From Candidatus Electrothrix yaqonensis (lineage in GTDB: Bacteria; Desulfobacterota; Desulfobulbia; Desulfobulbales; Desulfobulbaceae), in contig CP178758.1 in the NCBI GenBank assembly GCA_047651235.1, forward strand, positions 1,770,001 through 1,802,000: a stretch of DNA of 32,000 nt. The letters are read 5' to 3'. Positions within the stretch are counted from its first letter, which is position 1, and each line of letters begins with the position of its first letter. The notes under the pieces are model-generated. The model was given only the letters and a program-made list of their open reading frames with translations, was not told the DNA's origin and ran no database searches. The position numbers and the translations under genes were made by a program. Of this stretch, positions 1-32,000 are shown in pieces.

Positions 1-268
1 AATGTCAAATCTATAGACGCTGCAGGCTGGGGAGGTTCCGGACCGGGAGTTAGGCCCGGCCCACCATTATCTTTAATAAATGGGAGGAAGGGGTCAGGCT
101 TGTTTTCTTCTATTGTATAGTGAAATGTATCTATGTTCTGCAGCTCCTGTTTTCTTTCTGCTTCCCCGTTCAGTTCTGCCGATCTTGCTTCATCGGCAAA
201 TCCGATTCCATAACTGAGCAGGATCAGCATAGAGACTGTCTTGCGTAGATTGCAAAAAGAAGATTTCA
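1..268 (-). CDS. PilP-like secreted protein, N-terminal part (runs off the window; could be the first part of the pilQ-proximal gene)
   Basis: GTG at 268..266 lies 6 nt after an AGGAGCC Shine-Dalgarno sequence (274-280). It is read by eye as VKSSFCNLRKTVSMLILLSYGIGFADEA...KPDPFLPFIKDNGG..., a signal-peptide-like N-terminus. It shares the PDPFLPFIK motif with the upstream PilP ORF. It is not in the ORF track because it is truncated by the window edge. Confidence 0.5.
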
Positions 269-285
269 CTGAAGGCTCCTTTTTA

Positions 286-813
286 TTATTTATTATCGCC
301 CTCTTTCTTTAAACGCATGACAATCTCTTTTGTCATTGTCCTGCCTGTTTTCGTCTTATACGTTTCCGTAATTTCAACCTGTCCGCCTTCGATCCGTCTG
401 ATCTTCCCGTGCCTTCCTATCAGCATATTTTCATTCAGACGATACCCTTTTCCGGTAACATCCTCTGCCAAGGCTATTTTTTCGTTCCCTACAGACATTA
501 TCGCAACTAATTTCAGCTGTCCCGGTTCAAACAGCTGCATCCCCCGTAACGGTCTGTTGTTATCATCAACAATTTCATCGCCCTTCTCTACCTGTTGCGT
601 TGCATCTTTTTTAATAAACGGCAGAAAAGGATCAGGTCTGTTGGCAAACTGATACTCAAACGCCTCGATCTCGCCCGCTACCTGATCATTCCCTATTTCC
701 ATGCTGTCGTCGGCTTGGTTTTCCGTTGCCTGTACCAGTACCGATACACACAGCAATGCTGCTGCAAACAGAATTGACAGCAAGATTATCTTTTTTTTCG
801 CTCCGAACTCCAT
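286..813 (-). CDS. pilP: Type IV pilus assembly lipoprotein PilP
   Basis: 175 aa with a signal peptide (ILLSILFAAALLC). It has the RPDPFLPFIK motif and a C-terminal beta-domain pattern (LKLVAIMSVGNEKIALAEDVTGKGYRLNENMLIGRHGKIRRI). It sits after pilM-N-O. Confidence 0.8.
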   Translation of the reverse strand: MEFGAKKKIILLSILFAAALLCVSVLVQATENQADDSMEIGNDQVAGEIEAFEYQFANRPDPFLPFIKKDATQQVEKGDEIVDDNNRPLRGMQLFEPGQLKLVAIMSVGNEKIALAEDVTGKGYRLNENMLIGRHGKIRRIEGGQVEITETYKTKTGRTMTKEIVMRLKKEGDNK

Positions 814-938
814 TGCACAGTTCCTGTATCTTTACTGTCTTTTTCAGCTGTTGTAACACAACAATATTTTCTCAATACCCATCTCAGCCACCCTCGGTCC
901 CCATTCTCCCCTGTCAGGCGCAGCCGACCTTTTTCTAA

Positions 939-1586
939 CTATTTCTTCTTCTTTTTCTCTTTTTTATCGGGTGAAGCTGCCTGTTCACCAGTAAAACGGT
1001 AGGTCAGCATATTGCAGGAGGAACTCAGCAGCATTTCTCCTTCCTCTTCCTTGGGAGAACTCATTTTGATATTATCTACCGTGACAATTCTCTCCAGTTT
1101 ACTGACCTGATCCAGAAAGTACCCTACATTATGATACGGTCCGCGAATCTGGATGCTGATCGGAATTTCGGCATAAAAGTCCTTGGGTGTTTCATTTCCG
1201 GGTTTAAAGGTATCGAAGTCAAGACCTGCACTTGTGCCGCGATCCGAAATACTGCTAAGCAGATCAGGAATTTCTTTTTCTTCGGGAAGAACCTTCCTGA
1301 TTTTTTTAAATTTTTCTTCTGTCTCAGCAAGCTCCGCCTTGATTTTCGTTATATTCTTTGCTGCCTTTTCGGCCTTATTCACCTCAACCTGCAGATCGTT
1401 CTCTTTTCTCTCCAACTCTTCAATTTTTTTCATTTTCGGGGAAAAAAACGAAAAATAAAATGCAACAATCAACACGATAAGTATCACTGCAGCGATGGCA
1501 AGTTTGATCTTATCATCAAGCGGGATATACTTTTCCTCAATAAAGGTATCAAATTTTGATGCCGGTTTTTCTTTACCTTTAGCCAT
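939..1586 (-). CDS. pilO: Type IV pilus inner-membrane platform protein PilO
   Basis: 215 aa with one N-terminal TM helix and a coiled coil. It has the PilO-type C-terminus (IPDLLSSISDRGTSAGLDF...YHNVGYFLDQVSKLERIVTV). Its start is 2 nt after the pilN stop. Confidence 0.9.
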   Translation of the reverse strand: MAKGKEKPASKFDTFIEEKYIPLDDKIKLAIAAVILIVLIVAFYFSFFSPKMKKIEELERKENDLQVEVNKAEKAAKNITKIKAELAETEEKFKKIRKVLPEEKEIPDLLSSISDRGTSAGLDFDTFKPGNETPKDFYAEIPISIQIRGPYHNVGYFLDQVSKLERIVTVDNIKMSSPKEEEGEMLLSSSCNMLTYRFTGEQAASPDKKEKKKKK

Positions 1587-1588
1587 AG

Positions 1589-2173
1589 TTACTTGCCAGT
1601 TTCCTTGGAAGACTCTTCTTCAGCCGATCCGGGCAGACCGACCGAACAGGACAGGCTGAAGCTTTTAAGCTTTCTTCCCGCATAGTTGGTCTGTGAAGAG
1701 GATGCCAAAGTCACATCAGAAATATATTCCGACTCCTTCAGTTCCTCAAGATATTTTGCGATTGTCCGGTTGTCGAGAGCTATACCGTTCAGTTTCAAAT
1801 CGCTGCCCCCCTGATCAAGACTGGTCAGCCACATCCGTTCGTGAGGAGTAATGCTGGCGACCTCGTCAAGGAGACGCACAGTCAGCACGGATTCTTTTTT
1901 CAGCTTCTTGACGATGGCGATCTGTTTTTCAACAAGTGCCTTCTTTTCTTCCAGTTTTTTGATGTCCTTCAGCACATCCTCCAGTTCGTTTTTTCGTACG
2001 GTAAGAGTGGCTATATCCGCATCCAGCTTACTGACTTTACCAATCAGAAAGAGACTTAAAAGCACCAGAACGGCAACCACTGCAGCCAGCACAACACCAC
2101 CTGCAACAAGCTGCCTTGTGGCCCGTGCCTTTTTTTTCATCTGCCGGATCGGCAGGAGATTAATCCGGATCAT
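1589..2173 (-). CDS. pilN: Type IV pilus assembly protein PilN
   Basis: 194 aa with the canonical MIRINLLP N-terminus, then a TM helix and a coiled coil. It sits between pilM and pilO. Confidence 0.9.
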   Translation of the reverse strand: MIRINLLPIRQMKKKARATRQLVAGGVVLAAVVAVLVLLSLFLIGKVSKLDADIATLTVRKNELEDVLKDIKKLEEKKALVEKQIAIVKKLKKESVLTVRLLDEVASITPHERMWLTSLDQGGSDLKLNGIALDNRTIAKYLEELKESEYISDVTLASSSQTNYAGRKLKSFSLSCSVGLPGSAEEESSKETGK

Positions 2174-2183
2174 ATCGTATATC

Positions 2184-3260
2184 TTAAAATTCCGCAGGTC
2201 GAATCGCCAGCCCGGCTGCTATGGACATTTCCGGAGCTACGGTCTCTATATATTCCATATCAATTTTCTTCTTATTCACTTCCATCCCGTCAAAGGGATT
2301 GAAGGCAACCACTTCCAGTCCGGTCTCACTGGCAAGATATTCTCTCAGACCGCGAATCTTGGAACCGCCGCCGCTGAGTACAAGCGCTGCAAGAGGTTTT
2401 TTCGGGTTATTGTTGCTGTACAGATCAATAGCCTTTTTAATCTCCAGTACCCACCGGGTGCATATCCGCGTGTAGATTTCATGAAGCTCTTCCCTGTGTT
2501 CCTCATCAGCCTCCAGCTGGCCGATTTTGATCTGTTCTGCCATCTCATAATCTACATCAAGCCTGTTGGCAATCTCCTGGCTGAGATTATCGCTGCCCAT
2601 CAGCACATCCCGGGCCAGAACCGAAGCTCCTTGTGCAATAATATTGATGTTCATCTTGGAAGCACCTATATCGATCAGGCAGACATTTTTCTGCACTCCC
2701 GATATAGTAGTCCAGATATTTTCTAGAGCAAATCCGTCCACATCCACCAGAGCTGGCAGTAATTTCTGCTCCTCCAGCATAGCGCGGTAATCATCGACCA
2801 CTTCTTTTTTGGCAGCCACCAGCATTACCTCGCTGCGGTCGAATTCGTCCTCACCCCGTTTGAGCACCTGAAAATCAAGGTAGACTTCATTAATATCAAA
2901 AGGGATATACTGCTCCGCCTCTTCATGCAGCCGGTCTGCGAGTTCTTCCTCGCTTTCCATTTCAATATTAATTTTTTTAACAATAACCGAATAGCCGGAA
3001 ATAGAGAGTCCAACCCGTTCTCTGTTTTTTATTTTCAGATTTTTGCACAGCTCTGCAATAGCAGCGCCGACATTCTCCGCATCCTGCAGCACGCCGTCCT
3101 CCACAGCTCCGGGAGAGATGGCTGCACTGCCGAGAGCGATAAGCTGATACTTGCCTTTACCTGCCCGCTGAATCTGACAGACCTTAACGGCGTGGGAGCC
3201 TATATCAATCCCGACAACGAATTTTTCTTTCTTTGCCATGCTTTTTTTATTCTTTATCAA
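2184..3260 (-). CDS. pilM: Type IV pilus assembly ATPase-fold protein PilM
   Basis: 358 aa with an actin-like fold signature (VVGIDIGSHAVKV...LIDIGASKMNINI...VLSGGGSKIRGL). It is the first gene of the pilMNOP cluster. Confidence 0.95.
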   Translation of the reverse strand: MIKNKKSMAKKEKFVVGIDIGSHAVKVCQIQRAGKGKYQLIALGSAAISPGAVEDGVLQDAENVGAAIAELCKNLKIKNRERVGLSISGYSVIVKKINIEMESEEELADRLHEEAEQYIPFDINEVYLDFQVLKRGEDEFDRSEVMLVAAKKEVVDDYRAMLEEQKLLPALVDVDGFALENIWTTISGVQKNVCLIDIGASKMNINIIAQGASVLARDVLMGSDNLSQEIANRLDVDYEMAEQIKIGQLEADEEHREELHEIYTRICTRWVLEIKKAIDLYSNNNPKKPLAALVLSGGGSKIRGLREYLASETGLEVVAFNPFDGMEVNKKKIDMEYIETVAPEMSIAAGLAIRPAEF

Positions 3261-3659
3261 AAAAACTCGGAGCGAACGGAGCGAATCCCCCGCAAGCCTG
3301 CAGCATAGTATCCTATAGAGATTATCTATAATAGGTCATAAAAAAGCAGAAATGTCAAGAAAAGCATGCCCCGTTTCAGGAAATCAACCAACCGGCATAC
3401 CGGGAACGCTGCAGTCATAGCTCAAGCTCAGTCATAGGTATCGAGATCATTTTTGCCAGCCGCAACTTACCGAAAAAACGTTACTCAAACCCGGAAGACC
3501 AATATCCGCTGCTAATTGACACTTGAAGTTTATTTCTTTTTCGTATATTTGTCATTCTTTTAAAAAAATTTTTTACTGCTCACAGCCGAAAAAGATGGGC
3601 ACCATGCCCGCTTTTCCGCGTAACGTTCAACATCAGTAATCTACTACCAATAAAAATTC

Positions 3660-4373
3660 ATGAAAAACAAGCAGATCAAAACAGAGAGTCCTGTTGTTCC
3701 GGAAAAGACGGATAAATCAGAGAAGTCTGTTGCACCGGAAAAAACAGGGAAATCTGTTGTCCGGGAATATACGGAAGCCATCCTGATCGCTCTTTTCCTC
3801 GCCCTTTTTATCCGCACTTTTGTAATTCAGGCGTTCAAAATACCCTCCGGTTCCATGCTCCATACTCTGCTGATCGGTGACCATATTCTGGTGAGTAAAT
3901 TTATCTATGGTATAAGAAATCCATTTACCGGTTCTATCTTTGTCCCTATCAAGGAACCGAAACAGGGAGATATTGTGGTTTTCAAATATCCTGAAAATCC
4001 TGACATTGATTACATCAAAAGAGTGATAGCAACTGCCGGCGATACTATAGAAGTGCGTGACAAAAAAGTATTTATCAACGGCAATCCCATGGACGATCCG
4101 TATGGTGAATTTACAGAAAGCCGTATCCTTCCGGCATCGGAGAGTCCCCGGGACAATTTCGGTCCGGTTACCGTACCGGAGGAGCATATTTTTGTTATGG
4201 GAGACAATCGGGACAACTCCTATGACAGCAGGTTCTGGGGATTTGTCAATCTCAATGCTGTGCTCGGCAGGGCATTTATTCTGTACTGGTCCTGGGATGT
4301 CAAAAAACCGCTCTGTTCACCGGCACGGTTCACCTCCATCCGCTGGAGCAGAATCGGGAATATTCTCCACTGA
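3660..4373 (+). CDS. lepB: Signal peptidase I
   Basis: 237 aa with an N-terminal TM helix, the catalytic Ser box (IPSGSMLHTL), the Lys box (YIKRVIA) and GDNRDNSYDSRFWGFV. Confidence 0.95.
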   Translation: MKNKQIKTESPVVPEKTDKSEKSVAPEKTGKSVVREYTEAILIALFLALFIRTFVIQAFKIPSGSMLHTLLIGDHILVSKFIYGIRNPFTGSIFVPIKEPKQGDIVVFKYPENPDIDYIKRVIATAGDTIEVRDKKVFINGNPMDDPYGEFTESRILPASESPRDNFGPVTVPEEHIFVMGDNRDNSYDSRFWGFVNLNAVLGRAFILYWSWDVKKPLCSPARFTSIRWSRIGNILH

Positions 4374-4518
4374 CGATTGATTCGTATATATCGGATTTCA
4401 GCGTCCAGCGCAGCAATAATCAGACAGCAGGTTCGGAAAACGCATCTTTCGGGAGCAAATTATCAGGACGCTTCATGCAGGGTCTGCACCCTGATTCACC
4501 CCTGACAAATTTCATTCT

Positions 4519-5454
4519 ATGGCTACCGGTTATTTTTTTGCCCACCGACACATCCTCGACATAGATCATCTGTCGTCAGAGGATATCCACTATATTCTCG
4601 ATACAGCAGAATCCTTTAAAGAAATTTCAGCCCGCCCCATCAAAAAAGTCCCGACCCTCCGGGGAAATACGATCATCAATCTTTTTTTTGAACCCTCCAC
4701 CCGAACCCGTCTTTCCTTTGAAATCGCTGCCAAGCGGATGAGCGCGGATACCTTTAATATTTCCGCCTCCACCAGCTCGACTACAAAAGGAGAGACCCTC
4801 ATCGACACGGCCCGGAATATCTCGGCCATGCACCCTGATATTATTATCCTCCGTCATTCCTTTTCCGGTGCCCCGCACATGCTGAGCCGGTATGTCAATG
4901 CGGCAGTGATCAATGCGGGAGACGGCACCCATGAGCATCCTTCCCAAGGCCTGCTGGATATGATGACGGTCCGTGAGCACAAAGGGCGGCTGGACGGCCT
5001 GAAGATCGCCATTATCGGCGATATCGTGCACAGCAGAGTGGCCCATTCCGATATGCTCGGCTTTACCCGGATGGGATCGGAAGTTTATGTCTACGGCCCC
5101 GGAACGCTGCTGCCGCCCGGTCTGGAGCAGCTCGGTGTGACGGTCTGTTCGGATATGCAGGAGGCTGTGCAGGATGCGGATGTGGTCATGACTCTGCGCA
5201 TTCAGAAAGAACGGCAGAATGATCCTCTGCTGCCTTCCCTTCGGGAATACGCCGCACAATATGGGGTAACTGCCGAGGTGGCGTCCTGGGCGCGGCCGGA
5301 TGCACTGATCATGCATCCCGGCCCGATCAATCGGGGCGTCGAACTGATGCCTGATGTGGCGGATGGCCCGCAGTCCGTCATTCTGGATCAGGTAACCAAC
5401 GGCGTTGCCGTGCGCATGGCCCTGTTGTATCTGGTCACAGGAAACAGCCGATAG
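4519..5454 (+). CDS. pyrB: Aspartate carbamoyltransferase catalytic subunit
   Basis: 311 aa with the [13 protein letters not shown] carbamoyl-phosphate motif, HPSQGLLD and HPGPINRG. Confidence 0.95.
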
Positions 5455-5495
5455 TCCCTGCAGAACCCTTTTTACGTCATCCCGGAGAACTGAAT

Positions 5496-6767
5496 ATGCC
5501 CCCTGCCCTGCTGATACAAAACGGCCGGATTATTGATCCGGCAAATAAAACTGATCGGACTGGCGACCTGCTGATTCTTGACGGCCGTATTGCAGATCCG
5601 GCTTCCGAAATGCCCGCTAACGTGCAAAAAATCGATGCGCACGGATGTTGGGTGGTGCCCGGTCTGATTGACATGCATGTGCATCTGCGGGACCCCGGTG
5701 AAGAATACAAAGAGGATATCTTCTCCGGCACCAAGGCGGCAGCCGCAGGCGGATTTACTGCAGTGGCCTGTATGCCCAACACAAAACCGGTGAATGACTG
5801 CCGGGCCGTCACGACTATGATCCTGGCACAGGCAGCCGGGGCCAATGCCCGTGTCTATCCTGTGGCTGCCATCAGCAAAGCCAGCAAAGGGGCCTCCCTG
5901 ACGGAATTCGGTGAACTGCGGCAAAGCGGCGCGGTTGCAGTCAGTGATGACGGCCTGCCAGTGCGCGACAGTCAGCTCATGCGGCGGGCGCTGGAATATG
6001 CCGATGATCACGATCTGCTGGTGATTTCGCACAGCGAGGAACCTTCACTGAGCAACGGGGTGATGAATGAGGGACCGGTCTCTACCCGGCTCGGTCTGCA
6101 GGGCATCCCGACTGCTGCTGAATCCATCATGGTGTATCGGGAAATCGCGCTGGCAGAATATCTCGGCAAACGGGTGCATATCGCCCATGTCAGCACAGCC
6201 ATGAGCACCGAGCTGATCCGCGCCGCCAAGGCCAGAGGCGTGCGGGTCACTGCCGAAACAGCACCGCATTATTTTACCCTCACGGACGAAGCCGTAGCCG
6301 GATACAACACCAATGCCAAGATGAATCCACCCCTGCGGTCCGAAGAAGATCGGCAGGCAATCCGGCAGGGCCTGGCCGACGGCACCTTTGATGCCATTGC
6401 CACGGATCATGCTCCGCACTCCGAGCTGGAAAAAGAGGTGGAGTTCGATAGGGCCATGAACGGCATTATCGGCCTGGAAACCTCCCTGCCGCTGGCCCTC
6501 GCCCTGGTCAGAGACGGCGTCATTGATGCGCAACGGCTAGTTGAGCTGATGTCGCTGAATCCGGCCCGCATCCTGAGGATTGACGGCGGAACCTTGAGCA
6601 CAGGCGCGGCAGCGGATGTCACGGTGATCGATCCTGATCCTGCTTTTACGTATACCGAGGATCAGGTGGTATCCAAAAGCCGCAATACCCCGTTTATCGG
6701 CAGCAAGCTGCAGGGCCGGGCAGTGCTCACCATTATGGAGGGCCGCATCACCCACCGCCTGATCTGA
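5496..6767 (+). CDS. pyrC: Dihydroorotase
   Basis: 423 aa with the [10 protein letters not shown] metal-binding motif, HVST and TDHAPH. It lies immediately downstream of pyrB. Confidence 0.95.
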
Positions 6768-7612
6768 CAGACCGCCTCAAAAGTCGGGTCTATAATGAGC
6801 GGGTAGGTAAGCATATATCCTATACTGAAATAACTTCCTGGTATAACAAAAAGTACAAAGCCGATGCCGATAATAATCGTCTGGAGGATCGCGGCAATAA
6901 TGAGCGGCTTTGCATTGGCGAACCCGTCAAAAATCATGGAAGAGCTGATGGTTTCATCCTCGGCCCGCCGTACGCCCATCATCATTAGGCCGCCGGTAAA
7001 AAGCACAGTCAGCGCCATGATAATAAGTTGTATGCCTATCTGGGCGGCAATAAATAGCCCGGTATAATTTTCACCATTAATGTTCAGCACGTACAATACC
7101 CCTCCGCAGATGCCATGCAGGAGGCGGGAAATGATATTCATAATAAAAAAAGCACTGAATATAGCCCCTTTGGATCCCTTGACCTTTGACCAGGCTTCCG
7201 AGAGCATCTCTCCTATCTGAAAATCATAATGACCGGCTATTCCTGCCTCCAGTCCCCCGGAATCGCTCTCAACCGCTTCTTTTCCGAGCTTCTGCAGCAT
7301 AGTCGGCCTGCATGCCGCGCAGATAAGTTGCCCTTTCAGCTCAATCAACTCATCTTCAGGAAAATCATTGCCGCAGCTTGGACATGATGCGTTTTTTTTC
7401 GACTGTTCAGACTGCTCCGCATTTGCCCGATCTGTTCCGGTCCGGCTTGTTTTGGGGGGCAGGGAGGAAGAAACGGCAGGGCCTGCTGTCTGTACAGCAT
7501 CCTCCTCTGTTACTCTAAAACTTTGACCGCACTTGGGGCATTTCAGTTTCCTGCCGATAAATTTATCGGCAATCGAACCTGTGACGCCGCAATGGGGGCA
7601 GATCATCTTCAT
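6662..7612 (-). CDS. Zinc-ribbon (MJ0042-type) membrane protein with a DUF975-like polytopic C-terminal domain
   Basis: 316 aa. The N-terminus [30 protein letters not shown] has CxxC-N17-CxxC, and a second CPSCG...CAAC ribbon follows. After that there are 4-5 hydrophobic helices. The last ~35 codons overlap the pyrC 3-prime end in antisense. Confidence 0.6.
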
Positions 7613-7779
7613 GATTATATCCTGTTATTTGAACGGGTTGCCTTATAAAAAAATCTGGCTGCAAAATACTGATATTATATAGGATAATAGACCGTATTTC
7701 GGAACGGAAAGGACAATATGATCCCATGTGTAAATGAACTGACTTTATATGCCTGGCCGGGCGGGATGCCGGTACATTT

Positions 7780-9510
7780 TCAGTCGGAAACTGTCGTCTT
7801 TTGCTCCGGTGCCTGATCTGCCGGAGCTGCCTGATGCAGAGTAATCTGGGTGAACGGAATGCCCCAGCCGTATTGAGTGCAGGCATCGACTGCGGTCCGC
7901 TGGAGGAATCGGGAGATGGCAAAATAGTTCGATGCCTGACTGCCGGGAAATTTCATGAAAATAAGGATATTCAGCGATGAGGCTGCAGCTTCCTTGAACT
8001 CCACCAGCAGATCGATCAGATCAGGGCCGTATTCCTTCTGCTTCAGAGCCTCAGCAATATAGTCATACAGGAACTTGGGAATGGTCCGGGTGACTTCCGA
8101 CTGACAGTCGTAATCAATGCCGAAGTTGGCGAACACGGCAAAGGTATTGGTGGAATAGTTGATCGGATTGAGCCCGATAAAGGTCTGAGTCGGATACGTT
8201 TTCAGGCAGCCGCCTCGGGTGTCCAGAACGACCTGCTCCGGGGTCTGCAGGGATATTGTGCCGATAGCGCCGTCGGCCAGCTCGACCAGGTCACCGGTTT
8301 TGGTGGGGAACCACGGCTCATCCACGTAAAACGGACGCGACTGCAGGCCGATAAGCGAGGACAGGGGCAGGCGCAGCATGCCGCCTCTAAGATCCGGGTT
8401 ATGGAGCCGGGTATAGAGGTTCAGGGCCATGACCCGCCAGGGAAGTCCCTGATAGACGACCCGTTCTCCCTCGCGCACTGTGCTCAGATTAAGCAGGATT
8501 TTGGCCTGTTCCCAGAAACGGGGCAGGGTCTGCTTGCCGGTCCAGGCGATACCGAAGAAAAACAGAAAGGCCAGGCCGAGCAGAACCCAGTCGCCGGAAA
8601 GATACAGGACCAGGATAAACGCAGCTGCTGCAATCAGGAATGTAAGCAAATAATAGATGATCACTGCCAGGCGCAGGAAAAACGAACGGTGCTCACCCAG
8701 CCGGCCCAGGCGGGTTTTTCTGTGAGCAAGCCGGTGAGTATAGCGCATCAGGAGAAAAACCACGAAAAAGGCGAGAAAGGCAAGGGCCAGATTCATCCCC
8801 CGGCTTTTGAAAAACTCCCGGAAGACAGCCTGGATCGAATCGAGAACCGAGACCTTGGTCTGTTCTCTTTCGGTCAGCTGCTGCTGCACTGCGGCCAGAC
8901 GGCTTTTCAATTCATCATGCCGTTGCTGCCAGGAAGTGAGCAGGGCCTTCAGCTCCTGCTTCACCGGATCGGAATCGGCCGCCTCAAGGTACTGCTGGAT
9001 ATTTTTAACCGCGTTCTCTGTGAGCGCAATACGCTTCTCATAAACAGCAACCTGCTTGCGCAACGCTTCCAGCTCACGGGGGCGGGCCGTCATTTTTTTC
9101 ATTTCATCGAGAATCGGGCTGAGCAGCTCCTGCACTTCCTTCTGCCAGTCAACACTCTCGGTGGTCACGGAAAACTGGGCCGGATCCACACCGGAAACAA
9201 TGCTTTCAAAGTCACTGTCCAATGCCTGAATGCGGGCATTCAGCTCCTGGATTTTTCCCCGGGCCGTCTCCTGCTCATCTTCGGTCTTGGCCCGTTTCAG
9301 CGCGGTATTTTTGTCAGCCAGTTCTTTCTTCAGCGCCTGCTTTGAAAGAATAATCTGCTTCAGGGTATCGTTTTCGGTTGCAGAAATCGGCATGACCTGC
9401 GCCGAAGCCGGAGCGGTAAAGCAGGCCGACCCTGTGCAGAAAAAACAGAGCATGCAACAGAACGCCGGAAAAATACGAAAAAAACGGAAGTTGCTGACAG
9501 TGCGTTTCAT
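7780..9510 (-). CDS. Mechanosensitive ion channel family protein (MscS/MscK-like) with a long periplasmic coiled-coil N-domain
   Basis: I chose the start at ATG 9510, reading MKRTVSNFRFFRIFPAFCCMLCFFCTGSA...ASAQ, which is a signal peptide. Further evidence is a coiled coil, TM helices and an MscS beta-domain pattern (REGERVVYQGLPWRVMALNLYTRL...). The tracked 637-aa ORF start at 9693 would overlap ruvC. Confidence 0.8.
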   Translation of the reverse strand: MKRTVSNFRFFRIFPAFCCMLCFFCTGSACFTAPASAQVMPISATENDTLKQIILSKQALKKELADKNTALKRAKTEDEQETARGKIQELNARIQALDSDFESIVSGVDPAQFSVTTESVDWQKEVQELLSPILDEMKKMTARPRELEALRKQVAVYEKRIALTENAVKNIQQYLEAADSDPVKQELKALLTSWQQRHDELKSRLAAVQQQLTEREQTKVSVLDSIQAVFREFFKSRGMNLALAFLAFFVVFLLMRYTHRLAHRKTRLGRLGEHRSFFLRLAVIIYYLLTFLIAAAAFILVLYLSGDWVLLGLAFLFFFGIAWTGKQTLPRFWEQAKILLNLSTVREGERVVYQGLPWRVMALNLYTRLHNPDLRGGMLRLPLSSLIGLQSRPFYVDEPWFPTKTGDLVELADGAIGTISLQTPEQVVLDTRGGCLKTYPTQTFIGLNPINYSTNTFAVFANFGIDYDCQSEVTRTIPKFLYDYIAEALKQKEYGPDLIDLLVEFKEAAASSLNILIFMKFPGSQASNYFAISRFLQRTAVDACTQYGWGIPFTQITLHQAAPADQAPEQKTTVSD

Positions 9511-9559
9511 TCGACAGCCTATTAGAATGTTTAGGGAAAAAATGACAGTGCGCGGGAAA

Positions 9560-10033
9560 CTATAGCCGATCAATATGATTAGCGTGACAGATGGCCACAG
9601 CCAAGGCATCGGCGGCATCGCTGCTCGGTGTGCCGCTGAGACCGAGCAGGGTGCATACCATGTGCTGGACCTGCCCTTTCTCCGCTTGTCCATACCCGGC
9701 CACAGCCTGCTTGACCTTGCGGGGAGTATAATCGTACACAGGCAGACCCTGCTGCATGACCGCTGTTACAGCCGCGCCTCTGGCCTGCCCCAGTTTCAGG
9801 GCGGAGCGCACATTATGGGCGGAAAACAGATCCTCCACAGCCGCGACCTCCGGTCGGTGCTGCTTCAAGACCTTGGCAAGCCCCTGAAAGATCACCAGCA
9901 GGCGGCGGGAAAAATCAGTTTCTTTATCCGTGCGGATGGTGCCGCAGGTGACAAAGCCGAGCCCCGGCCCCTGTTTGTCAATAATTCCGTAGCCGGTGAT
10001 CCGGGAGCCGGGATCAATGCCGATGATTCGTAC
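9560..10033 (-). CDS. ruvC: Holliday junction resolvase RuvC (start codon unresolved)
   Basis: Read by eye as VRIIGIDPGSRITGYGIIDK...AAVEDLF...DAADALAVAICHA, a full RuvC with its catalytic D/E/D/D context. There is no ATG, GTG or TTG between the in-frame TGA (just upstream, inside the yebC 3-prime end) and the catalytic GIDPG. The first canonical start is a GTG 44 codons in, which is the 111-aa track ORF. Confidence 0.85.
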   Translation of the reverse strand, partial: VRIIGIDPGSRITGYGIIDKQGPGLGFVTCGTIRTDKETDFSRRLLVIFQGLAKVLKQHRPEVAAVEDLFSAHNVRSALKLGQARGAAVTAVMQQGLPVYDYTPRKVKQAVAGYGQAEKGQVQHMVCTLLGLSGTPSSDAADALAVAICHANHIDRL

Positions 10034-10050
10034 CGGCCCGGCTCGCCGGA

Positions 10051-10074
10051 ATGACGTGGAGCATGACGTGGAGC
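10051..10074. repeat. Perfect 12-bp tandem duplication (ATGACGTGGAGC x2) in the yebC-ruvC spacer
   Basis: Direct reading: ggaATGACGTGGAGCATGACGTGGAGCggaagc. Confidence 0.9.
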
Positions 10075-10083
10075 GGAAGCCGC

Positions 10084-10833
10084 CTATGACAGGGCCTCAA
10101 TAATTTCGTCCGGGATATCAAAGTTGGCATGCACCTTCTGAACATCATCATGATCTTCCAGGTTATCCAGCAGGGTGAGCAGGTTTTTGGCCGGTTTTTC
10201 CTCAGCTACTTCTACTGTGTTCTGCGGCACCATGGAAATGGAGGCCTCGTCCATTTTGACCTCGGCTTTTTCCAGAGCTTCCACCACATCGTTGAAATCC
10301 TCCGGAGCGGTGACAATCCGGAAGTTGGTTTCCTCTTCAACCACGTCTTCAGCCCCGGCCTCAATGGCCAGCTCCATCAGCTCCTCTTCACCCACCCTTT
10401 CCGCATCGACCACGATCACCCCGCGCTTGTCGAACATCCAGGCAACGCAGCCGGATTCGCCCAGATTGCCATTACTCTTGGAGAAGAAATGACGGATATC
10501 CGCAACGGTACGGTTTTTGTTGTCGGTCATGGTCTCGACCAGCACAGCCACCCCGCCGGGTCCGTAGCCCTCGTAGAGGATTTCCTCATATACGGCCCCG
10601 TCCAAATCACCGGTACCTTTTTTAATGGCCCGGTCAATATTGTCTTTGGGCATGTTTTCTGTCTTGGCCGCATTAATGGCGCTGCGCAGCCTGGGGTTGC
10701 CGTCCGGGTCACCGCCGCCCATCTTGGCGGCCACGGTGATCTCTTTGATCAGCTTGGTAAAAATCTTGCCCCGTTTTGCATCGTTGGCACCTTTTTTCCG
10801 TTTAATGGTGCTCCATTTGGAATGTCCTGACAC
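10084..10833 (-). CDS. yebC: YebC/PmpR family DNA-binding transcriptional regulator
   Basis: 249 aa with the N-terminus [32 protein letters not shown], diagnostic of YebC. The yebC-ruvC linkage is conserved. Confidence 0.95.
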
Positions 10834-10923
10834 GGTTATTTCTCCCTTGTTCCTTTGAAATCATGTATAAAAATCAAAACAGTATAGGAATTATCAATAT
10901 CAACTTGTTACAGCAATATGGCA

Positions 10924-10935
10924 AAGGCCGGAGTC
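10924..10935. repeat. Candidate distal att repeat (copy of a tRNA-Leu 3-prime segment)
   Basis: AAGGCCGGAGTC is identical to 29469-29480. The flanking tggcA versus tgccG gives 15/17 identity. Confidence 0.5.
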
Positions 10936-10990
10936 ACACAAAACAGTTCATAGTTCCGTAATAAAAAGTAAAATCCAACCAAATAAAAAT

Positions 10991-11209
10991 TCATTTTTTC
11001 AAAATACCCGCTTTTGTACCCGCTTTATGCAGATGTGTTGAGCAGCTTTTCAACGGATCATCCCAACACCGGGCCGCATAATTTGAGGCCGTGAAGAAAA
11101 GAAAGTGCGGGTAGTCTCTGCTCAGGGTAAACGGGTGGCCTTGCTTTGACAAGTCGTTTTTAACGGTCTCAGAAAACTCTTTCGGTTTTGCTTTGCTCAG
11201 GAAATGCAC
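10991..11209 (-). CDS. Hypothetical protein (island edge)
   Basis: 72-aa ORF with no recognisable motif. It lies between the att repeat and the TA module. Confidence 0.25.
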   Translation of the reverse strand: MHFLSKAKPKEFSETVKNDLSKQGHPFTLSRDYPHFLFFTASNYAARCWDDPLKSCSTHLHKAGTKAGILKK

Positions 11210-11554
11210 AGCGTCGAAAGGGGAAAGCGCACCGCTTCCGGTACTGCTGGCTGTGAATATATAGCGAGTTCCCCTATAGAAGTTAATGCAAAGGTGTTCA
11301 CGGTATTCATTTCAAACACTTTCAAGGGGTTGTCCTTCATGCAGGTCTTCACGCCACCTGCATTTCTTTTCTGTCTTTCCAGTTGCTCAGGGAGGTTGCA
11401 GGGGTGGGGCTTTACCTGTGGTTTGTGAAAATCTGCCCCCACGGGCAAGAAACAGGGGACGCGGCATCTTATCAGCAAACCGGATAATCGTTGATTTTAT
11501 CCGGCAATATAAGAAGGTACAGGAAGGAAAAGGAAAGTACACGGAGGAAACATC

Positions 11555-11719
11555 ATGGCAACAGCAATCAAAGAAACCCCTGTTCTGAAAGGGGAGGCGG
11601 CCCGCCATTTTCTCAAGACTATAAGGGCAAATGAACAGAAAAAGGTACCCAAGGCCGATTATAGAAGGGCAAAAGAGGCATACAAAAATTTCAAAGTAGT
11701 CTGTTCCGCCTGTGGATAG
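11555..11719 (+). CDS. Small putative antitoxin (54 aa) of a GNAT-type module
   Basis: ATG 11555 is preceded by GGAGG (11543-11547). It reads MATAIKETPVLKGEAARHFLKTIRANEQKKVPKADYRRAKEAYKNFKVVCSACG. Its stop overlaps the GTG start of the GNAT gene by 8 nt. It is below the ORF-track size cutoff. Confidence 0.55.
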   Translation: MATAIKETPVLKGEAARHFLKTIRANEQKKVPKADYRRAKEAYKNFKVVCSACG

Positions 11720-12251
11720 TTCAGAGATTATATTCAGACGAATGGGGGCCGATGAAGATCGGCCCCTTTTTTATTGCGGCAGTCAAGACCTGAATGAATT
11801 CTTTCATGAAGATTCCAAGGAGGCGGACAGGGAGCTTGTGGCCGTAACCTATGCCGTGGAAATAGACGGTTCGACAGTCGCCTTTTTCTGTGTCTCAAAC
11901 GACTCCATACGGGCGGAAGATACCACACGCTCAAGATTCAAAAAGATACGCTCCAGCATTCCGGCAGCCAAAAGATATGCAAATATGCCAGCGGTGAAAA
12001 TCGGGCGGCTTGCAACGAATTCCGACTTTCAGAGTCAGGGAATAGGCACCCGGATTCTTGATCTTATCAAGGTGTGGTTTACGGAAGGGAATAAAACAGG
12101 CTGCCGTTTCATTATCGTGGATGCGGCAAATAATGAAAGGACGCTGGAATTCTACAAACGGAACGGCTTTCAGTTTCTTGACATTCGCCCGGAAGCCGCT
12201 GAAGACAGAACCCGGCTGATGTTCTTTGACCTTCTGACCTTCAGAGAATAA
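11712..12251 (+). CDS. GNAT family N-acetyltransferase (TacT/AtaT-like toxin candidate)
   Basis: 179 aa with an acetyl-CoA motif A region (KIGRLATNSDFQSQGIGTRILDLI) and a C-terminal EFYKRNGFQFL. It is translationally coupled to the small upstream ORF. Confidence 0.8.
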   Translation: MDSSEIIFRRMGADEDRPLFYCGSQDLNEFFHEDSKEADRELVAVTYAVEIDGSTVAFFCVSNDSIRAEDTTRSRFKKIRSSIPAAKRYANMPAVKIGRLATNSDFQSQGIGTRILDLIKVWFTEGNKTGCRFIIVDAANNERTLEFYKRNGFQFLDIRPEAAEDRTRLMFFDLLTFRE

Positions 12252-12354
12252 AGATCATATCGTCATAATGGGCGTTCCCGGAATGCGTCGTACTGTTACT
12301 GCTGATTGCTCTGTGACAGTGTGCTGCCAAGGTGCTCCAAGCACTCTTGTATTG

Positions 12355-13062
12355 TCAATTATTTCCGTAGATAGAAAGAATATCGTTCTGAAAATCAATG
12401 AGTATGCTTGCTGGCGGAAGTCCGCCGTAAAAGACCCAGATAAGCCAATCGTCCAAAATGGACTCTACAGCTTCATCGCTTAAACAATACCCTGTATGTT
12501 CATAGGCGTAGTCATTTAAGCCTATCGGTTGAATATGATCAAATCTCAGTATTGATTCTTTCGGACCGCCTATAGGAAGTTGATCCACTAAAAATTGCGG
12601 ATATTCAGCATGTCTGATTCGTTCTACTAATGGAACATTATAACCGGCACGCCTTCCGTCTTTATCCGCCCCGTAATACGGAGCCACAAGAACGGTTGGA
12701 GATGTTAATTTTTTTGGCATATCACGTCGAAGGGCATTATCCACAGAAGGCGGCTCTTCACCTATTACTAAACACGGTCGTTTTTTTGCCCTGTATGCAG
12801 TCCATAATTCTCCCTCATCTAAAGATAATGCAGCTACAGGTAACGCCTCCTTGGGCCTGTGGTCTTGAATTCGTAAAGGAGTTACATTGAGTACGGCTTT
12901 ATCATGACTTGTAGGTTCTTTCCTTCCCTCTGGTCTTAAAGTAACAGGTATCTGATCGACATGAGGAAGAAAAGCATAGAGCAACGCACCTCTTTTCAGT
13001 TCGTTGTTGTTTCTTACCCACCAGGAGTCGCAAATGTTTTGCACGGCATCAGTTGGAAACAT
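12355..13062 (-). CDS. Oversized MazF/PemK-fold-like protein (toxin candidate), 235 aa
   Basis: I chose the start at ATG 13062, with AAGGGGGA 5 nt upstream. The motif spacing resembles PemK/MazF: RGALLYAFLPH ... KKRPCLVIGEE ... VLVAPYYG ... SILRFDHIQPI. It overlaps the upstream gene's stop by 14 nt. Confidence 0.55.
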   Translation of the reverse strand: MFPTDAVQNICDSWWVRNNNELKRGALLYAFLPHVDQIPVTLRPEGRKEPTSHDKAVLNVTPLRIQDHRPKEALPVAALSLDEGELWTAYRAKKRPCLVIGEEPPSVDNALRRDMPKKLTSPTVLVAPYYGADKDGRRAGYNVPLVERIRHAEYPQFLVDQLPIGGPKESILRFDHIQPIGLNDYAYEHTGYCLSDEAVESILDDWLIWVFYGGLPPASILIDFQNDILSIYGNN

Positions 13063-13837
13063 GATCCCCCTTTCGCGCCGGAGATTTCCAGATAGAGTTC
13101 GAGAAAACAGCATTTTGTTTTCCTTGTATAATCTTCGGCCCGGCCAATGATTCAAGCCACTCTATCCCCTCTGTGTATACATCGTCGTAGCGTGGGGTGA
13201 TCGGCGGTTTAACCAAAGCATTCCTTTTCTTTTCAGCGAGTTTCGCTTTATTCAGTTCTTTTAGATTCCGCATCTTTTCTTTGAGCTTTTTTTGTTTTCT
13301 TTTGCTTAACGAGATGCTGTCAATTTCTGTTGATTGGATTTGTTTTTTTCTGTTTAAGAATATACCAAAATCAATAAACTCGTTTGGTGCTGTTGAACGC
13401 ATCGGTTCCGTAGCATACACATAATGCAGCAGATCAAAAGTAGCAGCACCATAATTTTGTATGTCCTTTCTTAAACGGAATAAAATTTGAGAAGGTACAC
13501 ACTTTACTACTTCATCATATTGAGCATTTTTTGACGACCAACGTACTCCGTCCTGATTATATTGGCTTTCAAAGTTTCTTGTATCTGCACCAATATTCTC
13601 AATTGATTGAGGTATTTTTTCTTTGTAAAGCTCAAGATTCCACGGGCCAAAATGATAAAATTGCCAGTCAATATCAGTATATGTGTCCCCATCTTTTTCC
13701 ATTGCATAATACATATCAGCAAGATACAGATATTTAATTATATGTATCGGGCCAAGTTCACGATTGCTCCAATCTTCAGCCTGAGCAGCCTCAGCCAAAA
13801 TATATTGAACTAAACTTTGTATTCGCAACGTATTCAT
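13049..13837 (-). CDS. Panacea (DUF4065/SocA-like) domain protein, antitoxin candidate
   Basis: 262 aa. The N-terminal 160 aa match the DUF4065 pattern (IHIIKYLYLADMYYAMEKDGDTYTDIDWQFYHFGPWNLELY). A Lys-rich linker and a C-terminal tail follow. Confidence 0.65.
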   Translation of the reverse strand: MNTLRIQSLVQYILAEAAQAEDWSNRELGPIHIIKYLYLADMYYAMEKDGDTYTDIDWQFYHFGPWNLELYKEKIPQSIENIGADTRNFESQYNQDGVRWSSKNAQYDEVVKCVPSQILFRLRKDIQNYGAATFDLLHYVYATEPMRSTAPNEFIDFGIFLNRKKQIQSTEIDSISLSKRKQKKLKEKMRNLKELNKAKLAEKKRNALVKPPITPRYDDVYTEGIEWLESLAGPKIIQGKQNAVFSNSIWKSPARKGDHVSN

Positions 13838-13928
13838 TTATTTTTGCGCTATAGAACTCTATTTAATCGTTACGGCATGTAATATAACGATATTAAGGGA
13901 TATAAACAGGGTGCCCGCTTCCTGTTAT

Positions 13929-13979
13929 CTGAACTGAATAGTTCAGCATGATAATATATCATCTTTTATTTTACCTCAA
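13929..13979 (-). promoter_or_regulatory. Candidate sigma70 promoter with overlapping palindromic operators for the Panacea operon
   Basis: On the minus strand: TTGAGG (13979-13974), a 17-nt spacer, then TATTAT (13956-13951). The palindrome ATGATAataTATCAT (13948-13962) covers the -10. The palindrome CTGAACTgaatAGTTCAG (13929-13946) lies just downstream. A third inverted repeat, ATCGTTA-N12-TAACGAT, is at 13866-13891. Confidence 0.3.
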
Positions 13980-13999
13980 AAAAAACTAAAAATGAACAC

Positions 14000-14395
14000 T
14001 CAAGCCTGCCGCCCCTCTTTAATCTTCACCCACCGCCGCCAGCTCTTCGGGGTACTGATCGGGCCTATATGCGCCTCAATCTCTTTGTCCGACGCTCCCA
14101 GCTCCAGCAGGGTAGCAAAGACCGATTGCCCACCCGACCAATATCGGTATTTATCATCAGCATCAAGCGGTATCCGCAGTCTGCCCAGATCATCCAGGAA
14201 GGGCAACGGCGGTTCATGCCGCCGCCCTGATCCGCTCTGAAGGAACGCCAGCAGCTCCGCTTTATGCTCCCGGATCAACGGGGCAAGGCGATTAATCTGC
14301 TCCGCCTCACCCTTTGCCTTGATCCTGCCTGCCGAACCAAGACAGAAGGACACCCCGACCTGTTCGGCAAGTTCAAGAAAAGCTGCCGGTTTCAA
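14000..14395 (-). CDS. Island hypothetical protein with a TubC-N-like docking motif
   Basis: 131 aa starting at a TTG that overlaps an upstream TGA (TTGA). The N-terminus LAEQVGVSFCLGSAGRIKAKGEAEQINRLAPLIREHKAELLAFL is typical of small proteins encoded next to phage or island primases. Confidence 0.55.
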   Translation of the reverse strand: MKPAAFLELAEQVGVSFCLGSAGRIKAKGEAEQINRLAPLIREHKAELLAFLQSGSGRRHEPPLPFLDDLGRLRIPLDADDKYRYWSGGQSVFATLLELGASDKEIEAHIGPISTPKSWRRWVKIKEGRQA

Positions 14396-14548
14396 AACTC
14401 CTTCTCCACCTGTTTAACCGGAGAGGGTATACAGTGCGGTTTCCTGTAGGAAGTTCCTGAAACGTCCTTCACGGTCTTTGTGTCAAACACTTTCGGGTCG
14501 TTATCCTCCTGCACAGGGCCGCTCTCCAGCTCTTCAAGCCATGATTTT

Positions 14549-15340
14549 TCACCCTCCCGGCGAATCCGCAGCCCGAATTTTTACCCCGTCGCTCTTTCTC
14601 TCTTTGCGAACATGCGCCCCTTGAGTCTGTGCAGCATCAAGCACCGATGCGCTGAACCGTTGAAGAGAAACGCTTTTCCTTTCGTTTTCCTGACACCACG
14701 TCAGATAATTGGGATACAGGCGTTCATCGGAATCCTCATAAGAAACAGCTCCGTATTCCCGGCGTTCCTTTTTTGTGCCGACCTGTACCGCTGCATCAGG
14801 ATCGGGCAAGAGGTTTTCCGCCATCCAGGCAAAAACAGGATTGTTGAACATGGCCGCATCCAGATTGGCCCGGCGTACCCGTTCCGGCATAACCCTGAAA
14901 ATATCCGTGACCTCTTCACGGGAGAGCTTCAAAGCCCAATTGATGATACCCGGTGCCTCGTTGTATAGAATCGTTTCCTCTCCGCCGCGTTTATCCCATG
15001 CGGCCCGCTCTTCCTTTGTTATCCTTCTGTCGAATTCAAGGGTTATTCTTCTGCGCTCAAGGCCGCTTGTATAATCCGTGCTGGCAAGCCGTTCATTGCT
15101 CATCATAAGGGTTTGCCCCTCATAGATGAATGAACCTTCCTGCTGTTTGTTCTTGCGCTCCAGCCGTAGCGGGTCTTGTCCGGTCATGGCCTTCAGTTGG
15201 CTGACCGAACCGCCGTACTTGTCCGCCTCTTCAATGGCGGTTAACCGTTTGCCGTGGATATTGGCGGTTTCAAATTTATTGGTTTCCAGTTCCTTCAGAC
15301 TGGTTGTGGTGGTGTTAACCTCGTCGATTGGTTTTATAAC
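14549..15340 (-). pseudogene. C-terminal fragment of the AEP-primase/SF3-helicase (P4-alpha/D5-like), separated from its N-terminal part by a 9-kb insertion
   Basis: The open frame runs from the TAA at 15343-15341. It reads (VIKPID)EVNTTTTSLKELETNKFETANIHGKRLTAIEEADKYGGSVSQLKAMTGQDPLRLERKNKQQEGSFIYEGQTLMMSNE... This is the post-Walker-A/Walker-B segment expected right after GPAGTGKST, which ends the ORF at 24370-26595. Confidence 0.8.
15329..15337. repeat. Left terminal inverted-repeat arm (TGGTTTTAT) of the nested element
   Basis: It is the exact reverse complement of 24359-24367. Confidence 0.5.
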
Positions 15341-15354
15341 TTATCTTTTCGGGT

Positions 15355-16143
15355 TCACCTGGAAGTATAGGTTCGAGAAAAATGATTAAAAACGGCGGGT
15401 TTCCAGGAGGCGAGCTTGTCCGCCCGACATATGGTGACCACTTCGACTTTCCTACATCCTGCCTTTTTCAGAACCTTTGCGCATTCATTTGCAGTTGCCC
15501 CAGTGGTAAAAACATCATCCAAAAGCAGGATTTTTTTCTCTAAAATCTCAGCAGGGTGCTTAACAATAAAACTGTCTTTCAGATTTCTCCGGCGTTCCTT
15601 GCCGCTTAAATTCGTCTGACTGGGGGTATCTCTTTGCCGGGCCAATATATCGAACCGTATCCTTTCCTTTTCTTCTGCAAAGAGTTCCCTCACCAACAGC
15701 AGAGCCTGATTGAAACCGCGCTTCCGTAACCTTTTGACATGGAGAGGAACCGGGTGGATAATGTCGGGGACTTCCAAGTCATTGACAACAGAACTCTGCT
15801 CCCATAAATATCGAAAAGTCGAAAGCCCGGTCAATCTCCCGGTATATTTCAACCTGTGGATCAACCCGGCAACAACTTCCTCATAAAGAACGAGCGACCG
15901 GGCCTTATCAAATTCCCAAGGTGATTCCAAACAGTCCACACAGAGGTGGTTTTCTCTGCCGGTGGAAAATCCTCTGCCGCAGCAAGAGCAGTAAGGGGAA
16001 GAGATAAACTGCAACCGGGCAAAGCAGTCTTCACATAACCGCCCGCCCCTATTCCCGGTCAATGCCGTGCATGAAGGACAAGACGGCGGAAAGATGAGAT
16101 TGAGAGAGGCAGAGAAAAAAGAGTGAAAAAAGTCTTTGTTCAT
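15355..16143 (-). CDS. ComF family protein (ComFC/GntX-like phosphoribosyltransferase with an N-terminal Cys-rich zinc finger)
   Basis: 262 aa with the cysteine clusters CPSC...CEDC...CSCCG...CVDC. It has VPLHVKRLRKRGFNQA and the PRPP-binding loop ILLLDDVFTTGATANE. Confidence 0.85.
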   Translation of the reverse strand: MNKDFFHSFFSASLNLIFPPSCPSCTALTGNRGGRLCEDCFARLQFISSPYCSCCGRGFSTGRENHLCVDCLESPWEFDKARSLVLYEEVVAGLIHRLKYTGRLTGLSTFRYLWEQSSVVNDLEVPDIIHPVPLHVKRLRKRGFNQALLLVRELFAEEKERIRFDILARQRDTPSQTNLSGKERRRNLKDSFIVKHPAEILEKKILLLDDVFTTGATANECAKVLKKAGCRKVEVVTICRADKLASWKPAVFNHFSRTYTSR

Positions 16144-16146
16144 CTA

Positions 16147-16344
16147 TTACCTTTTCCGGCAGAGCAGGGGCAGCCGATCAATATACTTCACAGTTTCATT
16201 TCGAATGCATAACCCGCCTGCCCGTTGACCTCCACGGTCTGAATAAGAAAGGGGCGGGCCGCCAGTTCCCCCTAAAATGAAATCACAGCCTTTTGCAGCT
16301 TGGATTTGTTCTGAATCACCGTAAACAAGAATCGGGTCACGCAC
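16147..16344 (-). CDS. Hypothetical 65-aa protein immediately upstream of the ComF-like gene
   Basis: It has a GTG start, and its stop lies 3 nt before the ComF ATG. No motif was recognised (VYGDSEQIQAAKGCDFILGGTGGPP). Confidence 0.3.
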   Translation of the reverse strand: MRDPILVYGDSEQIQAAKGCDFILGGTGGPPLSYSDRGGQRAGGLCIRNETVKYIDRLPLLCRKR

Positions 16345-16393
16345 TAAACACGTTCCCGGTTACAGAATCAGAAATATTCATAGATTCTATTTA

Positions 16394-17137
16394 TTACGCT
16401 TTAGCACAAAGATAAATATTGGCGGTAGAACGTATAGGTATATTATCCGGGGTAGAAATAATTCGAAGACCGGCTTTTTTTATCAAATTTAGCATACTGC
16501 TATGTTCTACTGGGTACAAACACCAACATGCTGAATACTTTTCATTAGTTTGTTTATCTTCAAGCCTAAAATCTTGTCGAAATATATTATTTTCAATATT
16601 GCATTTTGTATAACATGCATACTTATTTTTTATATTTTTGTCTAATTTCTTCCAATTATAACATTCTTTTTGTTTGAAATGCGAATTTACAATAATTATA
16701 ACTCCCGAACTATGTAAAAACTTACTGCAATTCATTAAACATGAGAGCCTGTCTTTATCATTCGTAAGATGAAGAAACATGCTACCTGCAAAATAAACAA
16801 TGGAAAATCTATTAATCAAATCTCCATGTGGAGGATTAACCATATCGCCTTGTACTACCTGAACATTACCCACAAGAGTAACGCCTTTTTTCTTTATTTT
16901 ATTTTTTAATACTGTTAGCATATTGAAAGAACTATCTAGTCCTACAATATTATACCCCTTACCAGCCAGTTCAAGCAGTTTTAATCCGGTACCACACCCA
17001 ATCTCCAGAATGGGATCTCCATATAACTTTGCACAAAAAGTCAATAAATCTGAATCCAGTCCTTTTAGACCCAAACTTAAAATTATTTCATCATAACAGT
17101 TACTAAAGAACAAATCGTTATATAGATTATTATTCAT
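16394..17137 (-). CDS. Class I SAM-dependent methyltransferase
   Basis: 247 aa with motif I (ILEIGCGTGLKLLELA), post-I (VGLDSS), VVQGDM and IVYFAGSMFLHL. The DNA is visibly AT-rich. Confidence 0.85.
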   Translation of the reverse strand: MNNNLYNDLFFSNCYDEIILSLGLKGLDSDLLTFCAKLYGDPILEIGCGTGLKLLELAGKGYNIVGLDSSFNMLTVLKNKIKKKGVTLVGNVQVVQGDMVNPPHGDLINRFSIVYFAGSMFLHLTNDKDRLSCLMNCSKFLHSSGVIIIVNSHFKQKECYNWKKLDKNIKNKYACYTKCNIENNIFRQDFRLEDKQTNEKYSACWCLYPVEHSSMLNLIKKAGLRIISTPDNIPIRSTANIYLCAKA

Positions 17138-17143
17138 AGCAAC

Positions 17144-17926
17144 TTAATCCTTACCGCTACCATTAGTGTTTAATAATCGCTCAAGAAGCGGCAAAAACAG
17201 CATTTTCACCGTCGAGTTTAGTTTTTCTTCTCGACCTTTAGAAAACATATTAGGATCTGAAGAATCCATATATAGTATAGCCTTTGCATATTCTCCAGCC
17301 TGCCCGATAGGGAATGCATAAAAAGATTTTCTATCTTGAGTAAGTCGAGAAATTTCATCTTCAGTGAAAGCCCATCGACTCTGATAATCATCAGTAATCT
17401 TTACCTCGTCAGGAATGCTGTATAGTTGAGGGCGACGCGTCCTAAAAGCCTGCCCTGTAATACCTTGAGTAAAAACAAATTTTCTTCCACGTCCTGTTCT
17501 GGCCGGATAATAATCTGTTACCTGTTCATATGTCTGAGTTTTTTGGTTTCTAATATGATGTAACACCACTCTTGAAGAACGATCTAACTCAAGAATTTTA
17601 AAAATGACAGGAAGGAGTTCTGCAATAAATCGTATTCGCTCGTAATATTTAGGCGTTATACTTACAAAAACCAATAGTGCATTAGAAAAAATAAAACTTA
17701 TAAAAAAATTCCAATGAACGCCCTTTGCCAGTGGGGTAGGGGTCGCAAGGAACAGTCCCAAAAACAGCGACGAAACAGCAGTAAATACAACTGTTAGAAC
17801 AGTGCGATACCTTACGATAGACAGCTGAATGTCATAGAATAAAATTTTTAACCGCATAACAATGAAATCTGCTTTAACTGATTTGAAATAAGAAAAATTA
17901 CACAAACAAGATTGAAAATTAACCAT
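17144..17926 (-). CDS. Membrane-anchored GAF-like domain protein (start uncertain: ATG 17926 or ATG 17857; the track TTG at 18007 is unlikely)
   Basis: It has two TM helices (TVLTVVFTAVSSLFLGLFLA and HWNFFISFIFSNALLVFVSI). A GAF-like pattern follows (GITGQAFRTRRPQLYSIPDE...SFYAFPIGQAGEYAKAILYMDS). ATG 17926 overlaps the stop of the 46-aa ORF (ATGGTTAA). Confidence 0.55.
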   Translation of the reverse strand: MVNFQSCLCNFSYFKSVKADFIVMRLKILFYDIQLSIVRYRTVLTVVFTAVSSLFLGLFLATPTPLAKGVHWNFFISFIFSNALLVFVSITPKYYERIRFIAELLPVIFKILELDRSSRVVLHHIRNQKTQTYEQVTDYYPARTGRGRKFVFTQGITGQAFRTRRPQLYSIPDEVKITDDYQSRWAFTEDEISRLTQDRKSFYAFPIGQAGEYAKAILYMDSSDPNMFSKGREEKLNSTVKMLFLPLLERLLNTNGSGKD

Positions 17927-18059
17927 GATGAAATTTAAAAGTAAACACAAACCTTTGATTTTCTGCAAACCCGTATACAACAACCGCCAGCAAAAGGAAA
18001 ATTGCAACGTTACCTACCCTGTTATAATTCTGCTTGAACTTACTTATTTCTTTTGACAT
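17919..18059 (-). CDS. 46-aa single-TM peptide
   Basis: ATG 18059 is preceded by GGAGGG. It reads MSKEISKFKQNYNRVGNVAIFLLLAVVVYGFAENQRFVFTFKFHHG. It is below the ORF-track cutoff and is the first gene of the AT-rich cassette. Confidence 0.45.
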   Translation of the reverse strand: MSKEISKFKQNYNRVGNVAIFLLLAVVVYGFAENQRFVFTFKFHHG

Positions 18060-18418
18060 TCATCCCTCCATCGTTTAGCCGGACAACAGCAGTTCAATAT
18101 TACTCATTTATCAATTGGTGATAGCAATCATATACCCGAAAATCTTATCAAGAATGGCTCGCTATCCCCACCCGCTACAGGGGCAAGCCAGTCTCTGAAT
18201 ATCCGGCCAAGAACAACGAAAATTTTATTTTCTATATCTCACCCCATATACCAGTAGAGAACCCACTGATTTTGCCCCGTAAGCTATTTCTGATCTCCCA
18301 TGTATAGGGTACTCTATAGCCGGAAAGAACGGATATAAAGACAATTGCACTATGCCGTAGACGGGGGCCGAAATAAGGCGGATTCTTACCAGATTGGAGA
18401 CCGTTATTCAGGAAGCCT

Positions 18419-19291
18419 TCAAGACTGAGAACTTTTTCTACCCTCCAAAGAATTCAGACCGAAAGCCCGTGTCCCAAGTTTTTCCTTATACAGATTTTCG
18501 TAATTGATAACTTCTTTATTGGTAAGAGTTTTGGGAAGCGTCCGCAAGATTGTAAATTGAAAGTTTTTTGCCGCCTTCGAGTCTTGAGCCAATATCTTTT
18601 TCAGCAAAACGTTTCCGCCGTGACCGGTCGTTGCATATTCTTTCCAGCGGCCCAAAATACCTCTTTTACCATAAGCGGAACCGACATATTGCTTCCCGCT
18701 TGCCGTATCCATAATCAGGTAAACCCCGGCCACAGAGGATAACATCGTGTGCCATTCCCGGTTTGCTTCAGGGGCATTTATTATCGTTTGTAATTCATCA
18801 TAACGAAGAACAAAATCAAGATAACCGGGGAACTCCTTCACATATCCAGCCGGAAGTATTTCCGTTACTTCCCTCTCACTCATCCATTGGTGCCACGCAA
18901 GTGCAGATTTTCCCCAATTAATCACAACACGATTTTTCAGATCATCAAATCCGTTGACCTTCTCTAACTCATAATGCACGGCGTTTTCTAGGCCGATATA
19001 ACAATCTGAATATATAAAATTATCCGGCAGAGGAACTTCTGGTGCAGGGCATTTTTTGAGGACTTTGTAGACCTCGAAAAACAAGGCTTTCATATTTTCC
19101 TGCCCGATAAATACAACGAGATAACCGCGTTCAGGAAAGATAGGCTTATCTTGGTAGGATTGATAAATTTTCAACTGATCTTTCCGGATCAGCTCATTGA
19201 TATCATATCGTTTATCCTGGTGGCGAATGAATTTAATTTTTGCGTCTAAATCCAAGCCACGTTCTTTCAGCAGCTCAAGAATCCCGATCAT
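18419..19291 (-). CDS. GIY-YIG nuclease family protein with a ~190-aa N-terminal domain of unknown function
   Basis: I prefer ATG 19291; the track uses TTG 19303. The C-terminus reads GVYLIMDTASGKQYVGSAYGKRGILGRWKEYATTGHGGNVLL...NFQFTILR...YKEKLGTRAFGLN, which contains the GIY...YIG/R/E/N motifs. Confidence 0.85.
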   Translation of the reverse strand: MIGILELLKERGLDLDAKIKFIRHQDKRYDINELIRKDQLKIYQSYQDKPIFPERGYLVVFIGQENMKALFFEVYKVLKKCPAPEVPLPDNFIYSDCYIGLENAVHYELEKVNGFDDLKNRVVINWGKSALAWHQWMSEREVTEILPAGYVKEFPGYLDFVLRYDELQTIINAPEANREWHTMLSSVAGVYLIMDTASGKQYVGSAYGKRGILGRWKEYATTGHGGNVLLKKILAQDSKAAKNFQFTILRTLPKTLTNKEVINYENLYKEKLGTRAFGLNSLEGRKSSQS

Positions 19292-19835
19292 TGGTTTCCC
19301 CAAAAAAGAAGGGCGCGACTAATGCCTCGCCCATCCAAGGTACGCCAATACCGATCTAGGAACAAAACAGAAGACGCACCCATTTCGGGTGCGTTTCCGT
19401 CAGATTCGATTCCTAGATTAAAAAATTGGCGTTTTTTGGATGGAACGACTCTGCGAAATACGCAAAGATATGTTTGTGTTACTATATTATTCAGTTACAT
19501 AGGCGACTCGCACAGATTGTTGTAAAAAATTACCTTCAGTCAAAACTACAACCGAATTAGACAACGCTATCTCGATAAAGTCAAACAATTTCAATTCAGT
19601 TAAGAGCCGCAAACATAGGAAGGCTGTTTCACTGACCAAATTATTCTTCCGCTCACCTTGTGATTTTATCTTCCGTCAACCTCTCCACAATTTACCGACT
19701 CAACTTTACCTTTTATCTAAGTCGCAACATCAGTTATTAAAAATGAATCTAAAGAAAAATTTTAAAAAATACTTTACGACACCTACCAAATAGGGTTATA
19801 AGTAAAAATAAAAACTTTAGCGAAGAATTGACAAC

Positions 19836-20537
19836 ATGGAAGCATACGGATATTTACGGGTCAGTACCAAGGGCCAGATAGACAAGGACGGTTTCCGCCG
19901 TCAACGGGACGCAATCAGGAGGTACGCCGCCTCTTCAAAAATCACCATTCCGAAATACTACAAGGAAGAAGGCGTTTCAGGAACAAAGGGGGAAGATGCC
20001 CGCCCCGCTTTTCAGGAAATGATCACCGACATCCTTTCCAACGGAATCAGAACCGTGATTGTTGAACGGCTCGACCGGCTCGCAAGGGAGTACACTATTC
20101 AGGAACAACTCCTCATCTATCTTGCAAGCAAAGGAATCACTCTCATAAACGCTTCCACCGGGGAAAACATCACTAAAGCAATCAACGCCGACCCGATGAA
20201 AAAGGCCATAATCCAGATACAGGGTGTATTCTCCGAACTGGAGAAATCGTTATTGGTCAAGCGGCTCAAAAAGGGCAGAGAACAGAAAAAGGCCGAAACC
20301 GGAAAGTGCGAAGGTGCAAAAGGTTGGGATGAGATCAACCCGGAAAGGAAGGCGGAGGTTTTGAAACTGGTTCGCCGGTTACGGAGGAAGCCCAGAGGGG
20401 GCGGACGGCAGAAGAGCTATCAGGCCATAGCCGACCACCTCAACAAAGAAGGGATCGAAACATTGCGGGGCGGGACGTGGAGTGCTCAATTAGTCAGAGC
20501 CTTTCACCAGAACGGGGCGGCCAGTACCAGAAAGTAG
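19836..20537 (+). CDS. Small serine recombinase (resolvase/invertase type)
   Basis: 233 aa. It has the YGYLRVSTKGQ catalytic Ser motif and VIVERLDRLAREY. A C-terminal HTH-like segment follows (SYQAIADHLNKEGIETLRGGTWSAQLV). Confidence 0.9.
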   Translation: MEAYGYLRVSTKGQIDKDGFRRQRDAIRRYAASSKITIPKYYKEEGVSGTKGEDARPAFQEMITDILSNGIRTVIVERLDRLAREYTIQEQLLIYLASKGITLINASTGENITKAINADPMKKAIIQIQGVFSELEKSLLVKRLKKGREQKKAETGKCEGAKGWDEINPERKAEVLKLVRRLRRKPRGGGRQKSYQAIADHLNKEGIETLRGGTWSAQLVRAFHQNGAASTRK

Positions 20538-20788
20538 TCGAACCACACCGGGAACCCATCTGTTTTGACCCGATAGCCACGAACCGTCCCCGTTCCATAG
20601 GAAGCCCCACATCGGACATAAAACACGAAATACGGCCAAAGAAACGAAGCGGGCTTTTTACTCTGAACCAGTTTATAATACTTGTAATGTTGGGCGGATA
20701 GGCTCGCTACCGAAAAGGAGGAATCCGAACCTCTCTTCCGCCCAATTTTTCTTTCGGATCACCATAACCGCTATCGGAGGCGGGCATA

Positions 20789-22228
20789 ATGGCAAAGCAT
20801 AAACGGGCCATAATAGACAAGCATGTCTTCAAAAAGAAAAGAGTTAGAAACATACCAAGACGACGAAAGAAACAGCAAGACTACTTTAATTCCGATTCCA
20901 TATCAAAAAATCTTGAAATCAACGCCCCGGCAAACATAAGCCTCTCATTTCGGTTTAACAACTCCGCAGAGTATAAACCCAATCTGATTTTCTTTCAGGA
21001 CAGCCCTTATCTTGAATCAGTAAATCAGCTTTATTCCGATTGGGCCGATAATAACCGTTGGCAATCAAGACCCGCGCAAGAGCGGAAAAGGTACCTTATA
21101 TCTGTGGTCGCAAACCTTTTAACGCTTCCGAGAACTTCAGGATCACAAATCAGAAGACCGCTTTCTATCAATATCGACTCCAATCAACGTACCAGTCAAC
21201 TTACTGATGTTATCCATTTTCTCAGAGACGAAAAATACATCAACTTTCTACCCGGTTTCAATTGCCACAACGGCAAATCAAAAACATCAAAAATATACCC
21301 CACAGAAATTTTCGATTCTGCTTTTCCCCCATTTGCCGATCCCTGTCAGGCTAATCCCCATATCACTATCCCTGATTCGGAGCTTATCAGAAAAAACCGG
21401 GATCGAAAACCCGTCGAACTTACCGAAACCGACATTAAAAATACAAAAAGAATACGCAAAAAACTTCAACGAATCAACCAAGTCAACCATAGTCACCATA
21501 TCGTTATCAAGAAAAATAAATCAGAGCTTCCTTGCTGCACAAAACTTTGCGTAGTTTACAGCCCAACCCTCAAACGGGGCGGGCGGCTCTATGCGTCCAG
21601 GAACAACCATAGTTATCAGAACTGTTCCAAGGAGGAAAGAGCTTGTATATTCATAGACAACGAACCGACCGTAGAACCTGACTATTCCGCTTTCCACCCC
21701 CATATGCTTTACGCCGAAAAGGGGATTCAATACGAGGGGAAACCATACGACTTGTCAGAGGAATTACCGGAGTTTCGAGACGACTACAAGGAAACGGAAA
21801 AGGAAGAGAGAAAGAAAATGCAAAGAAAGTTATCCAAGCGTGCCGTATTTATTGCCATTAACGCGAAAAACGATAACCTAATATCAACTCTTTCCAAGTA
21901 TGTTTTGAAAAACAATATATCCCTTTGTATTTACAGTAAAAAGAACTACAGGAAAGGATTGTATGGGCGAGTTATAGAGGCGGTAAAGAAGAAGCATAGC
22001 CTCATTAGTGAATCCTTCAATACAGATGCCGGAGCACAACTTCAAAACAAGGACGGGAAAATGGCCCTCTATATTTGCGATTACTTCGCTAAAAAAGACA
22101 TTCCCATTCTTCCTGTCCACGACAGTTTCATAGTAGCGAAGAAACATGAAAGCCTTTTACGGAAAATCATGGAAGCGACCTATAAGAAATACAACCACGG
22201 ATTTACATGTCCCATAACCACGGAGTGA
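20789..22228 (+). CDS. Minimal family-A-type (Pol I / T7 RNAP superfamily, TV-Pol-like) polymerase candidate
   Basis: 479 aa. The C-terminal 220 aa carry the following motifs in canonical order. Pre-motif A: RGGRLYA (aa 263-269) ... YQNCS ... EERACIF. Motif A: EPDYSAFHPHMLY (D298; compare Pol I DYSQIELR). Motif B: RKLSKRAVFIAINAK (K350; compare RRSAKAINFGLIYG and T7 TKRSVMTLAYGS). Then QNKDGKMALYI (compare T7 SQDGSHLRK). Motif C: ILPVHDSFIV (H444-D445; compare T7 LIHDSFGT and Pol I QVHDE). Confidence 0.6.
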   Translation: MAKHKRAIIDKHVFKKKRVRNIPRRRKKQQDYFNSDSISKNLEINAPANISLSFRFNNSAEYKPNLIFFQDSPYLESVNQLYSDWADNNRWQSRPAQERKRYLISVVANLLTLPRTSGSQIRRPLSINIDSNQRTSQLTDVIHFLRDEKYINFLPGFNCHNGKSKTSKIYPTEIFDSAFPPFADPCQANPHITIPDSELIRKNRDRKPVELTETDIKNTKRIRKKLQRINQVNHSHHIVIKKNKSELPCCTKLCVVYSPTLKRGGRLYASRNNHSYQNCSKEERACIFIDNEPTVEPDYSAFHPHMLYAEKGIQYEGKPYDLSEELPEFRDDYKETEKEERKKMQRKLSKRAVFIAINAKNDNLISTLSKYVLKNNISLCIYSKKNYRKGLYGRVIEAVKKKHSLISESFNTDAGAQLQNKDGKMALYICDYFAKKDIPILPVHDSFIVAKKHESLLRKIMEATYKKYNHGFTCPITTE

Positions 22229-22264
22229 ACTAGAGCGAAAAAAGGAGAAAATATACTTACATTC

Positions 22265-22370
22265 CAAATCATTATAATCAAAACAGAAAACTTATAATAT
22301 GGATATTTAGGAGTATAATATATAAATAATAATAATTATATAATAATAAAAAATAATAAAATATATGTAT
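22265..22370. other. Extremely AT-rich tract with (AAT)n-like low complexity; candidate origin/DNA-unwinding element or promoter cluster
   Basis: 22314-22366 is an uninterrupted 53-nt run of A/T (tataatatataaataataataattatataataataaaaaataataaaatatat). It lies directly downstream of the polymerase-like gene and upstream of the LSR gene. Confidence 0.4.
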
Positions 22371-22620
22371 CGAACTCCCAAGTTTAGTTCAGAGTCTGAA
22401 AAATCCATAAGACTGAAAACCGGGTTTATGGAAATTGAAATTCCAAACGGAAGAGCTATCCAAAAGAGGAAAGCCCATATTGAACCTCATTTAAAACGAT
22501 GCAAAGGGGTTTGTTTTTTCTTTTCCGGCCTTGTTCTATAGGTAGGGGGCAAACAAGCCGAAAACGGTTGAAAAGGACAAATCAAGAGTTTCTAAACTTA
22601 TCCCAACTCAAGGAAAAAAC

Positions 22621-24468
22621 ATGAATAAAGCTGTAGGATATGTACGGGTCTCTACGCACCACCAAGTTAAAGGCGGGGAATCTCTCACCACTCAGAGAAA
22701 AGATCTCAACAGTTACGCCAAGAAGAATGAATATGAGCTGGTTAAAATTTATGCCGATGAAGGTATTTCGGGTGGTTCGGTAGAAAAGCGGCCCGGTCTC
22801 CGAGCCTTGCTCAAGGACGCCAGAAATCAAAGTTTTTCCCTTGTCCTTGTCAACCGCCTTTCCCGGTTGGGCAGAAACGCCAGAGAACTGCTCAACAACG
22901 TTCAGTTGCTCAAAGAGGCCGGGATAAGTGTTGTCTTCCTGAAGGAGAATATCGACCTTTCCAACGCCTACGGCCAATTCATGCTCACGATGCTTGCCGC
23001 TATGGCGGAACTTGAAAAGGATATTCTGGGAGAATCTTCGGTTGAGAACAAAATTGCATTGGCTAAGAAAGGAGTCCCATCCATTGGTAAGTACCCTTTC
23101 GGGCGGCGATACAATCGTGAAACGGAAGAGTGGTATTTTGATCCACCCGATATCAAAGAAGTGGTGAATGATATTGCGGATCGTTACCTGAATGGAGAAG
23201 GGCTGAGGGATATTGCAGACACCATTGATCCGAAATACCAACTTACTTACTCGAATATTTTAAAAGTGTTCCACGGAAGAGCCGGAAACACTTGGGAGCT
23301 GCAATTTAAGAAAGAAGACAAACCCATTGTGTTTGAAATCCCACGGCTACTGAGTGATGAAAAGATCGAAGCAGTGATGCAAAAAATAGACTTCAACAGA
23401 ACCTTCACCAAATCAGACCGCAAAAGCTATACATTTCTGCTTACCGGGTTTGCCCGCTGTATGGACTGCGGAACGGTATTAACGGCCCAACATCAGAAAA
23501 GTAAGCCTCGAAAGAAGACCCACAAGGGCTACACATACAAGTATTACCGACATCGGGCTGGAAAAAGAGAAAAATGCAAGGGCTTGACCTCGATAAAAAT
23601 TGAAAAGTTAGAAAATGCTGTTCTGAACGCTGTCTGGGAAAATATGAGTGATGAGGACAGCGGATTTGATGAAGCTTGGACCGATAACTACCCGGATCAA
23701 AGCAGGATAGGCGAATTGAAAAACCGGATAAAGGAAAACCAAAAAAAGCTGAACAAGGCGGAAGCTGACCGGGATAAACTTGTTGATGCACTTCTGAAGG
23801 GTATCTTGACCGAGGATGCGATAAAAAAGAAAAACGATATTCTCTCCAATGAAATATCACGGTTGACCGCATTATTGACCAAGGATGAACAGAAATTGTC
23901 CCGGATGCCCTCTGTTGAAGAGGTCAAAGGAAAGGAAGAAATGCTCAAACTCGCCTTTCAGGATTATTACTATTCACGGGAGAGGTTCGACTCAATGACC
24001 TTTGAGGAGAAGCGGGCTTTGATGTTTTCTATTTTTGACGGGGTGGATGAAGACGGAGACCCTTTGGGAGTCTATGTAAAAAGGATAACTCCAATCGGTG
24101 AGTTACCCGTTCGGTTTGAAATCTATATCAATGCTCGTTTTTTTGCCGGGTATGTTGCCCCTGATACCGTTGATGATGACGATTACGGAAGCGACTCTGA
24201 AAAGGAGGGCAATAGTGATTCATCTTCCGGTTCCTCTAAAGTAACAACGCTGCAAGATGGACGTGTGTTCTCTGCTTCTGTGCCCTCAAACGGAGCGGGG
24301 CAATGCGGATTCCTTGACTCAATACAGATCCCATCGAAATTACAGAAGGATAATTTTCATAAAACCAGTTTACGTCATCTTTTCATTGCCCACCAATTGA
24401 AAAGCCAATCTTCCCAAGGTGCTTTTTCCGGTGCCTGCCGGGCCGATGAGGTGGAGAAAGACCTGTAA
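22621..24468 (+). CDS. Large serine recombinase (integrase) of the nested element
   Basis: 615 aa with the N-terminal resolvase domain (VGYVRVSTHHQ...LVLVNRLSRLGRN). It also has a recombinase domain, a zinc ribbon (CMDCG...C) and a long coiled coil (KLNKAEADRDKLVDALLKG...). The last ~30 codons lie beyond the predicted element junction, antisense to the primase gene. Confidence 0.9.
   Translation: MNKAVGYVRVSTHHQVKGGESLTTQRKDLNSYAKKNEYELVKIYADEGISGGSVEKRPGLRALLKDARNQSFSLVLVNRLSRLGRNARELLNNVQLLKEAGISVVFLKENIDLSNAYGQFMLTMLAAMAELEKDILGESSVENKIALAKKGVPSIGKYPFGRRYNRETEEWYFDPPDIKEVVNDIADRYLNGEGLRDIADTIDPKYQLTYSNILKVFHGRAGNTWELQFKKEDKPIVFEIPRLLSDEKIEAVMQKIDFNRTFTKSDRKSYTFLLTGFARCMDCGTVLTAQHQKSKPRKKTHKGYTYKYYRHRAGKREKCKGLTSIKIEKLENAVLNAVWENMSDEDSGFDEAWTDNYPDQSRIGELKNRIKENQKKLNKAEADRDKLVDALLKGILTEDAIKKKNDILSNEISRLTALLTKDEQKLSRMPSVEEVKGKEEMLKLAFQDYYYSRERFDSMTFEEKRALMFSIFDGVDEDGDPLGVYVKRITPIGELPVRFEIYINARFFAGYVAPDTVDDDDYGSDSEKEGNSDSSSGSSKVTTLQDGRVFSASVPSNGAGQCGFLDSIQIPSKLQKDNFHKTSLRHLFIAHQLKSQSSQGAFSGACRADEVEKDL
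24359..24367. repeat. Right terminal inverted-repeat arm (ATAAAACCA) of the nested element
   Basis: It is the exact reverse complement of 15329-15337. Confidence 0.5.
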
Positions 24469-26595
24469 ATCAGGGCGACCTGTGAACAATGCATTGAACC
24501 ATGCCTGAATCAAACGGACAGACTCCGGGTCATCATCCAGAGCTGTTGTAAGCCATGCAAGGAAGTCCGGGCAGTCTGCATCAGGAGAGTATTCATAAGG
24601 CAATACCCAGGTATGGGCATTTTCCGCCGTTACGGGCACAAGCTTCCCTGTGTTCTGATCAAGCAGACCGTTTTGAAAGGGGATGGTGCCGGGCAGGGGA
24701 TCGGGTAGCGGGTTCCGTCCGCTCTTCTGCAAGAGCTGGCTTATTCCGTTTTGGTAATTGTTGCTGAAACCGAGTCCGGCAGTTGCCGTGTAGAGCAGAG
24801 CGTTCAGGGCACCCTCAAACTCTGAAGCGGAACATTTTTGCCAGCAGCATTCATCAAAACAGTACCAGCACAGCCCGGACATGCTGAAAGCGTACAGGCC
24901 GTGCAGGGTTTCAGCGAATAATGCCGCCGCTTCCGATTCCGGGGCCGGTCTGTCTCCTTTTTGGGTTTCAATAACCATAACCCCTTGAAGATGAAGAACT
25001 TTTTCTTTTAATGAAGAGGGTAATGAAGAATAAGGTATTGATAATGAAGAAGATGAAGGCTGTGAAGACTGAAAACTCTTCCTTACAGGAGAAACCCTGC
25101 TTATATCCCTGTCCAGCTCCTTCAGCAGTACGGCTCCGTTTGCGGCCTTGAGGTCTTTTCGCACCCGCATAAACCGGGCCTTGTCCTTCTGCTTCAGGCG
25201 GGCCAGCATCTTCAGCGCATCCTCTGCAAAGGGTGCCCCGCAATCCTCCTTTGTCTGTTGGATGAGTTCCGGCAGGGCTGTATCATAATCAATGGGTTTC
25301 TCTGCTCCGTACCGCCTGAACCGGTATTTTATGCCGCCGTGGGCCTGACTGTAGATCAAAGGGTTCTGGCCCTCGTTCCAGTAGAAAACAGCCTTGCTCA
25401 TGCTGCCCCCGTCGTATTCTGGTTCCAGAGGATCGGCACAAGACTTGTTATCAAACGCCTGCCCATTGTCCAGCACAGAGGCCACGCTGACCGGCTCTTT
25501 TTCATGAGCAAACAACAACAAATCATCATCAACAAGGATATGGTGCTGTCGGGCCTTGACCGTCTCCCGTGCCTGCTCCATGCTGACCTTTCCGCCTGAT
25601 TCTGAACTGAGCTTTTCTGCTTCCTGCTCAAGGTAGGCCCCTTTAATGCGCTCCTGATCCGGGGCACCTTTCGCTTTCAGTTGGTGGATAATCTCCTGAT
25701 ACGTCTTTTCCTCTTCCGGGTTAAGATCGTTCAGGGCTTGGGTATCCAATAACCGGCCCGGCTGATACTCCGAGGCGGGCAACCTTTGTTCAAGGCCCTT
25801 ATCACAGACAGCACCGGCCACAAAATCCAATCTCTCAGGGGAGGCAACCAGCAAATCAACCAGGGTACGCACCAACACGGCACCCGACCGGCTGAACTCC
25901 ACCCGGCCATATCCGGCAAGTATCAAGCGTTTTCCCAAAACATCCAGAAAACGGGGCGTGTCCGCTGCATTCTGCGGGAACAGATAGAGGTGAAAGCCTG
26001 CGCTTTTTCCTCTCAGCTCTTTTCCTGTGTCCGTATCATGGATACAGGAGGAAGTCGAATAAACGGCAACCTGTGCCGCTTCTTTTATGGACTCAAAAAA
26101 GCCCGCAATGGTGTTTATAAGCTCTTTCGGGCTGTATGCCTTCAGTGCCTTCTCAGAATCAAGGGCAACCGCGTTTTTACGGGCCTTGTCATGATCCAGC
26201 ATGAGCAGGCCCGGCCCGTCTGGATAGTGAAAGAAATCCTTTGTTCTGGAGATGATCGGCAAGCCCTGTTCATCAGCCTGCGGACTCTCCCCCGGCCTTG
26301 TCTTCAGCCGCTTTCCGCTGACTATCAGGGCTTTGTCGTAATCACTCACCCCGTGGACAATGGCCTGATTGCTTTGCAATCCTTGCAGGAAGGGGCCGAA
26401 TTGCTCCGGCTTTATGCGCACCGTTTCAGCCCGGCCCCTACTCATCCGACATTCTGAGCTGTCTTTTTCAATGCAGCCGTTTACCCGCTTCATGCGCTTT
26501 GTCAAAATGCCCTGTGTTTTGTGCATCAGGGTAAAAGACACTTTCTGTTCTTTACCTTTGCCCGGTGCATGGGCTTTGTTTTCCGCTAAAGTCAT
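24370..26595 (-). pseudogene. N-terminal fragment of the AEP-primase/SF3-helicase (P4-alpha/D5-like), truncated right after Walker A
   Basis: 741-aa ORF with AEP motifs (LLMLDHD, GFHLYLF, RLDFVAG) and a D5_N-like region. It ends ...VFLHLIGPAGTGKSTLGRLAFQLVGNEKMT*, so the helicase core is missing here and is found at 14549-15340. Confidence 0.85.
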
Positions 26596-26846
26596 GATTC
26601 AGCCCTCCCTGTAATCTTTGACATTGAGGGCAAAGCGGGATAAACAGAGAACAGCCTGATCCTGTCAGAGGAAGGGTGAGCATTCCGGGGCCGACTGCCT
26701 GCCAGCTTGACAGCCTCGGAATGCGCTTTCCTGTTGATACTTCGCTTGAATCTGTGTATAATCTTTTTAGTTGACCTTGCCCGGTTATGTTTTAGCCGCT
26801 GATCCCGTCCCGGATCATGCGGCTTTTCTCTTTCTCTTGCCTTCAT
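26592..26846 (-). CDS. Highly basic 84-aa hypothetical protein
   Basis: ATGA overlaps at both ends (26843-26846 with alpA and 26592-26595 with the primase) argue for real, translationally coupled expression. No motif was recognised. Confidence 0.5.
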   Translation of the reverse strand: MKAREREKPHDPGRDQRLKHNRARSTKKIIHRFKRSINRKAHSEAVKLAGSRPRNAHPSSDRIRLFSVYPALPSMSKITGRAES

Positions 26847-27052
26847 GCTGCCGCCTCCTGTTCAACCTTCGGCAATCCGTCAATCCATTCCTGAATGTCA
26901 TCGGATCGCCACGCCACCGAACGACTTCCCAGCCGAACCGCTGCCGGAAAGTCTCCGGTCTTGATTCTGGCATAAATGGCAGATTTCTTTAATCCGGTGG
27001 CCTGTTCCACCTGCCCCAATCTGAGCAGAACTGCTTTCATTGCTGCTTCCAT
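26843..27052 (-). CDS. alpA: AlpA family transcriptional regulator/excisionase-like protein
   Basis: 69 aa with the motif LLRLGQVEQATGLKKSAIYARIKTGDFPAAVRLGSRSVAWRSDDIQEWI, typical of AlpA/Prophage CP4-57 regulatory proteins. Confidence 0.85.
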   Translation of the reverse strand: MEAAMKAVLLRLGQVEQATGLKKSAIYARIKTGDFPAAVRLGSRSVAWRSDDIQEWIDGLPKVEQEAAA

Positions 27053-27141
27053 GTTTGTACCTCTTGGTTGTTATGGTGCGTTACGCACCGTTATGGATTT
27101 CGTTTCATCTTTCTTCACTATAAGAGGTTGTTTTAAAAAAG

Positions 27142-27188
27142 AAAGCCGCCAAACCAGCAAAATCAAGAGCTGTTGGTTTGGCGGCTTT
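27142..27188 (-). terminator. Rho-independent terminator (15-bp stem), potentially bidirectional
   Basis: AAAGCCGCCAAACCA-N17-TGGTTTGGCGGCTTT. On the minus strand it is followed by CTTTTTTAAAA, and on the plus strand by AATTTCTTC. Confidence 0.6.
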
Positions 27189-27220
27189 AATTTCTTCTGT
27201 TTCAAGGCGTTACCTTGAAG

Positions 27221-27259
27221 AAAAAAGAACCAGCAGAACCAGCGTTGTTACTGGTTCTG
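27221..27259 (-). terminator. Rho-independent terminator after the 27284 gene
   Basis: CAGAACCAG-N8-CTGGTTCTG, followed on the minus strand by CTGGTTCTTTTTTC. Confidence 0.6.
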
Positions 27260-27283
27260 TCAGGCGACAATGTTTGTTAAAGG

Positions 27284-28021
27284 CTAGTTCTTCATCTTAG
27301 GTGGAAGCCCTTTGTGGATTTGCAGAGCCATTGGTCTATTTATTCCCCGCTCTTTGGCCTGCTGAACGACATCATCACGGGTGTACTTCAGGTATTCTTC
27401 TCTGCCTTCACAGGGCATAGCCTCCATGACTAAGGAGCAGCACAGCTCAAATGCTTTGGGAAGTTGATCTTTGAGTGTATTCACACTCTTTGTTATTGCG
27501 CTTTTTTCCTGCCCCTTCAATCCATCCGGGTACATTTTAGGGGTGAGTAATTTCAAAATTTCAGCCAGAGAATAATCTGAAGTTTTTTCTACCAATGATT
27601 CACTCTGTTCATCATCAGGGTGCATTCGTCCGGTTCTTTTAAGGGGATAATTATCCTTGAGCCATGATCGGAAGGAATGAGCCTCCAAGAAAAATTGCAA
27701 AGACAATATATAAGGTGAAAACGTATTAAGATAACTCTTAATAATCCCTTTTCGGCTATCGTCACACTCTGTGTATTCTCTTATTTCTACCGGATTACCC
27801 AGAGATTCTTGATAAGAATACAGCAGCTTATTGAGAACAACAGGGGCATCATTACGCTTAATTTTAAAATTAATTATTCCTTTATCAATAGCGGAAGCAA
27901 GTCTTTCTTTTTTCACAGCGTTTTCACCGTAAAACATACTGAACAATTTCCATCCTACCCATTCAACCTCTTCAAGCATGAACAGGTATTCTTCATAAGG
28001 CACATCTTTTTGAGATTTCAT
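27284..28021 (-). CDS. Island hypothetical protein (245 aa from ATG 28021; the track uses TTG 28039)
   Basis: Long ORF between int and alpA, followed by two terminators. No motif was recognised. Confidence 0.55.
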   Translation of the reverse strand: MKSQKDVPYEEYLFMLEEVEWVGWKLFSMFYGENAVKKERLASAIDKGIINFKIKRNDAPVVLNKLLYSYQESLGNPVEIREYTECDDSRKGIIKSYLNTFSPYILSLQFFLEAHSFRSWLKDNYPLKRTGRMHPDDEQSESLVEKTSDYSLAEILKLLTPKMYPDGLKGQEKSAITKSVNTLKDQLPKAFELCCSLVMEAMPCEGREEYLKYTRDDVVQQAKERGINRPMALQIHKGLPPKMKN

Positions 28022-28053
28022 TAAAACTATCCTGTGCAATCAAAAGAAAACAC

Positions 28054-29271
28054 TCAGGCAGCCGCAATACTTGTGCTCTGCTCCATTTCCTGTAATAAAT
28101 CCCCCCACCACTGCATCAGCTCCCGCCGCTGTTCAAGGTACTCGCTCCGATGGTATGCGGCCCTCACCTTGTTGCGCTGCTCATGAGCAAGGGCCTTTTC
28201 GATTACATCACCGTCAAAGCCTGATTCATTGGCTATGGTGGAGAAGACCGCCCGGAAGCCGTGAACCGTGGCCCTTGAATGGTAGCCCATACGATACAGG
28301 GCATAGAGCATGGTATTCTCTGAAAGCGGTTTAACTCCATCCCGACCGGGAAAGACAAGGCCCTCTTTGCCGTGAAGCCTCCCCATCTGCTCAATGATCG
28401 CCACGGCCTGCGTTGACAAGGGCACATTATGCGGATTATCCATTTTCATACGCTTGGCCGGTATGCGCCACAAGGCGGTGTCCAGGTTGATTTCATCCCA
28501 GGTAGCCCCCCGCGTTTCTCCGCTTCTGGCTGCTGTTAAGATGGTGAAGCGCAAGGCCGCTTTCGTGGTAATATCAATATCACCCTGCGCAAGGGTACGC
28601 ATGAACTCCGGCATCTCCTCCCGTGAAAGAGCGGCCCTATGTACCACCTTGCGCGTTTTCAAGGCCCCCTGCATATCAGCAGCCGGGTTATATGTGGCCC
28701 TGCCGGTCTGGACGGCAAAACGAAAGACTGCATTCATTCGTTGTAAAACCTTATGGGAAACTTCCAAGGCTCCCCGGCTCTCAATCTTCTTTACCACCTC
28801 AAGAACCATTGGCGGGGTAATCGCCTCAATCTGACTTTCTCCGATAAAGGGGAAAGCGTCACGCTCAAGAGTGCCCTGAACAGCCCTTGCATGGCCCCGG
28901 CTCCATCGCTCCCCTTGCTGCTCTATCCATTCACGGGCCACGGCTTCAAAGCTGTTTTGTGCCAGCTTACGTTCAGCGTGTTGTTGTTCAATGGCTGCTT
29001 GTTGTTCTTTTTGTCGCTCATGGGACGGATTTTTTCCCGCCTTGACCTGTTCCCGTGCTTCGGCTCTTGCCTTGCGGGCTTGTTCAAGGCTCATATCGGG
29101 ATACTCACCAAGAACACAGGTTGATTCTTTTCGATTCAGCTTGAACCGATACCGCCATGTTCTTTTCCCAGAGGTAGACACATGGAGATGAAGCCCCAGG
29201 CCGTCCGGCAGTTTGTAGGGTTTGTTTTTGGGTGATGCTTTGCGGACTTGAACAGCTGTAAGTTTTGGCAT
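28054..29271 (-). CDS. int: Tyrosine-type integrase, P4-like (DUF4102 N-domain plus phage integrase catalytic domain)
   Basis: I chose the start at ATG 29271. It reads MPKLTAVQVRKASPKNKPYKLPDGLGLHLHVSTSGKRTWRYRFK... Catalytic region: TAARSGETRGATWDEI, HGFRAVFST, LAHEQRNKVRAAYHRSEY. It lies 190 nt from the tRNA 3-prime end. Confidence 0.95.
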   Translation of the reverse strand: MPKLTAVQVRKASPKNKPYKLPDGLGLHLHVSTSGKRTWRYRFKLNRKESTCVLGEYPDMSLEQARKARAEAREQVKAGKNPSHERQKEQQAAIEQQHAERKLAQNSFEAVAREWIEQQGERWSRGHARAVQGTLERDAFPFIGESQIEAITPPMVLEVVKKIESRGALEVSHKVLQRMNAVFRFAVQTGRATYNPAADMQGALKTRKVVHRAALSREEMPEFMRTLAQGDIDITTKAALRFTILTAARSGETRGATWDEINLDTALWRIPAKRMKMDNPHNVPLSTQAVAIIEQMGRLHGKEGLVFPGRDGVKPLSENTMLYALYRMGYHSRATVHGFRAVFSTIANESGFDGDVIEKALAHEQRNKVRAAYHRSEYLEQRRELMQWWGDLLQEMEQSTSIAAA

Positions 29272-29460
29272 GACAGAGCCTGTTGAGGAAAGAGGGTATG
29301 TGGATTCGAGTGAGCTATACCCTCTTTTGTACCCTCTTTGTGTGGCGGATGTCAACGGAAAATAATGGACGAATCTGGAAGGCAAGACGCAAGAAATCCC
29401 GCTAACCAGTTAAGGTTGCGGGCTTTAATGGACTTCTATGGATGCTACTATACTAAAAAA

Positions 29461-29546
29461 TGGTGCCGAAGGCCGGAGTCGAACCGGCACGGGTGTAACC
29501 CACTACCCCCTCAAGATAGCGTGTCTACCAATTCCACCACTTCGGC
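29461..29546 (-). tRNA. tRNA-Leu (anticodon GAG), type II with a long variable arm, CCA encoded
   Basis: The minus strand reads GCCGAAGTGGTGGAATTGGTAGACACGCTATCTTGAGGGGGTAGTGGGTTACACCCGTGCCGGTTCGACTCCGGCCTTCGGCACCA. It has a 7-bp acceptor stem, anticodon stem CTATC/GGTAG with loop TTGAGGG, and a GGTTCGA T-loop. It closely parallels E. coli tRNA-Leu. Confidence 0.9.
29469..29480. repeat. Proximal att repeat within the tRNA-Leu 3-prime half
   Basis: AAGGCCGGAGTC is identical to 10924-10935. Confidence 0.5.
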
Positions 29547-29572
29547 ACACAAGATTTCTCGTTCTTATTTAC

Positions 29573-30094
29573 TTATTCAACCTCACCCTGTTCCGGCGTT
29601 GTTTCTGTTTCCTGTTCAACCGGAGCCGTCTGTTGTTCGGCAGGAACTGTTTCAGGCTCAACAGATTCGTTTACCGGGTCTTCCGGAGCTATCGGTTCGG
29701 CTTCCGTCGTCGCCTCGCTCTGCTGTACAACAGGGGCAGGTTCAGCCTTTTCAATCTCCTCAACCTGCTTTTCCGTTCCCGGCATGGGGATGGTAACCGG
29801 CGTCTCTTCTTTTGCCGGAGCAGCAGCTTCCTGTACCGGCAGCTCACTCATAACCGATCCCGTACTCCTGTTTGCAGAAAGATAGGCCAAGGAGATTGAG
29901 GTGCCCATAAAAATAATCGCGGAAACCGTGGTTATCTTATTGAGCAGCGGTACCGGTCCTTCTGTCCCGAACAGGGACTGACCTGAGCCGCCGAAGGTGG
30001 CTCCGATATCAGCTCCCTTGCCGTGCTGCAACAGCACAATGGCGATCAGAAACAGAGAGACCAGAATATGTGTTATAATTAGCAGGGTTTCCAT
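29573..30094 (-). CDS. secG: Preprotein translocase subunit SecG with a long acidic/Pro-rich C-terminal extension
   Basis: 173 aa. The N-terminal 75 aa are canonical SecG (LFLIAIVLLQHGKGADIGATFGGSGQSLFG). The secG-tRNA-Leu linkage is conserved. Confidence 0.9.
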   Translation of the reverse strand: METLLIITHILVSLFLIAIVLLQHGKGADIGATFGGSGQSLFGTEGPVPLLNKITTVSAIIFMGTSISLAYLSANRSTGSVMSELPVQEAAAPAKEETPVTIPMPGTEKQVEEIEKAEPAPVVQQSEATTEAEPIAPEDPVNESVEPETVPAEQQTAPVEQETETTPEQGEVE

Positions 30095-30846
30095 GTAAAA
30101 TTAATTATCCTGTCAAATGACTCGGCCTGCAGAGATGCGCCGCCCACCAAGGCGCCATCAACATCCGGCTGCGCCATGAGTCTGTCAATATTCTCAGGTT
30201 TAACCGAGCCACCATACAATATCCTGACCGTATCGGCAAGAGTTTTTTCGTACAAATCATCAAGCATCCGCCGGACAAAGGCATGGGCCTCCTGAGCCTG
30301 CTCCGTGGTGGCGGTTTTGCCGGTGCCGATAGCCCAGACCGGCTCGTAGGCTACCACCACCCGGCTCATTTCATCCGGGTTGACGCCTCTCAGACCCTGG
30401 GTCAGCTGGTCTTCAAGAACTCTGAAGGTACGGCCTTGGTCCCGTTCCTCCAGGGTCTCGCCGATACAGAGGACGGGATCCAGATCAAAACGCAGGGCAC
30501 CCAGCATACGCCGGTTAACCATCGCGTTATCTTCACCGAAATCGTGCCTCCGCTCCGAATGCCCTAAAATAACCATATCTGCTCCGGCATCATGGAGCAT
30601 GGGCGGTGAGATTTCACCGGTATAAGCGCCCTCTTTGTCCCAGCAGACGTTCTGAGCCGCCACTCTGACCGGACTGTCGGCAACGGCCTGCCGGACATCG
30701 GACAGAGAGATAAAGGAAGGGGCGATCATCACCTCCCGGTCGGTCAGCCCCCTGCTTGATGCGGCCACTGCCGAGGCAAGCTCTGCAGCCTCTGCTCTGG
30801 TCAGGTGCATCTTCCAGTTTCCCGCAATCAACGGTTTTCGTGCCAT
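30079..30846 (-). CDS. tpiA: Triosephosphate isomerase
   Basis: 255 aa with the motifs LIAGNWKMH, ILGHSERR, AYEPVWAIGTG and YGGSVKPEN. Confidence 0.95.
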   Translation of the reverse strand: MARKPLIAGNWKMHLTRAEAAELASAVAASSRGLTDREVMIAPSFISLSDVRQAVADSPVRVAAQNVCWDKEGAYTGEISPPMLHDAGADMVILGHSERRHDFGEDNAMVNRRMLGALRFDLDPVLCIGETLEERDQGRTFRVLEDQLTQGLRGVNPDEMSRVVVAYEPVWAIGTGKTATTEQAQEAHAFVRRMLDDLYEKTLADTVRILYGGSVKPENIDRLMAQPDVDGALVGGASLQAESFDRIINFTWKPC

Positions 30847-30950
30847 ATTTTATCCTCCCAAGAAGATGGTATCGTTGTAAGAACCCTATTTTCGGTGCGG
30901 AGTTGCAGGGGCACGGCGCGCCGTGCCCTTACGGCATTCTGCAAAAAACG

Positions 30951-32000
30951 TTACCCTTCCAAAGCCGTCACACCGGGCAGTTCCTTGCCCTCCATGAGCA
31001 TGAGAAAGGCCCCGCCGCCGGTGGACATATAGGAAATATTATCCGCCTCTCCGGACAGCCGCACTGCGGCATTGGAATCTCCGCCGCCGGTGATGCTCAG
31101 GGCATGGGCTGAAGCCACGGTATGGGCCAGGGCCATCGTGCCTCTGGCAAAGGCGTCCATTTCAAAGGCGCCCATAGGGCCGTTCCAGACAATGGTCCGT
31201 GCGTCGGCCAGGACCTCAGAAAAACAGAGCACCGAGGCCGGGCCGATATCCAGAGCCATCCAGTTCTCCGGGATATCCTGGATCGTGACCTGTTTGCAGA
31301 CCGCATCCGGGGCAAAACGGTCAGCTACGATGACATCCACGGGCAGGTAGACCTTGACGCCTTTTTCCGCCGCATCGGCCAGCAGCTGACGGGCATTGTC
31401 CAGCAGGTCATCCTCCACCCTGGAAGCCCCCACCGAATATCCCTGACTTTTCAGAAAGGTATTGGCCATTGCTCCACCGATAAGCATCCGGTCCACCTTG
31501 CTCAGCATATTAGTCAGGGCCTCCAGTTTGCCGGAGACCTTGGCTCCGCCGACAATGGCGACCAGCGGTCGCTGCGGATCATCCACGGAACGATGGAAAC
31601 AGGTCATTTCTTTGTCCAACAGCAACCCGGCGCCTTTTTCCGAGCACAGGGCAGCGACTCCGACTGTTGAGGCATGGGCCCGATGGGAGACGGCAAAGGC
31701 ATCGTTAATATAGACATCAGCCAGCGCGGCCAGCTGTTTGGCGAATTCCGGCTCGTTGGCCTGCTCTTCGGCATGAAAACGCAGGTTTTCCAGCAGGATG
31801 ATTTCACCGTCGTTCATGGCGGCTACCGCGCTTTCCGCTTCCGGCCCGACGCAGTCCCGGGCCATGCGGACCGGCTTCTCCAGGATGCCGGACAGGTAGT
31901 GCGCAACCGGTGCGAGCGAATATTTTTGCACCCGCTGCCCCTTGGGGCGTCCCATGTGCGAGCAGAGGATCACCTTGGCCCCCTGCTCCAGAGCATACCC
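30951..32000 (-). CDS. pgk: Phosphoglycerate kinase (N-terminus beyond the window)
   Basis: It contains ILCSHMGRPKG, FAVSHRAHAS, VWNGPMGAFE and STGGGAFL. The frame stays open to the window edge. Confidence 0.95.
   Translation of the reverse strand, partial: GYALEQGAKVILCSHMGRPKGQRVQKYSLAPVAHYLSGILEKPVRMARDCVGPEAESAVAAMNDGEIILLENLRFHAEEQANEPEFAKQLAALADVYINDAFAVSHRAHASTVGVAALCSEKGAGLLLDKEMTCFHRSVDDPQRPLVAIVGGAKVSGKLEALTNMLSKVDRMLIGGAMANTFLKSQGYSVGASRVEDDLLDNARQLLADAAEKGVKVYLPVDVIVADRFAPDAVCKQVTIQDIPENWMALDIGPASVLCFSEVLADARTIVWNGPMGAFEMDAFARGTMALAHTVASAHALSITGGGDSNAAVRLSGEADNISYMSTGGGAFLMLMEGKELPGVTALEG

What the first reader, a model, noticed from the sequence alone, without database searches (positions are those of the whole stretch)
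15300..24400. Element-in-element: a ~9-kb serine-recombinase element splits the island's primase-helicase just after Walker A
The 741-aa ORF (26595 to 24370, minus strand) ends ...IGPAGTGKSTLGRLAFQLVGNEKMT*. The frame at 15340 to 14549 (minus strand) continues with ...EVNTTTTSLKELETNKFETANIHGKRLTAIEEADKYGG...LKAMTGQDPLRLERK. That is exactly the segment that follows Walker A in P4-alpha/D5-type SF3 helicases. So 9.05 kb of foreign DNA lies inside one gene.

Three junction signals, each supporting a different crossover:
1. CGTC is present at both junctions (15322-15325 and 24373-24376). The 9-bp inverted repeat TGGTTTTAT/ATAAAACCA lies 5 nt either side of the central CG. This gives an attP-like ATAAAACCAgtttaCGtcgatTGGTTTTAT.
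2. An 8-bp direct repeat ATCTTTTC lies at 15343-15350 and 24377-24384.
3. Only a crossover at the shared AT (15327-15328 and 24377-24378) restores an in-frame gene (LVGNEKIDEVNTTTTSLKEL).

Models 1 and 2 both rebuild a frameshifted primase. I cannot pick the crossover from the sequence alone.
Basis: partly seen in the sequence, partly recalled or inferred. Interest (0 to 1): 0.75.

Follow-up and report, generated by a model that had tools for sequence, protein, structure and literature searches.

The report
Recombinase element splits an island's primase
A 9,065-bp mobile element that carries anti-phage genes and moves with a large serine recombinase has inserted into the replication gene of another genomic island in a cable bacterium. 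Removing it on paper at a 2-bp TT core rebuilds, residue for residue, an intact copy of that gene found elsewhere in the same genome.

Summary
A P4/D5-type primase-helicase of a tRNA-Leu island is cut 13 codons after the Walker A lysine by 9,065 bp of lower-GC DNA (15317-24381).

The crossover is a 2-bp TT core (15315-15316 and 24380-24381). Joining the flanks there gives a 993-aa protein that is 993/993 identical to an uninterrupted primase (XOF35049.1) in the same Ca. Electrothrix sp. YB6 genome. The rebuilt attP is a 44-bp quasi-palindrome, ATAAAACCA-N12-TT-N12-TGGTTTTAT.

The mover is the 615-aa large serine recombinase (LSR). Relatives share the same end architecture:
- Eight sit in the PRPP-loop codons of comF.
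- One splits cas2, and excision at TT restores it.
- One sits in hepT.

The primase site resembles the comF site but has an inverted core.

Cargo and core genes are Uzume (UzuA), a ComF-family PRTase, a methyltransferase, a small resolvase, an int-alpA RNA and a compact family-A polymerase-like protein.

The att core lies inside the LSR reading frame. A conserved C-terminal peptide (…F[KR]V…*) is encoded by the element's other end and joins the frame only across attP.

Verdict: a genuine nested element of a known kind, with one unusual family trait.

The parts
15317..24381 (+). The inserted element, 9,065 bp (equivalently 15315-24379, because the TT core is duplicated at both junctions)
   Evidence: The homology breakpoints against the intact homologues L001 and L002 overlap by exactly AA on the coding strand. 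Excision in silico gives a protein 993/993 identical to P0211. GC is 0.418 against 0.52 in the flanks.
15294..15337 (+). attL: B half-site (15294-15314), TT core (15315-15316) and P' half-site (15317-15337, ending in the TGGTTTTAT arm)
   Evidence: The same P' arm and spacing occur at the left end of L005.
24359..24402 (+). attR: P half-site (24359-24379, starting with the ATAAAACCA arm), TT core (24380-24381) and B' half-site (24382-24402)
   Evidence: The arm, the 12-nt spacer and the core are conserved in L005, L007, L008, L010 and L076, and with variant arms or cores in L074, L075, L077, L079 and L080.
22621..24468 (+). Large serine recombinase, 615 aa as integrated. Residues 1-586 and the core codon (Leu587) come from the element, and residues 588-615 are read from the antisense strand of the primase.
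   Evidence: Pfam Resolvase 3e-39 and Zn_ribbon_recom 3e-9. Ser11 and C280/C283/C319 are invariant. The ORF stays open through the core in 9 of 9 loci.
15317..15370 (+). Left-end module. It encodes the conserved recombinase C-terminal peptide NLVDWFYNLSFRVHLEV*, which is in frame with the recombinase only across attP (604-aa circular-form protein).
   Evidence: The same peptide class occurs in L005 and in the native attP contig L080, and as the C-terminus of 7-8 of 71 clade members.
20789..22228 (+). 479-aa compact family-A polymerase-like protein, directly upstream of the recombinase
   Evidence: phrog_4756 at 1e-55. AlphaFold2 pLDDT is 83.7. All top Foldseek PDB hits are family-A DNA polymerases (E about 5e-6, low TM 0.2-0.3). 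D298, R346, K350, H444 and D445 are conserved. Homologues lie next to the recombinase in L077 and L079.
20691..20758 (+). int-alpA RNA motif (RF02996), upstream of the polymerase-like gene
   Evidence: Rfam score 42.7 bits against a gathering score of 35.8. The motif is in the same relative position in L079 and L007.
19836..20537 (+). Small serine recombinase (resolvase/invertase type, 233 aa), a conserved partner gene
   Evidence: Pfam Resolvase 3e-32. It is 78-80% identical in L005, L007 and L076 and also present in L079.
18419..19303 (-). UzuA (Uzume anti-phage defence), a GIY-YIG-type protein of 294 aa
   Evidence: PADLOC PDLC03973 at 4e-96 over the full length. It is 73% identical in L005.
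17144..18007 (-). 287-aa ORF of unknown function (hydrophobic N-terminus)
   Evidence: No family hit in Pfam, PADLOC, PHROGs or NCBIfam.
16394..17137 (-). SAM-dependent methyltransferase, 247 aa, GC 0.31
   Evidence: Methyltransf_25 at 3e-14. GC.
15355..16143 (-). Intact ComF-family phosphoribosyltransferase (double zinc ribbon plus PRTase). It contains a family-type attB (GATGATGTT-TT-TACCACTGG) with its core at 15509-15510.
   Evidence: DZR_2 and Pribosyltran. comF/GntX models at 1e-30 to 1e-34, below the curated cutoffs. The C-terminus is 79% identical to the comF fragment flanking the L007 element. Site.
24382..26595 (-). Primase-helicase N fragment (native residues 1-738). As annotated it is a 741-aa ORF ending KMT* inside the element.
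   Evidence: P0002, 100% identical.
14549..15314 (-). Primase-helicase C fragment (native residues 740-993; codon 739 is split by the core)
   Evidence: (P0212).
26843..29546 (-). Outer island landmarks: tRNA-Leu (29461-29546), tyrosine integrase (28054-29385) and AlpA (26843-27052)

Best explanation
A 9,065-bp non-conjugative, non-phage integrative element inserted by large-serine-recombinase (LSR) site-specific recombination into codon 739 of the P4/D5-type primase-helicase of a tRNA-Leu island in Ca. Electrothrix sp. YB6.

Proposed steps:
1. The circular form carries a 44-bp quasi-palindromic attP, ATAAAACCA-N12-TT-N12-TGGTTTTAT, lying inside the 3' end of the recombinase gene.
2. Recombinase dimers bound to attP and to attB in the primase (...GGTGGTG-TT-TTCATTGCC...) cut both sites at the TT core with a 2-nt stagger, rotate and religate, producing attL and attR.
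3. The non-palindromic TT core fixes the orientation.

Consequences:
- This island copy now makes a primase truncated 13 codons after the Walker A lysine.
- The recombinase loses its native 17-residue C-terminal peptide, which stays at the other end of the element, and reads 28 host-derived codons instead.

Why this site: the family's usual attB is the DDV(F)|TTG PRPP-loop codons of comF. The primase codons NE|N TTTT resemble that site with the core inverted.

Shown here: the junctions, exact restoration of the gene, the attP symmetry, and the family-wide conservation of the ends and of the tail peptide.

Inferred by homology with characterised LSRs: the chemistry, the need for a directionality factor for excision, and whether the element is still active.
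For: 1. Splicing at TT gives 993 aa, 100% identical to P0211 (XOF35049.1), an intact primase on the same 3.74-Mb contig.
2. DNA of intact homologues (L001 at 85% protein identity, and L002) matches the N flank through GAAAA and the C flank from AAC. The overlap is therefore exactly 2 bp and the neighbouring bases differ. A 2-bp overlap is the hallmark of serine recombinases.
3. The rebuilt attP is symmetric about TT: perfect 9-bp arms at +/-13 to 21, and 17 of 30 positions symmetric, p = 2e-4.
4. The recombinase has the catalytic domain with Ser11, the zinc ribbon, and an NCBIfam best hit to XisF.
5. Ten relatives carry the same arm, 12-nt spacer and core at the recombinase 3' end. L005 has both ends, and excision at TT restores a full Cas2 (Pfam positions 1-73 of 74).
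6. The primase attB matches the composite comF attB at 21 of 40 positions. Only 24 of 63,916 window positions score as well. Its core is AA in the gene's sense strand against TT in comF, which matches the observed opposite orientation.
7. Both primase fragments are otherwise undamaged, so the insertion is recent.
Against: - No read-level or PCR evidence of excision or of a circular form in this organism.
- The DNA of the intact copy could not be fetched, so the same-genome empty site is proven at protein level only.
- No recombination directionality factor was identified.
- Pfam does not detect the 'Recombinase' (PF07508) domain in this clade.
- An unoccupied identical attB persists in the same genome, so integration is not saturating, or the element may now be immobile.
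- The comF-mimicry argument rests on a composite consensus built from few sites, and the orientation was chosen after looking at the data.
Confidence: 0.9

Rival explanations
1. The crossover is one of the first reader's three models: a CG core within the shared CGTC, the 8-bp ATCTTTTC direct repeat, or the shared AT.
For: All three sequence coincidences exist at the stated coordinates. The AT model is in frame.
Against: CG and ATCTTTTC give frameshifts. AT gives LVGNEKIDEVNTTTT, five residues longer than all intact homologues and different from the same-genome intact copy, which reads LVGNENTTTT. Only TT reproduces P0211 at 993/993. Relatives conserve a core at the TT position, not at CG.
Confidence: 0.01
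2. The element is a programmed, reversible gene switch, like skin/sigK, SPbeta/spsM or A118-type phage in comK. Regulated excision would rebuild the primase when the island needs to replicate.
For: Excision would restore the gene exactly, and both fragments are intact. The recombinase ORF is intact. Relatives also sit inside genes and restore them on excision.
Against: An identical intact primase copy already exists in the genome, so no function depends on excision. Target choice across the family follows sequence similarity to the comF site rather than a shared function: comF, cas2, hepT and the primase. No directionality factor or regulatory link was found. Intact fragments are equally explained by a recent insertion.
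Confidence: 0.1
3. The insertion is adaptive warfare between mobile elements. On this view the element targets replication or defence genes of rivals (the island primase, cas2, hepT) to disable them.
For: Three of the four target types are mobile-element or defence genes. The element itself carries defence cargo.
Against: The commonest target, in 8 of 12 family members, is comF, which is neither. The non-comF sites resemble the comF half-sites, which points to recognition of look-alike sequences. The sample is small.
Confidence: 0.1
4. The split is an assembly artefact or a chimera, or the element was moved by another enzyme (the 233-aa resolvase or the island's tyrosine integrase).
For: The genome is labelled a MAG. 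Two other recombinases lie nearby.
Against: The junctions are base-precise with a symmetric attP. The same architecture recurs in independent assemblies. The attP arm is embedded in the LSR gene and varies together with it. The small resolvase is absent upstream of the LSR in L074 and L075. A tyrosine integrase would leave a longer identical core than 2 bp.
Confidence: 0.03

Closest known systems
Listeria phage A118 / phi10403S integrase (large serine recombinase) integrated in comK
   Same: A large serine recombinase inserts a mobile element inside a protein-coding gene (a competence gene in A118, and comF for most relatives here). It uses short att sites with a 2-bp core, and excision restores the gene exactly.
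   Different: This element is not a phage: it has no structural or lysis genes. Here it sits in another island's primase. Its attP lies inside the recombinase ORF. It has a small-resolvase partner and defence cargo. Regulated excision ('active lysogeny') has not been shown.
Gene-splitting LSR elements skin (SpoIVCA/sigK), SPbeta (SprA/spsM) and the fdxN element (XisF)
   Same: These are LSR-bounded elements interrupting a gene. XisF is the best NCBIfam hit for this recombinase (5.6e-41, 141 bits, below the 375-bit cutoff).
   Different: Those elements are developmentally excised and their target genes are needed afterwards. Here an intact duplicate gene exists and no developmental link is evident. 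The sequence score is far below the equivalog cutoff, so this is not an orthologue.
SCCmec with CcrA/CcrB
   Same: A small non-phage, non-conjugative cassette that carries accessory cargo and two serine recombinase genes and is integrated site-specifically in a gene.
   Different: CcrA and CcrB are both large and act together at the 3' end of rlmH. Here one recombinase is large and the other is a 233-aa resolvase type. The target gene is disrupted mid-gene.
Archaeal SSV-type ('suicidal') tyrosine integrases, with attP inside the int ORF (PMC7253208)
   Same: The attachment site lies within the integrase reading frame, so integration separates part of the gene to the other end of the element. 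The translated att site shows up as a conserved peptide.
   Different: It is a different enzyme superfamily (serine against tyrosine) and a different domain of life. Only the last 17-18 residues are detached, and all recognisable domains stay intact, so 'suicide' is not implied. PMC7253208 calls the trait 'so far restricted to archaea'.
Helper-embedded satellites (HE-PICI) integrated inside prophage late genes (PMC10111431)
   Same: Element-in-element nesting, with integration inside a gene of another mobile element.
   Different: Those use a tyrosine integrase clade and exploit the host element's regulation. Here the outer element is a P4-like island, the inner one is LSR-driven, and no regulatory coupling is evident.

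Membership tests
Large serine recombinase (serine integrase) family | N-terminal resolvase-type catalytic domain with the nucleophilic serine | tested here: met
   PF00239 at 3.3e-39, residues 4-152. The R9-V10-S11-T12 motif is invariant in 11 homologues, and R9-V10-S11 in 71.
Large serine recombinase (serine integrase) family | C-terminal recombinase domain (PF07508) following the catalytic domain | tested here: inconclusive
   PF07508 is not detected in this protein or its close clade, but it is present in more distant hits of the same search (P0168 onward). The region at residues 155-270 is conserved.
Large serine recombinase (serine integrase) family | Zinc-ribbon domain with an embedded coiled coil | tested here: met
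   PF13408 at 3.1e-9, residues 273-338. C280, C283 and C319 are conserved. The coiled coil itself was not tested separately.
Large serine recombinase (serine integrase) family | Short (about 40-50 bp) attP and attB with imperfect dyad symmetry around a 2-bp crossover, and no long identity between them | tested here: met
   The identity block is exactly TT. attP is symmetric at 17 of 30 positions with 9-bp perfect arms, and attB at 10 of 30.
Large serine recombinase (serine integrase) family | Catalyses attP x attB integration without cofactors, and excision needs a directionality factor | not testable with these tools
   This needs in vitro or in vivo recombination. No directionality-factor candidate was identified.
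P4-alpha / D5-type primase-helicase (the interrupted gene) | D5_N domain followed by an SF3-type P-loop NTPase (DUF5906) in one polypeptide | tested here: met
   D5_N is in the N fragment and DUF5906 positions 24-114 are in the C fragment. Intact homologues carry both domains. The intact same-genome copy is named 'phage/plasmid primase, P4 family'.
Uzume defence system (UzuA) | Full-length match to the UzuA profile | tested here: met
   PDLC03973 at 4e-96, protein residues 5-284 against profile positions 2-276 of 278. Anti-phage activity was not tested.
Family-A DNA polymerase (the 479-aa protein) | Palm and fingers fold with motif A Asp, motif B Arg/Lys and motif C His-Asp | tested here: inconclusive
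   All top Foldseek hits are family-A polymerases (E about 5e-6, prob 1.0) but TM scores are only 0.2-0.3. D298, R346, K350, H444 and D445 are conserved. There is no Pfam or PDB sequence hit.
SSV-type 'suicidal' integrases | Tyrosine recombinase whose attP lies within its own ORF, so that integration splits the gene into two inactive parts | tested here: not met
   The enzyme is a serine recombinase. The att-in-ORF trait is present, but only a 17-residue tail is detached. It works in a similar way but is not a member.

The most novel reading that the evidence does not exclude
In this LSR clade the recombinase gene is complete only in the excised circle. The att core lies inside the ORF, and the conserved C-terminal peptide (N..Y.N[LM][ST]F[KR]V...*) is encoded by the opposite end of the element. 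Integration therefore swaps that peptide for arbitrary host-encoded residues.

This would be a bacterial, serine-recombinase counterpart of the archaeal 'suicidal' tyrosine integrases. It could act as a built-in sensor of integration state that alters recombinase activity, stability or directionality after insertion.
Probability: 0.35. Interest if true: 0.7.

Novelty: new variant of a known kind. Interest (0 to 1): 0.55.

Why it matters
For annotation. The 741-aa 'hypothetical protein' and the 262-aa 'DUF5906 protein' are two halves of one primase. The 615-aa recombinase carries 28 spurious host-encoded residues.

For mobile-element biology. The locus gives a base-precise attP/attB pair for an undescribed LSR clade. 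That clade ferries defence genes (Uzume, restriction-modification, TIR and caspase-like genes in relatives). It lands in comF or in sequences that resemble the comF site, including cas2, hepT and another island's replication gene. Target choice here is explained by sequence resemblance and core polarity.

If confirmed, the finding that the recombinase's own C-terminus is encoded across attP would extend a trait thought to be archaeal and tyrosine-specific to bacterial serine integrases. It would also suggest a simple way to couple recombinase properties to integration state, which is relevant to engineering serine integrases.

Tried and rejected
2. Fetching the DNA of the intact same-genome copy P0211 failed because the gene is not on record. 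The empty site is therefore proven at protein level, plus DNA of homologues.
3. Scans for more family members were thin:
   - Genome contigs gave 3 true relatives among 14 loci.
   - Metagenome contigs gave 1 among 52.
   - Viral contigs gave none, either with the LSR profile or with the left-end pattern.
   Only two elements have both ends (the window and L005), plus one native attP contig (L080).
4. The outer island's left border is unresolved. No long repeat of the tRNA-Leu 3' end was found, only a 12-nt match at 10924 next to yebC.
5. I considered a shared distal motif between attB and attP (TGGT/ACCA at different spacings). It is not reproduced in L005, so I dropped it.
6. I considered that the relatives' 'comF flank' was an internal inversion product between attP and the element's own comF site. 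This is rejected because L007 shows comF followed by an unrelated convergent host gene and no antisense comF 5' part.
7. The 50%-identity representative search showed that the YKT/tail trait fades outside the nearest subclade. It added no new attP-form examples.
8. Sequence searches of the 479-aa protein against PDB and Pfam gave nothing. Only the fold search was informative.
9. Literature searches found no paper linking comFC to serine recombinases and no report of an LSR with attP inside its ORF. The library is incomplete, so this is absence of evidence only.

Full report
**1. Observation**

The minus-strand ORF at 24370-26595 (741 aa) ends ...HLIGPAGTGKSTLGRLAFQLVGNEKMT*. The minus-strand frame from 15340 down to 14549 reads VIKPIDEVNTTTTSLKELETNKFETANIHGKRLTAIEEADKYGG....

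Pfam finds D5_N in the first piece. In the second it finds DUF5906 profile positions 24-114 of 114, so the SF3 NTPase domain lacks its Walker A segment.

The DNA between the pieces has GC 0.418, against 0.52 for both primase pieces.

**2. Source and outer context**

The N fragment is 100% identical to a protein of Candidatus Electrothrix sp. YB6, on a 3.74-Mb contig. The source is therefore a cable bacterium.

The split gene lies in an island next to tRNA-Leu (29461-29546, minus strand). The island has a tyrosine integrase (28054-29385) and AlpA (26843-27052). Housekeeping genes flank it: secG, tpiA and pgk on the right, and yebC and pyr genes on the left.

I could not fix the island's left border. 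Only a 12-nt match to the tRNA exists, at 10924.

**3. The crossover**

Uninterrupted homologues exist: P0001 at 85%, P0003 at 69%, P0005 at 67% and P0006 at 65% identity. All read LVG, two residues, then N-x-TTT.

The other two models frameshift.

I aligned the DNA of the intact genes in L001 and L002 to both flanks. On the coding strand, the N flank stays homologous through GAAAA and the C flank starts being homologous at AAC. The two therefore overlap by exactly AA.

On the plus strand this is TT, at 15315-15316 and 24380-24381. The bases on either side differ between the two junctions (G/C and A/T). The identity block is therefore exactly 2 bp, which is the signature of a serine recombinase.

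Splicing at TT removes 9,065 bp and yields a 993-aa ORF reading ...LVGNENTTTTSLKEL....

**4. Decisive check**

The 90%-identity cluster of the N fragment contains P0211 (XOF35049.1), named 'phage/plasmid primase, P4 family'. It is 993 aa long and lies on the same YB6 contig.

Its sequence equals my spliced protein at 993 of 993 positions. An empty-site allele therefore exists in the same genome, and it matches only the TT model.

Zero differences over 993 residues means either a recent insertion or a recent duplication.

The DNA of that copy could not be fetched.

**5. The att sites**

Rejoining the element ends gives this attP on the plus strand: ATAATTTTC-ATAAAACCA-GTTTACGTCATC-TT-AACCTCGTCGAT-TGGTTTTAT-AACTT.

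- 17 of 30 positions are dyad-symmetric (p = 2e-4).
- A perfect 9-mer at a symmetric offset has a chance of about 8e-5, even allowing 22 offsets.
- The rebuilt attB is only weakly symmetric (10 of 30).

The shared CGTC and ATCTTTTC strings belong to the attP arms and the B' flank. They do not mark the crossover.

**6. The mover**

The ORF at 22621-24468 is a large serine recombinase (LSR).

- It has a Resolvase domain (3e-39) with the R-V-S11-T motif.
- It has a zinc-ribbon recombinase domain (3e-9).
- Its best NCBIfam hit is XisF, well below the curated cutoff.
- Pfam's 'Recombinase' model does not fire in this clade, so that membership feature is inconclusive.

**7. Relatives**

Proteins 56-73% identical were placed on contigs. 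All carry, at the recombinase 3' end, the arm [A/T]TAAA[A/T][C/A]C[A/T], 12 nt, then the core. The core is TT in six loci, TA in two and AT in one.

L005, from a Desulfobulbaceae MAG, has both ends. Its left end reads TT-AACGTCGGCGAT-TGGTTTTAT-AATTTGTCTTTTCGGGTTC and aligns with the window's left end. Excision at TT restores a full 96-aa Cas2 (Pfam positions 1-73 of 74) between cas1 and the rest of a CRISPR-Cas locus that includes Cas5d, Csd1 and Cas7.

| Target | Where seen | Evidence |
|---|---|---|
| comF, PRPP loop (DDV-x\|TTG) | L007, L076, L008/L010, L074, L079; also inferred from the C-terminal peptides of P0093, P0098 and P0101 | The flank after the core encodes (F/L/Y)TTG(T/S)T..EC..L |
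| comF, same site, opposite orientation | L077 | AT core; the flank is antisense ...LLIDDV |
| cas2 | L005 | |
| hepT | L075 | The recombinase ORF runs in frame into HepT profile positions 35-117 |
| island primase | the window | |

The family's usual target is therefore comF.

**8. Why the primase**

Read in the primase sense, the site is TTCAATTGGTGGGCAATGAA-AA-CACCACCACAACCAGTCTGA. It matches a composite comF attB at 21 of 40 positions. The composite uses the upstream half from L077 and the downstream half from L010.

Only 24 of 63,916 window positions score as high. The two top scores, 27 and 25, were not mapped and are probably the element's own comF site. The cas2 site scores 19 of 40.

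In both the primase and cas2, the core reads AA in the gene's sense strand. In comF it reads TT. This explains why these two elements lie opposite to their target gene, while most comF insertions are co-directional.

I read this as recognition of a look-alike site, with polarity set by the core. The consensus rests on few sites, so this part is an inference.

**9. Contents of the element**

From left to right:

- **ComF-family PRTase, intact (15355-16143, minus strand).** Its C-terminus is 79% identical to the comF fragment flanking L007. It contains a family-type attB with its core at 15509-15510.
- **SAM methyltransferase.**
- **287-aa ORF of unknown function.**
- **UzuA of the Uzume defence system.** PADLOC 4e-96, and 73% identical in L005.
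- **233-aa small serine recombinase.** It is 78-80% identical in L005, L007 and L076.
- **int-alpA RNA motif (20691-20758).** It is also found just upstream of the gene preceding the recombinase in L079 and L007.
- **479-aa protein.** The AlphaFold2 model (pLDDT 83.7) hits only family-A DNA polymerases at the top of the PDB Foldseek list (E about 5e-6, but TM 0.2-0.3). It conserves motif A, B and C-like residues. Homologues sit next to the recombinase in L077 and L079.
- **The large serine recombinase.**

Relatives carry other defence cargo: type I restriction-modification, Abi_C, ThsB-TIR and a caspase-like protease in L007, and restriction-modification in L079.

There are no phage structural genes and no conjugation genes.

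**10. The recombinase gene runs through its own att core**

In nine loci, the 40-79 poorly conserved codons between NARFFAG and the core have no stop in frame. The other two frames have 1-11 stops.

The invariant 'K' of the [FYH]-K-T motif near the end is encoded by the ATAAAACC arm. Beyond the core the C-termini diverge and differ in length.

In the circular configuration the frame continues into the element's left end:

| Source | Sequence across the core |
|---|---|
| Window | L\|NLVDWFYNLSFRVHLEV* (604 aa in total) |
| L005 | L\|NVGDWFYNLSFRVRADI* |
| L080 (native attP contig, recombinase 45% identical) | V\|NNKSTSYKNMTFKVRAVI* |

L080 has its own symmetric arms 12 nt from a TA core.

Codon comparison shows synonymous changes at N, F and V. 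It also shows multi-nucleotide conservative changes (CGG to AAG, TCT to ACC). That pattern indicates constraint on the peptide rather than only on the DNA.

Among 71 full-length clade members:
- 45 show the YKT-type motif in the last 45 residues.
- 8 end with F[KR][VI][RKH] in the last 16 residues, usually 18 residues after YKT.
- That motif occurs nowhere else in 38,459 positions.

The native C-terminus is therefore encoded across attP, and integration replaces it. In the window it is replaced by 28 residues read from the antisense strand of the primase.

The closest parallel is the archaeal SSV-type tyrosine integrases. PMC7253208 describes their attP-in-ORF trait as restricted to archaea.

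Here only the tail is detached and all recognisable domains remain. Whether activity changes is unknown.

**11. Mechanism, and what is shown versus inferred**

Shown:
- base-precise junctions
- a 2-bp core
- a symmetric attP
- exact restoration of the gene, and of cas2 in L005
- conservation of the ends together with the recombinase
- the conserved tail peptide

Inferred from the established LSR mechanism:
- dimers binding attP and attB
- a 2-nt staggered cut at TT
- 180-degree subunit rotation and religation
- orientation set by the asymmetric core
- excision requiring an unidentified directionality factor

Not known:
- whether the element is still mobile
- how it moves between cells
- what the small resolvase and the polymerase-like protein do
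- why the element carries an intact copy of the gene its relatives target

**12. Verdict**

The finding is genuine and is now resolved to the base. As a nested integrative element it is a known kind of thing.

The clade's features make it a new variant rather than just another member:
- attP inside the recombinase ORF, with a C-terminus encoded across the junction
- a preference for comF and comF look-alike sites
- a conserved module of small resolvase, int-alpA RNA and an upstream gene
- defence cargo

Interest is moderate.

Noticed in passing
window 20691-20758 (+); L079 9906-9974; L007 8362-8430: The int-alpA RNA motif (RF02996) scores 42.7, 44.6 and 39.9 bits against a gathering score of 35.8. 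In each case it lies just upstream of the gene that precedes the large serine recombinase. It may be a leader or regulator of that operon.
   Followed up: partly
window 20789-22228 (+): A 479-aa protein (phrog_4756) with no Pfam or PDB sequence hit. Its AlphaFold2 model matches only family-A DNA polymerases among the top hits, and it keeps motif A/B/C-like residues. Distant homologues occur in about 100 Vibrio, Aeromonas and Pseudoalteromonas phage genomes, often twice per genome.
   Followed up: partly
window 15355-16143 (-), site core at 15509-15510: The element carries an intact ComF-family gene, the very gene its relatives insert into. The gene contains a family-type attB (GATGATGTT-TT-TACCACTGG) about 190 bp from the element's own left end. 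Its GC (0.477) is higher than its neighbours' (0.31-0.36). Its origin is unexplained, as is why the site is not self-recombined.
   Followed up: partly
L005 965-11218: A related element of about 10.2 kb splits cas2 of a CRISPR-Cas locus (Cas5d, Csd1, Cas7) in a Desulfobulbaceae MAG. Excision at TT restores a complete 96-aa Cas2.
   Followed up: yes
L005 4466-4555 (-): Inside the L005 element, between the UzuA homologue and the small resolvase, lies a comF 3' remnant (…CTGNECAKALKSVGAQRIEIL…) that starts at the usual crossover position. It may be a fossil junction, suggesting that cargo was acquired by capture of former flanking DNA.
   Followed up: no
L075 4566-6554: The recombinase ORF of this relative is fused in frame to the C-terminal two-thirds of a HepT toxin (Pfam positions 35-117 of 120). 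The fusion results from insertion into hepT. Automated annotation reports it as a 662-aa recombinase with a HepT domain.
   Followed up: yes
same genome, outside the window (XOF35049.1): A second, uninterrupted and 100% identical copy of the 993-aa primase exists on the same chromosome. The island, or at least this gene, is therefore duplicated, and an unoccupied attB is available.
   Followed up: partly
window 14549-15337 (-): The C fragment is deposited as a 262-aa 'DUF5906 domain-containing protein' (XOF35413.1) starting MKPIDEV. That start is an ATA codon inside the attP arm, so the first four residues (read from the ATA start, AAA, CCA and ATC) are element-derived and not primase.
   Followed up: yes
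one search hits P0028-P0064: The first 430 or so residues of the primase recur fused to other helicase or ATPase modules (DUF3987, AAA_25, other DUF5906 types). This indicates modular shuffling of the N-terminal domain among islands of Desulfobulbaceae.
   Followed up: no
L007 12095-12130: The 709-aa read-through ORF of the L007 recombinase happens to end with ...YFYFKVRNQTC*, which matches the tail motif. It lies about 350 nt beyond its own core and antisense to a flavodiiron-like gene. This could be coincidence or the left end of a second element.
   Followed up: no
window 10917-10940: An imperfect 12-nt match (AAGGCCGGAGTC) to the 3' part of tRNA-Leu lies next to yebC. It is the only candidate for the outer island's far border, which would make the island about 18.5 kb including the insert.
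   Followed up: partly

Follow-up and report, generated by a model that had tools for sequence, protein, structure and literature searches.

What kind of protein is encoded by a 479-codon reading frame that lies between two serine recombinase genes, recalls both Pol I and T7 RNA polymerase (RNAP) in its motifs and matches no annotated domain, and what does it do for the DNA that carries it? A possible home for such a protein is the TV-Pol family, proposed in 2008 (Iyer, Abhiman and Aravind, Biol Direct 3:39) and almost untested since. TV-Pol was predicted 18 years ago as the minimal, possibly ancestral form of the Pol I/T7 RNAP superfamily, acting as a primase-polymerase. The gene was analysed within a window of 32 000 nucleotides, the whole stretch of DNA considered here.

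Sequence, homologs and conservation

The gene occupies positions 20789–22228 (+) as an ATG-to-stop frame of 479 aa and was assigned as a TV-Pol-type minimal family-A polymerase from a homolog alignment, an AF2 model, Foldseek and phrog_4756, the last matched with E = 1e-55. The frame and its sequence are exactly as quoted in an earlier, sequence-only reading of this DNA. Candidatus Electrothrix sp. YB6 has an identical protein, annotated as hypothetical (ACL93V_08485).

That reading had expected HMMER and Pfam matches to polymerase profiles, and none was obtained for the 479-aa protein: it matched nothing in Pfam, NCBIfam or PADLOC, nor any PDB sequence by phmmer, and hmmsearch of the PDB with the profile of 54 sequences found nothing. 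Pfam DNA_pol_A (PF00476) was matched neither by the protein nor by any of the 54 homologs up to E = 1, and Pfam RNA_pol (PF00940) gave a faint match (E = 0.096) in one of the 54 members. Comparison of the family profile by hhalign with E. coli Pol I, T7 RNAP and T7 DNA polymerase (DNAP), each taken as one sequence, gave nothing significant, the best local match being motif C of T7 RNAP (E = 0.047). The relation with Pol I is thus not detected by these sequence-profile methods, and it is structure, motifs and context that support it. The family comprises at least 12 562 representatives (clusters) at 50% identity; being invisible to Pfam, NCBIfam and PADLOC, this very large family is systematically annotated as 'hypothetical'. 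A plasmid database search returned two matches only, and homologs were also found in large, lytic-type Vibrio and Aeromonas phages.

The alignment of 54 homologs (20–56% identity) has Arg266, Tyr268, Asp298, Tyr308, Tyr320, Lys350, Leu441, His444 and Asp445 as invariant positions and Gly265, Arg284, Glu296, His303, Arg346, Asn358, Asp422, Pro442 and Val443 as near-invariant ones. The aligned aspartates, whose conservation had been proposed as a test of the assignment, are both kept in 54/54 sequences, as are Arg266, Tyr268 and Lys350; Arg346 is present in 51/54, with Lys in the other three, and Asp422 of the fingers in 52/54. Asp298 and Asp445 are retained too in the distant group of Ma-LMM01 gp030 and in the Drt4 fusions described below. 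Conservation of the catalytic residues across such diverse homologs indicates selection for catalysis.

Polymerase core

The core (approximately residues 213–479, ~270 residues; 21425–22225, +) was delimited from the AF2 secondary structure, a motif map against Pol I and T7 RNAP, and Foldseek. With the conservation just described, the family-A motifs go far beyond a chance likeness, and a check against the actual proteins of E. coli (Pol I) and T7 placed them in the order and spacing that had been read from the sequence. In the motif map, the hairpin GGR266LY corresponds to TGR668LSS of Pol I and RGR425VY of T7 RNAP, motif A (D298YSAFH) to D705YSQIE and D537GSCSG, motif B (R346xxxK350) to R754xxxK758 and R627xxxK631, and motif C (H444-D445-S) to H881-D882-E and H811-D812-S, respectively.

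In the AF2 model of the full protein (pLDDT 86.3) the predicted core consists of a thumb region with short helices only (213–218 and 220–234), followed by a β-hairpin before the palm (strands 253–258 and 260–269) bearing Arg266 and Tyr268, the palm with the motif A residue Asp298 on strand 297–299, the fingers with Asn358 and, on helix 335–358, Arg346 and Lys350, and motif C (His444-Asp445-Ser446), with Asp445 on strand 441–450. The sequence-only reading had proposed AlphaFold modelling and a fold search as a structural test; the outcome was a significant similarity to family-A polymerases. All of the top 50 PDB matches in Foldseek were Pol I-type DNA polymerases (best E = 1.1e-6, probability 1.00), with TM-scores of only 0.25–0.32, and T7-like RNAPs were absent from these 50. 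A search of BFVD returned the protein's own phage relatives first, after which all named matches listed were phage family-A (PolA) DNA polymerases or related uncharacterised proteins. The family-A fold is present in the model, with palm, fingers and a thumb region of short helices. Neither Pfam and NCBIfam nor the structural comparison revealed an exonuclease domain, in agreement with the earlier reading. Taken together, the 479-aa protein is most likely a catalytically intact, minimal family-A nucleic-acid polymerase.

Several active-site positions of the well studied enzymes are altered. The equivalent of the O-helix residue Tyr766 of Pol I is Asn358 (53/54 homologs), that of the steric-gate residue Glu710 is His303 (52/54) and that of Glu883 is Ser446 (47/54); Tyr639, Gly542 and His784 of T7 RNAP correspond to Asn358, His303 and Gln419, the last being Gln in 29 sequences and Met in 25. 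Since the HDS and GRxY motifs are nearer to T7 RNAP than to Pol I, while the O-helix Tyr is replaced by Asn and the steric gate by His, sugar selectivity is unreadable from the sequence. The evidence as a whole leans to DNA rather than RNA as the product.

Placement in the TV-Pol family

As defined by Iyer et al. (2008), TV-Pol proteins have an Arg-bearing β-hairpin before an RRM-like palm with two highly conserved metal-binding Asp residues, a fingers module that interrupts the palm and bears an RxxxK motif as well as a conserved Asp, and a thumb of two antiparallel helices N-terminal to the hairpin. They have no fused or linked nuclease domains, and a subset with an additional N-terminal domain adjoins genes for a resolvase, a λ-type integrase or a transposase in mobile elements. 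Their equivalence to prim-pols was argued from in-situ displacement, and a primase (RNA polymerase) activity was proposed for the ancestral TV-Pol (Iyer et al., 2008). The only characterised member, CCPol of staphylococcal SCCmec, is atypical (Bebel et al., 2020, eLife; Rice, 2023): it uses dNTPs with a strong preference, only extends primers when alone and primes de novo together with a DNA-binding partner, MP. Its operon includes MP (an OB-fold protein) and the helicase Cch2, and CCPol has been proposed to replicate the excised element.

The protein has the hairpin Arg, the two palm Asp residues, the RxxxK fingers and a conserved fingers Asp (Asp422) that may be the one of the definition, has no nuclease and has recombinase neighbours. 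Ma-LMM01 gp030, which from its motifs and IS605-type transposase neighbours is the probable TV-Pol of Iyer et al., was not matched by hmmsearch with the family profile; hhalign profile–profile alignment with the gp030 family extended over 157 columns and kept every motif in register (P = 0.002, with an HH probability of only 13%). The suggestion of TV-Pol membership made from sequence is supported by these features, and the alignment with the gp030 family is co-linear throughout the motifs. The same reading had allowed for a new branch; instead, the protein fits the 2008 subset in which an N-terminal domain is added and a resolvase or integrase gene lies nearby. It adds a clear case to a kind of polymerase, TV-Pol, that is known though neglected, and does not define a new kind.

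N-terminal domain

Approximately residues 1–212 (20789–21424, +) form a separate N-terminal domain that is conserved family-wide, including in the phage members (pLDDT 81.8 when modelled separately with AF2). The absence of a promoter-binding N-terminus, noted earlier, stands in the sense that these ~210 residues are a distinct conserved domain and not one of the T7 promoter-binding type. The predicted layout is a basic N-terminal helix followed by a helix/strand unit resembling a winged helix. When the domain alone was compared with PDB folds no significant match was found; the weak matches were mostly winged-helix proteins, and T7 RNAP appeared only at E > 3. Weak HTH_11 matches were obtained in five family members. 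A winged-helix nature is suggested by the model, and the domain is probably DNA-binding, a conjecture given that no structural match is significant. It probably corresponds to 'TV-PolN', which was predicted to be all-helical (Iyer et al., 2008), whereas a mixture of helix and strand is seen in the AF2 model here.

The mobile element

The gene lies on an inserted mobile element of ~9.06 kb (15317–24379) which splits a D5/P4-type primase-helicase gene and has an AA dinucleotide at both junctions. The N-terminal fragment of the split gene (24370–26595, −; phrog_16593 primase, D5_N and the P4-family primase C-terminal region) ends near 24380, where ...LVGNE is followed by KMT and a stop codon, and the C-terminal fragment (14549–15316, −; from its translation, Pfam DUF5906, E = 7e-12) resumes near 15316, where EV is followed by NTTTTSLKEL.... 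The interrupted gene belongs to a host island with AlpA (26843–27052, −; Pfam Phage_AlpA), a tyrosine integrase (28054–29385, −; Pfam Phage_integrase and an arm-binding domain) and a tRNA-Leu (29461–29546, −; ARAGORN).

Two serine recombinase genes flank the polymerase gene. Upstream is a small backbone recombinase of 233 aa (19836–20537, +; Pfam Resolvase, E = 3e-32), and at the right end of the element is a large one (22621–24468, +; Pfam Resolvase, E = 3e-39; Zn_ribbon_recom, E = 3e-9), the last ~28 codons of which lie in flanking DNA beyond the junction at ~24380. The description of the gene as recombinase-borne, made from sequence, is thereby given mapped ends. The cargo, all on the minus strand, comprises a ComF-like double-zinc-ribbon phosphoribosyltransferase (15355–16143; Pfam DZR_2 and Pribosyltran; PADLOC PsyrT/ShosT-like, E = 3e-12), a SAM methyltransferase (16394–17137; Pfam Methyltransf_25; PADLOC mad2-like, E = 9e-15), a 287-aa protein (17144–18007) with no match in Pfam, NCBIfam, PHROG or PADLOC searches, and the GIY-YIG protein UzuA of the Uzume anti-phage system (18419–19303; PADLOC UzuA, E = 4e-96; Pfam GIY-YIG; phrog_26160). 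No helicase or SSB-like partner is encoded on the element, and no small OB-fold-type ORF adjoins the polymerase gene.

In the close relatives L085 and L086 the small resolvase gene upstream of the polymerase is kept, and in L085 the position of the large serine recombinase is likewise occupied. The window, L085 and L086 thus share one gene order, with a small resolvase, then the polymerase and then (the large serine recombinase), while the cargo differs: Uzume, phosphoribosyltransferase and methyltransferase in the window, and type I-like restriction–modification and TIR with Mrr in the relatives. Because the order with the recombinases is constant while the cargo changes, the polymerase is most likely a backbone gene of the element and not cargo. 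The family is, on this evidence, the unchanging part of small cassettes by which various anti-phage systems are moved about. In L085 and L086, the small ORFs that separate the resolvase from the polymerase had no Pfam match.

Across the family, 57 loci had at least 4 kb on both sides of the polymerase homolog. A serine or tyrosine recombinase lay within a few genes in 32 of them, often directly upstream and on the same strand, and ~44% had no recombinase within the scanned range. A Loktanella locus (L066) was considered as a further instance of the founding pair of a TV-Pol and a D5 helicase and was rejected: by eye, the large neighbour looks like a host SMC-type protein (coiled coil, ABC-ATPase signature).

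Just 3′ of the polymerase stop codon is an A/T-only tract of ~60 nt (22310–22368), a candidate unwinding element or a simple terminator/promoter spacer. The GC fraction is 0.245 in 22200–22399, with a minimum of 5% in a 60-nt window. As a conserved origin the tract was set aside, the flanks of homologs being only slightly AT-enriched: the lowest decile was reached in 17% of loci downstream and 28% upstream, with 10% expected.

RNA leader

The int-alpA RNA motif (Rfam RF02996), described by Weinberg et al. (2017), was located in the 5′ leader at 20691–20758 (+), ending 30 nt before the polymerase start codon. It scored 42.7 bits (gathering threshold 35.8) over model positions 1–71 of 71, and the leader conforms to the three-helix consensus structure. 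A small hairpin bearing the Shine–Dalgarno sequence lies 3′ of the motif. The motif is in the same position before the homologous genes of L085, L001, L089, L086-88, L091 and L011, and covariation was observed in 13 of 17 pairs, values that were reached by none of 500 shuffles. Folded as a single sequence, the leader has an unexceptional thermodynamic stability (z = −0.77), so that support for an RNA structure comes from covariation only. The motif was rejected as a family-wide feature, as it occurs only in the target's own subclade (0/~125 other loci), and as one specific to the polymerase or to alpA, as viral contigs have it ahead of genes for HNH endonuclease, Bro-N, DUF559, primase and integrase. 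Other selfish genes thus share the covarying RNA leader of the polymerase.

Fusions to Drt4

Some relatives join a complete copy of the polymerase to a full-length Drt4, an arrangement present in only one of 139 sampled loci. Drt4 is an antiviral reverse transcriptase (RT) that makes random ssDNA; among related systems, DRT7 (UG10) is an RT fused to an AEP primase-polymerase, and UG9 RTs are coupled to family-A polymerases. The Drt4 fusion parallels the RT–PrimPol fusion of DRT7 and, given the ssDNA product of Drt4, fits a role of the polymerase on ssDNA templates. The fusions are an independent hint at an ssDNA substrate and possibly represent a new DRT architecture.

Proposed role and alternatives

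Our preferred reading, to which we give a probability of about 0.6, is that the protein is a primase-polymerase which replicates the excised circle and belongs to the backbone of an element with exchangeable anti-phage cargo. It builds on what was observed here, namely the fold, the conservation of the catalytic residues, the boundaries of the element, its linkage to recombinases and the RNA leader, and on the precedent of CCPol, which combines an element moved by large serine recombinases with de novo priming in the presence of a partner. Priming, dNTPs as substrates, the copying of the circle and what the N-terminal domain and the resolvase do we infer as follows. The large serine recombinase would excise the element as a circle. 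The polymerase, placed on the DNA by its N-terminal domain, would start DNA synthesis without a pre-existing primer and then extend, so that the circle would be copied and not lost. Multimers would be resolved by the small resolvase, and expression may be controlled via the structured int-alpA leader.

Some observations count against replication: the element has no helicase or SSB-like partner, unlike the CCPol–MP–Cch2 operon, the AT tract that is the candidate origin is not clearly conserved and many well flanked loci have no recombinase in range. The homologs in Vibrio and Aeromonas phages and the defence fusions indicate, moreover, that the family is not restricted to the replication of integrative elements. 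A bolder form of the proposal, which we regard as having a small chance of being right, makes the protein a self-sufficient de novo initiator that may use ribonucleotides or mixed sugars and, through its unusual active site and N-terminal domain, needs neither SSB nor helicase; it would be a portable 'ssDNA to dsDNA' or 'origin-firing' module of elements, phages and Drt4 fusions. If so, it would be the smallest known primer-independent polymerase of the Pol I/T7 RNAP superfamily.

Involvement in defence, with the polymerase as an effector or partner that makes DNA upon phage infection as defence RTs do, and not as a replication protein of the element, is an unlikely alternative. The element and its relatives do carry defence genes, full-length family members occur fused to the antiviral Drt4, and the pairing of other defence RTs with family-A polymerases (UG9) or primase-polymerases (UG10/DRT7) points the same way. 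However, no PADLOC model matches the polymerase, it stays constant with the recombinases among close relatives while the defence genes change, its commonest neighbour family-wide is an integrase directly upstream, the RT fusion is rare among the sampled loci, and phages themselves encode homologs. A miniature T7-like RNAP that transcribes the element's genes or makes RNA primers only, leaving DNA synthesis to host polymerases, is rather doubtful. Motif C reads H-D-S-F and not H-D-E, the GR-x-Y motif is as Arg425/Tyr427 of T7 RNAP, the best (not significant) hhalign match and the single faint Pfam match are both to RNAPs, and there is the primase activity proposed for the ancestral TV-Pol; against these stand the exclusively DNA polymerase structural matches among the top 50, the replacement of the rNTP-selecting Tyr639 by Asn and of Gly542, which gives room for the 2′-OH in T7 RNAP, by a bulky His, the lack of a promoter-recognition domain or specificity loop, the strong dNTP preference of the characterised relative CCPol and the fusion to a DNA-synthesising RT, which suggests DNA metabolism.

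Strand exchange by serine recombinases is conservative and creates no gaps, which argues against a primer-dependent gap-filling or repair polymerase that aids recombination or transposition without priming or autonomous replication; host Pol I would be at hand for simple gap filling, and initiation is what the additional, conserved N-terminal domain suggests, as does the fusion to an RT with primer-less ssDNA as its product. We consider such a role improbable, even with CCPol alone only extending primers and with an element devoid of helicase and SSB. Least probable by far is an inactive, degenerate remnant with a DNA-binding or structural function. It would agree with the failure of every sequence-profile library to recognise a polymerase and with the replacement of the O-helix Tyr and the motif C Glu of Pol I, but the 54 homologs, the Ma-LMM01 group and the RT fusions keep the metal-binding Asp residues, the fingers Arg/Lys and the hairpin Arg with little or no variation. 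With replication of the excised circle as the preferred reading, the locus offers a compact test case for TV-Pol: a 9-kb element with defined ends, one polymerase with a putative DNA-binding domain and two recombinases.

Comparison with known systems

Like CCPol, the protein is a nuclease-less family-A TV-Pol on an island moved by large serine recombinases, and the spacing of the catalytic Asp residues is similar (155 aa in CCPol, 147 aa here). The two differ in that CCPol has no N-terminal domain of this kind and is recognised as 'PolA' by NCBI domain searches, whereas the present protein has the domain and is recognised by no library; the OB-fold partner and operon helicase of CCPol are absent near the gene. 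CCPol is found in Bacillota and the present polymerase in a Desulfobulbaceae cable bacterium.

With Pol I (Klenow, KlenTaq, Bst large fragment) it shares the fold, the TGR motif, an LQNIP-like Gln, DYS of motif A, RxxxK and HD. Its core is about two-thirds of the length of the Klenow polymerase domain, it is without the 3′–5′ and 5′–3′ exonucleases, it has Asn, His and Ser in place of Tyr766, Glu710 and Glu883, and it lacks a Pfam DNA_pol_A match. The GRxY hairpin and the H-D-S-F motif C have the same form as in T7-like RNAPs, and the distance from the D-G element to motif C is 23 residues, compared with 25 in T7 RNAP; that enzyme is longer (883 versus 479 aa) and has the N-terminal promoter-binding domain and specificity loop that are missing here. 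AEP prim-pols, piPolB and DRT7/UG10 offer a functional analogy only, in that the proposed task is DNA synthesis without a primer, either for a small element or on ssDNA from an RT; the catalytic folds are unrelated (AEP or family B versus family A).

The closest likeness is to the TV-Pol subset with the N-terminal domain, with which the protein shares the 400–600 aa size range, the minimal core and the occurrence in phages and in small mobile elements, there beside genes for γδ-type resolvases, tyrosine integrases or transposases. Nothing essential differs from these, in a comparison made with their published description. To the picture of TV-Pol the analysis adds an element with exactly placed ends, a backbone of two recombinases whose defence cargo can be swapped and a structured RNA leader, together with a His at the steric gate and an Asn on the O-helix, both near-invariant, and the fusions to Drt4.

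Polymerase gene and family

The polymerase gene (20789-22228, forward strand) runs from ATG to stop over 479 codons, with a Shine-Dalgarno sequence, GGAGG, about 8-12 nt 5' of the ATG; its translation is the peptide quoted in the sequence-only reading. The protein is identical to ACL93V_08485, a hypothetical protein of Candidatus Electrothrix sp. YB6, and since the gene lies on a 3.74-Mb contig of a cable bacterium, the window is chromosomal DNA. Searches of Pfam, NCBIfam, PADLOC and the PDB sequences gave no match to the protein; the sole library match was PHROG 4756 ('unknown function', E = 1e-55).

A word-indexed search yielded 61 homologues, of which 54 were aligned (20-56% identity). When 1.84 billion cluster representatives were searched with the family profile, at least 12,562 representatives (50% identity clusters) matched at E <= 1e-3 and 6,440 at E <= 1e-30. 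The family is very large and has no curated model in Pfam, NCBIfam or PADLOC; public records label its members hypothetical proteins.

Active site

R266, Y268, D298, Y308, Y320, K350, L441, H444 and D445 are invariant in the 54-homologue alignment, and G265, R284, E296, H303, R346, N358, D422, P442 and V443 are at least 90% conserved. The motifs were mapped against the E. coli Pol I and T7 sequences. GGR266-L-Y268 corresponds to TGR668LSS of Pol I and RGR425-V-Y427 of T7 RNAP, D298-YSAFH303 to D705-YSQIE710 and D537-GSCSG542, R346xxxK350xxxF354xxxN358 to R754xxxK758xxxF762xxxY766 and R627xxxK631xxxM635xxxY639, and H444-D445-S446 to H881-D882-E883 and H811-D812-S813, respectively; Q277-N corresponds to LQ677NIP of Pol I, with no entry for T7 RNAP. 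The correspondence to both enzymes proposed in the sequence-only reading was thus reproduced, and the two aligned Asp residues, whose conservation it had named as a check, are invariant. Judging from these alignments, the motifs are evidently genuine and under selection.

The family departs from its classical relatives at two positions. His303 (52 of 54; window 21695-21697) replaces the steric-gate Glu of Pol I and the Gly of T7 RNAP, and Asn358 (53 of 54; window 21860-21862) stands in place of the O-helix Tyr of all classical family-A enzymes. The HDS form of motif C is shared with T7 RNAP. The near-invariant His and Asn also occur in the distant group of gp030 from the Microcystis phage Ma-LMM01.

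Fold and N-terminal domain

The polymerase was modelled with AlphaFold2 from the 54-sequence alignment (mean pLDDT 86.3, pTM 0.83). A Foldseek search of the PDB with this model gave 102 matches at E <= 0.001, the top 50 of which were all family-A DNA polymerases at probability 1.00; the matches include the Bst large fragment (1xwl, E = 1.1e-6, the best value), KlenTaq, apicoplast Pol and M. smegmatis Pol1. The structural check suggested earlier therefore came out in favour of the family-A assignment. TM-scores were low (0.23-0.32), as expected given the minimal subdomains and the lack of any counterpart to half of the chain. Among the viral models of BFVD, the first 11 matches were phage proteins of the same family (400-450 aa, E 1e-16 to 1e-23, TM 0.5-0.7), and all named entries below them were phage family-A (PolA) DNA polymerases or related uncharacterised proteins. 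T7-like RNA polymerases were absent from the top 50 matches in both the PDB and BFVD. The profile matches foreseen in the sequence-only reading did not appear: Pfam gave none, and hmmsearch with the family profile against PDB sequences was likewise empty. Alignment by hhalign did not reach significance with single sequences of Pol I, T7 RNAP or T7 DNAP, the best local matches lying at motif C.

Residues 1 to ~212 form an N-terminal domain that is conserved family-wide, phage members included. In the model it comprises a long basic helix (2-41), two helices (73-111) and a helix plus beta-wing unit (133-171). Modelled by itself (pLDDT 81.8), it had no significant fold match in the PDB (best E = 0.5); the weak matches were mostly winged-helix DNA binders (GntR, PadR, MarR, RTP, ORC), and weak HTH_11 matches were found in five homologues. 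A putative DNA-binding role is a reasonable guess.

Assignment to TV-Pol

TV-Pols were defined by a bi-helical thumb, a beta-hairpin whose Arg is absolutely conserved, an RRM palm bearing two Asp residues, a fingers module with RxxxK and the absence of a nuclease; a subset has an extra N-terminal domain and lies near a gamma-delta resolvase, lambda-type integrase or transposase (Iyer, Abhiman and Aravind 2008). The hairpin Arg, the two palm Asp residues, RxxxK, the absence of a nuclease, an extra N-terminal domain and recombinase neighbours were all found for the polymerase; at the place of the thumb, the model shows only short helices (213-218 and 220-234) ahead of the hairpin. The protein is a genuine minimal family-A polymerase of TV-Pol type and belongs to the subset that has an N-terminal domain and lies next to recombinases. 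The membership suggested in the sequence-only reading is thereby supported; its other option, a new branch, is ruled out, as the protein fits a subset already described in 2008. No paper characterising TV-Pols of the N-domain type was found in the literature.

The TV-Pol of Ma-LMM01 named by Iyer, Abhiman and Aravind (2008) is probably gp030, a 506-aa hypothetical protein adjoining IS605-type transposase genes and showing the same motif pattern. The family HMM did not match gp030. Profile-profile alignment to a profile built from six gp030 homologues covered 157 columns (P = 0.002, HH probability only 13%), keeping R-x-Y, Q, R, D, H, K, N, Q and HD in register; the occurrence of the His and Asn thus extends far outside the target's own subfamily.

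Element in the window

A D5/P4-type primase-helicase gene on the minus strand is split by an insertion just past its Walker A motif. The N-terminal fragment (26595 to 24370) ends ...GPAGTGKSTLGRLAFQLVGNE and then, past the break, KMT and a stop; the frame resumes near 15316 as EV and then, past the break, NTTTTSLKELETNKFETANIHGKRL..., and continues to 14549, with a DUF5906 match. The insertion spans 15317-24379 (~9.06 kb). AA is present at both junctions, as would be consistent with a serine recombinase and its 2-nt crossover. The split gene is the primase of an island integrated at a tRNA-Leu, with a tyrosine integrase and AlpA (26843-29546), so that the 9-kb element is nested within another mobile element.

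On the minus strand, the element encodes a ComF-like zinc-ribbon phosphoribosyltransferase (PsyrT/ShosT-like; 15355-16143), a SAM methyltransferase (16394-17137), a 287-aa protein without assigned function (17144-18007) and UzuA of the Uzume defence system (18419-19303, E = 4e-96). On the plus strand, the polymerase lies between a small serine recombinase (19836-20537) and a large one (22621-24468), whose ORF extends ~28 codons into the flank. The precise bounds and the flanking recombinases bear out the recombinase-borne element postulated from the sequence. A tract of ~60 nt consisting of A/T only, with a partial palindrome, lies 3' of the polymerase stop (22310-22368) and could be a DNA-unwinding element.

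Relatives and distribution

In two loci at 47% identity, the gene order is type I-like R-M genes, small resolvase, three ORFs, polymerase and large serine recombinase (L085), and TIR protein, Mrr nuclease, small resolvase, two ORFs and polymerase (L086). The recombinase-polymerase module is constant across these loci and the window, and the defence genes vary (cargo at 15355-19303, minus strand, in the window; L085 326-3765; L086 641-2710). The two or three extra ORFs (97-424 aa; L085 5734-7008 and 7250-7666, L086 3966-4744), which the window element lacks, have no Pfam match and could encode accessory replication proteins.

Among 139 loci from genomes and metagenomes, a tyrosine integrase was near the polymerase in 37, often immediately upstream on the same strand (one representative was confirmed with Pfam), and a serine recombinase in 20. 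One or the other was present in 32 of the 57 loci having at least 4 kb on each side.

Phages carry homologues as well: 165 records were found, for the most part Vibrio and Aeromonas phages of 110-140 kb, and V. cholerae is the host of some. They are full-length and retain the N-domain, as in Aeromonas phage PhAER-3 (L083 4611-5873), where the adjacent gene encodes a PRPP-synthetase-like protein. Most of the phage records listed (H1-H25) have two matching places, and all annotations are 'hypothetical' save one 'DNA polymerase'.

int-alpA leader

The int-alpA motif was reportedly first described near integrase and alpA genes. A full-length Rfam match (RF02996; 42.7 bits, gathering threshold 35.8) occupies 20691-20758 on the plus strand and ends 30 nt ahead of the polymerase ATG. 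Rfam also places it in the same position relative to the homologous gene in L085 (7906-7974), L001 (675-742) and L089 (9637-9709). Covariance models built here add L086-88 (L086 5053-5123), L091 (3805-3876) and L011 (8967-9040), always 23-66 nt upstream of the start. In L085 a second copy (5641-5709) precedes the 424-aa ORF, one of the extra ORFs. The motif is absent from the ~125 other family loci.

In a nine-sequence alignment, which was fitted to the model, the paired share of cells was 90%, compared with 73% in shuffles; both sides vary in 13 of 17 pairs, none of 500 shuffles equalled the observed values, and slid-partner controls reached at most 0.16 against 0.44 observed. A second small hairpin, with compensatory changes of its own, carries the Shine-Dalgarno sequence. 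A weak, partial 36-nt match to the covariance models at 11745-11780 (plus strand, E about 1e-3), within a GNAT acetyltransferase ORF, is probably spurious; it was part of the alignment (A10) that gave model R2.

Viral contigs hold 49 instances, typically 15-25 nt ahead of diverse genes (16 HNH endonucleases, Bro-N, DUF559, a primase, an integrase), none of which belongs to this polymerase family or is AlpA. Given this variety, int-alpA appears to serve selfish genes as a portable 5' leader, in this case one that controls the polymerase.

Drt4 fusions

Five proteins of ~890-930 aa (P0212-P0216; loci L264-L266, gene at L264 1686-4484) and one genomic locus (L004 2438-5200) have a full-length antiviral Drt4 reverse transcriptase fused, on its C-terminal side, to a complete polymerase copy with its N-domain, both active sites being intact. 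The Drt4 part matches PADLOC at E = 1e-163 (model positions 2-502 of 506) and NCBIfam Drt4 at E = 1e-101, short of the equivalog cut-off. No description of this architecture was found in the literature; the UG/Abi survey gives UG15/DRT4 as stand-alone and only UG9 as linked to a family-A polymerase. Drt4 synthesises ssDNA of random sequence, without a template and with protein priming; UG9 RTs act with a separate family-A polymerase, and in DRT7 an RT is joined with an AEP primase-polymerase. A family-A module joined to an ssDNA-producing RT would most simply be a second-strand, primer-independent DNA polymerase.

Proposed role and comparison with known systems

The analysis establishes that the family-A active site is intact, that the protein has an extra domain of its own, that in small elements the gene is constantly linked to site-specific recombinases, and that the element has precise ends. 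We propose that the polymerase would initiate and extend DNA on the excised circle, and that the small resolvase would resolve replication multimers. Weak points of this model are that the 9-kb element has no helicase or SSB gene, that relatives show only modest AT enrichment at the place of the A/T-only tract, which is not clearly conserved, and that many family members have no visible adjacent recombinase.

The observation and interpretation of the sequence-only reading both hold overall, the new branch excepted. The locus, clean and with defined bounds, is suited to experiments on a polymerase family that is large, lacks annotation and has hardly been tested, with further interest in the backbone with exchangeable defence cargo, the int-alpA leader and the Drt4-fused relatives.

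Between DNA and RNA as the product, the Drt4 fusions tilt the balance toward DNA as the more probable; at the active site, the steric gate is His rather than Glu or Gly, Asn stands in place of the O-helix Tyr, and motif C is of the HDS type. According to later literature, the only TV-Pol tested is CCPol of SCCmec, which is without the N-terminal domain present in many TV-Pols; here that domain may supply the grip on DNA that CCPol obtains from an SSB-like partner. CCPol-MP is a dNTP-using primase whose island is moved by a large serine recombinase, and Iyer et al. made the case, based on displacement, that TV-Pol stands in for prim-pol.
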